Counted from the first letter of the stretch, positions 1-64,000 are shown. The stretch: 64,000 nucleotides of DNA from Macrostomum lignano (GCA_002269645.1 NIVC01001797.1:172195-236194); one strand, 5' to 3'. Notes: generated by a model not told the origin, from the letters alone. A program made the numbers and translations.

Positions 1-2464
1 CATGGCGCAAGCTATGTCACTCAAAAGTCAAAAATAAGCTAAAATATAAAATACTAAGCATATTCTCAAAGATGGTAACCTAATATTGTCAAATATACTA
101 TATATACTATAGAGTATACAAGGAGCATGCCCCATTTTTTGGTATGATTCATTGTTTGCTATATATATATCATTATTAGCTATATATACCATTATTTGCC
201 ACATGTAATCTTATCTTTTAGCTAACCTATTCACTAGACCTACTCTCTAGCTTATCTATATATATAGTGTACATGATCTAACTTCCTAGGACCTAGGACA
301 TATAATTGCAAAGCAAAGAAAATTTTATATATATAATATACTTATAACTAAGACTAAGCAAGTACAATATATTTATGGAATTTTATGATTATAATTTAAG
401 AGTATATTATAAAATTTCTTTATATCTACTATAGTTGAGAAGCGACATGTATACCAGGATTTCCTGGCATACAACAAGGGTCTTACCATTCTTTAGTATA
501 CACCAGGATATATCCCAGTATACATGACACAGTAGATACATTGTGTCAAATGACAATTTTTTGTATTGGCACACAAACCCAGTATACAAATGAGGTTTTG
601 TCATTTTTTCTGGCATTAAAATTGGCATACACTAATGCATGATCCAAACTATGGTATATCTATTTATAGCTATATGTTAAATATTTTCTTATAGCCTATC
701 TATATCTTTATTTATAGCTAATATTTTTTCTTTTCTTTTTGCCTTTTCCTCTCTTTTCTCCCTTTGCTTTTATTAGTTGGTTCTAGAAGAAAGCCTCAAT
801 AAATTATTAACTTATTAAGTCTTGCTTTATTTAGGGCCTAATAATGGCAAACACTGGATAGTTTTCTTATTAGCTTTATTATCTTAACTTTAGCCTTTTA
901 TTACAAACCATAATATACATATAGACTTAGAATTAAGTCAAGAGCTCTTTTTATAAAAGTTTTGAAACTAGCAACATTTATCCATTTTAAATAATTTTAT
1001 ATTACTTTTTTATCAAATAAATGGCTTCAATCTTTAAATTTCAAGTACCTAGGTCTAATAATAGATTTAGGGGAGGTACACAAGGTAGGCCTATATATCT
1101 TCCATTGAGTTTGTTTTTAATTTTTTTCTATTTGGCCCTTAAAATGTAACTTAGTAATCTATTTACAACCTATATCCTCTATTCAAAATTTTCTAGATCC
1201 ACTCCTGATTCAAAGTTTAACTTTAAGCCATTTAAGAATTATTTTATCATTATTATTACATTTTAAATTTTGAATTGTGCAAGTTTTATTTGCCTTGATC
1301 TTAGAGTCATTTGGTTGTTCTAAGCAAAGCTGGCCCCTGGCAGCTAAATGAATATTTAAAATTGACCCTTTTAATGACAAAAAAGTTTTAAGACAATACT
1401 CATATTCAATTCCCTCAATACTATTTAGTATTCAGTAGTTTATTTGAAGATTTATAAAACAATAAAAACAAAAAGATGGTTTTTAAACAAATTCATTTTA
1501 AGGTAAATTCCAGGCATTTTGGTGACAGTTAATTTTGGCAAAAAGTTTCTCTTTTACTTTTACAAATCATTTTCTATGGCTATTTATTTAGTCTTTTTAT
1601 TATATTCTTACTAACATAACCAATGTGTCTATATCGTACTGTAACCACCTACAGCCTACAAAATACTTTCCCTTTTTGTTAAATGTAATGAACACTTGTG
1701 CTCTGACAAACAATCCTGTGATGTGCTGATTGTTTGTCGGGATAAGAAGCTTTGATAAATATCCGCACTCTGACTTTGTACCCACCAACCTGAAGAGACC
1801 GACCAAGTATATGAGTGAACCCCATCACCAAAGCGGCTTTGTCACAGTACGATCTACAACTCTGATCTTATGAGAACATTTACATGTACTATGGTTTCCA
1901 CATTTATTGAATCAAAATTTCAATTTTATTGTATAGCCACATCTTAAGTACCATGCATGAAAATACAAATGTTTTATATAATTTGTTGTAAAATGTAGTA
2001 TGTGGCTGTACCACAAAGCTAAAATTTACAAAGTTAAAATACTCGACATTAAGACATGACTGTGTGGACTGTGGAGATAGACACACATCTAAAGAGTGCA
2101 GTCTTAGTTTTGAAAGGAAAAGTTAGCATAAGATTCACACTAAAAAGAATGAACAGCATTGCATTATGTTAAAGCATTAAAGGGCATTTCGCGGTTGGGG
2201 TGGGTGAGGGCATTGCGTCATTCGCGTGGCTTTTGTTTTGGGTCTACAGTTTGGTTTTCAATGACAACTGCATTGACTTTGACTTGGATTGAGTTAGAAC
2301 ACTCTTGGAAACACACATTTGTACTCAGACAATAAGCATTGTTGACAAAACGTACTTGTTGCCAAATTTAACATTGCTTGTTGCCGAAGTCACAATTTTT
2401 CATGTCACCGAAATCAACTATCACCGAAAAGCCTGGCACCCTTTTAAGGTTCTCTATTCCAATA

Positions 2465-2790
2465 AGCTGCCATGGGGATAAGCTGAAAATTATCAACATG
2501 GATCTGTGTGCATAGGCCTAAAATTGGAATTAGGCCTATTGACACAGCCCATAGACTTGAATAGTGGCAGGCAGCAGCTATTTCAATAAGTTGCTATGGG
2601 GATAAGCTAGAAATTATTATCACAGATCCATGTGAAAAAATTGGAATTATTGACACAGCCTATAGGGCCTAGACTTGAATGGTGGCAGCTATTTTAAAAA
2701 GCTGTTGTGGGATAAGCTGGAAATTATTGACATAGATCCATGTAGATAAAATTGGAATTATTGGCACAAGACCATGGGGATAAGCACTTC
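2465..2790. repeat. Degenerate ~120-bp tandem repeat, ~3 copies
   Basis: Recurrent GGGATAAGCT.GAAATTAT, AAAATTGGAATTA and AGACTTGAAT.GTGGCAG. Confidence 0.7.
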
Positions 2791-5636
2791 TTAACTTTAA
2801 TTAATTAAATGACACATTTCACACTAGGCCTAACACTACAAGTAGTCCTAGCCTACAATAGGCCTATGCATCTTTAGGTTTATTTGAACTTACAAATAAA
2901 AGAAGTAGCCATCTAGAATAGGACACATTTCTTTCTTGACATACATAGCCATGGACATGGTATGGGTTTGCTGACTTTAAGAAGATCCTAGGCCTAGGAA
3001 TTGTAGAATTAGGTCCAGCCATGCAGCTTAGGTCCAGTCGGCTACCTAGGCCTAGCATTAAGGGCTATAGGCCTAGGCCGTACCTACCTAAGGACCTAGG
3101 CCCACTTCTTTAAATAAACTAACAAGCAAGTATTGATAGTAGGTCAAACTTGGACATAGTCATAGGCCTAGATTATGTTCCCACCAATCCGACGCATGCA
3201 ACTGCGAGCAATAATCTGCCGCCTGCATCTGTTAGGGCTAGCAATGGACTAAGTAATTTAGACAGTTGAAACCTAGGGTAGGCCTAGGGAAGGGAGCTTC
3301 GCGCGTACGCGCTTCGGACTGCACTGTGCCCTTCTATCTACAGAGTGCTCAATGAAAGTGTTCAGGAAAAAAATGCATGCATTTGATGTTTTTTTACCTT
3401 ATCTGTGTGATACATGTCTTGCTATCTCACTCAGCTTCCTCTGTGGTACTTGTTTTAACCAGAAGTTCATGAAACATTTGGCGCGAATTTGGGTTTCTTT
3501 GGTCCAGAATTTTGGTTAGGCGAGCTCGCTGCTCGCGCCATGTTTAAACTTTAAAGTATATCAACATTCAACAAATGTTTATTTTTTGGTATCAACAACT
3601 CTGGGTTTTTTAAAGTTGGAAATCTAGTTGCCAATGGCTAGGCCTAGTTTTCGTTGCCCATTGGAAACTAGCCAAATTCTCAAGGATGGATATTTCCAAG
3701 AATCCAAGGCTATGTTTGATTTTAAAAAGCAGAAATTTGTTCTCTTAACTCTAAGTCTAAGATCAGGGGCGTAGCCAAGGGGGGGGGGGTTATGGAGGTC
3801 ATGACCCCCCCCCCCAACTGGCTGATCCAGGCCACATTTTTAGCATCCCCCCTCCCCCATTGCAAAGGCCTAGCACCCTCTGCCTGGCTGCCCCCCAGTT
3901 GAAGCTGTGAGCCTGTGACCATGTGACCCCCCCACAGATCACAGATTGCGTGTCTGGATCGCATAGGTCAGTCGTTGGCCTGACCTCAGCTGGTGGGACA
4001 ATTGTCGTCGGAGCAGATGGGCGACCTGCGATGCTGAAAAGGGGTAAAAAATAATATGACTCTGAAAATAATTAACCAAATGAAACTGAAGGATAGCCCT
4101 TTTATTATATTTACAAAATCATTTTTTGAAATTGGCAACTTGCACAGGGAAAATAAGTTGCCAGATTGGCCTCTGATGGCAAAAATCCAGTTGCCAATAA
4201 GATTTTCAAGGGGCCAAAAATGCCATATAGCCAAAAAACTAGACAACAATAATGTTATATTAGGGCCTAGCTAGCCCTAGACCTATTCTTGTTTAGAATA
4301 TTTCATAGGCCTAGTCTTATCCTAGGCCTTGCATAGGCCAAAGCATAGATTTTTTTGAGCTGAGCTCAACTCAAGTATTTTGTATTCTAGGACCATTATT
4401 CATTAGACTGTTTTACGTAACATAATTATAGTCTATCACATATAATTATTATCATAATAGTTATAAACAATAAATGACTATAATTAGGAAGGTAATATAG
4501 ATTATAGCCATTAGACATAGGTTGCACCATAGATAGGGCCTACTATATTTTGTATATATAGCATGCACCAAAATATTTTTAGAGAACAATCTAGACCTAG
4601 TGCTAGGCCTACCTAAATACCAATTATGGACTTTTTCTATGCCTTAGTTCATAGTAAGTAAAGGCAAAGCTATAAAAATATAAAGCATATATTAATATAT
4701 ATAAATAAGACATTTATATTTATACAATACTGTTGAATAAAGTACTTTGCATTTTGAATATTCACTTAAGTACTTATATCTATTTTATAACATAGCTACA
4801 TTCTAGATTATGTTAGATGCATCCCATATACTAAAACTAAATGCTTATAAAATATATGCACCAAACTAAATATATGTCAAAAATGCTATTATGAACATGA
4901 AGGATATCTTTTGGAATATGATTAGACTATATAAACAAATATAGCTATAGAGTAGACTATAGTTTCCTATTTAACCTATTAATAATATCACAATAAATTT
5001 TGGTCCTATGGGCCTAGGCTCTCTAATTAGACCTAGGCCTATATAGTGACTTAACAATTTTGTTTTAATAGGGGGCCTAGTCTTTGTAGGCCTAAAGCTT
5101 TGCATAAAAATATATTTTAGGTTTTATTATATTTTATAATTAATTTTGAGCTAGAAATTGCTATATCATTGAATTTGTTAACTAATAATATCTAATATAT
5201 GAGCATATATAAAGATTATAAATGATTAATTAATATTTTTGAGATTAGATGGGATTGCAATCCTATTCTAGATATTATCAACTTTTCTAACTTGAATAAA
5301 TCAGAGGCTTAATAGTATTAAGGGTAGAGTTAAAATGTTTTATTGATACTAGCTAGCATCCTAGTTTTCAATTTTGCATCTTGAATTTGGACCTAGGAAG
5401 TCAATGACTATGATTCTAGCACTTAGAACCACATATTAATGCTGATATGTTAAGGCTTACAGTGGAATTAATGGCATGTCAAGGCTGAGAGGTCAAGCAA
5501 TGCAATGTGTAGTTTATTCAAACAAGAATTATTCTATTCTATTTGTTGCCTCCCTAACTGGGGGCGCTGATTGCTAGTATATTACTAACAGTAGCTGATA
5601 AAAACTTGATGATCTTCTGTGCAGAGGCAGCTCGAG

Positions 5637-8600
5637 ATGTCTAAGTGGTTCACAGGACTAGCTGGCAAAGCTGAGGACTTTCTCAACACTCTGGACACCT
5701 CCGCTGCCAGCGCTCTCAACAAATCTGGCCATGCTGACCCCGAATCGGCCGCTAGCAGCTCCTCCCCCGCCGCCGGCCTCCCACCTCCGCCGCTGCCGCC
5801 ACCTCCGCTGGTGGTGGATCCGCCCAGCCGGCACAGTCCGCTTGGCCGGAGCCCCAGCCAGGCCTCTCTTGGCTCCGCAGCCGCCCGGCCTGCCCCGCCA
5901 TCTGCCAGCGGCTCAAATAAGCGAGTTGATAAAGATGCGGAACTAATGGATCTGTTGAATTCTGAAGCGCCATTGGACTCTCTGGTTAGCAGCAGGCAGT
6001 CAGCTGGTTCGATGCTATCGTCTACCCCAACTCCGACTGGCGCAGAATCAGCGCCGCCGCAGCCACCGCCGCCAAAGGTGTCAGCTCAGCACAGCCGGCA
6101 GTCTAGCGTGGCTTCCAGCTTCTCCAAATATTCGGCCTCCGAGATCAAAGCCGAAATGGCGGCGGCGGCGGCAGCGGCATCGTCGTCTGCTCACGTCTCG
6201 ACGTCGGTCACTGGCGCAGTTTCGACATTCGTGTCTCAGTCGGCGCCGACGCCCGCTGCCTCCGCCTCGGCCGCCTCCGTAGTGATGACTGAGGACAATC
6301 CGCCAGCGGAGATCGAGAACAAACTGTTGCGCAGCGAGATCTCCTCGCTAAATCAAGAGTTATCTTCGTTGTTAAAGAGAAATCAATCTGCTCAGGATGC
6401 TTCACGGCGGCTCGAGGCTGATTTGACCAAATGTCGGCAACAGTTGAAACAGGCCGAGGAGGCTGTTGCAGCTGGTCAGGCAAGGTGAATTTCATTTGAT
6501 TTTTTTATTATACATTTGTTAACTGTTTCAGAAGACTATCTTCAATGCCGGTAGTGCGAATGTTCGTTTCTAGTTCTGACGCATCTTATTATCTTACTTC
6601 ACAACTGTTGCATACAGTAGTCTCCTTAACTTCTTATTCACTTTTTTATATTTGCGTGCCATTGTCTAGCCTGCCTCTTCCTTACCTACCCCTCCTCATC
6701 TACCCCTCTTCTCATCTACCCCTCCTCATCTACCCCTCCTCATCTACCCCTCTTCTCATCTACCCCTCCTCATCTACCCCTCCTCATCTACCCCTCCTCA
6801 TCTACCACTCATCTACCCCTCCTTATCTACCCCTCCTCATCTACCCCTCATCTACCCCTCCTCATCTACCCCTCCTCATCTACCCCTCCTCATCTTCCCC
6901 TCGTCATCCACCCCTCCTTATCTACCCCTCATCTATCTCCTCCCCGCCACACCTATTCCTAATCCTGCAGCATCTATCCTGTCCTAAATTTTCGCTTCCT
7001 CACTCCCCTATCGCGCATTCTCAATTGTAACGCCGCAGGGAGCAGCAGCTGTCCGATCTGCTGCACAGCCGGGACGCTCAAATAGCCGAGATGTCCAGCG
7101 CTCACGAGGCTCTGCGCGATCAACTCGAATTGATGCGCGCCGACAGCACCCGGTCGGCCGGCTTTCAACAAGCCGCTTTCGACGAGCTTAACGAACGGCT
7201 GCGCCAGGCCGAGGCTCGACTAGAGCAGGAGCGAGCGGCTTCAGCCAGCCTGCAGGTTCCAGTCCGCTGGGCTTGTCTTGTTGCCGAATGGAACTTATAA
7301 ACGCCTGACTTAGTGTGTCTTAGTGTCTGACTTAATGTGTCTTAGTGTCTGACTTAATGTGTCTTAGTGTCTGACTTAGTGTGTCTTAGAGTCTGACTTA
7401 ATGTGTCTTAGTGTCTGACTTAATGTGTCTTAGTGTCTGACTTAATGTGTCTTAGTGTCTGACTTAGTGTGTCTTAGAGTCTGACTTAATGTGTCTTAGT
7501 GTCTGACTTAGTGTGTCTTAGAGTCTGACTTAGTGTGTCTTAGTGTCTGACTTAGTGTGTCTTAGAGTCTGACTTAATGTGTCTTAGTGTCTGACTTAGT
7601 GTGTCTTAGAGTCTGACTTAATGTGTCTTAGTGTCTGACTTAGTGTGTCTTAGAGTCTGACTTAATGTGTCTTAGTGTCTGACTTAATGTGTTTTAGTGT
7701 CTTACTTAATGTGTCTTAGTGTCTGACTTAGTGTGTCTTAGAGTCTGACTTAATGTGTCTTAGTGTCTGACTTAGTGTGTCTTAGAGTCTGACTTAGTGT
7801 GTCTTAGTGCCTGACTTAATGTGTCTTAGTGTCTGACTTAATGTGTCTTAGTGTCTGACTTAGTGTGTCTTAGTGTCTGACTTAATGTGTCTTAGAGTCT
7901 GACTTAGTGTGTCTTAGTGTCTGACTTAGTGTGTCTTAGAGTCTGACTTAATGTGTCTTAGAGTCTGACTTAGTGTGTCTTAGTGCCTGACTTAATGTGT
8001 CTTAGAGTCTGACTTAGTGTGTCTTAGTGTCTGACTTAATGTGTCTTGTCTTAGTGTCTTAATGTCTTAATGTGACTTAGTGTCTGACTTAATGTGTCTT
8101 AGTGTCTGACTTAATGTGTCTTAGTGTCTGACTTAATGTGTCTTAGTGTCTGACTTAGTGTGTCTTAGTGTCTGACTTAATGTGTCTTAGTGTCTGACTT
8201 AATGTGTCTTAGTGTCTGACTTAATGAGTGTCTTAGTGTCTGTCTCAGTGTGTCTTAGTTTCTGACTCTGTGAGTCCAGAGTGAGTTTTTGACTAACTTT
8301 AATTGACCTATGATCTATCTCAAGTTGTCATGCCAATCAATTAATTGGTCACCAACCCTCAACCCCCCCCCCCCTTCACATAGGCCGACCTTCGCCGACT
8401 CCGCCAGGACGCCGAGCAGCAGCAGGCGATGAGCGCGCAGGCTGGTCGCGCCCTGGCCGAAGAGCAGCGCCGACAGCGCGCACAGGCCCTGGAATTGGAG
8501 GCCGCTCAGCGCCGCTGCCAGCAGGCTCAGGCTGAGCTGCGCGACTATAAAGAGAAGGCTGGCAGGATTCTGCAGGTGAGACTTGTGGCCTAGTTTATTG

Positions 8601-11600
8601 AGCTGGGTTGACAGTGCCACCTTGGTGAATGTGACAGATTGGTGTTGAATGTGACAGATTGGTGTTGAATGTGACAGATTGGTATTGAATGTGACAGATT
8701 GGAATTGAATGTGACAGATTGGTATTGAATGTGACAGATTGGTATTGAATGTGACAGATTGGTATTGAATGTGACAGATTAGTGTTGAATGTGACAGATT
8801 AGTGTTGAATGTGACAGATTGGTGTTGAATGTGACAGATTGGTATTGAATGTGACAGATTAGTATTGAATGTGACAGATTGGTATTGAATGTGACAGATT
8901 GGTAGTATTGAATGTGACAGATTGGTAGTATTGAATGTGACAGATTGGTAGTATTGAATGTGACAGATTGGTAGTATTGAATGTGACAGATTGGTAGTAT
9001 TGAATGTGACAGATTGGTAGTATTGAATGTGACAGATTGGTAGTATTGAATCAGACAAAATGATATTTTAAATGCAAAACATCCAAACGCTCCCAACCGC
9101 AGGTGAAGGACAAAATGATCGCCACACTAAAGAAAGGCAACGGCAGCGAAGGTGGCAACGGTGGCGGCGGCCTCCCAGACGCTGCTGATGCCGCCGTAGG
9201 CAGTTCAGTAGCTGAACTGTCTGCCGAAGTTGACGCCCTTCGACAGGAGCGCGAACTGCTGCGCGAAGAGGCCCAGCGAGCTAAACTAGCCGCCGAAGGC
9301 CTTCGCTGCGATGTTGAAGATCTCGAAGCTCAGATGCAGTCGGAGAGCGAAACCTTTCGCAAGACAATGTCGGGATTGGAGGCTCAGCTGGAGTCTGAGA
9401 GGCTGGCCAGGCTGGCTGCGGAAGAGGAGGCCCAGGTTTGACTTGCTTTACTCTTGTGCTTGTGATTCACTCTGGCATGATTAGCTGTCATGTCACACTA
9501 ACATGATTAGCTGTCATGTCACACTAACATGATTAGCTGTCATGTCACACTAACATGATTAGCTGTCATGTCACACTAACATGATTAGCTGTCATGTCAC
9601 ACTAACATGATTAGCTGTCATGTCACACTAACATGATTAGCTGTCATGTCACACTAACATGATTAGCTGTCATGTCACACTAACATGATTAGCTGTCATG
9701 TCACACTAACATGATAAGCTGTCATATTACTTGATTGATTATGATTGGCTGTCATGTCACACTAACATGATAAGCTGTCATATTACTTGATTGATTATGA
9801 TTTGCTGTCATGTCACACTAACATGATAAGCTGTCATATTACTTGATTGATTATGATTTGCTGTCATGTCACACTAACATGATAAGCTGTCATATTACTT
9901 GATTGATTATGATTTGCTGTCATGTCACACTAACATGATAAGCTGTCATATTACTTGATTGATTATGATTTGCTGTCATGTCACACTAACATGATAAGCT
10001 GTCATATTACTTGATTGATTATGATTTGCTGTCATGTCACACTAACATGATAAGCTGTCATATTACTTGATTGATTATGATTTGCTGTCATGTCACACTA
10101 ACATGATAAGCTGTCATATTACTTGATTGATTATGATTTGCTGTCATGTCACACTAACATGATAAGCTGTCATATTACTTGATTGATTATGATTGGCTGT
10201 CATGTTGCCATGACATGATTGGCTGTCATGTTGCCATGACATGATTGGCTGTCATGTTGCCATGACATGATTGGCTGCCATGTTTGCCATGATATGATTG
10301 GCTGTCATGTTGCCATGACATGATTGGCTGCCATGTTTGCCATGATATGATTGGCTGTGATGTCACCAACATGATTGGCTGCCACGTTGCCATGACATGA
10401 TTGGCTATTCCCCTCCCCACTACAGGCGGCCAGACGCGAGGCCAGCCAGCAACGGGATCTGTGGCTTCGCGACAAATCCGAGCTCAGCCAACGCCTCGCC
10501 CAAGCCGAGGCCGAGCTTGACGCGCTAAGGCGCCAATCGGCGCCCCAGTTGCTCCGGTCTGGTGCTGGCACTTCTGTCGCATCTGGCGGTCAGGATGGCG
10601 GCGAATTAGAAGCCAGAATTCGATCGCTAACGGAGAGTCTGATCCAGGTGAGCGGTTAGAACTGCAGTAAGGGCTATCTAGGCTCAAACTAGGGCCTGTG
10701 GGATGATTTCGCCGACGACTACACTATATAATCTGTGACTTCCATTGGTTGGCCAATCGTAATTTAGACTCAAATTAAATACTTTTTTAACCCCGATACT
10801 CCAATCTGAGCAGAAGCAGACGGCTCTGGAGTCGAGCAACGCCGAGAAGGCCAGTCTCAGACTGATGGTGGAGCAGCTGGAGTCTCGCCTATCAGAACGG
10901 ACCCATCACGCCACGTCGCTTGCCCAGGAGTCGGGCCTGTCGTCCAGATCTTCGCAGGCGCCCCAGTCTGATTATATCCGCATTCACATGCAGGATCCGC
11001 CCTATGCAAGGTTTGTTGGGTGATGCTGCGATCTAAGCAGTTGTCCATTGATCTAAGCAGCTGTCTATTATTGATCTAAACAGCAGTCTATTATTGATCT
11101 AAACATCTGTCCATTGATCTAAACAGCTGTCCATTGATCTAAACAGCTGTCCATTGATCTAAGCAGTTGTCCATTGATCTAAACATCTGTCCATTGATCT
11201 AAGCAGTTGTCCATTGATCTAAACATCTGTCCATTGATCTAAGCAGTTGTCCATTGATCTAAACAGCTGTCCATTGATCTAAGCAGTTGTCCATTGATCT
11301 AAACATCTGTCCATTGATCTAAGCAGTTGTCCATTGATCTAAACAGCTGTCCATTGATCTAAACAGCTGTCCATTGATCTAAACATCTGTCCATTGATCT
11401 AAACATCTGTCCATTGATCTAAGCAGTTGTCCATTGATCTAAACAGTTGTCCATTGATCTAAGCAGTTGTCCATTGATCTAAACATCTGTCCATTGATCT
11501 AAACATCTGTCCATTGATCTAAACATCTGTCCATTGATCTAAACAGCAGTCTATTATTGATCTAAACAGCAGTCTATTATTGATCTAAACATCTGTCCAT

Positions 11601-12250
11601 TGATCTAAACAGCAGTCTATTATTGATCTAAACAGCAGTCTATTATTGATCTAAACATCTGTCCATTGATCTAAACAGCTGTCTATTATTGATCTAAACA
11701 GCAGTCTATTATTGATCTAAACATCTGTCCATTGATCTAAACAGCAGTCTATTATTGATCTAAACATCTGTCCATTGATCTAAACAGCTGTCTATTATTG
11801 ATCTAAACAGCAGTCTATTATTGATCTAAACATCTGTCCATTGATCTAAACAGCAGTCTATTATTGATCTAAACAGCTGTCTATTATTGATCTAAACGGC
11901 TGTCTATTATTGATCTAAACAGCTGTCTATTATTGATCTAAACAGCAGTCTATTATTGATCTAAACAGCATTTTCAACACTCAAAAACATTTGCCAGACA
12001 CATGAAACGGGCAGTGAACACGCTGGACAAGGCCGGAGTTAAACTAGGCGTATTCCTGCGCCGCTATCCAATGGCCCGGATGCTATTTTTAGCTTACATA
12101 GGCCTGCTTCACCTGTGGGTATTGCTGGTGCTGCTCACCTACCAGCCGGAGATGCACCAGCGCGGTTACAATGACGCTTTGCCTCAGCCGCCTGGCGCCC
12201 CGGCGCTCGCTTCCGCGGCTGGCAGCAGCTTGGCCTCAAACTCTAGCTGA
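5637..12250 (+). CDS. GOLGA5: Golgin-84 (Golgin subfamily A member 5), ~753 aa. Exons 5637-6484, 7039-7255, 8384-8575, 9103-9435, 10426-10647, 10814-11010, 11998-12250
   Basis: N-terminus MSKWFTGLAGKAEDFLNTLD, coiled-coil motifs ELRDYKEKAGRILQ and KQTALESSNAEKASL, and C-terminal TM segment LRRYPMARMLFLAYIGLLHLWVLLVLLTYQPEMH match golgin-84 as I recall it. All introns are GT-AG with consistent phases (2,0,0,0,0,2). Confidence 0.95.
6680..6935. repeat. Pyrimidine-rich ~13-16-bp minisatellite (CTCATCTACCCCTC), golgin intron 1
   Basis: Visible tandem array. Confidence 0.9.
7305..8260. repeat. 22-bp minisatellite (GTCTGACTTAATGTGTCTTAGT), golgin intron 2
   Basis: Visible tandem array, ~43 copies. 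Confidence 0.95.
8625..9055. repeat. 20/23-bp minisatellite (GTGACAGATTGGT[AGT]ATTGAAT), golgin intron 3
   Basis: Visible tandem array. Confidence 0.95.
9475..10410. repeat. Composite minisatellite (26-bp unit, then 56-bp dimer, then 26-bp variant), golgin intron 4
   Basis: CATGATTAGCTGTCATGTCACACTAA core, changing along the array. Confidence 0.95.
11030..11970. repeat. 20/23-bp minisatellite (TCCATTGATCTAAACAGCTG), golgin intron 6
   Basis: Visible tandem array. Confidence 0.95.
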
Positions 12251-12739
12251 TGTTTATATTGTTCTATATAGCCTACTTTCCTGTGGTTTGGTTCTGGCCA
12301 GTAGTATAGTATGGATTTTAAAATATTAATTGACTTTTTCAACAATTGTCGCTTTCAGTTAAATTCATTTTTTATCTCTTCGTCGGTGACTGATGCATCT
12401 TGTACATCTATAATATTATTGTAGAATCATATGTGAATTGTATTTTGCCTAAGATACTACTAACTATTCAGAATGCGCGCTGTCTATCCGGTCTGTAACT
12501 GGTCACGGGGTGTAGAAATTCGCCTTACATACTTATTGATTAAATTGTTGACTAGTAAGCTAAGTGTATATAAACTGGCCCTCGAAATGCTAAACTGTTC
12601 CTTTTCTGTGATGCCTGCGGAGCACAAGTTTCAAGCCTTGATGTTAATAATCTGTTTATCTTTTCAAAACTGTCGGTTCCCTTGTAAAAAGCCTAGGTTG
12701 ATAAGGATATAATATTGAAGTGTTTAACTATTGTTAAAA

Positions 12740-13610
12740 TCCAGTCTGACACATTTCCCTACCTGAACCCAGTCTGACACAATGTCATGCCTGAACCCAG
12801 TCTGATACAATGTCATGCCTGAACCCAGTCTGATACAATGTCATGCCTGAACCCAGTCTGACACAATGTCATGCCTGAACCCAGTCTGACACAATGTCAC
12901 GCCTGAACCCAATCTGACACAATGTCACGCCTGAACCCAATCTGACACAATGTCATGCCTGAACCCAGTCTGATACAATGTCACGCCTGAACCCAATCTG
13001 ACACAATGTCATGCCTGAACCCAGTCTGACACAATGTCATGCCTGAACCCAGTCTGACACAATGTCATGCCTCAACCCAGTCTGACACAATGTCACGCCT
13101 GAACCCAATCTGACACAATGTCATGCCTGAACCCAGTCTGATACAATGTCACGCCTAAACCCAGTCTGACACAATGTCATGCCTGAACCCAGTCTGATAC
13201 AATGTCACGCCTAAACCCAGTCTGACACATTGTCACGCCTGAACCCAGTCTGACACAATATCACGCCTGAACCCAGTCTGACACAATGTCACGCCTGAAC
13301 CCAGTCTGACACAATGTCACGCCTGAACCTAGTCTGACACAATGTCATGCCTGAACCCAGTCTGACACAATGTCATGTCTGAACCCAGTCTGACACAATG
13401 TCACGCCTGAACCCAGTCTGACACAATGTCACGCCTGAACCCAGTCTGACACAATGTCATGCCTGAACCCAGTCTGACACAATGTCACGCCTGAACCCAG
13501 TCTGACACAATGTCACGCCTGAACCCAGTCTGACACAATGTCATGCCTGAACCTAGTCTGACACAATGTCATGCCTGAACCCAGTCTGACATGTTTCCTT
13601 ACCTGAACCC
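12740..13610. repeat. 28-bp minisatellite (CCTGAACCCAGTCTGACACAATGTCATG) between golgin and the ZnF gene
   Basis: Visible tandem array, ~30 copies. Confidence 0.95.
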
Positions 13611-13712
13611 TGTCGGACACCTTTCTTGGTGGAACTTCAAATGCTATTTACTCTCCAGACCTGAAGGCTGTAATTACTATTTCATTTGATTACATTGTGT
13701 CCTTCAGTCGCC

Positions 13713-14372
13713 ATGGCAACGCCGGCCAAGCTTTTGATTGGCGAACGCTTCGACGGCAATGGCAATCTGCAAGCAGATCCCGTCTCCGCCGTGGCCGTTC
13801 CCAGCTTCTCTTTGATGACGGATTGTGCCGACAATTTAATTGACAGCTCGGCATCGTCGGCTTCGCATCAATTTCAGGAAATCTTTCCTCCCCTCGCCGA
13901 CATCGACATCGGCGCGTACGGAGACGACAGCGGCGGTGGCGGCGGAAGCGAGAGCTTCGACGCCGAGGACGCCGTGAACCGCCTGATTAGCTTGGCCAGT
14001 CCGTCGGCAGACTCGCCGGCGGTGCTGACTGCTGCACCAGCCGACTATGACAGCTCGGCGAACGGCGGCAATATCGGCGTCGAGCTGCTGCTCTCTGCCG
14101 GCTCCGAACTTGTGGCCGCCTCTGCCGAGTTCTGCCTGTGCGCCAACTGCGGCCTGTGCTGCCAAGGCGCTGACCGGATGCGGGCGCATAAAACCGCCAG
14201 CGGCCATCTGGGCTTTCTCAGGTGTCAGATGGTTGCTATGCTCATGTGTTTGCTGGGGGGGGTTGGGCTTCTGTAGCCGAGCAGTTCTTGAGCGAGGGTC
14301 GCTTCGCTAAGCAGTTTTACCTATCTATTATGTGTTTTTGTGTCTGTCTGTCTGTCTGTCTGTGTCTGTCTG

Positions 14373-14417
<45 letters not shown>

Positions 14418-14468
14418 TAGTGTCTGTCTGTCTGTCTGTCTTAGTGTCTGTCTGTCTGTCTGTCTTAG

Positions 14469-14509
<41 letters not shown>

Positions 14510-14556
14510 TAGTGTCTGTCTGTCTGTCTGTCTTAGTGTCTGTCTGTGTCTGTCTG

Positions 14557-14593
<37 letters not shown>

Positions 14594-14620
14594 TAGTGTC
14601 TGTCTGTCTGTCTGTCTTAG

Positions 14621-14681
<61 letters not shown>

Positions 14682-14684
14682 TAG

Positions 14685-14745
<61 letters not shown>

Positions 14746-14748
14746 TAG

Positions 14749-14809
<61 letters not shown>

Positions 14810-14879
14810 TAGTGTCTGTCTTAGTGTCTGTCTGTCTGTCTGTCTGTTTGTCTGCCTGTCTGTTTGTCTGTCTGTCTGC

Positions 14880-14910
<31 letters not shown>

Positions 14911-14923
14911 CCTGTCTGTCTGC

Positions 14924-14960
<37 letters not shown>

Positions 14961-17167
14961 CATCTCCTCCCCCAGAGCCGACCCAGCCGACACATTCAAA
15001 TGCGCCCAGTGCGCGGATCAGTTGGAATCCCGCCAGGCCGTGCTCCGCCACGTCGCTCTGCACGGTCATGAGCGCTACCAGAAGAAGCGCCCGAAGATGA
15101 CGGCGCCGCCTGCGGGTGCGGCTGTGGCGGCAGCGCCGAGCGCGCCATCCGGGCCCTTTGACTGCGCCGTGTGCGGCCGCGGCCTCCCCGCGGTGTCGGA
15201 CCTGACAGCGCACGCCGCCCAGACCGGCCATTCGCAGTTCAAAGCCCAGCGCCGTCTCAGCCGAGGCCAGGAAGCTCTTCCAGCACAGTCGAAGCCGGCC
15301 GAGCCGCCGGCTGCAGTCGGAAGCTCGCGGCCTTCCCCAGTGGTGACTCTGGGCCCGTCCGAGCAGCTGTCCGTGTGCCTGCAGTGCACAGCCTGGACTG
15401 CCGGAGTTGTTGCTCAGAATGAGCACGGCAAACGGACTGGCCATTATTCGTTTCAGACTGTTCAGCACCGGAGCGGCGGCAGCGGCGGGCCGACCTCCTA
15501 CAAGTGTCTGCTGTGCCACCAGCGGATGAGCACGCCTGGACAGGTGAGCTTGTGGGCGCAATGATGCGGTCCAGTTTCTAAGAACTAGCTACAGACACAA
15601 TGATGCGGTCTAGTCTCTATCTAGCTAGCTACAGATAGAATGATGTGGTCCAGTTTCTAAGAACTAGCTACAGACACAATGATGCGTCCAGTTTCTAAGA
15701 ACTAGCTACAGACACAATGATGCGGTCTAGTCTCTATCTAGCTAGCTACAGATAGAATGATGTGGTCCAGTTTCTAAGAACTAGCTACAGACACAATGAT
15801 GCGTCCAGTTTCTAAGAACTAGCTACAGACACAATGATGCGGTCTAGTCTCTATCTAGCTAGCTACAGATAGAATGATGTGGTCCAGTTTCTAAGAACTA
15901 GCTACAGACACAATGATGCGGTACAGTTTCAATCTAACTAGCTACAGACACAATGATGCGGTCCAGTTTCAATCTAGCTAGCTACAGACACAATGATGCG
16001 GTCCAGTTTCAATCTAGCTAGCTACAGACACAATGATGCGGTCCAGTTTCTAAGAACTAGCTACAGACACAATGATGCGGTCCAGTTTCTAAAAACTAGC
16101 TACAGACACAATGATGCGGTCCAGTTTCTAAGAACTAGCTACAGACACAATGATGCGGTCCAGTTTCTAAGAACTAGCTACAGACACAATGATGCGGTCC
16201 AGTTTCTAAGAAACAGCTTCTGACACAATGATGCAGTCCGCATCATTATCACTCCCTAATGTCCCCAACCCGGCCGCAGGTGGCCAGCCACATCAGCCGG
16301 TTCTCGCACGAGAACTTCGCCAGCCTGGTAGACGATCGTTCGCGCCTGGCAGATGGGCCGCCGCCCGGGCAGGAGTTGCCCTACCTGAGAGTCCGGCTCT
16401 GCCCAATGCGGCCGGGCGAGTCACACCTGGCTCTGCTCATCGTAGCCCTAGCCGAAGAGTCCGCCGCAGCCGATATGGCCAGCCGCAGTCTGCAACTGGC
16501 CGTTGCTAGGCAGAATCTCGGCCTGCCGTACAGCGTCAATCTCTGCCGTGTGTGCGGCCTGAGATTCAGCAGCGCCAGCCCGGACGAGCTGCTGGCCCAC
16601 GCCAGGGCCGCTCATATTGGCGAGCGCGACTTAATGGACCGAAAAATCGCCCTGATGACTTTCATAACTGAATCAGCTGACAGTGCTACTGTCGGCAGTA
16701 GTGCCTGTCGATCATCTGTGTACCTCACCTGCCTGCTCTGCCCTAGTCGGCTCCGATTCGCTAGCGACCTGCCGCCGCATCTTAACGCGGCGCATCGCCG
16801 GCCGTGTCCGCTGTGCCAGAAGCCCATCCTGCTGCCGGACGGTCAGGCCAGCATGCGCCGGCATCTGCAGACTGTGTGCATCACCCGCTGCTCACTGTGC
16901 GACCGCTGTTTCCCTAGCGAAGCCCAGCTGCGCCGGCATCGCGACGCCGACCATTCGACCACAACGCTGCCGCCGCCTGTCAAACGACGGCGTCGCTCGA
17001 TTGTCGATTTTGGCGCCGCCGCGACGCAAACGCGCGACACCGGCGACGACCGTCTGCTGTTGTGCTTCACGTGTGGCGGCGAGTTCATCAGCTTGTCGGC
17101 GCTGAGGTCGCATCATTCGGAGTGCCGCCGGCGAGCAGCTGGCAGGTGTACAAATGGAAACTGTTAA
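13713..17167 (+). CDS. Multi-C2H2 zinc-finger protein, ~654 aa. Exons 13713-14221, 14976-15543, 16280-17167
   Basis: Repeated CxxC-x12-H-x3-5-H motifs (CANC...HKTASGH, CAQC...HVALHGH, CAVC...HAAQTGH, CLQC...HGKRTGH, CLLC...HISRFSH, CRVC...HARAAH, CSLC...HRDADH). The splice phases fit. The first donor (AG|GTGTCA) is weak and the 3' end could continue via a donor near 17146. Confidence 0.8.
14338..14960. repeat. (GTCT)n microsatellite with interspersed GTCTTAGT units, ZnF intron 1
   Basis: Visible. Confidence 0.95.
15558..16240. repeat. 39-bp minisatellite (AATGATGCGGTCCAGTTTCTAAGAACTAGCTACAGACAC), ZnF intron 2
   Basis: Visible tandem array with two alternating variants. Confidence 0.95.
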
Positions 17168-17177
17168 TCTGGGTTTA

Positions 17178-17600
17178 TGATGCGGTCCAGTTTCTCTTTG
17201 AATTATAGACACAATGATGCGGTCCAGTTTCTCTTTGAATTATAGACACAATGATGCGGTCCAGTTTCTCTTTGAACTATAGACACAATGATGCGGTCCA
17301 GTTTCTCTTTGAATTATAGACACAATGATGCGGTCCAGTTTCTCTTTGAATTATAGACACAATGATGCGGTCCAGTTTCTCTTTGAATTATAGACACAAT
17401 GATGCGGTCCAGTTTCTCTTTGAACTATAGACACAATGATGCGGTCCAGTTTCTCTTTGAACTATAGACACAATGATGCGGTCCAGTTTCTCTTTGAACT
17501 ATAGACACAATGATGCCGTCCAGTTTCTCTTTGAACTATAGACACAATGATGCGGTCCAGTTTCTCTTTAAACTATAGACACAATGATGCGGTCCAGTAT
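17178..17600. repeat. 37-bp minisatellite (AATGATGCGGTCCAGTTTCTCTTTGAATTATAGACAC)
   Basis: Visible tandem array, ~11 copies. Confidence 0.95.
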
Positions 17601-18071
17601 CTGCTAGTTTTAAAAAGAATCATGCTTTTTTCTTTCCTAAGTGCTTTGTGCGTTCCATTTTCCACAGCTTCCACTGATCATAATTTTGACAAGCTGTCAT
17701 GGAGAGTTGACGTTTACTTGAAGCAATATTAGAAGCAGTTATTATTTACTATTATTATACAGCAATTAGTAAAGTACTATTAACTATATCTATATTTTTG
17801 TGTCACCTTTTTGAGTCTTACTCTCCATCTCTACTTGAGCGCAATGCAATAATGGTTTGCTCATTTTATCCGGACCGCGCATGCAAATCTTTCAAGCGGC
17901 TTAGTTTTGCTTTTGCATTTTTTTCTGCTGGCTAATAAAAGTTTGTAACTTTTCGGATTGTTGCGGAATATTCTCTAAGTAGTGACTGCATTTTTGCTGT
18001 TTGGATAAATTTTATTGAATAAGCAAAAGTTTGCGACTTTTAATTCTTTGTTCTTTGTCAGCGAGAATTGT

Positions 18072-18666
18072 GTAAGTCATGCGGATTGTGTGGGGTCATG
18101 CGGATTGTGTGGGGTCATGCGGAGTGTGTGGGGTCATGCGGATTGTGTGGGGTCATGCAGATTGTGTGGGGTCATGCAGATTGTGAGGCGTCATGCAGAT
18201 TGTGAGGGGTCATGCAGATTGTGAGGGGTCATGCGGATTGTGTGGGGTCATGTGGATTGTGAGGGGTCATGCGGATTGTGAGGGGTCATGCGGATTGTGT
18301 GGGGTCATGCGGATTGTGAGGGGTCATGCGGATTGTGTGGGGTCATGTGGATTGTGAGGGGTCATGCGGATTGTGTGGGGTCATGTGGATTGTGAGGGGT
18401 CATGCGGATTGTGAGGGGTCATGCGGATTGTGTGGGGTCATGCGGATTGTGAGGGGTCATGCGGATTGTGTGGGGTCATGTGGATTGTGAGGGGTCATGC
18501 GGATTGTGTGGGGTCATGTGGATTGTGAGGGGTCATGCGGATTGTGAGGGGTCATGCGGATTGTGTGGGGTCATGCGGATTGTGAGGGGTCATGCGGATT
18601 GTGTGGGGTCATGCGGATTGTGGGGGGTCATGCGGATTGTGTGGGGTCATGCGGATTGTGTGGGGT
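18072..18666. repeat. 19-bp minisatellite (CATGCGGATTGTGTGGGGT)
   Basis: Visible tandem array. Confidence 0.95.
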
Positions 18667-19284
18667 TACATTCCGAGGCTTTCAGAGCTCAGCTCAAATA
18701 GAAGTCAAAGCCTGAAATATCCTTGGAGCAGATGTTTTCACTATAAAATATTTAAAGATTTGCACATCTGCGAGAATTCGGCATCTGGAAATTACTGGAA
18801 TTGAAAATAAGAGTCAATGAGAAAGCATTTTATTTTTCATAATTCTCAAGCTCGAATAACTGATGGCTGCAAGTACTTAAAAAGGACCGAACAGTCTGTC
18901 GTTACGAGCGATATAGCAAATAATGCTTGATTTATGATCCCTTGCACGTCATGCTCTTCTCAATCAGGCGGGGCTGGAATTTAGCTTTAAAATAATCCGT
19001 TCGCTCCCCCGGATAACCCCGGGCTTAATGCGCTGTCGCGTGCGTGTTGAAAATTCAGTCTCCGGCATGCTGCTGCTGGCGTCATGCTGAGATGTAATAA
19101 GTAGCGATGCGCGCATTTCAAAGGCTCTCGCCCAGGCGATCGTGTTCCTGAGGTGACCCCGAAGAGATCCCCCTTTCTCAGTCATTTGGATACTGAGACA
19201 CCGAAACCCTGAACTCTACATGTATGTTTAGGCAGGAACTGGAGACTACTGTGGCAGTTATTTGTCTGAAAATAAACCCCGATC

Positions 19285-20050
19285 CCGATAGCTCCCCCTC
19301 CCGATGGCTCCCCCTCCCGATAGCTCCCCCTCCCGATGGCCCCCCCTCCCGATGGCTCCCCTCCCGATGGCTCCCCCTCCCGATAGCTCCCCCTCCCGAT
19401 GGCCCCCCTCCCGATGGCTCCCCCTCTCGATGGCTCCCCCTCCCGATAGCTCCCCCTCCCGATTGCTCCCCCTCCCGATAGCTCCCCCTCCCGATGGCTC
19501 CCCCTCTCGATGGCTCCCCCTCCCGATAGCTCCCCCTCCCGATGGCTCCCCCACTCGATGACTCCCCATCCCGATAGCTCCCACTCCCAATGGCTCCTCC
19601 TCCCGATAGCTCCCCCTCCCGATGGCTCCCCCTCCCGATAGCTCCCCCTCCCGATGGCTCCCCCTCTCGATGGCTCCCCCTCCCGATAGCTCCCCCTCCC
19701 GATGGCTCCCCCTCTCGATGGCTCCCCCTCCCGATGGCTCCCCCTCCCGATAGCTCCCCCTCCCGATGGCTCCCCCTCTCGATGGCTCCCCCTCCCGATA
19801 GCTCCCCCTCCCGATGGCTCCCCCTCTCGATGGCCCCCCTCCCGATAGCTCCCCCTCTCGATGGCTTCCCCTCCGATAGCTCCCCTCCCGATAGCTCCCC
19901 CTCCCGATAGCTCCCCCTCTCGATGGCTCCCCCTCCCGATAGCTCCCCCTCTCGATAGCTCCCCCTCCCGATAGCTCCCCCTCTCGATGGCTCCCCCTCC
20001 CGATGGCTCCCTACCGATGGCTCCCTACCGATGGTTTTCCTCCCGATGGC
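19285..20050. repeat. 16-bp C-rich minisatellite (CTCCCCCTCCCGAT[GG/AG])
   Basis: Visible tandem array. Confidence 0.95.
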
Positions 20051-20214
20051 TGCCCCCATGGCACCCCTACGATGGCGCCTTCGGATGGCCTTTCCCAATA
20101 GCGTCTCTCACGATGGTGCATTCCGATGGCGCCCCTGCTACTGATCGAGCCTCGGCCTCGCCAATCAAGAGTCCTGGCTAAGCTCTTGCACCAGGAAAAA
20201 CCGACAGACCACTG

Positions 20215-21065
20215 AGACAGATGGACACACTGAGAATAGATGGACACACACTGAGAATAGATGGACACAAACTGAGAATAGATGGACACACACTGAGGAT
20301 GGAGGGACACACACTGAGGATAGATGGACACACACTGAGAATAGATGGACACACACTGAGGATAGATGGACACACACTGAGGATGGAGGGACACACACTG
20401 AGGATAGATGGACACACACTGAGGATGGAAGGACACACACTGAGGATGGATGGACACACACTGAGGATGGAGGGACACACACTGAGGATGGAGGGACACA
20501 CACTGAGGATGGAGGGACACACACTGAGGATAGATGGACACACACTGAGAATAGATGGACACAAACTGAGAATAGATGGACACACACTGAGGATGGAGGG
20601 ACACACACTGAGGATAGATGGACACACACTGAGAATAGATGGACACACACTGAGGATGGAGGGACACACACTGAGGATAGATGGACACACACTGAGAATA
20701 GATGGACACACACTGAGGATAGATGGACACACACTGAGGATGGAGGGACACACACTGAGGATAGATGGACACACACTGAGGATGGAAGGACACACACTGA
20801 GGATGGATGGACACACACTGAGGATGGAGGGACACACACTGAGGATAGATGGACACACACTGAGAATAGATGGACACACACTGAGGATAGATGGACACAC
20901 AGAGGATGGAAGGACACACACTGAGGATAGATGGACACACACTGAGGATGGAAGGACACACACTGAGAATAGATGGACACACACTGAGGATAGATGGACA
21001 CACACTGAGGATGGACGGACACACACTGAGTATATATCGACACAAACTGAGGATATAAGGACACA
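20215..21065. repeat. 21-bp minisatellite (GAGGATAGATGGACACACACT)
   Basis: Visible tandem array, ~40 copies. Confidence 0.95.
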
Positions 21066-21340
21066 CTGATCTATAGAAATCTGCTAGTTCAAAAATCCTG
21101 TTAATTACATGCACGAGTAATGATTAAAACAAAGGCCATTATTTGTAGCGTAGCATCTCATTAAACAGTAAATAAACAGTAAAAGACCACAGTAAACAGC
21201 TACCCAGCGGGGGATGAGAGCAAGCCTAGAACCACTGTCTAGTTACTCAGCTCATACAGTTGAGTCGCCTGTCTTTCTCCGTGACCTTATATTAATTAAT
21301 TACTCATCAGGATGAAGAATGTGGTCTTGCAGGACTGCGA

Positions 21341-21405
<65 letters not shown>

Positions 21406-21426
21406 CACAGACAGACAGACAGACAC

Positions 21427-21457
<31 letters not shown>

Positions 21458-21458
21458 C

Positions 21459-21489
<31 letters not shown>

Positions 21490-21498
21490 CACAGACAC

Positions 21499-21532
<34 letters not shown>

Positions 21533-21536
21533 GCTA

Positions 21537-21572
<36 letters not shown>

Positions 21573-21576
21573 GCTA

Positions 21577-21674
<98 letters not shown>
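21341..21674. repeat. (AGAC)n microsatellite with ACGCTAAGAC interruptions
   Basis: Visible. Confidence 0.95.
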
Positions 21675-21675
<1 letters not shown>

Positions 21676-22244
21676 TCCAGCGGCAGTGCGGACAGCCCGA
21701 GCGCAGCATCCGGCCACCTGTCACTCTTTCGGCCAGCCCCTCCCCAGTCATCCTCCCTTATCTTTTTATCCGCTTCATATTTTCGATAATATTAAAAGCC
21801 GAAAAATATTGTCTGCGATGGGCTTGCGGTTTATTTATACATTTGACGCTTGGCTGAGGAGTTTCGCAGCGCCGTTAGAGGGATTTTATCTGATTGCAAT
21901 AAAAAAATCCTCAGTTGTTTCATCCCTGCTGAATGGGAAAAAAACGCTTTGAAATTTAAAACCAAGCCTGTTGGATCGGAGTAGCGCGTGATTATTTTTT
22001 GCGATGAGGGGCTCGGGAAGCTGTGTTTTGCGCTTATTAAAGAGTGAAAAATAAATATTCTGACTTTTACGCACTGAATGTGCACTTGCTCTTGGGATTA
22101 CAGGAATATGACAGTTTTAAACAAAAGCCTATATTTTTGTTAGTTTACGAAGCAATTTGACAGCGATGCAGAATTCGATGGGTTGAAATTTGAGATATTC
22201 TACGAGTGTGTGCAGGTTAGGGTTCTGGTAGACTTTCTAGCCCA

Positions 22245-22690
22245 CCAGCTCCTCTCAGTAGAGCCTACCAGCTCCTTTCAGTAGAGCCTATCAGCTCTTC
22301 TCAGTAGAGCCCACCAGCTCCCTTCAGTAGAGCCTACCAGCTCCTTTCAGTAGAGCCTATCAGCTCTTCTCAGTAGAGCCTACCAGCTCCTCTCAGTAGA
22401 GCCTACCAGCTCCTCTCAGTAGAGCCTACCAGCTCCCTTCAGTAGAGCCTACCAGCTCCTTTCAGTAGAGCCTACCAGATCCTCTCAGTAGAGCCTATCA
22501 GCTCCCTTCAGTAGAGCCTACCAGCTCCTCTCAGTAGAGCCTACCAGCTCCCTTCAGTAGAGCCTACCAGCTCCTCTCAGTAGAGCCTATCAGCTCCCTT
22601 CAGTAGAGCCTACCAGCTCCTCTCAGTAGAGCCTATCAGCTCCCTTCAGTAGAGCCTACCAGCTCCTCTCAGTAGAGCCTACCAGCTCCC
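22245..22690. repeat. 23-bp minisatellite (CAGTAGAGCCTACCAGCTCCTCT)
   Basis: Visible tandem array. Confidence 0.95.
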
Positions 22691-22807
22691 CGCATATTTG
22701 AGCCTCACAGTACATTACAACTCAAAGTAGCAACCTAAACTCCATCGATAAAGCATCTCAATCTTTCTAATTACAGAATCAGTATTAATCCTCAGTTCTG
22801 TAACAAA

Positions 22808-23268
22808 TTATTCAACTTTCTGTTGTTCATCCTCGGCCGCGGACTGGTTGGTGCAGTGGTCGGCCGTCACCGACACCGCGGTCAGCGGCTCCAGCTCCGC
22901 CTCGACGATCGCTTCGCAGATTTCGGCGTACTTGTGGAATGACAGAAACCCGGCGGTCACCATGCCCTCGAGGGTCTTCATCTCCTTCTTGGCGTCGGTG
23001 GACAGGTTGCTGGGGATCGGCTTGAAGCTCCAGCGACCCTCATGCGGCTGCTGCTGCGACTGCCGCTGCCTGGAAGAGCGCTTCCGCTGCTGCCGCTGCA
23101 GATCCTTGCTGTTGCTGCTGCTGCTAGAAGCTGCCAAAGCGACGTCAATGGAACGGCAATTATCTCTGCCCCTGCAGCTGCTGGTGTTGCTTTTGCCGCC
23201 GCCGCTGCTGCCATGGTTGTTGCTGCCCGGCTGCTTGGAGATGCACTGCAGAACCAGACCCATCATGC
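22808..23268 (-). CDS. Hypothetical small protein exon (~150 aa, Ser/Gly/Gln-rich N-half, then EGRWSFKPIPSNLS...KYAEICEAIVEAELEP). May be joined to an upstream mini-exon ATGCCAACAG at 24950-24941
   Basis: GC-rich, exon-like composition in AT-rich surroundings and an open frame to TAA at 22808. An upstream strong donor CAG|GTGAGT at 24940 is phase-compatible with the acceptor at 23269. No family recognised. Confidence 0.4.
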
Positions 23269-23367
23269 CTTGGCGGGGTGGCAAAATTTGATTTAGCCGC
23301 GTAAAATATTAGTGTAGTAGTTTAAGGCAATGGTGAATGAGATGCGGTTCCTCATCGGGTCTCTTCT

Positions 23368-23760
23368 CATCAGTAAACGGGGATTCTTCAGTAAATGGGG
23401 ATTCTTATCAGTAAATGGGGATTCTCATCAGTAAAATGGGATTCTCATCAGTAAAATGGGGATTCTTATCAGTAAATGGGGATTCTCATCAGTAAAATGG
23501 GGATTCTTATCAGTAAATGGGGATTCTTATCAGTAAATGGGGATTCTTATCAGTAAATGGGGATTCTCATCAGTAAATGGGGATTCTTATCAGTAAATGG
23601 GGATTCTCATCAGTAAAATGGGGATTCTTATCAGTAAATGGGGATTCTTATCAGTAAATGGGGATTCTTATCAGTAAATGGGGATTCCCATCAGTAAATG
23701 GAGATTCCTATCAGTAAATGGAAATTCCCATCAGTAAATGAGGATTTCCATCAGTGAATA
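23368..23760. repeat. 20-bp minisatellite (ATCAGTAAATGGGGATTCTT)
   Basis: Visible tandem array. Confidence 0.95.
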
Positions 23761-24204
23761 AAGTTTTCCTATCAAGAAATGAAGTTTCCCATCAACATTT
23801 TGTCCCCCAAATCTTCCCATTAATAAATGATAAGACTTCCCATCTTCAGCCTCATCAGCAAAGTCTCTGCAGCTTCTCTGAAGAGCAGGGACTGTCTTTA
23901 ATCGGGTAATGACAACAGAAAGTTGCTTGCTAATCTCATGGAGATCCTTTCTTATCAGACGATTGCATAATTTAAAATTGAATACTTAGAAACCTGCTGA
24001 TCATGGATTAACTTTCAATGGCTAGGCTAAGACGCCACCGGAGTCCTTGAGATTTTTGACAGCTCGAGAACGGCAAAGCGACTTAAAGTCAGCCTAAACT
24101 TGACTACTTAAGGATTAAAAGGGCGAGCTGTCTCATTTATGTTTTATCCTCCACACAGGCCTCGTAAAAAATAAAGTTAAAGCTGTACTAGCACTACCGA
24201 CAAT

Positions 24205-24855
24205 AAAAATCAGAAACTGGACCGCATCATTGCAGCTGTGCTATCATAAATCAGAAACTGGACCGCATCATTGCAGCTGTGCTATCATAAATCAGAAACT
24301 GGACCGCATCATTGCAGCTGTGCTATCATAAATCAGAAACTGGACCGCATCATTGCAGCTGTGCTATCATAAATCAGAAACTGGACCGCATCATTGCAGC
24401 TGTGCTATCATAAATCAGAAACTGGACCGCATCATTGCAGCTGTGCTATCATAAATCAGAAACTGGACCGCATCATTGCAGCTGTGCTATCATAAATCAG
24501 AAACTGGACCGCATCATTGCAGCTGTGCTATCATAAATCAGAAACTGGACCGCATCATTGCAGCTGTGCTATCATAAATCAGAAACTGGACCGCATCATT
24601 GCAGCTGTGCTATCATAAATCAGAAACTGGACCGCATCATTGCAGCTGTGCTATCATAAATCAGAAACTGGACCGCATCATTGCAGCTGTGCTATCATAA
24701 ATCAGAAACTGGACCGCATCATTGCAGCTGTGTTATCATAAATCAGAAACTGGACCGCATCATTGCAGCTGTGTTATCATAAATCAGAAACTGGACCGCA
24801 TCATTGCAGCTGTGTTATCATAAATCAGAAACTGGACCGCATCATTGCAGCTTTA
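24205..24855. repeat. 41-bp minisatellite (AAATCAGAAACTGGACCGCATCATTGCAGCTGTGCTATCAT), ~15-16 near-identical copies
   Basis: Visible tandem array. Confidence 0.95.
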
Positions 24856-25277
24856 CTCAAAGCTACATATGTATAAATCCAAAATAGATAGGGTTTTCAA
24901 CAAACCATTACAAATCAGTAGAATCAGAAAACTAACTCACCTGTTGGCATAATCAGAGGGAAGTTGCTACTTTATACTATTAGACTGTTGCAAATTTCAC
25001 CGTGCAGTTAGTGGCGATGCGGTTAGCCGGCTTCGGGAGATTCTAATTTGTAGCGGGTGGAAGCGAGAATGCCTTTGAAAAATAGCTCTCCAACTTTCAT
25101 AAGGACATTCAGAGCCAATGAGACCCGCATGCATCGAGAATTCCTTCAGCGAATGAGCACTCAACTCGCTAAAGGGGCAGCTGAGTGCTACTTATATAAG
25201 TAGCTTAAATGCGCATGACGTGCCTCAGACTCCATTAGAATATGGGAGGCTGGCGGTGGCCCAGCAACTGGCATGGT

Positions 25278-27030
25278 GATCTGGGAGAGTTTGATGTGGC
25301 CCTGAGGATCTGGGAGGGTTTGATGTGGCCCTGAGGATCTGGGAGGGTTTGATGTGGCCCTGAGGATCTGGGAGGGTTTGAGGTGGCCCAGAAACTGAGG
25401 ATCTGGTAGGGTTTGAGGTGGCCCTGAGGATCTGGGAGGATTTGAGGTGGCCCTGGTGATCTGGGAGGATTTGAGGTGGCCCTAAGGATCTGGGAGGGTT
25501 TGAGGTGGCCCTGAGGATCTGGGAGGGTTTGAGGTGGCCCTGAGGATCTGGTAGGGTTTGAGGTGGCCCTGGGGATCTGGGAGGGTTTGAGGTGGCCCTG
25601 AGGATCTGGGAGGGTTTGAGGTGGCCCTGGGGATCTGGGAGGGTTTGAGGTGGCCCTGAGGATCTGGAAGGGTTTGAGGTGGCCCTGAGGATCTAGGAGC
25701 TAGGGTTTGAGGTGGCCCTGGGGATCTGGGAGGATTTGAGGTGGCCCTGAGGATCTGAGAGGGTTTGAGGTGGCCCTGGGGATCTGGGAGGATTTGAGGT
25801 GGCCCTGAGGATCTGAGAGGGTTTGAGGTGGCCCTGGGGATCTGGGAGCTAGGGTTTGAGGTGGCCCTGAGGATCTGGAAGGGTTTGAGGTGGCCCTGAG
25901 GATCTGGGAGGGTTTGAGGTGGCCCTGGGGATCTGGGAGCTAGGGTTTGAGGTGGCCCTGAGGATCTGGGAGGGTTTGAGGTGGCCATGAGGATCTGGGA
26001 GCTAGGGTTTGAGGTGGCCCTGAGTATCTGGGAGGGTTTGAGGTGGCCATGAGGATCTGGGAGCTAGGGTTTGAGGTGGCCCTGAGGATCTGGGAGGGTT
26101 TGAGGTGGCCATGAGGATCTGGGAGCTAGGCTTTGAGGTTGCCCTGAGGATCTGGAAGGGCTTGAGGTGGCCCTGGGGATCTGGGAGCTAGGGTTTGAGG
26201 TGGCCCTGAGTATCTGGGAGGGTTTGAGGTGGCCATGAGGATCTGGGAGCTAGGGTTTGAGGTGGCCCTGAGGATCTGGGAGGGTTTGAGGTGGCCATGA
26301 GGATCTGGGAGCTAGGCTTTGAGGTTGCCCTGAGGATCTGGAAGGGCTTGAGGTGGCCCTGGGGATCTGGGAGCTAGGGTTTGAGGTGGCCCTGAGGATC
26401 TGGGAGGGTTTGAGGTGGCCATGAGGATCTGGGAGCTAGGGTTTGAGGTGGCCCTGAGGATCTGGAAGGGTTTGAGGTGGCCCTGAGGATCTGGGAGGGT
26501 TTGAGGTGGCCCTGGGGATCTGGGAGCTAGGGTTTGAGGTGGCCATGAGGATCTGGGAGGGTTTGAGGTGGCCCTGGGGATCTGGGAGCTAGGGTTTGAG
26601 GTGGCCCTGAGGATCTGGAAGGGTTTGAGGTGGCCCTGAGGATCTGGGAGGGTTTGAGGTGGCCCTGGGGATCTGGGAGCTAGGGTTTGAGGTGGCCCTG
26701 AGGATCTGGGAGGGTTTGAGGTGGCCCTGAGGATCTGGTAGGGTTTGAGGTGGCCCTGGGGATCTGGGAGGGTTTGAGGTGGCCCTGAGGATCTGGGAGC
26801 TAGGGTTTGAGGTGGCCCTGGGGATCTGGGAGGGCTTGAGGTGGCCCTGGGGATCTGGGAGGGCTTGAGGTGGCCCTAGGGATCTATGAGGGTTTGAGGT
26901 GGCCTTGCATGAGGATCTGGGAGGGTTTGAGGTGGCCCTGAAGAACTTGGAGGGTTTGAGGTGGCCCAGCAACTGAGGATCTGGGAGGGTTTAAGTTGGC
27001 CCAGCAACTGAGGATCTGGGAGGGTTGAGA
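25278..27030. repeat. 29/32-bp G-rich minisatellite (GAGGATCTGGGAG[CTA]GGTTTGAGGTGGCCCT)
   Basis: Visible tandem array, ~1.75 kb. Confidence 0.95.
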
Positions 27031-27944
27031 TCTAGAGGTCACCTCTGGGAAGGCACCCCTGTGCGCCAATCAGCACTGCGCCTCAGTGCAGCCTTGCAAA
27101 GCCTCCAAATTTCATCAGCACGTCGACCACACAAGTCTGCATCAGCCCTGACTTCGTTGGTCACTGGCCTTCACCCAGGCGGAGCTTCTGGACCTTCAAA
27201 AGGTGGCACTAGCGTGACTATGGACACCCAGTTGCGAATTTCTCTGATGACCTCACAATTGCTATGTATCCTCAATCAGTCTCTCAAGCATTCAGTCATC
27301 ATTCAGACGCTGTCGCCTCCTTCAACGGGAAAATCCTCCCCTGTTGGTTCGACAAGCAGGTTTTTGGTAATCCTTCTGCAGAAATGAATTTCACAACTAG
27401 CAATAAGCGCCGCACAGTGAGCGTTTGTTCCAAGCATTGGATATTGATATAGTTCTAGCCAATAAAATACGCACGTACGCTTGTATATTTGATGCAATTA
27501 TTTCACAAAGCAGATGTCTAAACACCAGCAAGGCTACAGACAGTTGCCAGGGCTCTGTATTACAGCAGCATCTGTGCTGCTAGCATGAGCTGCTGCAAAA
27601 CGACGGCACAAAAATCTGAAGGGGAAACAAGGGCCAAGGGCTAACCGAATATAAAATTATCTTTTCAATCCCGGGATAATTCATGTCTCAAATTATTCAG
27701 CGCAACATCACAGGGTCAATACGCATAACAGGGAGAGTGAATACACAATGAAATAATACAAACCGAATACAATTATTAAGACATTAATATTACTATACCA
27801 GGGCTTTTACTGAATTTCGTATTCAAAGCAGAAGCTAATTGGCTTGCTTTTAACCACTGAAATGAAATTCAATTAGGGCTCTTGCTGCAGCCTGATTAAT
27901 TATTGATAAGGGAGGCCATTTCTTGCCGCTGCGGTTTGCGGGGA

Positions 27945-28918
27945 ATCTCGGGATGGATAATGGCCGAATCTCGGGTGGATAATGGCCGAATCTCGGGGTG
28001 GATAATGGCCGAATCTCGGGTGGATAATGGCCGAATCTCGGGTGGATAATGGCCGAATCTCGGGTGGATAATGGCCGAATCTCAGGTGGATAATGGCCGA
28101 ATCTCGGGTGGATGACGGCCGAATCTCGGGTGGATAATGGCCGAATCTCGGGGTGGATGATGGCCGAATCTCGGGATGGATAATGGCCGAATCTCGGGTG
28201 GATAATGGCCGAATCTCGGGGTGGATGATGGCCGAATCTCGGGGTGGATAATGGCCGAATCTCGGGTGGATAATGGCCGAATCTCGGGTGGATAATGGCC
28301 GAATCTCGGGTGGATGATGGCCAAATCTCGGGGTGGATGATGGCCGAATCTCGGGTGGATGATGGCCGAATCTCGGGTTGATGATGGCCGAATCTCGGGG
28401 TGGATGATGGCCGAATCTCGGGTTGATGATGGCCGAATCTCGGGGTGGATGATGGCCGAATCTCGGGGTGGATGATGGCCGAATCTCGGGGTGGATAATG
28501 GCCGAATCTCGGGGTGGATGATGGCCGAATCTCGGGTGGATGATGGCCGAATCTCCATGTGGATAATGGCCGAATCTCGGGGTAGATGATGGCCGAATCT
28601 CGGGGTGGATGATGGCCGAATCTCGGGGTGGATAATGGCCGAATCTCGGGGTGGATGATGGCCGAATCTCGGGTGGATGATGGCCGAATCTCCATGTGGA
28701 TAATGGCCGAATCTCGGGGTAGATAATGGCCGAATCTCGGGTTGATGATGGCCGAATCTCGGGTTGATGATGGCCGAATCTCGGGGTGGATGATGGCCGA
28801 ATCTCGGGTTGATGATGGCCAAATCTCGGGTTGATGATGGCCGAATCTCGGGTTGATGATGGCCGAATCTCGGGTTGATGATGGCCGAATCTCCATGTGG
28901 ATAATGGCCGAATCTCTG
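27945..28918. repeat. 22/23-bp minisatellite (GGATGATGGCCGAATCTCGGGT)
   Basis: Visible tandem array. Confidence 0.95.
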
Positions 28919-29706
28919 GGTGGGGATAATTAGTGCCTTAAAAGGTCACTCTGGGGCCCATGGAGAACACGTAGAAAAACTAATGAATAACTCAATAAAA
29001 ATATTTCAACATAATTCAGATTGGGATTGGGATTTACACACAAATAATCTCTGACAGAGTTTCTAATAATTAAGGACGATAAGAAAAGCAGATAAAAAAC
29101 GGAAAACAAGGTAGGCAACAACGTGCAAAGCAACTGGGAAACACCAAAATAATAAAACAAGGCTTAAGATTAACGAGGATAAAAGTTGTAAGCGGCTTGC
29201 TTGAGTGAGCGAGGTTTAAGACTGAAGGGTGAAAAGCAGATTGTGGGAACACTGCACAGGGTGAAGTCCCACAGCCGACTTGGCAACGCCCAGGGGCTTC
29301 CTAATAACTCTACTAGATTTTGATTGAACAAAGCCCCGACAGGGATATTAAATTAGTAAACGAATAAGCCGTGAGAAGCCACAACTGAAGCTTGCAACAT
29401 CTGGATCAGCGACTTCGCACACGATAACAGAGACAGCAATTAAGTAAGCTTAGTTTAATATATGTATGTATAGGGCCGCCAAGAATCAACAGTGCAGGAC
29501 CGTTACTCAAACGCGTGCTTATATAGCAGATGTATAATTAGCATGGTAAATATGTATATAAGTATTCATTCATTCAGAGCCAATCTTCAACATCTTCCTG
29601 TGTAGTTTTGAAAGCGCCCGAACCGTCCAGTCCAGACGCCTATTATCCTAACAGATAAAAAACTGTAGTCCTTGCAGGCAGAGCAGAACTTATATCACCC
29701 CCCCCC

Positions 29707-32700
29707 CTACTTGATGTGCAGGTGCTCGAATTTCTTCAGCAAATCCTCTCGATCCTTCTCTCGCTTGCGCTCCCTGAAAGAGACCGGGGGGGTTATAAAG
29801 GGGATTAATTATAGAAGCGAATAGATGGGATTTGTCAGCTTTCTTTCTCCTCGGAATTCACCAGGAAATAGGAATCTATTCAATCATTAGATGAGAAATT
29901 TTAATTACCGCTTCTAATCTTCTAATCTAAGTGCTTTTTTGCCTTTGAGCTCTTTCCTAGAAATTAATCCTTGTTTCATTCGGCGGCAATAAATTCAATA
30001 TAGAATCCTATCTAACGGCACCCCATGCTTTTCTCAGGTGAGACAGCCGCTCCATTTGACTGCTCCAAAACAATCAGCTTTTTCTATTCAGCCCTCAGTT
30101 CACTCTATGGCCCTCAGCCCTCAGTTCACTCTATGACCCCCAGCCCTCAGTTCACTCTATGGCCCTCAGCCCTCAGTTCACTCTATGACCCCCCAGCCCT
30201 CAGTTCACTCTATGACCCCCAGCCCTCAGTTCACTCTATGACCCCCGGACCTCAGTTCACTCTATGACCCCCAGCCCTCAGTCACTCTATGACCCCAGCC
30301 CACAGTTCACTCTATGACCCCCAGCCCTCAGTTCACTCTATGACCCCCAGCCCTCAGTTCACTCTATGACCCCCGGACCTCAGTTCACTCTATGACCCCC
30401 AGCCCTCAGTTCACTCTATGACCCCCGGACCTCAGTTCACTCTATGGCCCCAGCCCTCAGTCACTCTATGACCCCAGCCCACAGTTCACTCTATGACCCC
30501 AGCCCTCAGTTCACTCTATGACCCCCAGCCCTCAGTTCACTCTATGACCCCCAGCCCTCAGTTCACTCTATGGCCCTCAGCCCTCAGTTCACTCTATGAC
30601 CCCCGGACCTCAGTTCACTCTATGACCCCCAGCCCTCAGTTCACTCTATGACCCCCAGCCCTCAGTCACTCTATGACCCCAGCCCACAGTTCACTCTATG
30701 ACCCCAGCCCTCAGTTCACTCTATGACCCCCAGCCCTCAGTTCACTCTATGGCCCTCAGCCCTCAGTTCACTCTATGACCCCCGGACCTCAGTTCACTCT
30801 ATGACCCCAGCCCTCAGTTCACTCTATGACCCCAGCCCTCAGTTCACTCTATGACCCCCAGCCCTCAGTTCACTCTATGACCCCCAGCCCTCAGTCACTC
30901 TATGACCCCAGCCCACAGTTCACTCTATGACCCCAGCCCTCAGTTCACTCTATGACCCTCAGCACTCAGTTCACTCGATGATCTTCAGCAGTCACTTCAC
31001 CCTATGACCCTCATCCCTCAGTCAGAAGAAAGCGCTCACTTCTGCCGCTCAGCCTTGTAAGCATTTGTCAGTTCGTCAAACAATTTGCTATTCATTTCCA
31101 TAAATGACTTGAGCACATTGTACACCAGAGCTACAATAGTCTGGTTCCAGTGCTCGCGCGAGATCCTATAGAACGATGGGAAAAGAATTGGCATTATGAC
31201 AGCATTGTTTTCTTCAATTAGTTGCGTCACGTATTCGTTGTTCCAGAAGAATAGAGCGCGTTCGGCCACCTGAAAGGCACAAATTGGGATAAAGGCTGCC
31301 TGAATGACAGGAAGTGGCATTGGCTGAATAAATGACAGGAAGTGACATTGGCTGAATAAATGACCGGAAGTGAGAGTGACCGAATAAATGGCCGGAAGTG
31401 AGACTTTCCGAGTATATAACCGGAAGTGAGACTGGCTGAATAAATTATTGGAAGTGACAGTGGCTGAATAAATGACCGGAAGTGAGACTGGCTGAATAAA
31501 TGACCGGAAGTGAGACTGGTTGAATAAATGACCGGAAGTGAGGCTGGCTGAATAAATGACTGGAAGTGAGGCTGGCTGAATAAATGACCTGAAGTGAGAC
31601 TGGTTGAATAAATGACCGGAAGTGAGGCTGGCTGAATAAATGACCGGAAGTGAGGCTGGCTGAATAAATGACCGGAAGTGAGGCTGGCTGAATAAATGAC
31701 CGGAAGTGAGGCTGGCTGAATAAATGACCGGAAGTGAGGCTGGCTGAATAAATGACCGGAAGTGAGGCTGGCTGAATAAATGACTGGAAGTGAGACTGGT
31801 TGAATAAATGACCGGAAGTGAGGCTGGCTGAATAAATGACCGGAAGTGAGGCTGGCTGAATAAATGACCGGAAGTGAGGCTGGCTGAATAAATGACTGGA
31901 AGTGAGATTGTCCGAATAAATGACCGGAAGTGACAGTGGCTGAATAAATAACCGGAAGTGAGACTGGATGAATAAATGACCGGAAGTGAGGCTGGCTGAA
32001 TAAATGACCGGAAGTGAGGCTGGCTGAATAAATGACTGGAAGTGAGACTGGATGAATAAATGACCGGAAGTGAGGCTGGCTGAATAAATGACCGGAAGTG
32101 AGGCTGGCTGAATAAATGACCGGAAGTGAGGCTGGCTGAATAAATGACCGGAAGTGAGGCTGGCTGAATAAATGACTGGAAGTGAGACTGGATGAATAAA
32201 TGACCGGAAGTGAGGCTGGCTGAATAAATGACCGGAAGTGAGGCTGGCTGAATAAATGACCGGAAGTGAGGCTGGCTGAATAAATGACCGGAAGTGAGGC
32301 TGGCTGAATAAATGACCGGAAGTGAGACTGGATGAATAAATGACCGGAAGTGAGGCTGGCTGAATAAATGACCGGAAGTGAGGCTGGCTGAATAAATGAC
32401 CGGAAGTGAGGCTGGCTGAATAAATGACCGGAAGTGAGGCTGGCTGAATAAATGACCGGAAGTGAGGCTGGCTGAATAAATGACCGGAAGTGAGACTGGA
32501 TGAATAAATGACCGGAAGTGAGGCTGGCTGAATAAATGACCGGAAGTGAGGCTGGCTGAATAAATGACCGGAAGTGAGGCTGGCTGAATAAATGACCGGA
32601 AGTGAGGCTGGCTGAATAAATGACCGGAAGTGAGACTGGTTGAATAAATGACCGGAAGTGAGGCTGGCTGAATAAATGACTGGAAGTGAGACTGGATGAA

Positions 32701-35700
32701 TAAATGACCGGAAGTGAGGCTGGCTGAATAAATGACCGGAAGTGAGGCTGGCTGAATAAATGACCGGAAGTGAGGCTGGCTGAATAAATGACCGGAAGTG
32801 AGGCTGGCTGAATAAATGACCGGAAGTGAGACTGGTTGAATAAATGACCGGAAGTGAGGCTGGCTGAATAAATGACTGGAAGTGAGACTGGATGAATAAA
32901 TGACCGGAAGTGAGGCTGGCTGAATAAATGACCGGAAGTGAGGCTGGCTGAATAAATGACCGGAAGTGAGGCTGGCTGAATAAATGACCGGAAGTGAGGC
33001 TGGCTGAATAAATGACCGGAAGTGAGGCTGGCTGAATAAATGACCGGAAGTGAGGCTGGCTGAATAAATGACTGGAAGTGAGATTGTCCGAATAAATGAC
33101 CGGAAGTGACAGTGGCTGAATAAATGACCGGAGTGACTGGCTGAATAAATGACCGGAAGTGAGGCTGGCTGAATAAATGACCGGAAGTGAGGCTGGCTGA
33201 ATAAATGACCGGAAGTGAGGCTGGCTGAATAAATGACCGGAAGTGAGACTGGCTGAATAAATGACCGGGAGTGACTGGCTGAATAAATGACCTGAAGTGA
33301 GACTGGCTGAATAAATGACCTGAAGTGAGACTGGCTGAATAAATGACCTGAAGTGAGACTGGCTGAATAAATGACCGGGAGTGACTGGCTGAATAAATGA
33401 CCTGAAGTGAGACTGGCTGAATAAATGACCTGAAGTGAGACTGGCTGAATAAATGACCGGAGTGACTGGCTGAATAAATGACCTGAAGTGAGACTGGCTG
33501 AATAAATGACCTGAAGTGAGACTGGTTGAATAAATGACCGGAAGTGAGGCTGGCTGAATAAATGACTGGAAGTGAGACTGGATGAATAAATGACCGGAAG
33601 TGAGGCTGGCTGAATAAATGACCTGAAGTGAGGCTGGCTGAATAAATGACCGGAAGTGAGACTGGCTGAATAAATGACCTGAAGTGAGACTGGCTGAATA
33701 AATGACCGGAAGTGAGACTGGCTGAATAAATGACCGGGAGTGACTGGCTGAATAAATGACCTGAAGTGAGACTGGCTGAATAAATGACCGGGAGTGACTG
33801 GCTGAATAAATGACCGGAAGTGAGACTGTCCGAATAAATGACCGGAAGTGAGACTGTCTGAATAAATGACCGGAAGTGAGACTGTCTGAATAAATGACCG
33901 GGAGTGACTGGCTGAATAAATGACCGGAAGTGAGACTGTCCGAATAAATGACCGGAAGTGAGACTGTCCGAATAAATGACCGGAAGTGGGCATCGCTAAG
34001 CCGAAATTTCAAGCCAGAAAACTCACTTGAAAATGCGAACTGCTAACAGATTTGGCAATCTGCTTAAACAGAGGCACCATGATTTTCTCGAACTGGCCGG
34101 GCTCCATCACGTCCATAATTTCTTCCATCTCGCCGAGGTACATCACCTCCTTGCTGCTGACTGTTCTAGGCCAGAATTTGAGCAGCCCGCGAACCACCTG
34201 CTCGGTGAGTGTGGCGTCTTTCTCAAGGAACTGCACAACGCAGTAGGCCAGCTGGGCGTGAAACATGCCGAGAGATTTGGCCTTGTGCAGCGGCAGCAGA
34301 ACTTTCACTAGGAATTGCTTGTGCTCCGCCTTTAACGGCAGCGCAAATCCATTGATGATGCTGCCCAGAATCTCCAGCAATTCGCCGACACCATTGAACT
34401 GTTCGGTCTGGTAGATGAAGCGCAGGAAAATGTTATTAATCTGCTTGCGTATGAAAGCGCGCAAGCCAAGAAATTTGCCATAGATTCGATGCAGGACAGT
34501 CTTCAGAAAATCGCGCTCGCGCGGATCTTCGCTGTCGAAGAGCTCGAGTAGCTGTATAAAAAATTAGTTTAAAAAATGAGTAAAATTCTCAGCATGCTAC
34601 TTAGTTAACTACTGCACAGATTTTACACTAGAATAAAAATATGCTTTTAGAGTAGCTAGATGATGAAGCAGCAACGCCAGGTCGAGAAGCTGCAAACAAT
34701 ATGGATTGAAAACGTTTTGGCCGAAAAGCATGGACTTCTAAAGTTTTAGGTCTAGAATCTAGACTGGAAACCGCTAGTACAAAAAGCAATGGACATGTAA
34801 AGTTCTAGCTCTAGACCCTAGATCAGAAACTGTTATCATAGAAACCATCGAGTTCTAAAGTCCTTGATCTAGAAATCTGGACTGGAAATCGTCAGTACAA
34901 AAAAGCCATGGACATCGAAAGTTCCCAAATCTAGAATCTGGATCGGAAACTGTTGTCATAAAAACCATGGAGTTCAAAAGTTCTAGACCTAGAATCTACA
35001 GCAAAACTTTGATGTGCTCAACCTTGAGCTAACCCACTCCCGTGTCGCAACTGCTAATGCCTCCACAGACATATGCACACGTATTGTCCATCAACTGAGC
35101 AGTGTCAGGAATAGACGTGCGGTTGAGGCAACGCCCTGAAGCCCTGCAGACTGCAGAGACAGACGGGAATAATAAAACAGCTCAATAGCGCGGAGTGAGA
35201 AGTGTACAAGGCCAAGTCAAGATTCTACATTATTCCCATCCGTGAGGATCACAGAATACTAACCCATGTTAATACTGCAACATCGCAGTAGAGGCCGGCG
35301 TACATGCAGCGATGGGAGAAATAAAAGCACCCTGGGGGGAGGCAAGGCGGGAGACAGAAGAGTCCAGTCTCCAGGGCGCTCATTAAAGTAGTATATGCAG
35401 ACAGGCGGACAGGCAAATGAGAGACGCGAAGAGGAATACCAGAAATCCAATTATCTCCTTTTCCTTCCTAACGAAAGAAATCCGTCCAACACAGGCAGTG
35501 AAAATTAGCCTAGTAGAGAAGCAAAGCTTTACAGAGATTTTTCTAGCGACTCGAGTCATACTCAATCACTTTTCTAGACACTAAAAAACAGCAGACCAAC
35601 AGTAAAGCAGAATTACCTGCAGTACGAATCGCTGATCAATGTACTTTTTAGCGACCGACGGTTGAAAGTCTGGCGATTCTAATACGCGAAGAAAGAACTC

Positions 35701-36545
35701 GTAGACAAACTGTAATGAAATAGCAATTAAAATTCTTATTCATATCCCAAAAGTGCGGTCACTAATATTTAAATACGGAACACAAACTTTATGTTTAATA
35801 AACAATTTCTAGTTTCACCTGTAAATGAGGCCACGAAGCTTCCAGTGTCGGGTCGTCCTCCTCCGGATCAAAGTCGGGGTTGTCGGAGGGCGGCAACGTT
35901 CGAAAGATGTTGCACGCAATCTGGCGGGATGAAGGGAGGCCGGGCGGGTGATAATTGAGCATAGTAAGCTGTTGATCAGCTTCCATCACTAGCACAGGAA
36001 ACCGCTGATCAGCTTCCATCACTAGCACAGGAAACCGCTGATCAGCTTCCATCACTAGCACAGGAAACTGCTGATCAGCTTCCATCACTAGCACAGGAAA
36101 CTGCTGATCAGCTTCCATCACTAGCACAGGAAACTGCTGATCAGCTTCCATCTGTATCACTCAAGCTCTCACTCACCATTCGAATAATCTCTGGATAAGT
36201 TGCATCTTGCAAAACGCCCCTAGTAACGGTGACATATTCAACTAATTCGTTAAGGCACGTCCGTTTAATCTCTTTGGATTTGACATCGGACACGGGATCG
36301 GAGAAGTCAAATACAACGCAGCACTGTTGCAACTTTTTAACAAACAACTCCTGCTGATCTGTGGCAGCGTCTTTCAACGGAGGCAGCTGAGTTAACTCCG
36401 TCGGCGCCTTCGGCCGGTAGTGAGACGAGCCGCGCGACCTTTTGGCGGCTTTTTTACTAGCTTTGAGCTCGTTTTTATTGCGGAACGGGTCGGTTTTGTC
36501 TTTGGCTGGGCCGCCATCGACTTTGCCAGCCGCTGCTGCAGACAT
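29707..36545 (-). CDS. PPP2R5: Protein phosphatase 2A regulatory subunit B' (B56 family, widerborst-like), ~461 aa. Exons 36545-36177, 35920-35819, 35709-35617, 34551-34027, 31269-31040, 29773-29707
   Basis: Hallmark B56 sequence: [96 protein letters not shown]|[13 protein letters not shown]. All junctions are GT-AG and in phase. Paralogue not resolved. Confidence 0.96.
30088..31020. repeat. 25/26-bp minisatellite (CAGCCCTCAGTTCACTCTATGACCCC), PP2A-B56 intron 5
   Basis: Visible tandem array. Confidence 0.95.
31300..33992. repeat. 28-bp minisatellite (GAATAAATGACCGGAAGTGAGGCTGGCT), ~95 copies, PP2A-B56 intron 4
   Basis: Visible tandem array, ~2.7 kb. Confidence 0.97.
34720..35000. repeat. 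Old degenerate ~58-bp tandem repeat with dimer structure, PP2A-B56 intron 3
   Basis: Recurrent CCATGGA...AAAGTTC...TCTAGAATCT.GA..GGAAAC.G. Confidence 0.65.
35970..36152. repeat. 33-bp tandem repeat (GCTGATCAGCTTCCATCACTAGCACAGGAAACT), ~5.5 copies, PP2A-B56 intron 1
   Basis: Visible. Confidence 0.95.
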
Positions 36546-37741
36546 TGGCTAATTGCTTCTAGGAGTAAAAGGGGAGGGTCAATTGAAAGCTAGTTTGCTT
36601 ACTCTGAGCAAGGAATAGAAGGCGTTGTTGTAATCAGTGTGTGCTCTATGTCAGCAGGAAAGGTGTTATTGAGATGGTTGCGATTGCAGTTATTATTAAC
36701 GAAAGTTGTGATAGTTGTTTTATATCACTTAGAAACAACATTATGCTGCAATTTTTGCTTATGTTGATTTGCTCTAAAAGGAATTTTACAAGCTTTAACA
36801 ATAGTTTATAGAAAAGTAGTATCTATAGATTCTAAGCAAGTTTAAAGCAGGAATATTGGAAAAGGCTAACTTACATATATAAAGATTCTATAACTAAGTA
36901 ATCAAGTTGCAAGTGAATTTTCTGCACAAGATTTGCCTGCAGTCCAAAGCTGCACATGTTACTACAAAGTGTTACTAAAATTTACCTTAAAATGCTCAGT
37001 CAGTTTTTATAAATATATGTTAGCTCAAACAAAATTTGGGAACACAGACATGAATATCCTTTCAAATTAAATTATTAGCTTCTATCACTGATGAAAAAAT
37101 AAAAATTCAAACCCCTTACAAAAATCATAAATCCTAGCACTAAAAACAAAACTCAATACATAAATCTTTTGAGACCAAATTTTGGCTGATTGATATTTCA
37201 TTCGCAGTGTAAAAAATTTTTTCAAGCAATTTTGTGTTTTCTCTTAATAAGCAAAATAAATTATCCCTTCTTAGTTTTCTAATGGTGGTTTTCTACTTTT
37301 ACTCTTGATAATGAATATTAATATATGCCATTGAGATTTGTTATAATTGTATGCTTTCTTGGGTATCTTACCTAGTCTTTTTCTATTGTCTATTTTACTA
37401 CCTGAGTCTACTTAAGAATCTATATCCCATATTGGCCAGCCTCAGATAAAACTAATTCCTATTTTATTTAATTCCAATACCCAAAGCCTCTACTTATAGA
37501 TTCAAAATAAATTGACCCAGATAGCTCTTTTCCTATAAAATTGATTATTATTTTGTTTATCTAAATAGCTGATAATATAGCTATACATGCAGAACACCTG
37601 GCCAAGCCAGCCAATCTAGCTGATGAGGGGCCCAGCCAAGGTAAGTTGGAAGTTGTAAGTTGCCAACCCAAAAATAGAGACATATATTTACTTAGTATAA
37701 CTTGCCAAAAATCTATATTTATAGTAAAAACTAGGAACAAT

Positions 37742-37969
37742 AGCGCTGTCATTTTTGTTATGTGACGTGTTTCACCTCACATCAGGCATTGTCAGGCTCT
37801 TAAAATTTAGTTACAATTTATTTTTTATTTACTTATATTTAGCAATTTAGACAAAAACAGGTCAATAAAAGTCATAAAATGTATATAAATTAACAGTTGA
37901 TTGCACAGTCAAGAGGAGCGGTGCCTGACGCAAGGCGAAACATGTCGCATAACAAAGGATGATAGTGCT
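37742..37969. mobile_element. MITE-like foldback element, ~228 bp, with ~48-bp imperfect terminal inverted repeats
   Basis: 37742-37789 (AGCGCTGTCATTTTTGTTATGTGACGTGTTTCACCTCACATCAGGCA) is a near reverse complement of 37921-37969. TSD not clear. Confidence 0.6.
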
Positions 37970-38950
37970 CACATTCTTAATTTTGTTTTTCATGAGACAC
38001 GCAACTTTACCATAGTCAAAATTAAATTGCATAACTTTAAATTATACAGAAAAATTTGAATAATTTTAGAGATTATAACAAGGACTACTCAAATAACATT
38101 ATATATAGTACTCTACACTTGTGTTTCATGGAAATAGTTTTAAAGGCTGGTTTTACAAGAAAAATACACTGTGGAGATAGGAAATTTTATAATTTTCAAC
38201 ACTAAAACAGTGATTGGGTCTCTTAACAGTGTCAGAGAAAGTCATAATCATACTATTTTGTGTCTTACATGCTGCTGTAATGATGCATTAATCATTTTTT
38301 CATCTTAAATTGGTCTTGTAATTATTTTAAATGTTTTTTTCAAGACTTTTCAACAACTTTTCAAGTGACAAAAATACTTAAAATTTTTGTAAGTCATTTA
38401 TTGATAATTAATTTTTTATTAGATTGACTTAGTTAAGGTTTAGTATGGCTTTTAGAAGGTAAATTCTCTGCAAATAAGTCAGAGGCTCAGACTCTAAAGT
38501 GCCCATATTTAATTAATAAATTTATATAATTTGTATTAATATATTTCAATTATATTATATTTAATTGTATATCTGTCTATTTATCTTCTTATCTGCCTTT
38601 TAGTATGGCATTTTGTGACTTCGACCTGAAAATAACATCTATTCATAACTATAATACACAAGCTACTTTGAGTTGAATACTTTGCTAGGCCAAGTCTGCT
38701 CAATATATATGACCAAAACCAATACAAGTATTAAATATATATATAGTTTAGATAAAAACTAAATTTTACTCTAAATCCAAATACTAACCCCACTCCAGCT
38801 AAGTAGATATTCAACTTAGCAGAAATCCAAGCAAAGTTGGACTCTTAAAAATAAAAAATACTTTCTTCATAACAATCTATACTGGCAAGTGATGTACTGA
38901 TGTATCAAATGTTTAATTAGTTATATATCAATGTTTGTTTTTTATATAAG

Positions 38951-39240
38951 TGTTAGTCTAGGAAAACTGAGTCAAGTCATGTTTGCAAGCGAAGGAGAAT
39001 ACCATTGAAAGATCTCTACCGAAGTGACGAAAGTATTTATTTGACTACATAACACGAAACCACGTACATCAGTAGACAAATGCCATCCGATTGGCTGGGG
39101 GTTAAAACCATGCACACTGGCAAGCACAAATGTACACAGGTAGGGGTAAAACGATAGCGCGCAAGAATGATCAGTCACGGGAGGGAGAGAGAGAGAGAGA
39201 CAAGTGAAACAACATGAAAAACCAAAGTACAACCCCAACA
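38951..39240 (-). repeat. 3' LTR of Gypsy element (290 bp)
   Basis: Direct repeat of 43217-43506 with TG...CA termini. Confidence 0.97.
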
Positions 39241-39395
39241 CTGCTCCCCCCAAAAGCAGCAAAACAAAAAACAAAAGAAACCAAGACCTGTCCTTAGACC
39301 TTATAACAAACAGGTTTACGAGGCCGCAAATCATACGAGCTGTGGGGCTGGAGAGTCTTATCTCCAGAACTCAGCGGGGAGTCACAGTCAGTCAC

Positions 39396-42300
39396 CTAAG
39401 GTTCACGCAGCTCCGAGTCAGAGCCAGCCTTTGCACCCTGAATCGATAGCCCAGCCTGATCCTCGGATCCAGCCGCCTCGGTCAGCCGCCGATCGGCCTC
39501 CGCCTCCGGGCGGCAGCTCCATTGGTTTGCGTGCGCCATCCGCAGTCCACCGTCTGGTAGGTCAGCTGAGGTCACCAGAGCTGTGTTCCGGCCGTGCTGC
39601 ACGATGAACTTGGCCGGAACTGGAGCCGTGCCAGGCCGAGCCCTCAGCCAGATGGAGTCACCCACTGCTCGGTCATCGTCAGCGGATGGCGCAGCCGGCG
39701 TCCCCACATGAGAATGTCCGGCGAGCTGGAACAATTCCCGCTAGGCCTGCTGGTGCGAATGGTTAGGAGCAATTTCTGCAGGAACTGGTCAAATGGGACC
39801 ACTTTCGTCCACGTCTTCAGCCCGCCTTTGAGACTCCTCACCAACCGCTCAGCCTGCCCGTTCGATGCCGGATGGTACGGTGGGGTGTGCATCTCCTGGC
39901 AGCCGACACTGTTCAGCCACTGCGAGACTCTTTCCGACCTGAACTCAGGCGCATTATCCGACACTAGCGTCCGTGGCACTCCATTTCTGGCGAACACCGC
40001 TCTCAGCACTCTCAGCACACTGCCCGCAGACCTGTCTGGGACCTGGACAGCTTCTGGCCAACCCGAGTATGCATCAGACAGCAACAGTAGCAAGCCCACT
40101 CCTGGCACCTCACAGTGGTCCATGTGGACCCGGGACCACGGCTCGCTCTCGGATGGCCAGATGTCAATTTTCCGCTGAACCACCGGCCGTCTTTCAGCGC
40201 ACAGCTGACACCGCTCAACAAACTGACGGACATCGCGATCCAGTCCAGGCCACCAGAACTCCTTAGACACATGGGCCTTAGTATTTTCCGCGCTCAGGTG
40301 CACCTCATCATGCGCGGTCTCCAAAATGCGCCGCCGGAGAATGGTCGGAGGCACCACCCTGGTACCGTGGATGACCAGCCCGTTCTCCACAGACAACGCT
40401 TCCCAACACGCTTTGTACGGCCGCTCCAGCTGAGAGACCTGACCCCACCGGCCTGTCCTGATTCTCTGCTGGAGTCTTTGAAGCAGTGAACACTGGGAAG
40501 TACTTTCTCTCAGCTCCTCCACGGTAACCAAGCCTCCGTCAGTGATCCACTCAGTCTGGTGAACCGACTCCGTCTCAGGATCGAGGTTTTCAAAGCTCAG
40601 CCTTGATAGAGCGTCAGCATCCTGCATCTTCTTTCCCGGCACATATTCAATCTCGTAATCATAAGCCGATAGCCGCAGAGCCCACCGGGTTAGTCTGGCA
40701 GAAACAGTCTTTGGAAGATTCTTGCAAGGATTCAGAATAAACTTCAAAGGCTCGTGATCGGTCTGCAGAATGAATTTCTTCCCTAGCAACATTTTCCGAG
40801 CTCGTTCAACCGCCCAAACAATAGCCAGCACTTCTCTCTCGATGTTTGAATAGTTGGTTTCTGCCTGTGTGAGCGCCCTGGACATGAACATGACGGGATG
40901 TCCAGATTGGACCAGCACCGCGCCCAAGGACTTCTCGCTCGCATCGACTCGAAGACAGACAGGCGCGGAAACATCAAACGGCTTGATGCACGGGTTTGAG
41001 GCCAGACTCCTTTTGACCTCCGAAAATGCCGCCTCAGCCACCGCGTTCCATTCAAAGACCCGGTCACCGCGGCGAAGCTCCTGAAGAGGCCGACATTTCT
41101 CAGAAAAGTTTGGAACCAGCCGTCCATAAAATTGAGCCAGTCCTAGAAATCTCTCCAAATCTTTCTTGGTCTTCGGCACCTCGACATCCATCACACGTTT
41201 CACCATGCCCGGATCGGGTTTTATTCCTTCATCATCAATAATGTGACCAAGAAACTTCAGGCTGTTGGCTTCCATCACGCACTTCGCCTCGTTGATCTTG
41301 ACATTTGCGGCCTTTAACTTGTTGAGCACCTGCTCCCTAATTTTCTGCAACTCTGCCCGGCTTGCAGCACCGATCAGCACATCGTCCTGATATACTATGA
41401 CACATGGATGGTCTCCCAGGAGCTTTTCCATCACACGTTGAAAAACAGATGGCGACACCTTAATGCCATACGGCAACCGGTTAAACCTGTAGCAACCAAA
41501 CGGAGTGTTTATGGTGGTCACCGCCTTCGATTCCTCATCCAGGGGAACCTGATAGTACGCATCCGATAGGTCCAACCGACAGAACAGCTTCTTGTTGGCC
41601 ATTTTCGAAAAGGCTGTCTCAATCGAGGGAGTGAGGAAGGTCTGGTCTTGAACCAACCGATTAACAGCCGAATAATCTCCACAAATTCTCACGGATGCCC
41701 GATCTGACTTCACCGTCACCACAATTGGACTGCCCCATTCCGACGACATCACCTTCTCAACGATTCCAGCACTTTCCATCAGGTCCAGCTCCTTCTTAAC
41801 CAAGTGCTTCAGCGCTAAGGGCAGTTCTCTGGCTGCCTGGAAAATTGGCCTAGCTCCAGCACAAAGACGGATTTCTCCCGTAGCACCAGATATTCCCAAC
41901 AAGCTCTCATACCTGTTGCTGGCGGCTGACTCATCAGAACTGGCATGGTGCACCGGTGCGAGGACCAGCAGATTCCGGCCGAGCAGCCCAAACTCCTGTT
42001 GGCAGTCGATGACGGGCAGCTCTGCCGCCTTGAAGCGGCCGATGTTGCCAGTGGTCTCCACCAGGCATTCCAGAACGCCCATCTGTCTCATAACGTGTCC
42101 GTCATACGCCAGCATGCGCGACTTCGCCGACTTCAGCGGGGGCCTTCCGAGCTCATTCCAGATCCTTCGTGAGATTAACGAGCAGGAGGCACCGCTGTCC
42201 TTCTCCATCAGTACTTCTCTGTGATTGATTTTCACAGTGCAGAACTTGGCAGGCTTTCCTTCTCCACAGTAGAAAACGGGCTCATCACGATAGGAGTCTT

Positions 42301-43194
42301 CTGGACTCAGCTGAGTGCCGACTGCTTCAGCTGGGGCAGCGAAGTGGGTCCTGGCACCGCGGCACACACGGGCAAAGTGGCCAGGCTTTCCACATTGATT
42401 GCAGGTGGCTCTCAGGGCTCGGCAGTCAGCGGGCTTCTGGTGCGATCTCAACCCGCAACGCTGATAGCGCTGTTGTCCGAAGTTCTGCTTCTGCCTCATA
42501 ACCGAATTAACGTTGACAGAGCCGGAGCTATCCGGATGGCAGTGAGCTTCATCAGCCGTAGTCAGACCCGCGGTCGACAGCAACCTAGCCTGGTGCACCA
42601 CTGAATCCACAAGAGTCGAGTGAGCAGCAGCCTGGGACCCAGCTGAAAAGTTGCTGACCATCAGCAGCTGCTGAACATATTCTGTGACCTGATCGACCGT
42701 CAGTTCTTGAGTAACTTCACGCTCGAGCACCTTGTTCCTGATGTTCGAGTTGGCCAGACCGGCAATGAGCCGCATCTTGATGAGCGCTTCGGCGGGGTCC
42801 GCTCCTTCCTTTTTCAGGCTCTCGAACTCGCATACGACGGCTTGCTCCCTGAGACGAGCGGCATAGCTGGTGACGGTTTCGCCTTCGGCCTGGCGCATAG
42901 ACATGAAGGCTGTCCTCTCAGCGATCTGCAGTTTCTTCTTGGGCTCCACAAACGCCAGTAGGCATTGCTTGATTTCAGACCATTTCATCGCAGACGGGTT
43001 TTTGGAGCAACCAGCTGCTTGACTTTTATGAGCTCAGCGACCCCGAGGCAGCCCATGAAAGCGTCGGTCAGCGCTCGTCTCTCGTCGGTATCTTCGACTC
43101 CTTTGGATCTGGCCTGGGCGTCAAATACTTCAACCCAGGTGCGAAGCTCATCTATGTTGCTCAACGGCAGCGTCTCTCTCAATTTGATGCTCAT
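39396..43194 (-). CDS. Gag-Pol polyprotein of the Gypsy element. Main ORF 42988-39644; N-terminus (43194-42990) and integrase C-terminus (~39670-39396) are in other frames
   Basis: CCHC knuckle CNQCGKPGHFARVC, protease DSG, RT YQDD, RNase H VDAS...EREVLA, integrase HHCC (HDEVH...CQLC) and DDE (MDH, SDN, QAER). Two apparent frameshifts. Confidence 0.92.
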
Positions 43195-43216
43195 TATCCT
43201 GCTTGCGACGCCAAAA

Positions 43217-43506
43217 TGTTAGTCTAGGAAAACTGAGTCAAGTCATGTTTGCAAGCGAAGGAGAATACCATTGAAAGATCTCTACCGAAGTGACGAAAGT
43301 ATTTATTTGACTACATAACACGAAACCACGTACATCAGTAGACAAATGCCATCCGATTGGCTGGGGGTTAAAACCATGCACACTGGCAAGCACAAATGTA
43401 CACAGGTAGGGGTAAAACGATAGCGCGCAAGAATGATCAGTCACAGGAGGGAGAGAGAGAGAGAGACAAGTGAAACAACATGAAAAACCAAAGTACAACC
43501 CCAACA
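43217..43506 (-). repeat. 5' LTR of Gypsy element (290 bp)
   Basis: Direct repeat of 38951-39240, followed on the minus strand by the PBS. Confidence 0.97.
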
Positions 43507-43611
43507 ATAAGGATATACATCTTTATCACCTTTTAGGCCTACATTTCTGCAACCAAAATTTCTTGAAATTGTTTTAATTTATAGTAATGTCTGTCATTGT
43601 CTCATTTTTAG

Positions 43612-44800
43612 ATGCCTATAAGATGCTGTATACCAAAGTGCAAAGGTAACCATACTAGTGAATCTGATAAGGTTTCAGTCTATGGTTTCCCTACTAACCC
43701 GGATAATCTCAAGAGATGGACCAATGCCCTTCCAAGCCAGATTAAGGTATAATTAAGGTATCTTTATTTGTTGTTTTTAGATTGTTACTCTTTCTACATT
43801 TGAAGTATTTGAATTATTATTGAACCCTATTCCCTTAACTTACAGACAGTTACCGAATTCATGGGTATATGCCAGCATCATTGGCCTAAAGATGTGTCCA
43901 TGCTAAAGGTCAAGCACTTTACTTGACCTGTTGTTCCTCTATTTATATTCCCTAATGTCTTGAAGAGCTCCTTGAAGTTAGACTCTGCCAAGTGAATATG
44001 CTACAAGTATTATTCACTACTTTTTTCTGTGCATATTCTGCATTTCACATGGACACAGATCTTTCATTATTGTGCCTATCTTTAGAGATATCTAGAAATG
44101 TTACAAAACAGAGTTTTGCTTGCCAAACAAACAGAGCTTCCTAATGAACTCAAGAAGTTCAATGCTGGTGACAAGATCTGCTCATGCTTATGGAATGATT
44201 TGGCCAACACTGCTGACTGTCTTGAGTTTGTTGAAAATCATGGGTGGCTTGTCCAGCAAGCAACAAAGCTTTAATTTATTATTATTTGGGACCTAACAAT
44301 TGAATTTTCTGTGACAGTTTGAGATGACCTCACTGTCTTGGTGCATCAAAAGAACATATTAATTTCAGTACACGACCTACTTGGATTCAAGTACCACTTG
44401 GAATGCCTTAGCCAGTTGGAGGCCATTGCTAATTGTGTTAGACAAGCTAGTATCATTGTGACTGAGGAGATCTCTAGTCACATGTCTGCAATGCAGGCTC
44501 TCAACTGCAAATCTGGTGACTTTCAACAGCAGTTCCTTCTGCACCAGTTGAACCTAAGAACAAAACAGTCAACTGGACAGTGCTACTTGCTGGAAGACAT
44601 TCTAACAGCTGCTAGATTGCTTTTTGCAGGGAGATGTGTAAATAATACCTTGCGAGACTTAATATCAGTACCATATAAAGTTATTATATAGCATTATCCT
44701 AGAGCCCTTAGTACAATAGCCAGTGATGAGGATTGTTGGTTGATTGTATAGGCTCAATTTGAATGTGCCAAAACCTCACAAAGGTGCTGCTCCATTAGAA
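43612..44800 (+). pseudogene. Decayed THAP-domain / P-element-type transposase remnant
   Basis: 43612-43746 spliced to 43846 reads MPIRCCIPKC...VYGFP...KRWTNAL...GICQHHW, a C2CH THAP pattern, then an in-frame TGA before PVVP. 44338-44691 reads FLLHQLNL..K..G..Y....L.AA.LL..G....LRDLISVP, like the P-transposase N-terminal region. No catalytic domain found. Confidence 0.7.
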
Positions 44801-45149
44801 AGCTTAATATCAACATTTGAATATGATTGCAATTTCTAACAACTTCAATGTGTTTTGCATGCCATGGTGCATCATCAGGATTTTATTAGAATGATTTGAG
44901 AAAGTGAGATTGAAAACAATTGATTAAACATTGGTTTTTGCAACGTACACAGGTAAGGAGGATAAGATTGAAAACAATTGATTACAATTTGGCTTAAACA
45001 ACATACATAGGTAGGTAGGAGAGAAAATTATAGATTGAGATTGAAAATTAAACCAAATGTACACAATTCTTGTTCAGTGGTCAAAAGGCAGAATCAGGGG
45101 CAGTAGCTTAAGTAATTGAACATCAAGTTAAGTGTAGACAGTGTACACA

Positions 45150-45840
45150 ATTGTGTCACTCACTGATCAGAAAACGCGGAGAACGTGACCTGCACCACTA
45201 TGTTGTAATTGGGTGTTGAGATTTGGGGTCTGAGCTTTTATGTGCAGGGCCTCGAGAATTCTAAGTTTGGCGTCAGTATGGCGTCAGTATGGCTTTGGTC
45301 AATGATTTTGAAGTGTTTTTCTGGTTTGCAGTCATTGCAATTAGTGCATTCAAGGAGGGGAGTTTGTATAGCAGATGGTTTGAGCCAGTGTTCCCTGATC
45401 CTCGTGTGTAGGTGTCTTTTGGTTTTCCCCACGTAGGAGACGCTCTAGTCCACAGAGCAGTTAAATTGGTAGACAACACCTGCACGCAGAGTATAAGGAA
45501 CACGCGAATTGAATCTACTAACAAAGTTCCCAATCTTTTTTGTGTGGAAGACAACCCAGATGTTACGATTGAAAGAGGCAAAGAATAACCTACGTATTCC
45601 ATTTTTAAAGGCTAGAGATGGAGGTCCAAGGAAGGGGAGACACAAAATGGGTTCAAATTCTTCAGTGGTAACAGATTGCTCAGGTTTTTGTCCAAGATGA
45701 ACTTGTTGATGATTTTTTGAACCTGAAAAATGGGGTAGTCATTTTGATAGAACAGTCTGGTGAGGAACTGCAGCTCCTGGTCAAAGTTGATCCAGGTATT
45801 ATAGGTAGTGAAAGCTCTATGGACCTGAATTACAAATATA
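45150..45840 (-). mobile_element. Penelope-like retroelement 3' fragment (RT thumb + GIY-YIG endonuclease), frameshifted
   Basis: Minus-strand reading HRAF...WINFDQELQFLTRLFYQNDYP...IINKF, then GVVYQFNC...YVGKTKRHLHTRIREH (GIY-YIG). Confidence 0.85.
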
Positions 45841-47399
45841 AATTACTATACTATTTATGCATTAGTGATGGACGGAATGTAGATTTTTGCAAGTTTCCAT
45901 TTCCAAAACCTAATCTAAATGTACAAAAAAGTTCTGAATCTAAATCCAAATATCCAAATATGTTTCCAAATGTAGACAAAAGTAAAAGGTAAATGGTAGG
46001 AATAACTATGACACCCTTCAATGATAAAAATGTCTCATCATCTATTAGTAATCATATTAGTGTTGTACATTAATTTATTAACAAGATTCAATCTAATCTT
46101 GGGCTTATACTATATCTATCTAGTATCTGAACTGAAATATATAATATATAAATTATATAAATATAAATTATATAAATATAAATATATTTCAATAATAGCA
46201 AAAAGAATAATACTAGGCCTAATCAATAAAATTAAAAAAGAAACTCTAATTTATTTTATAAGAATTTGGACAACTTCAAAAGCAAAATGTAAAAAATATG
46301 TCATATAGGGCCATTTTAGTGATAGGCCTAAACACTTTGGCAACAAGAAATTTTGACAATAGTCATTTTGGCAACAATTTTAGGCCATTTTTGTCTATAG
46401 GCCTATTTATTATGCCATTGGCATTGCAATGGGCATGGATAATATTTTTCCTCTAAAAATCAGTAGGGCCTATTTGATACCTTTATATGTTGTCAGCAAT
46501 TGAATTTTTAATTGACTTGTACAGCATATTTAAGTCTGCGCTATTTCAGGTTTTAGGTCATGTGGGCTGTGTGGATCAATCATGGCGATTGAGTGAGTGC
46601 AGTGCATGCCCGCGGGTTTGTTAACGGATATATCAGATTAAACTTGCAGCCATTTTCGAAAAAAATAATGTCTAAATAAAATTTTAACTAACAGTTAGAG
46701 TTAAAAATACTCTTTTGTTACTAATAAGCTGCTGGATCTAATCGGGTATTGTTAAAACACTTAGTTTTAGAGTACACTTGTTGTAATGCATAAAATGATC
46801 GTCTTGAAAACCCAGTCACACCTTCTTATTGAGGCTTTTCATTTTACCAATTACAGAATCAGAATCAGTTCGGATCTTCCAAGAAAAACAGCAGTATAAC
46901 TATTTAATTGTGTTGAATGTTTGACTGCCTTAACAACCTCACTTAACACAATTTTTCACTTTCTTCTTGGCGATTGTCATTCAATAATAAAAAATTTATA
47001 GCACGTATCTCCCTCTAGTTATGGAGACAAAAAGTTATACTTCACAAATTGGTTCTGGTTCTGGAACCAGAACAAGCAATATGAAAAGGCCCATTGACAA
47101 CGATGAGAAGGATGGATAAAAAATTATTTGAATACGATCTTCACTCCTACCAGGGACAAGAATACACCGATAAAACGAGAAAAGTTTTTGCTTCCCTGGC
47201 TAAAAACTATATAAATAAGAAGAAAACTAATTATATAAGAAAATCGATTAGCTACACATGTACATGTATATGCAGATCATCATTACTATTTAGACGATAT
47301 AGTACATGTAATCAACGCTTCCCAAAATTATTTTAATATTTTGATTAATTTGCCCTAATGGCAGATACATTGCAACCGACAGCTCAGCAGAAGCAAAAT

Positions 47400-47680
47400 T
47401 GCAACGGCGCATCTGAAGTCATGCGTCGTATTGTAATGGCATGTTCAGTCCAACAATAGGCCGCGGACTGGGTGAGTCGCCATGCATGTATACACCTCAA
47501 TACCCGAGCCAATGCTGGTAGCCATTTTACAGGTGGGTGAACTAGCCTGAAGCAATGCAGAGTTAAATGTCTTGCTGAGGGACACAATTGTTCCGAGTGG
47601 GTCGAGAATGGAATTACCTTCAAGTCGTGAGCGATCTAACGCTGATCTATATAATTATAGTCACTTGGGCTACAAACCCC
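47400..47680 (-). mobile_element. Diverged second copy of the tRNA-derived SINE
   Basis: Shares GGCGCATCTGAAG, TGAAGCAATGCAGAGTTAA.TGTCTTG, TTGTTCCGAGTGGGTCGAGAAT and GGCTACAA with 63140-63396. B box degraded. Confidence 0.8.
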
Positions 47681-48439
47681 TCCAAAATTGCTATGTAATG
47701 ATCACAACAAGAGTGGTTATAAAGGACTAATAGCACCAGTGGTGCCCCATGCTACGAAGAGGAAAAGGGGAAGGAAGTGAAAGAAGATGGGGAGACGAGA
47801 TGATGGAAGGAGAACAAGATAAAAAGAAGCCAAACTGATGATCTACGTGGTCTACTTGTCTTTGAGGTATCTGAATTGAATCGATGTTTTAAAAAGCTTA
47901 ATTTTGCTTTTAAAAAGCTTGCAAATGTACAACACCGTTCGATCAATAATAATTTAATAGAAATTTTACTGTACTGCATGTGCATCGAATCAGCGCTAAA
48001 TGGATCAGCAAGGCCCCAAAATGGCGTGGCATTTGTGTATAATTGTGCATAATGTGGTAAATTACTTGTACAGTATAGTAGCTATCGAGAACGTTCATTT
48101 CACGTATTAACGTCTACATTTTAATTCTGCATGCATATCGCAGATCGCGTTCGAATTTGCGCCTCTACGTCTCTGCGTGAATAAACATTCGAACCTGCAA
48201 GCTAAATATAAAATCTACATGAAAAGAAGTTGTTCTTGGTCAATTAGAAACCGGAAAACAATTCTCGGATATAAATTTAATTTGCACATTCATTTTATAA
48301 ACGACTGCACGTCGATCGTCCAGATTGAAACTAAGGCTTGATATATACGGAAACATCTGAATTAAAATCATTCCAACAGCCCAGCGTATTCCGGCACTAG
48401 ATGTGAAAGCAAACAAGTAAGCCAGGAATCAGCCATTTG

Positions 48440-51400
48440 ATGGAGCGAACTTCTGACTTAGCTAGATTGTCAGGTGAGTGCCTAAGTGGCAAAAAGGCTT
48501 TGAATGAAATTCATTGACAGCAGCTGCAACAGCTATAACTTCTACCCTCCCTCAGCCCTCAGTTGGCAGCTATTCCCTCTTACCCTCCCTCAGCCCTCAG
48601 TTGGCAGCTATTCCCTCTTACCCTCCCTCAGCCCTCAGTTGGCAGCTATTCCCTCTTACCCTCCCTCAGCCCTCAGTTGGCAGCTATTCCCTCTTACCCT
48701 CCCTCAGCCCTCAGTTGGCAGCTATTCCCCTCTTACCCTCCCTCAGCCCTCAGTTGGCAGCTATTCCCTCTTACCCTCCCTCAGTCCTCAGTTGGCAGCT
48801 ATTCCCTCTTACCCTCCCTCAGCCCTCAGTCGGCAGCTAATCCCCTCTTACCCTCCCTCAGCCCTCAGTCGGCAGCTATTCCCTCTTACCCTCCCTCAGC
48901 CCTCAGTTGGCAGCTATTCCCTCTTACCCTCCCTCAGCCCTCAGTTGGCAGCTATTCCCTCTTACCCTCCCTCAGCCCTCAGTTGGCAGCTATTCCCTCT
49001 TACCCTCCCTCAGCCCTCAGTTGGCAGCTATTCCCTCTTACCCTCCCTCAGCCCTCAGCTGGCAGCTATTCCCTCTTAGCTGCGGCAGCCAATCCCCTCT
49101 ATATTTTTACAGTCGAGCATCTGAACTCGCACAAGTTCGCTTCGAAAGGTCCGGATTGCAGGGGATGCCTCATCAGACGCGAGAAATGTCCCAAAACTGG
49201 GGAAGCTTTTTGTAAGTGTTAAACTAATTATCTTTATGCCTCACTTTCTGGATAAGAGATTGGAAGAGTCCTAAAACTTTCTGTCTCGCACACTCATACA
49301 CACGCTCACACAAAGTGTACGCTCGTACAGCGGCCCTTAGGCATGTACACTTTCTGTGCCTTCGGGTTGGCCATCATGGCTGTATCTCACGACAAACCTC
49401 CGGCCAATTTTCGTTCACAAGCTCTGTCCCCCGAATCTACTCGTAAGTGTCCATGTTGTTAACATCTCGATTTTATTGATCCAACTTTCAGACATGATTT
49501 ACCACGCCATCCTTCGAGCCCACCATCTGTTCCTGTTTTGTAACGAGAAAGCCGAATCTTGTCAGGGCGTCATCGACCTTCGACTACCAATGTGAGCGCG
49601 CCCCCCCCCCTGAACTGGCATCCACTCAGATAAACTGGCACTCACTCAGATGAACTGGCACTCACTCAGATGAACTGGCACTCACTCAGATAACCTGGCA
49701 CCCACTCAGATAAACTGGCACCAACTCAGATGAACTGGCACTCACTCAGATGAACTGGTACTCACTAAGATGACCTGGCACCCACTCAGATGAACTGGAA
49801 CCCACTCAGATGAACTGGAACCCACTCAGATGAACCGGCACTCACTTAGATGAACTGGCACTCACTTAGGTGAACTGGCAATCACTCAGATAAACTGGCA
49901 CCCACTCTAATAAACTGGCAGCTACTCAGATAAACTGGCACCCACTGTAATTAACTGGCACCATCCCCCAAAAGACGCCCCCCAATTAAAACCCCGGCCT
50001 CGCTAGTATAACAAATTATCTCGAACTCTCAAACTGTCAGCCGCGAATTCAAGCCGGACTCCAGCTGGCCTCACTGCGGCGAGTGCTTCGAGCTTGGCGC
50101 CGCCGCCGCCGACGCCGCCGACGCCTGGACGGTCGGCGTCCCGCTGTCCGGCGGCGGCCGCTGGCGGGGCCCGTTCAACGCCTACGCAAAGTCAGCCGTG
50201 TGCGGCCTGGAGGCACCTGGCGGCGAGGACGAATACGAGGACGGCGAGGAGGCCAACGAGGGAGGCGAGCTCGACGAGTTGCTGGCCTCGCTGCCCGAAC
50301 GACCGGCGCCCGCAGTCACCGAGTCGGCGTCTGCCTCAGATTCGGGAAGTTTTTCGAGGTAGGCCTAGTTCAAGCAATAGCAGCTCATTCTACTTGTCTA
50401 TGGCCCAAACATCGTCATATACTACTATTAACTACATACTACTATTTCATTACATACTACTATTTCACTACATACTACTATTTCATTTACATACTACTAT
50501 TTCACTACATACTACTATTTCACTACATACTACTATTCACAACATACTACTATTCACTACATACTACTATTTCACTACATACTACTATTTCACTACATAC
50601 TACTATTTCACTACATACACTATTTCACTACATACTACTATTTCACTACATACTACTATTTCAGCGGCAAGCCGCGACCTCCACCACCGCGTCGTCGGGG
50701 TTCGGTGCTCAGTGGAGGCCTCCCGGCGGCATCTTCCCCGTCGCCGTCGCCGACATTGCCGCTCGGCCAGACAACGACTCTGTCGCCGCCGCTGCCAACA
50801 TCGTCAGCGCCGGCGACGAAAGAGAAGCCGCGCCCGCCAGTGAGGTCGACTACATCCGGGCAGCCGGCACGTCCTATTTCAACGGAGCCCGACAGGCCGC
50901 AGCTGCCGCCGAAACTGCCTCCTTCATCTACCGAAACTCAGCCGTCATTGCCACCCAAACTGCCTCCATCATCTGCCACAAATAAGCCAATGCTGCCGCC
51001 GAAACTGCCTCCATCATCAACCGAAAGTCAGCTACCTCTGCCGCCGAAACTGCCTCCATCATCTACCGAAAGTCAGCTACCTCTGCCGCCGAAACTGACT
51101 CCATCATCTACCGAAACTCAGCCACCGCTGCCGCCGAAACTGCCTCCATCATCTACTGAAACTCAGCCACCGCTACCGCCGAAACTGCCTCCATCATCTA
51201 CCGAAAGTCAGCCACCGCTACCGCCGAAACTGCCTCCATCATCTACCGAAAGTCAGCCACCGCTACCGCCGAAACTGCCTCCATCATCTACCGAAAGTCA
51301 GCCACCTCTGCCGCCGAAACTGCCTCTATCATCTACCCAAAGTCAGCCACCTCTGCCGCCGAAACTGCCTCCATCATCTACCGAAAGTCAGCCACCTCTG

Positions 51401-54400
51401 CCGCCGAAACTGCCTCCATCATCTACCGAAAGTCAGCCACCTCTGCCGCCGAAACTGCCTCCATTATCTACCGAAAGTCAGCTACCTCTGCCGCCGAAAC
51501 TGCCTCCAGCATCTACCGAAACTCAGCCACCGCTACCGCCGAAACTGCCTTCATCATCTACCGAAAGTCAGCCACCGCTACCGCCGAAACTGCCTCCATC
51601 ATCTACCGAAACTCAGCCACCGCTACCGCCGAAACTGCCTCCATCATCTACCGAAAGTCAGCCACCGCTACCGCCGAAACTGCCTCCAGCATCTACCGAA
51701 ACTCAGCCAACGCTACCGCCGAAACTGCCTCCATCATCTACTGAAACTCAGCCACCGCTACCGCCAAAACTGCCTCCATCATCTACCGAAAGTCAGCCAC
51801 CGCTACCGCCGAAACTGCCAGCATCAGCGAACCAGCTGCCGCTGCCACCGAAGCTGCTCGTTGAGCCAGACAACCAGCCGCCGTTGCCGCCGAAACTGCC
51901 GAGCTTGCAGGTGAGTTTTCAGCCAACTCTGTTCGGCCTCCTGCACCACCCGAACGTGGCTCCATCAGACGTTCTGTGCAGCTACTATCGCAAGGGCTAC
52001 TACCCCGGCAACGATGTTAAAGAGGCCAAGCGGTGAGTTGCGTTTGCGTACGATGCGCGACTGTCGCTACTCTTGCGACTCAATGGCTACTCAATAGCTA
52101 CTCAATAGCTACTCAATAGCTACTCAATAGCTACTCAATAGCTACTCAATAGCTACTCAATAGCTACTCAATAGCTACTCAATAGCTACTCAATAGCTAC
52201 TCAATAGCTACTCAATAGCTACTCAATAGCTACTCAATAGCTACTCAATAGCTACTCAATAGCTACTCAATAGCTACTCGATAGCTACTCAATAGCTACT
52301 CAATAGCTACTCGATAGCTACTCAATAGCTACTCAATAGCTACTCAATAGCTACTCAATAGCTACTCAATAGCTACTCGATAGCTACTCAATAGCTACTC
52401 GATAGCTACTCGATAGCTACTCAATAGCTACTCAATAGCTACTCAATAGCTACTCGATAGCTACTCAATAGCTACTCAATAGCTACTCAATAGCTACTCA
52501 ATAGCTACTCAATAGCTACTCGATAGCTACTCGATAGCTACTCAATAGCTACTCGATAGCTACTCAATAGCTACTCAATAGCTACTCAATAGCTACTCGA
52601 TAGCTACTCGATAGCTACTCAATAGCTACTCGATAGCTACTCAATAGCTACTCGATAGCTACTCAATAGCTACTCAATAGCTACTCAATAGCTACTCAAT
52701 AGCTACTCGATAGCTACTCAATAGCTACTCAATAGCTACTCAATAGCTACTCAATAGCTACTCAATAGCTACTCGATAGCTACTCAATAGCTACTCAATA
52801 GCTACTCGATAGCTACTCAATAGCTACTCAATAGCTACTCGATGGCTACTCAATAGCTACTTAAGAGCTACTCAATAGCTACTCAATAGCTACTCGATGG
52901 CTACTCAATAGCTACTCAATAGCTACTCAATAGCTACTCAATAGCTACTCAATAGCTACTCAATGGCTACTCAATAGCTACTCAATGGCTACTCAATAGC
53001 TACTCAATAGCTCAAAACGCACCAACCCTGCGCAGTCTGATACGACACGCATCGGGCAACGGAGTTTACATGCTGCGCGGCTTCTGCCAGGGCCAACAGA
53101 GCCAGGAGCTGGCCGTCTGCCTTCGCCTCGACGATAAATCTTACAAATTCAGCGTGGAAGCGACGACGTCCGGCAGCTGCCAGCAGTTCTGCATCGCCGG
53201 CGAGAGCGGCGGCAGGGCGCACGAGACCGTCGAAGCGATGCTGTTCTACCATCACCTGTTCCCCATCCTGACTGGCACTGGGATGTCCGATATGCGACTG
53301 GCGAGACCCTTTGACTTGGAGTGAGCTGGGCGATGCATGTTCTCATGGATGATTTGTGTTCTCATGGGTGACTCGTGTTCTCATGGGTGGCTCGTGTTCT
53401 CATGGGTGGCTCGTGTTCTCATGGGTGGCTCGTGTTCTCATGGGTGACTCGTGTTCTCATGGGTGACTCGTGTTCTCATGGGTGACTTGTGTTCTCATGG
53501 GTGACTTGTGTTCTCATGGGTGACTCGTGTTCTCATGGGTGACTCGTGTTCTAATGGATGACGCAAATTCTTATAATCCATTCGGTGGTTGTCCTTCTCA
53601 GTAGAGACCCTTCGGTTTCTGTATGGTCACTATGGAAGCATGCTGTTAATTACGAATAAAAAAATGAAACATGAGAAAATTTTGCTCATAAACAATCGCC
53701 AGGAAGGACGCAATTGTCAGCGGTTTGACCGCCGCCTTTTCGGCCAGCCTGTGGCACTACGGAGGCAAGGCCACCTGCACCGAGTGAGTCATGGAGGCGG
53801 GCTGGGCTAGCAGCTGCGTGCTATTATTCAATTTAGACTACTGAGAAAAGTAGACAAGTAGAGATTTGAATAGTGAAATCTCTCACTAAGACGAAAAATG
53901 CCGCCATAAAAGAAATGACAGAATTACGAGAAGCGTCTGTGCACACCGATAGCGGTGAGAGAGAACGACGTGTGGGCTAGGGCTGACTGACGAAGGCGGA
54001 AAGCCAGAAACTGGTCTTGATCTGCCTGCGCAAGGTTCAAAACCCCACTTTTAGGGTGTCACATGCTGGAATTATTAGCAGGGCGGATTAACACAACAGA
54101 CTTTCGCACCAAAGAATCACACATTAACTCTGATGCGATGGCTCACACTGGGTGTACAGCAGCCCTGACTTTCTAACCGTCAGGCATGTACAGTCTGTGT
54201 GCCGTGGGGGTTGGCCTTCATGGGTAGGGGAATCGCACCCCCCTTTGGACTTTGGACTTTGATACGAGTATCAAAAAAGTTGCAGTTCAATGCTATCAGT
54301 GCACTGTAGATTCCCGGTTATTCATTGAATCCTTTCAGCGTTCTCGTTGAAGCAGCCGACGGTACGTACGCCCTTCGAATGGACTCCTATGACACCACCG

Positions 54401-57086
54401 TGCTGTGCGTTGTACAAAATGGTCAAGTCATGAAATTTCGCATCGTTGTGACAGCCGGTCAGCCCGGTAGCGACGAGGTTTGACTCGCTTGACTCATTTT
54501 TCTGGAACTTAAACTACGTCTTTAATACTCTACTGGCAGTAGTATCAGAATAATTTTTACCAGAAATAGACTTTAATACCATCAGCAGAAGGAAAAACAT
54601 GCTATAGATTCGCAAAGTAGATTAGCAATCCATTTTATCCTGTAGTATAATATTTGGGAATAGATTAGCAATCCATTCTATCCTGTAGTATAATAGGCGG
54701 GAATAGATTAGCAATCCATTCTATCCTGTAGTATAATAGGCGGGAATAGATTAGCAATCCATTTTATCCTGTAGGATAATAGGTGGGAATAGATTAGCAA
54801 TCCACAAAACACCCACCCGTCCCACCGCACCGCAGCTGATATTCGCCATCAACTTTCCGAATTCGAGCAAGTTCAGCAGCATCGAGGAGCTGCTGCTGCA
54901 CTATCACAAGAATCCCCTGCCAACTAACTCGCTGGGTACATCGGATCTGCTGCTGCGGATTCCTTTTCAGTTGTCTACGTAAGAATGTTGACCATGATGT
55001 CAAGGGCCGCGCTGTACACACTGTGTGAGCGTTGTGTAATGAGAGCGAAATGGGCAGAATTGCCTCAGCGCCAGGGTCAGAAGCCTCCGAATATTTATTA
55101 CTATATAAACCGCCTTCAGGAGATGCCAGCACGAACTCAGCCGCCTGGTCAGGCTGCCAGACGAGCAGGTGATTCGCAGCGGCACGGCTGATTCGGCTGC
55201 GGCGAAGTTGAGCCGACACGGCGGCGTCAAGCGCGGCGGTAATTTCTACTTGCATCTGAACAAGGAGCGCAAGGGCGGAGGCGGAACCCTGCTAGCTATT
55301 GCTCCGGATGCGGCCAGCTCAGGGGAGGTGCACCGGTTGCGCCTGGTTACCATGGAGACCGGATTTATCGGACAACCGCAGGTGATAATTTATTGATTGA
55401 GTAGTTCCCCTCGTGATCTAGTTACGGGCGAATTGCTGAGATGTCAAGGCTGAGGTCAGAAGCTACATGTAGTTTATTTAAAAACTTGTATTCGTCTACA
55501 CATACTAGTATAGATATAAACACGTTTGAGTTATATGGTGAGAAGCTCAATGGCTTTCAGCTCAACGTGGGGCAAGTCAGTGGAATCCCAGTCTGTGGAA
55601 TCCTGCAGTCTGTGGAATCCCAGTCTGTGGAATCCTGCAGTCTGTGGAATCCTGCAGTCTGTGGAATCCTGCAGTCTGTGGAATCCTGCAGTCTGTGGAA
55701 TCCTGCAGTCTGTGGAATCCTGCAGTCTGTGGAATCCTGCAGTCTGTGGAATCCTGCAGTCTGTGGAATCCTGCAGTCTGTGGAATCCTGCAGTCTGTGG
55801 AATCCTGCAGTCTGTGGAATCCTGCAGTCTGTGGAATCCTGCAGTCTGTGGAATCCTGCAGTCTGTGGAATCCTGCAGTCTGTGGAATCCTGCAGTCTGT
55901 GGAATCCTGCAGTCTGTGGAATCCTGCAGTCTGTGGAATCCTGCAGTCTGTGGAATCCTGCAGTCTGTGGAATCCTGCAGTCTGTGGAATCCTGCAGTCT
56001 GTGGAATCCTGCAGTCTGTGGAATCCTGCAGTCTGTGGAATCCTGCAGTCTGTGGAATCCTGCAGTCTGTGGAATCCTGCAGTCTGTGGAATCCTGCAGT
56101 CTGTGGAATCCTGCAGTCTGTGGAATCCTGCAGTCTGTGGAATCCTGCAGTCTGTGGAATCCTGCAGTCTGTGGAATCCTGCAGTCTGTGGAATCCTGCA
56201 GTCTGTGGAATCCTGCAGTCTGTGGAATCCTGCAGTCTGTGGAATCCTGCAGTCTGTGGAATCCTGCAGTCAGTAGAATCCCAGTCTGGAATGAAATCCC
56301 ATGGAGCAAAAAATCCACACGTTGAGCCCCTTCCTCTCAGCATCACTGCCCCTCAGCCATTTCATTTCAGACGGGGCGCCACTTTATTTCATAGGGGGCG
56401 CCTCTTTATTTCATAGGGGGCGCGCACTTTGTTTCAGAGGGGGGGGGCGCCACTTCATTTCATAGGGGGGGGGCGCCTCTTCATTTCAAAAGGGGGCGCC
56501 TCTTCATTTCATAGGGGGCGCCAATTTATTTCAGAGGGGGGCGCCACTTTATTTCATAGGGGGCGCCACTTCATTTCATAGGGGGCGCCACTTCATTTCA
56601 TAGGGGGCGCCACTTCATTTCATAGGGGGGCGCCACTATATTTGAGAGGGGGGCACCACTTCATTTCATAGGGGGGCGCCACTTCATTTCAGGGGGGCAC
56701 CACTTCATTTCATAGGGGGGCGCCACTTCATTTCAGGGGGGCACCACTTCATTTCAGTGGGGGCGCCACTTGATTTGATGGGCGTCATGTACTTTTACAG
56801 CCAGACGAGCATGCTCTCCTGTCTAAGCCCCATTTATGGCGTTCTGATCAATGACCTGAAATGACACACTGGGTGGGATTACCTGTGGTTGAGGATATTA
56901 AAATCCCATAATTTAAAACTTTCTCAGTCACTGCCTGATATTTGAACCAAAATATGACAGAAATTCGTGCACGTTGAAGACAAACCGGAGCTGGCCGCCC
57001 TAAGCCTGGACAGACTTGTTCACATCCTGTGCGCCAATCCCAGCTGCCTGCCGCAAGGATTCCCACGACTGTACATGAAACAGTGA
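48440..57086 (+). CDS. PH + acidic + Pro-rich repeat + three SH2-like domains adaptor (SH3BP2-like), ~984 aa. Exons 48440-48473, 49113-49211, 49492-49591, 50041-50358, 50665-52032, 53036-53320, 53703-53783, 54339-54477, 54836-54978, 55120-55381, 56961-57086
   Basis: PH-like: DCRGCLIRR...YHAILRAHHLFLF...GVIDL...CFEL...W. Acidic EDEYED motif. About 23 LPPKL repeats. SH2-1: YYPGNDVKEAKRLIRHASGNGVYMLR...TVEAMLFYHH. SH2-2: WHYGG...DGTYALR...FSSIEELLLHYHKNPLP. SH2-3: GNFYLH...SLDRLVHIL. All 10 junctions are GT-AG and phase-compatible. Domain calls are by eye. Confidence 0.75.
48540..49080. repeat. 38-bp minisatellite (CTCAGCCCTCAGTTGGCAGCTATTCCCTCTTACCCTCC), SH2-gene intron 1
   Basis: Visible, ~14 copies. 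Confidence 0.95.
49612..49960. repeat. 20-bp minisatellite (CTCACTCAGATGAACTGGCA), SH2-gene intron 3
   Basis: Visible. Confidence 0.95.
50415..50662. repeat. 18-bp minisatellite (CATACTACTATTTCACTA), SH2-gene intron 4
   Basis: Visible. It runs directly into the acceptor AG at 50663-50664. Confidence 0.95.
50900..51905 (+). repeat. Coding 45-bp tandem repeat (PPLPPKLPPSSTE[S/T]Q), ~23 units
   Basis: In frame within exon 5 of the PH-SH2 gene. Confidence 0.9.
52075..53012. repeat. 11-bp minisatellite (CTCAATAGCTA), ~85 copies, SH2-gene intron 5
   Basis: Visible. Confidence 0.97.
53335..53555. repeat. 19-bp minisatellite (TCGTGTTCTCATGGGTGAC), SH2-gene intron 6
   Basis: Visible. Confidence 0.95.
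54618..54803. repeat. 43-bp tandem repeat (AATAGATTAGCAATCCATTCTATCCTGTAGTATAATAGGCGGG), ~4 copies, SH2-gene intron 8
   Basis: Visible. Confidence 0.9.
55578..56290. repeat. 17-bp minisatellite (GTCTGTGGAATCCTGCA), ~40 near-perfect copies, SH2-gene intron 10
   Basis: Visible. Confidence 0.97.
56365..56780. repeat. ~22-bp minisatellite (GGGGGCGCCACTTCATTTCATA), SH2-gene intron 10
   Basis: Visible. Confidence 0.93.
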
Positions 57087-57204
57087 ACATGAAGCTCATG
57101 CTGCCTGCGGCTTGGTCGGGGCAGCTGAAACTTACTTTATCTATTCAAATTGTTCTTTAATGATATTGCCAAGACAAGATGACTTAGCCTGCAGTACGTG
57201 CCTG

Positions 57205-57355
57205 TCTCTCCCTGCATCTCTCCCAGCTGCATCTCTCCCAGCTGCATCTCTCCCAGCTGCATCTCTCCCAGCTGCATCTCTCCCAGCTGCATCTCTCCCA
57301 GCTGCATCTCTCCCAGCTGCATCTCTCCCAGCTGCATCTCTCCCAGCTGCATCGC
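57205..57355. repeat. 15-bp minisatellite (CTGCATCTCTCCCAG)
   Basis: Visible, ~9-10 copies. Confidence 0.93.
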
Positions 57356-58097
57356 TTTGCATCTCTCTCTGAATCTCTCTGCATTTCTCCCTGCATCTTT
57401 ATCTGCATCTGTCCCTAGTTTCGAGTCCTTAATGTATTCGTTTGTCTCCCTCTAAAGATCTATCTGAAATTTCTCCGTGCATCTCTCCCCATGTCTTATT
57501 CAACGAGCGTACGACACTTAAAAAAAATCTTGCACGAATTTCTTGCTGGTAAACCGCAGATTATACAAATAATTGATGTGTTCCTTATTACCCGACTTTT
57601 GGTAATCAAAGAACACTCACTTCTAGCTCAGTAGCTAGGCAACCCAGTACGTCAACAGAAGGTATTCAATTACCTTGAGTCCTTAACTGAGAGCTCTCGT
57701 CAATACTCCTTGTTCGTTGATCTCGTTATCAGTAGCGTTCCTGTCCTTCAGGAATTCCGGGCGCCGGTCAACAGTTGATCTGGTCCGCTCTTGCAATTGT
57801 CTCCTTGACTTCTTGCCGGCCGGTTATCTGTAGTTCGGACCAATCGGAAGCTTCCAAGTTAACAACGGGTACCCTGCGCCAAACTGCGGTTTAACATAAG
57901 CCTACTCCTTCTAGCAGTGCCTCTATGCACTCTAGGTATAGCTCCGGAAACCACTGATAGTCTTCTAAGATCTATCAGGGGCAGTCCTTCTGGAGACTGC
58001 AACCAGTAGAGTCTAGACAGACTCAGGAGTCTCAACAGACTCAAACTAAACTCCAACGAGACGTCTCAAAACACAGGCGTAAATGAGTAAGGCTTAC

Positions 58098-58501
58098 CGC
58101 AAGAACTCGACGAGTCTTCTGTAGGAAGTCCTGTAGTGGCTTCCTTTTCGGAGCTCTTCTCCTTCCGGGGGAATTGTTGGCTCTGAGTCCGTTCCGGACC
58201 ACTTGCATTTATAGGCGTTCAGACCTCTCTCGAGGTCGTACATCACTGTCTTCGCAAATGTCAAAGGGTCACGATTCGGTGGCTGTCAAGCATGACAGGG
58301 TAGAAAGTTGCGCAACTAGTCGACTGTAAAAGCGCATGATTGGTTACCGTAGCTGGTAGACTTTGATTGGTTCATCCGGGTGCAACCCGAGTGCAAACCA
58401 AATGATGACTTGAAGGTGGGGTTTGAATTGACAGTTGTTGGTCGCACGTGATTGGGTGATTTCTAAAATTAGCATGCTCGAGATTTCTCTCTTTCTATTG
58501 G
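58098..58501 (-). promoter_or_regulatory. Putative minus-strand Pol II promoter: four CCAAT boxes, TATAAA, Inr-like TCAG, first exon ending at a GTAAGC donor
   Basis: ATTGG at 58339, 58366, 58451 and 58497. TTTATA at 58208-58213. TCAG about 29 nt downstream on the minus strand. Donor at 58097. Confidence 0.4.
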
Positions 58502-58924
58502 TTAATTCGAATATATGTATGGTTCAGCGCATATCCTTATACATGCTCCTCAAATTACTACTATTTAAGTAGTACGTTAACAATTTTAAATCACTTTTCT
58601 GGGAGATATAATACTCTACCTACATAATATGCTAGTGAAAATTTCTATTCAAGTGCCTTTCTGCTATTCAATTTCAACGATTCAGAATGATTTTTTATAA
58701 AGTTTTAACTGTTTTTTCTGCGTTATCTAGCGTTATCTGCGTTATCTAGATGTACTCCAGGTTTTTTCAGCTTGCGGCTGACTACTCGGCCAATGCTTAA
58801 TTTATTCGCTTTGATAAAAATATCTTCACAAATATATGCAAGCGAAGGAACTGAAAATGCATAAGAGCAGTAATATTTAAACAGACAGAACTGTTACGAG
58901 CTAAATCTATGTATTTCCCATCTG

Positions 58925-61900
58925 TTAGACAGGGATATTTGACAGAGAAGTGTCACCTGTGATTAGCACCTGTCGTTTCATAATAATAAATAATAATAAC
59001 AATATTAATTGACAACACCTACGATCGGAAGCGTCAGTTGCCGCCGAAGCTCCTGGTGCGGCTGGCTCCTCCCATGGCGGGACCTCTGCCCTTGTGGAAA
59101 CTCCCACGGCCTCGGAGGGATCCAAAGCGGGGATTGCTGGCCAAACCACTAAGCCGAAGCGCACCTATGCGGCTATGGAAAAGAGGCAGTCGGCCCTGAT
59201 TATCCCAGGCCAGGAGACGCCTCTTATGGCTGAACAGCTCGACCTAATCTGGTGCGGGTTGGTCTCCCACCTGGTCAAGATGGCCTTGAGCGGTACCGTC
59301 ATCCAAGTACTAAAGACGAAAGTCGAGGACCAAGCCCTTCACATCCAGCCCGCCGAGCGCCGACAGCCAGTCTGAGCAGCTGCGTCGCCTGCTAGTGGCT
59401 ACCAATCCGGAGCTGCGGGCCAATGGCGTCGTAGTTCACGAGACCATCTTCGAGCCTGGCGGAGACGGTTTCACGGCTATTCTTGGACTGTCGGATAACT
59501 GGATGCTCCGCTATCCGGACATGTCCCTCATCTCTGTCGGGCTGATACAGATTCAGATCTTCAGCTTTGAGTCTAACGCCACCCGCCCGCCGCCCCCAGA
59601 GAAGCGTAAGCGTGCGGGTGGGGGCTCTGCCGGGCGGAAACGCCCAGGAAAAGAAGCTCTCGTTCGTCACGACCCCTCCGAGGACGTGGACCCTGTCAGA
59701 GGGAAAGCCGCGAAAACTGCAGCAACAGGCGGACGTGGAAAGGGCTGGAAACCCGCCCGGAACACTATCCGCTCTGGTCTGACTCAGCGCACGAAGCAGC
59801 TGCTGGACACTGCCAAGGTTCGCAACCGCAGCAACTCCCAGCCCAGTGTCACGAGTGTCATGACCGGGCATCATCCTACTTCAGGAGCCCTGGACGAAGA
59901 AAGCTAAGATTCCGAATATTCCTGCTGATTTTGACTGTTTTCAGGACCCCTAAAACCCCAGAGCAGCCATATTCGTGTCTACCCATCTCAAAGCTTGGCA
60001 CAGACCGGACCTCTCTGACAGACCTCTGCGACATTCAATCAAACCACATAATCACCAATCTCACGGTCATCATCGCCTCGATTTTATCCCTGGCGATGGC
60101 CCCGCAGTTCCACCCAACCTCACCTCCCTCGTGGACTACTGCTCTAACCGCAGGTTTGAGCTGCTGGTGGCGGGCGACGTCAACGCCCACCACACCTGGG
60201 GCAGCAATGTAGTGAGTTGCAAGTGTACTTGTATGCGCCAGTCGCTAGAGCGGGGTGGGGGTTGCTATTGTACAGCATGTACGTGCTTTTCACCCACCCC
60301 TGTCTCTATCTTTTATACCCAGTTATGTAACAATCGTTGTATCGTATTTAACCTGCGTATCGATCTAATAAACGCCAAGAGGCTTCGTCAACTCTCAGTC
60401 GTATCTCTCTGCCTTAGTCTACAGCAATACCTCCAGCAGCAGAGGCGAGTGTTGTGGCCGCTGGCTAAATAAATGAAGTCAATTCAGTTGAGAGGAAAAG
60501 AGAGGAGAGCTGAGGAGAGGTGCTCTCAGCTGGTGGCTAGCATTCAATATATATTGTGCTGATAGATGTACATGTTTGCGAGTACGTTAAGCATGCAAAT
60601 TCACAACATCATCCCCCGTGCGAAAAGTGACAGAATACGGGTGGGACAAGCAGACGCAATAACGCAACCAATGTCAATGGAACAATTTTCGGTGCATGAG
60701 CAGTCAGTCAGTCAGGTCAGTCAATCACGGGTCACAAGATTGAGAGTCTCGGGGGCCAATCGGAGCTCTCTTGGCGTTAATGGCGTTAATGAAGTCGTCA
60801 GCTTCCCGAACCAGGGAAGGGAGACTATCATTCTGCCAAAGCTTACCGCCCTATCAGTCTGACGCCTTTCTTCCTCAAACTGATGGAACGGCTGGTGCTC
60901 TGACACCTCCTCCTCGTGGACCTGAGGAACTCCCGCTCTCCCCCAACCAGCACGCCTTGCGTCCTGGACGCTCCATCGAAAGTGCGCTGCATGATATTTT
61001 CGACAAGCTGGAGCGCGCCGTGCTCGGCAGTGGATACGCGCTCTCGCTTTCCTTGACATTGATGGAGCTTTCAATAATGTGCTTTTTGAAGTCTTTAGGC
61101 GGGCCCTGGAATCCCGGGGCACGCTAGAGCACCTTACCCGCTGGATCATGTACATGGTCTCCAATCGTACTGCCACCTCGCACCTCCTGGGACACTCTCG
61201 CTCTGTAGAGGTCCAGAAAGGCGGACCGGACCGCAAAGTGGGAGTCCTCAGCCCGATTCCCTGGAACTTGGTCATGGACGAGCTGCTTCTCTGGAGCCCG
61301 TATCCGGAACCTGGTTCAAAAGGTCGGCTATTTGGATGATGTTACCGCCACTGTGGCTGGACCATCACTCGCGGTTCTCAGAGACCTCCTCCAAGCCTTC
61401 ATCCACCGTGCCGAGCGCTGGGCGCACAGCTGCGGTCTCGGGTTATCTGAGTCTGGTGGCTTATCATTTTCACCAGCTGCCGAAACTGGAGGATTGAACC
61501 ACTCCCCCTCTATGGCAAACTCGTTGCCATGGAGAAACAAAACCAGATGTCTGGGCGTCACCCTCGACCACAGGTTGAGCTGGACCCCACACGTCCAAAC
61601 CAAAGCCGGCAAAGCTCTAGTGACTCGCGCGCAGATCTGCAGAGCTTTCGGCGCTACCTGGGGCCTCACCACACGCCGCCTCTGGTGGATTTACACTTCC
61701 ATTGTGAGACCGGCCATCTCCTTCACCGGCTTCATCTGGAACAGTGCCCTAGAGGTGAAAGGGGTTCTCGTGCAAGGCCGCGCTTATCACAAACTATCAT
61801 TAGTTTGATCATTATCCCTCTACGCCCTTTACTGACATAAACTCCTTCCTGAACATTCCCCCTTGACCTCTTTGTCAGAAGAGAGGCAATGAAGACCACC

Positions 61901-63100
61901 CGCCGTCTGAATGGTGTCATCATCCAGAAGCAGTTCGTTTTTAGAAAGCGGAACCTCCGGCCGCACGGCGACCTCAGCCTGCGAGACCTGAAAGCAGCGG
62001 AAGGCCTGCTGACCCTCTCGGACGGAATCCCGTCCACGCTCTGCCCTCCGCTCAAATTAAAAACCAGAATTCCACCACTTCATGAAGCAAGTGACAAATT
62101 GAAACCCCATGATATCCACTGATTCACTGAACGGGTCCCAAATCCACCCGCCTCTGGCTACGGCTACTGCATCGTGTCTGGAGGGAGAATCGTGGCGATC
62201 TTCTCTCAGCACCTGCTCCACCGGCTTCCAGAACGAAATTCTCGCCATCAGCTCCTGCGCCATGGAGCTGTATAAACATGCAGCGCTTCTGGGGGAAGGA
62301 GATTACCCTCCACTCGGACAGTCAAGCGGCGATCCACGCCCTTAAGCGCACCATCACCTGCTCGCGTACAGTCCTCGACTGCATCGGGCAGCTCAACCGC
62401 TTAGGCGCCTCTAACAAGGTGTCAGTGGATCCCCGGGCACTCGGGCCACCCCAGCAAAGAGTTGCCAAGGCTGGCTCGACCGGTTCTTTTAAAGCTCCCC
62501 TGCCCGTGGCCCCCATCCCACCCCCGTTTTTACCACTCGGATCAACCAGTGGGTGGCTTCTAAGCACAGGAAGAGGTGGGCTAACGCCCCCCGACTGCCG
62601 GAAATCCTTGTCTTTCTTCCGCCTTGCGCAGGGCCATGCTTGGCCTCAACCACAGGGACATCAGGGCGGTGACCATGGCCCTCTGGGTCATGGCTGTTTT
62701 GCCAGGCATCACCGCCTCCAGGGAAAAAATCTGTAGTGAGGAATGCCCCTTCTGCATCTCCGGTGTCGAGAATGCGGAGCACTTCATATGGGAATGCCCC
62801 GCCTTTACTCAGGATAGGCTCACCTACCTCGGCCCAAACCCGGACCTCTGCGACATTTTCAGGCCCGAGAATCTCTGCCAGCTCGTCAGCTACGAGCTAC
62901 CTAAGGGCTACCGGGCGAGCGACCATCCACCTCCTGGACTCTACGGAGGGGGACCGCGCTGCTGACACCGGCACCACCGGATCTCCCTGCGCGACACCGC
63001 AGCACTAGCTGCCCGTGGTCGCCAGGGGTTAGCGAACTGGGCGGCAATGCCCCCTAGCTGAATCAGAATGCCCGGAACCTCCTGCAGCTAAGTCAAGATA
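58925..63100 (+). mobile_element. Decayed non-LTR retrotransposon (LOA-like clade): ORF1 remnants, APE endonuclease, RT, RNase H, C-terminal Zn knuckle
   Basis: APE: LVDYC...LLVAGDVNAHHTWGSN (~60100-60460). RT: YRPISLT...LKLMERLV, FLDIDGAFNNV, GVLSPIPWNLVMDELL, YLDD (~60790-61350). RNase H: FQNEILAI, LHSDSQAAI (~62100-62480). CPFC...EHFIWECP (~62740-62800). Many frameshifts and stops. Ends approximate. Confidence 0.88.
60208..60423 (+). mobile_element. Solo LTR (216 bp) nested in the LINE endonuclease
   Basis: TGTAG...CTACA inverted termini, internal AATAAA (~60367), 4-bp TSD GCAA at 60204-60207 and 60424-60427. Removing it restores WGSNTSSSRGE. Confidence 0.85.
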
Positions 63101-63139
63101 AGACCTACCCTAATGGGCAGATGTGTAACCGACAGCTCA

Positions 63140-63396
63140 GCCGCAGCTATTGCGCGGCGCATCTGAAGGCTGCGTACGGCTCTTCAGTCCAAGGACTGAG
63201 TGGGGGTCGCCACACACACCCTCAATTACCCCAGCAAATACTGGCACCCATTTTATTGATACATCTGGGTGAACTGAAGCAATGCAGAGTTAAGTGTCTT
63301 GGTGCAGGGCACAAATTGTTCCGAGTGGGTCGAGAATCGAACCCCGACCTTTCAGTCGTGAGTCCGACGCTCTGACCACTAGGCTACAACACCCCC
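63140..63396 (-). mobile_element. tRNA-derived SINE
   Basis: Minus-strand head with A box TAGCCTAGTGG (63386-63376) and B box GGTTCGATTCT (63343-63333). The body (AAGACACTTAACTCTGCATTGCTTCAGTTCACCCAG...AAATGGGTGCC) is shared with a second copy at 47.4-47.7 kb. Confidence 0.85.
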
Positions 63397-64000
63397 TATG
63401 ACCTGTCGTCGGTTGTTTGTCATCCAGCATTCCGGTGTGTCCTTCCTCTATCAGTTAGGGTGTCACATGTTATTCAGGTGTGTGATCTGTTACTGATATT
63501 GATTTTTTTGCATGCAATATCAAGGCTCCATTCATTCACTGCCTAGGAAAAGTCAGTCTGATTTCATTGCCTATTCCTATATTACAGACTTCGCTAATCA
63601 CGCCAACTAGCTTCATTAATGTATTACACGCATAGCTCTCAAAGTAAAATTGTTTATTGGCCAATTGGCTACAATTAAGCTGCAGTTAACAGCTTAAGAA
63701 ATTTCAACCCCGTATTCGCTACAAGTGTTGGCAGCCAGCCGTTCGCACTATACGGGTTAGCTTGTGAAGCAGAAGATTTCTGCACGAGGCTGTGTTTACA
63801 AAGCTCTCCTGACGATCAGTTTCCTTTCTTAGCAATTATGTAGTTGCAGACTGCATTTATGGCAGGGTGATTTCGAATTTTCGATTTTTGTTTACGCATA
63901 GAATCTATAGATGCAAACAAATTTTCTGCGGGTTAATGATTCTTTGGCCTGTTTTAGCAGCCCTGACCGGAAGCGGCAGCCCAAGCCCATCAAATAGCCA

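Follow-up and report, generated by a model that had tools for sequence, protein, structure and literature searches.

A tandem array of SH3-ligand-type proline motifs in a predicted exon of a Macrostomum lignano gene encoding SH2-like domains

Is a minisatellite that lies in an apparent exon translated into a series of protein-binding motifs, or is it one more tandem repeat in a repeat-rich genome? We explored this question in a window of 64,000 nucleotides from Macrostomum lignano (GCA_002269645.1, NIVC01001797.1:172195-236194), the whole stretch of DNA that was analysed, in which positions are counted from its first letter. A 45-bp tandem repeat array lies at 50900-51925 on the plus strand. 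It is composed of 20 exact-length units of 45 bp (50900-51799, delimited by TRF and in-register reading) and, on the 3' side, three degenerate units measuring 39, 42 and 45 bp (51800-51925), in which LPPKL is kept and the spacers are diverged. TRF itself called the array at 50902-51826 (period 45, 20.6 copies, 92% matches, 0% indels). The consensus unit is CCGCTGCCGCCGAAACTGCCTCCATCATCTACCGAAAGTCAGCCA, which is translated as PLPPKLPPSSTESQP, and unit 23 is PPLPPKLPSLQVSFQP. Proline accounts for 37% of the encoded residues, and proline, serine and threonine together for 61%.

The first-pass annotation of this DNA had described about 23 motif copies at 15-aa spacing, a 45-bp unit that stays in frame, a nearly invariant LPPKL core between variable spacers, and end units that are the most diverged. 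Our counts agree with this description. There are 23 LPPKL cores, spaced by 15 aa in 20 cases and then by 13 and 14 aa, and the core is unchanged at the protein level in 23/23 units. The absence of indels in the TRF call and the edge units of 39, 42 and 45 bp, all multiples of 3, keep the repeat in frame. Against the consensus, units 1-3 show 4, 10 and 4 differences and interior units 1-3, and the differences among interior units amount to only 0-5 positions. Units 21-23 carry in-frame deletions (6-nt and 3-nt), and their spacers are 52-63% identical to the consensus. A 26-nt core pattern (at most 3 mismatches) gave 20 matches, all of them within the array, and none in 100 shuffles.

The frame from 50666 is open across the whole of the exon that holds the array (exon B). 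In the other two plus-strand frames of the array, stops are confined to mutated units, and direct reading of the consensus unit on the minus strand gives stops in all three frames. The lack of stops within the array is uninformative, because only about one stop is expected among 28 variant events. The surrounding gene was modelled with eight exons on the plus strand, with GT-AG introns throughout, whose phases produce one uninterrupted frame of 906 codons ending in a stop. Exon A (50041-50358) is acidic and contains tyrosine (GEDEYEDGEE). Exon B (50665-52032) encodes a proline-rich 5' part with two more PxxPxR motifs (KPRPPPPRRR and KPRPPVR), followed by the array, after which the first SH2-like domain begins; with a slash for the splice boundary, its acceptor is ctactatttcag/C and its donor AAGCG/gtgagt. 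Exon C (53036-53320) supplies the remainder of SH2-like domain 1 (GVYMLRGFC ... VEAMLFYHHLFPI), exons D (53703-53783), E (54339-54477) and F (54836-54978) encode SH2 domain 2 (LWHYGGK ... GTYALR ... FSSIEELLLHYHKNPL), and exons G (55120-55381) and H (56961-57086, with a TGA stop) encode the third SH2-like domain and the C-terminus. The C-terminal end of the gene matches the C-terminus of the paralog P0003. Thus, an exon-like context of the repeat is supported by the open frame, the conserved flanks, the matching intron phases and a paralog motif at the same position.

Several other structures were rejected. A donor at 51911 is phase-incompatible with the next acceptor at 53035, and its use would lead, by direct reading, to a stop codon; GTGAGTTTTCAG inside exon B was also rejected as a 12-nt intron. 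A single C-terminal SH2 domain of a BLNK/SLP-76-type adaptor, ending at 53324, was discarded, since GA/gtgagc at that place is a donor and two more SH2-like domains lie downstream. In UniProt the gene is present only as the chimeric model A0A1I8GWQ2, named 'SH2 domain-containing protein', which uses an alternative in-frame acceptor for exon B at 50896/50897.

The three tandem SH2-like domains lie C-terminal to the array. For domain 2, Pfam PF00017 scored 19.8 bits (E 8e-4), which is below the cutoff of 21, and the same domain of the paralog P0002 scored 30.3 bits; the family profile of domain 2 matched SH2 domains in the PDB, the best being VAV2 at E 5e-4. Domain 1 was aligned with domain 2 by hhalign with a probability of 96% (E 4e-9). 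Its best PDB matches were SH2 domains, but at E 0.16 or worse, with the BLNK SH2 insignificant at E 0.61, and neither a Pfam scan of domain 1 and the N-terminal part nor a phmmer search of the PDB with domain 1 gave a match. Domains 1 (YMLR) and 2 (YALR) keep the FLVR arginine, which binds phosphotyrosine; domain 3 of this protein lacks it (FYLHLN), and P0003 retains it (FLVLRR). AlphaFold2 models of domain 1 alone (pLDDT 39.9) and of the three-domain region from a 5-sequence alignment (pLDDT 34.3) were too poor for a fold search. The helix-strand-helix order looks SH2-like, and we did not count it as evidence.

An exhaustive HMMER search with domain 1 recovered the UniProt model of this gene, two clusters of M. 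lignano paralogs and nothing else. Word-indexed searches with SH2-like domain 1, with the three-domain region and with eight repeat units gave no matches, P0001 and P0002 had no exact match in the contig collection, and homologs outside M. lignano were not found in any of these searches. The protein is best read as a lineage-specific adaptor-like protein. Its SH2 domains would make it a cytoplasmic phosphotyrosine-signalling adaptor, which is a setting where SH3 ligands act.

On balance we favour, with some reserve, the explanation that the array is translated into a very high-valency proline-motif array on an SH2 adaptor and that it recruits an SH3 partner. The protein would then begin with an acidic, tyrosine-containing part, continue with a proline-rich region and end in the three tandem SH2-like domains. 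An ancestral PPLPPK located just upstream of the first SH2-like domain may have been amplified by slippage or unequal exchange, the processes that populate this genome with minisatellites, which would have produced 23 LPPKL cores, 15 residues apart, in a disordered Pro/Ser/Thr-rich segment. The SH2 domains could dock the protein on phosphotyrosine sites, and the array could then recruit many copies of an SH3 partner, a Crk-like adaptor being the first candidate, with high avidity or local clustering as the possible outcome. Crk-type partners have one ligand-binding SH3 domain, and so a network would need a further interaction; the protein contains no YxxP site, which a Crk SH2 domain would recognise.

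The paralogs P0002 and P0004 carry a single PPPLPPKPNSL, which aligns with unit 23 in a linker that is otherwise poorly conserved. Such a lone PPLPPK where the array has its last unit indicates that an ancestral motif was amplified in this gene, and unit 23 is probably the ancestral copy. A comparison of synonymous and non-synonymous differences among units, which had been proposed as a check, was carried out on distinct variants. It yielded 5 synonymous and 0 non-synonymous variants in the core versus 6 and 17 elsewhere (Fisher p = 0.0047). The edge units retain LPPKL with 12-15 of the 15 core nucleotides, all their core changes being synonymous. This substitution pattern points to selection on the motif core. 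The near identity of the interior units, however, marks them as young, with little time for decay, so that the case for selection rests on few independent events; moreover, three of the five core events are at CpG guanines.

Alternatively, the array may be translated while its extra copies are a tolerated by-product without selected function, the very high minisatellite mutation pressure of the genome having expanded a segment that happened to bear one functional ancestral motif, in a disordered linker tolerant of changes in length; we give this some, though limited, credence. The window contains 32 arrays of at least 150 bp, and 35% of its sequence is tandem array, which fits such pressure, as does the 15% of simple and tandem repeats reported for the M. 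lignano genome (PMC5730564). The small differences among interior units imply a recent expansion, and the spacer variants (6 synonymous versus 17 non-synonymous, with a synonymous site fraction of about 0.27) look neutral. However, a by-product would not readily account for zero non-synonymous change in 23 cores, old edge units with replaced spacers included, or for the fact that every length change is a multiple of 3. The first-pass annotation had proposed that repeat amplification was captured in an exon. The exon-like context supports this in part, and the array is the only in-frame array of its kind among the 32 in the window (only 3 of the 31 others have a period divisible by 3); the case that the annotation itself named against its reading, a repeat spliced out as an intron, keeps some probability, as candidate phase-compatible excision sites lie at 50840 and 51922. 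The SH3 scaffold with tunable copy number that it proposed, and any condensate formation, would be hypotheses that go beyond this context.

The same annotation had assigned the motif to the class II SH3 ligands. The array conforms to the class II consensus PxxPx[K/R], and leucine at the third position is of the Crk type, so that the assignment can be made more precise: 19 units carry PxLPxK, the CrkII N-SH3 consensus (PMC10279719). The exact PPLPPK occurs 15 times in the array. In another protein this hexapeptide is a Crk SH3 ligand established by experiment (PMC10612106, PMC10279719), and it has been called a perfect class II motif for Crk binding (PMC10612106). The remaining four units have LPLPPK or TLPPK-type near-matches to PxLPxK, and PxxPx[K/R] has 21 matches, two of them the further motifs upstream of the array. 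Each LPPKL core is best read as a candidate class II motif of the kind that the Crk N-SH3 domain binds.

The reader of these motifs might be other than an SH3 domain, although we think this improbable. A group II WW domain would then be the main candidate, ahead of profilin and EVH1. The array contains PPLP, a ligand motif of group II WW domains, 15 times. Bedford et al. in 1997 are said to have described PPLP as the defining ligand of these domains and as overlapping with SH3 ligands. However, the first proline of PPLP is lost from 8 units, and the invariant part, LPPKL, includes the lysine that defines class II and Crk-type SH3 ligands. Profilin and EVH1 fit less well, because the array has neither proline runs of at least four (PPPP) nor an F/W/LPPPP motif and Pfam scans of the flanks detected no FH2 domain; a formin FH1 segment (profilin-binding polyproline) was rejected for its lack of FH2 and PPPP.

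Whether the array stays in the mature protein depends on splicing. An 18-bp minisatellite (50419-50663, no strand assigned) fills the intron immediately 5' of exon B, an 11-bp minisatellite of 85 copies (52078-53012, no strand assigned) fills the intron immediately 3' of it, and the later introns have arrays of their own with periods of 19, 43, 17 and 22 bp. The array could be an intronic minisatellite or exitron that is removed at 50840/51922 or at the CAG of unit ends, and both the UniProt model and ours would then have wrongly read through it. The potential in-frame exitron (50840-51922, plus strand, 1083 nt) has the donor CCA/GTGAGG, the only consensus-type donor upstream of the array, and the acceptor gtgagttttcag/CCA. 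Both are in phase 0, and the pair could potentially remove the whole array in frame. CCA/GTGAGG and ttttcag/CCA resemble the real, rather weak splice sites of the gene, a minisatellite is present in every verified intron, and the existing gene model is a poor automatic chimera. However, excision would delete unit 23, the motif conserved in paralogs, and would leave unexplained why core changes are synonymous only (p ~0.005). The array period and the edge units are multiples of 3, whereas the verified intronic periods are 11, 17, 18, 19, 22 and 43 bp, and proline-rich coding character flanks the array on both sides. Excision is therefore quite unlikely in our view. A splice that joins the phase 2 donor of exon A to the phase 0 acceptor at 51922 would skip the array but shift the frame, and was rejected on that account.

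The copy number of 23 comes from one assembly of a genome in which repeats and chromosome duplication are reported to make assembly difficult (PMC5730564), and the UniProt model with an identical array is probably from the same assembly, but it is doubtful that collapse or expansion in one long-read assembly of this repeat-rich, hidden-polyploid genome created the number, as single PacBio reads easily span the ~1 kb array and the unit variants form an ordered, non-periodic pattern that is atypical of collapse.

We compared the translated proline-motif array with known systems. C3G has about four Crk SH3 motifs. The array matches the motif of Crk N-SH3 ligands exactly (C3G, DOCK180, PEAK pseudokinases and the PPLPPK of avian influenza A NS1; PMC10279719, PMC10612106), and its motifs would likewise lie in a disordered stretch of a signalling protein in the cytoplasm. 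Unlike these ligands, which have 1 to ~4 motifs, it would have 19-23 through a recent in-frame DNA tandem repeat. In engineered poly-PRM/poly-SH3 scaffolds, Nck/N-WASP and Grb2/SOS/LAT, regular class II motifs are also joined by flexible linkers. Valency sets the assembly threshold of poly-PRM/poly-SH3 scaffolds, and a higher valency of tandem PRM modules lowers the saturation concentration (PMC12860260). The array differs from them in being natural and in its predicted valency far above the usual 3-5.

Another group of comparable systems consists of coding repeats. The injected effectors EspF and EspFU/TccP (enteropathogenic and enterohaemorrhagic E. coli) have coding tandem repeats with an SH3-binding proline motif per unit; repeat number varies between strains, and more repeats cause stronger clustering of host proteins. 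They are secreted bacterial proteins with 2-7 repeats, and each 47-residue unit has a second host domain as an additional binding partner. The present protein, by contrast, is an SH2 protein endogenous to an animal, its units are 15 residues long, and it has no sequence relationship to them. Coding minisatellites and VNTR proteins, such as mucin PTS regions, share the head-to-tail arrangement, the multiple-of-3 unit, the homogenised interior, the diverged edges and the Pro/Ser/Thr-rich composition. The composition of the array would fit a mucin-like PTS region, but the presence of three SH2-like domains speaks for a location in the cytosol, and the invariant element is a short linear binding motif and not a glycosylation-rich one. 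SLP-76/BLNK and the SHB family resemble the protein in their acidic, tyrosine-containing N-terminal part, proline-rich region and C-terminal SH2 domain. The protein departs from these adaptors in that its SH2-like domains are three in tandem and highly divergent and that SAM and PTB domains are absent; membership in the SLP-76/BLNK family was rejected, since it has three SH2-like domains, HMMER relatives were from M. lignano only, the BLNK SH2 match was insignificant and Pfam scans of the flanks gave no SAM match.

Current models of signalling clusters and condensates give a central place to the valency of proline-motif/SH3 interactions, which has been studied mostly with engineered repeats or with natural proteins that have few motifs. 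A natural 19-23-valent array with a traceable single-motif origin and signs of selection on its core could serve as a test case for the evolution and in vivo effect of short-linear-motif number. Its host is a model animal capable of transgenesis and RNAi, whose genome makes minisatellites at an unusual rate. It is conceivable, if rather unlikely, that the copy number of the ~20 equally spaced, high-affinity-type Crk/SH3 motifs varies by Macrostomum line or species, or by alternative use of the unit-end CAG, and that this variation sets the threshold at which a phosphotyrosine pathway clusters or condenses. In that case, genome-wide repeat instability would have been recruited for the evolution of short-linear-motif valency, and the array would illustrate this directly. 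Even if the array were neutral or spliced out, it would still advise caution on automatic gene models in repeat-rich genomes.

Two further observations concern the two sides of the gene model. The upstream exons of A0A1I8GWQ2 (49115-49210, 49494-49589 and the antisense gypsy ORFs) look spurious, and our search found no start codon or N-terminus for the gene. The M. lignano spliced leader has an ATG at its end, which, as speculation, would be in frame if it were joined at ...aattcaag/CCGGAC. Downstream of the gene, the ORF fragments at 59-63 kb gave no Pfam match at E ≤ 0.01 and are read as a degraded retroelement.

Tandem Repeats Finder detected the coding minisatellite at 50902-51826, with a period of 45, 20.6 copies, 92% matches and 0 indels. 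In codon register, the array consists of 20 units of exactly 45 bp at 50900-51799, followed by three units of 39, 42 and 45 bp that extend to 51925. The frame from 50666 has no stop anywhere in the segment and translates as (P)PLPPKLPPSSTE[S/T]Q. We counted 23 LPPKL cores, with 20 spacings of 15 residues and then spacings of 13 and 14, in one assembly of a genome that is hard to assemble (PMC5730564). Exact PPLPPK occurs in 15 units and 19 fit PxLPxK, and exon B contains two more PxxPxR motifs upstream of the array. A 26-nt core pattern (at most 3 mismatches) gave 20 matches, all inside the array, and 0 in shuffled sequences. The units at the array ends are the most divergent. These results agree with the first-pass annotation, which had described an in-frame 45-bp repeat here, with about 23 motif copies at 15-aa spacing and the most diverged units at the ends.

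The downstream 136 residues were used as the query in an exhaustive HMMER search, which returned three proteins, all from the free-living flatworm Macrostomum lignano, the organism of the window, and all named 'SH2 domain-containing protein' in UniProt. A0A1I8G3B9 and A0A1I8GQE0 are paralogs. The best match, A0A1I8GWQ2 (2139 aa), maps exactly to 34079-62881 (+) and has the identical array. This entry is a chimeric automatic gene model. It fuses the real SH2 gene (50.0-57.1 kb) to three other components: gypsy LTR retrotransposon ORFs in antisense (39.4-43.2 kb), two small exons of doubtful status (49115-49210 and 49494-49589) and, downstream of the gene, retroelement-like ORF fragments (59-63 kb). 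We rebuilt the credible core of the SH2 gene from segments of A0A1I8GWQ2 and the window sequence. Its exons, all on the + strand, are A (50041-50358), B (50665-52032), C (53036-53320), D (53703-53783), E (54339-54477), F (54836-54978), G (55120-55381) and H (56961-57086). All introns are GT-AG, their phases give one unbroken 906-codon frame that ends in TGA, and the C-terminus coincides with that of the paralog P0003. No in-frame ATG was found in exon A; trans-splicing adds a leader ending in ATG to about 30% of M. lignano genes (PMC8629364).

Three tandem domains with the SH2 signature lie downstream of the array. Domain 2 scored just below the Pfam SH2 cutoff of 21 (19.8 bits, E = 8e-4), and the same domain of the paralog P0002 scored 30.3 bits. 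A profile of domain 2 matched only SH2 domains in the PDB, with VAV2 at the top (E = 5e-4). Domain 1 had no Pfam match; profile-profile comparison related it to domain 2 (probability 96%, E = 4e-9), and its top PDB matches were the SH2 domains of ABL, NCK1 and BLNK, full-length alignments that are non-significant alone (E of at least 0.16). Domains 1 and 2 retain the FLVR arginine. In domain 3 (exon G, 55220-55260), GNFYLHLN replaces the GNFLVLRR of P0003, and therefore the phosphotyrosine-binding arginine is lost in the array-bearing protein. The predicted structures were of low confidence (pLDDT 40 and 34 in two attempts), and homolog searches, including exhaustive HMMER, found no relatives outside M. 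lignano. The layout of an acidic tyrosine-containing segment, a proline-rich region with the array and three SH2-like domains marks the host as a predicted adaptor-like phosphotyrosine-signalling protein, presumably cytosolic. In exon A, the acidic segment GGEDEYEDGEEANEGGELDELL (50228-50250) includes a tyrosine with acidic neighbours, as is typical of sites phosphorylated by tyrosine kinases; once phosphorylated, the protein itself may be a docking site.

Four lines of evidence support the reading that the array is coding and constrained. The reading frame of the array runs on into conserved sequence at either end, and the splice sites that flank it match in phase. The paralogs P0002 and P0004, which share 36-41% identity with the array-bearing protein in the domains, have one PPPLPPKPNSL aligned with the last unit, PPLPPKLPSL, in a linker that is otherwise poorly conserved. 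Conservation of this kind is the mark of a short linear motif, and it shows that a single ancestral motif was amplified in the array gene. Across the 20 regular units we found 28 distinct variants; all 5 in the LPPKL core were synonymous, whereas 17 of the 23 outside it were non-synonymous (Fisher's test, p = 0.0047; a mutation-aware p-value would be somewhat weaker, because CpG guanines account for 3 of the 5 core events). LPPKL is intact in each of the oldest units (1-3 and 21-23), which retain 12-15 of 15 core nucleotides and have only synonymous changes. In units 21-23 the spacers match the consensus at only 52-63% identity, and their 6-nt and 3-nt deletions leave the frame intact. The first-pass annotation had noted a nearly invariant core among variable spacers and proposed comparing synonymous with non-synonymous changes among units. 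The contrast was confirmed, since the core is protein-identical and changes only synonymously, and selection on LPPKL is indicated.

The extra copies may be a neutral by-product of the minisatellite pressure in this genome, since the interior units differ at only 0-5 positions and the spacers evolve neutrally. Tandem arrays make up 34.6% of the window; simple and tandem repeats are reported to account for 15% of the M. lignano genome (PMC5730564). The coding array differs from the others around it: of the 31 further arrays in the window with a length of 150 bp or more, only 3 have a period divisible by 3. Five of the seven SH2-gene introns contain an unrelated minisatellite of their own, with periods of 18 (50419-50663), 11 (52078-53012), 19 (53338-53562), 43 (54618-54804) and 17/22 (55575-56776).

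PPLPPK fits the class II SH3 consensus, as the first-pass annotation had proposed, and more specifically PxLPxK, the consensus of the CrkII N-SH3 domain (PMC10279719). In engineered systems, tandem modules of proline motifs increase valency, and assembly then sets in at a lower concentration (PMC12860260). Because of this consensus fit and valency effect, the most likely mechanism is that the SH2 domains would bring the protein to phosphotyrosine sites, with the array drawing in many SH3-containing molecules and so giving avidity or clustering. PPLP is also the ligand of group II WW domains, which could be the partners instead. SH3 is favoured over WW, because the lysine belongs to the invariant element and the first proline does not. 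For SH3 recruitment, a partner of the Crk type offers only one ligand-binding SH3 domain, and the host protein contains no YxxP site for the Crk SH2 domain; therefore, condensate formation would not be automatic. Each spacer has one [S/T]Q and one SxxE site, through which phosphoregulation is conceivable. The earlier view of a copy-number-tunable, high-valency scaffold has partial support: the evidence backs a coding status, a Crk-type class II motif and a suitable SH2-adaptor context, and it indicates selection on the core, whereas tunability and condensate formation are speculation. Scaffolds with multivalent proline motifs are already known, as are coding minisatellites. New are the combination and scale, about 20 exact Crk-type motifs from recent in-frame expansion of one ancestral motif, and the setting in a lineage-specific triple-SH2 protein whose only annotation is a chimeric model.

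It is improbable that the array is constitutively spliced out and absent from the mature protein, a possibility that the first-pass annotation had foreseen. Upstream of the array, CCA/GTGAGG at 50840 is the sole donor of consensus type. This donor and the acceptor gtgagttttcag/CCA at 51922 are both in phase 0 and would together remove the entire array (1083 nt) in frame. A phase-0 CAG also closes every unit, and the genuine splice sites of the gene are no stronger than this pair or the unit-end candidates. However, excision would take out unit 23, which is conserved in the paralog, and would leave the protein-level constraint on the core unexplained, which makes constitutive removal unlikely. 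An isoform that lacks the array may exist as an alternative. In exon B, CAG/GTGAGTTTTCAG/ at 51908-51922 looks like a perfect donor followed by an immediate acceptor and encodes Q-V-S-F-Q; the donor inside it is phase-incompatible with the next exon, whereas its acceptor and the 50840 donor form an in-frame pair. A mucin-like role of the array is unlikely because the host is an SH2 protein, and a formin FH1-like role was rejected, with no FH2 domain and no long proline runs.

Elsewhere in the window, GATGCGGTCCAGTTTC is common to three arrays, one of them inverted (15559-16239 (+), 17177-17602 (+) and 24207-24852 (-)), and CAGCCCTCAGTT to two (30089-31022 and 48543-49078). The core-sharing arrays differ in period, which points to families of related arrays that have dispersed, perhaps on a mobile element. 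Several overlapping ORF fragments at 59000-63000 (+), with RNase H-like and C-terminal Cys/His motifs and no Pfam match at E <= 0.01, are read as a degraded non-LTR retrotransposon. A PP2A B56 regulatory subunit gene has its first coding exon at 36141-36545 (-) (Pfam B56, E = 1.4e-20), and the 36 kb to its left, densely filled with minisatellite arrays, are presumably introns of that gene. A young gypsy-type LTR retrotransposon occupies 38948-43506 (-), with 293-nt LTRs (38948-39240 and 43214-43506) that are 99% identical and an intact gag-pol ORF of 1114 aa (39644-42988) with Pfam protease, RT, RNase H and integrase domains. Adjoining its 3' LTR is an isolated THAP zinc-finger ORF fragment (43612-43749 (+); Pfam THAP, E = 2e-6), probably a transposon remnant.
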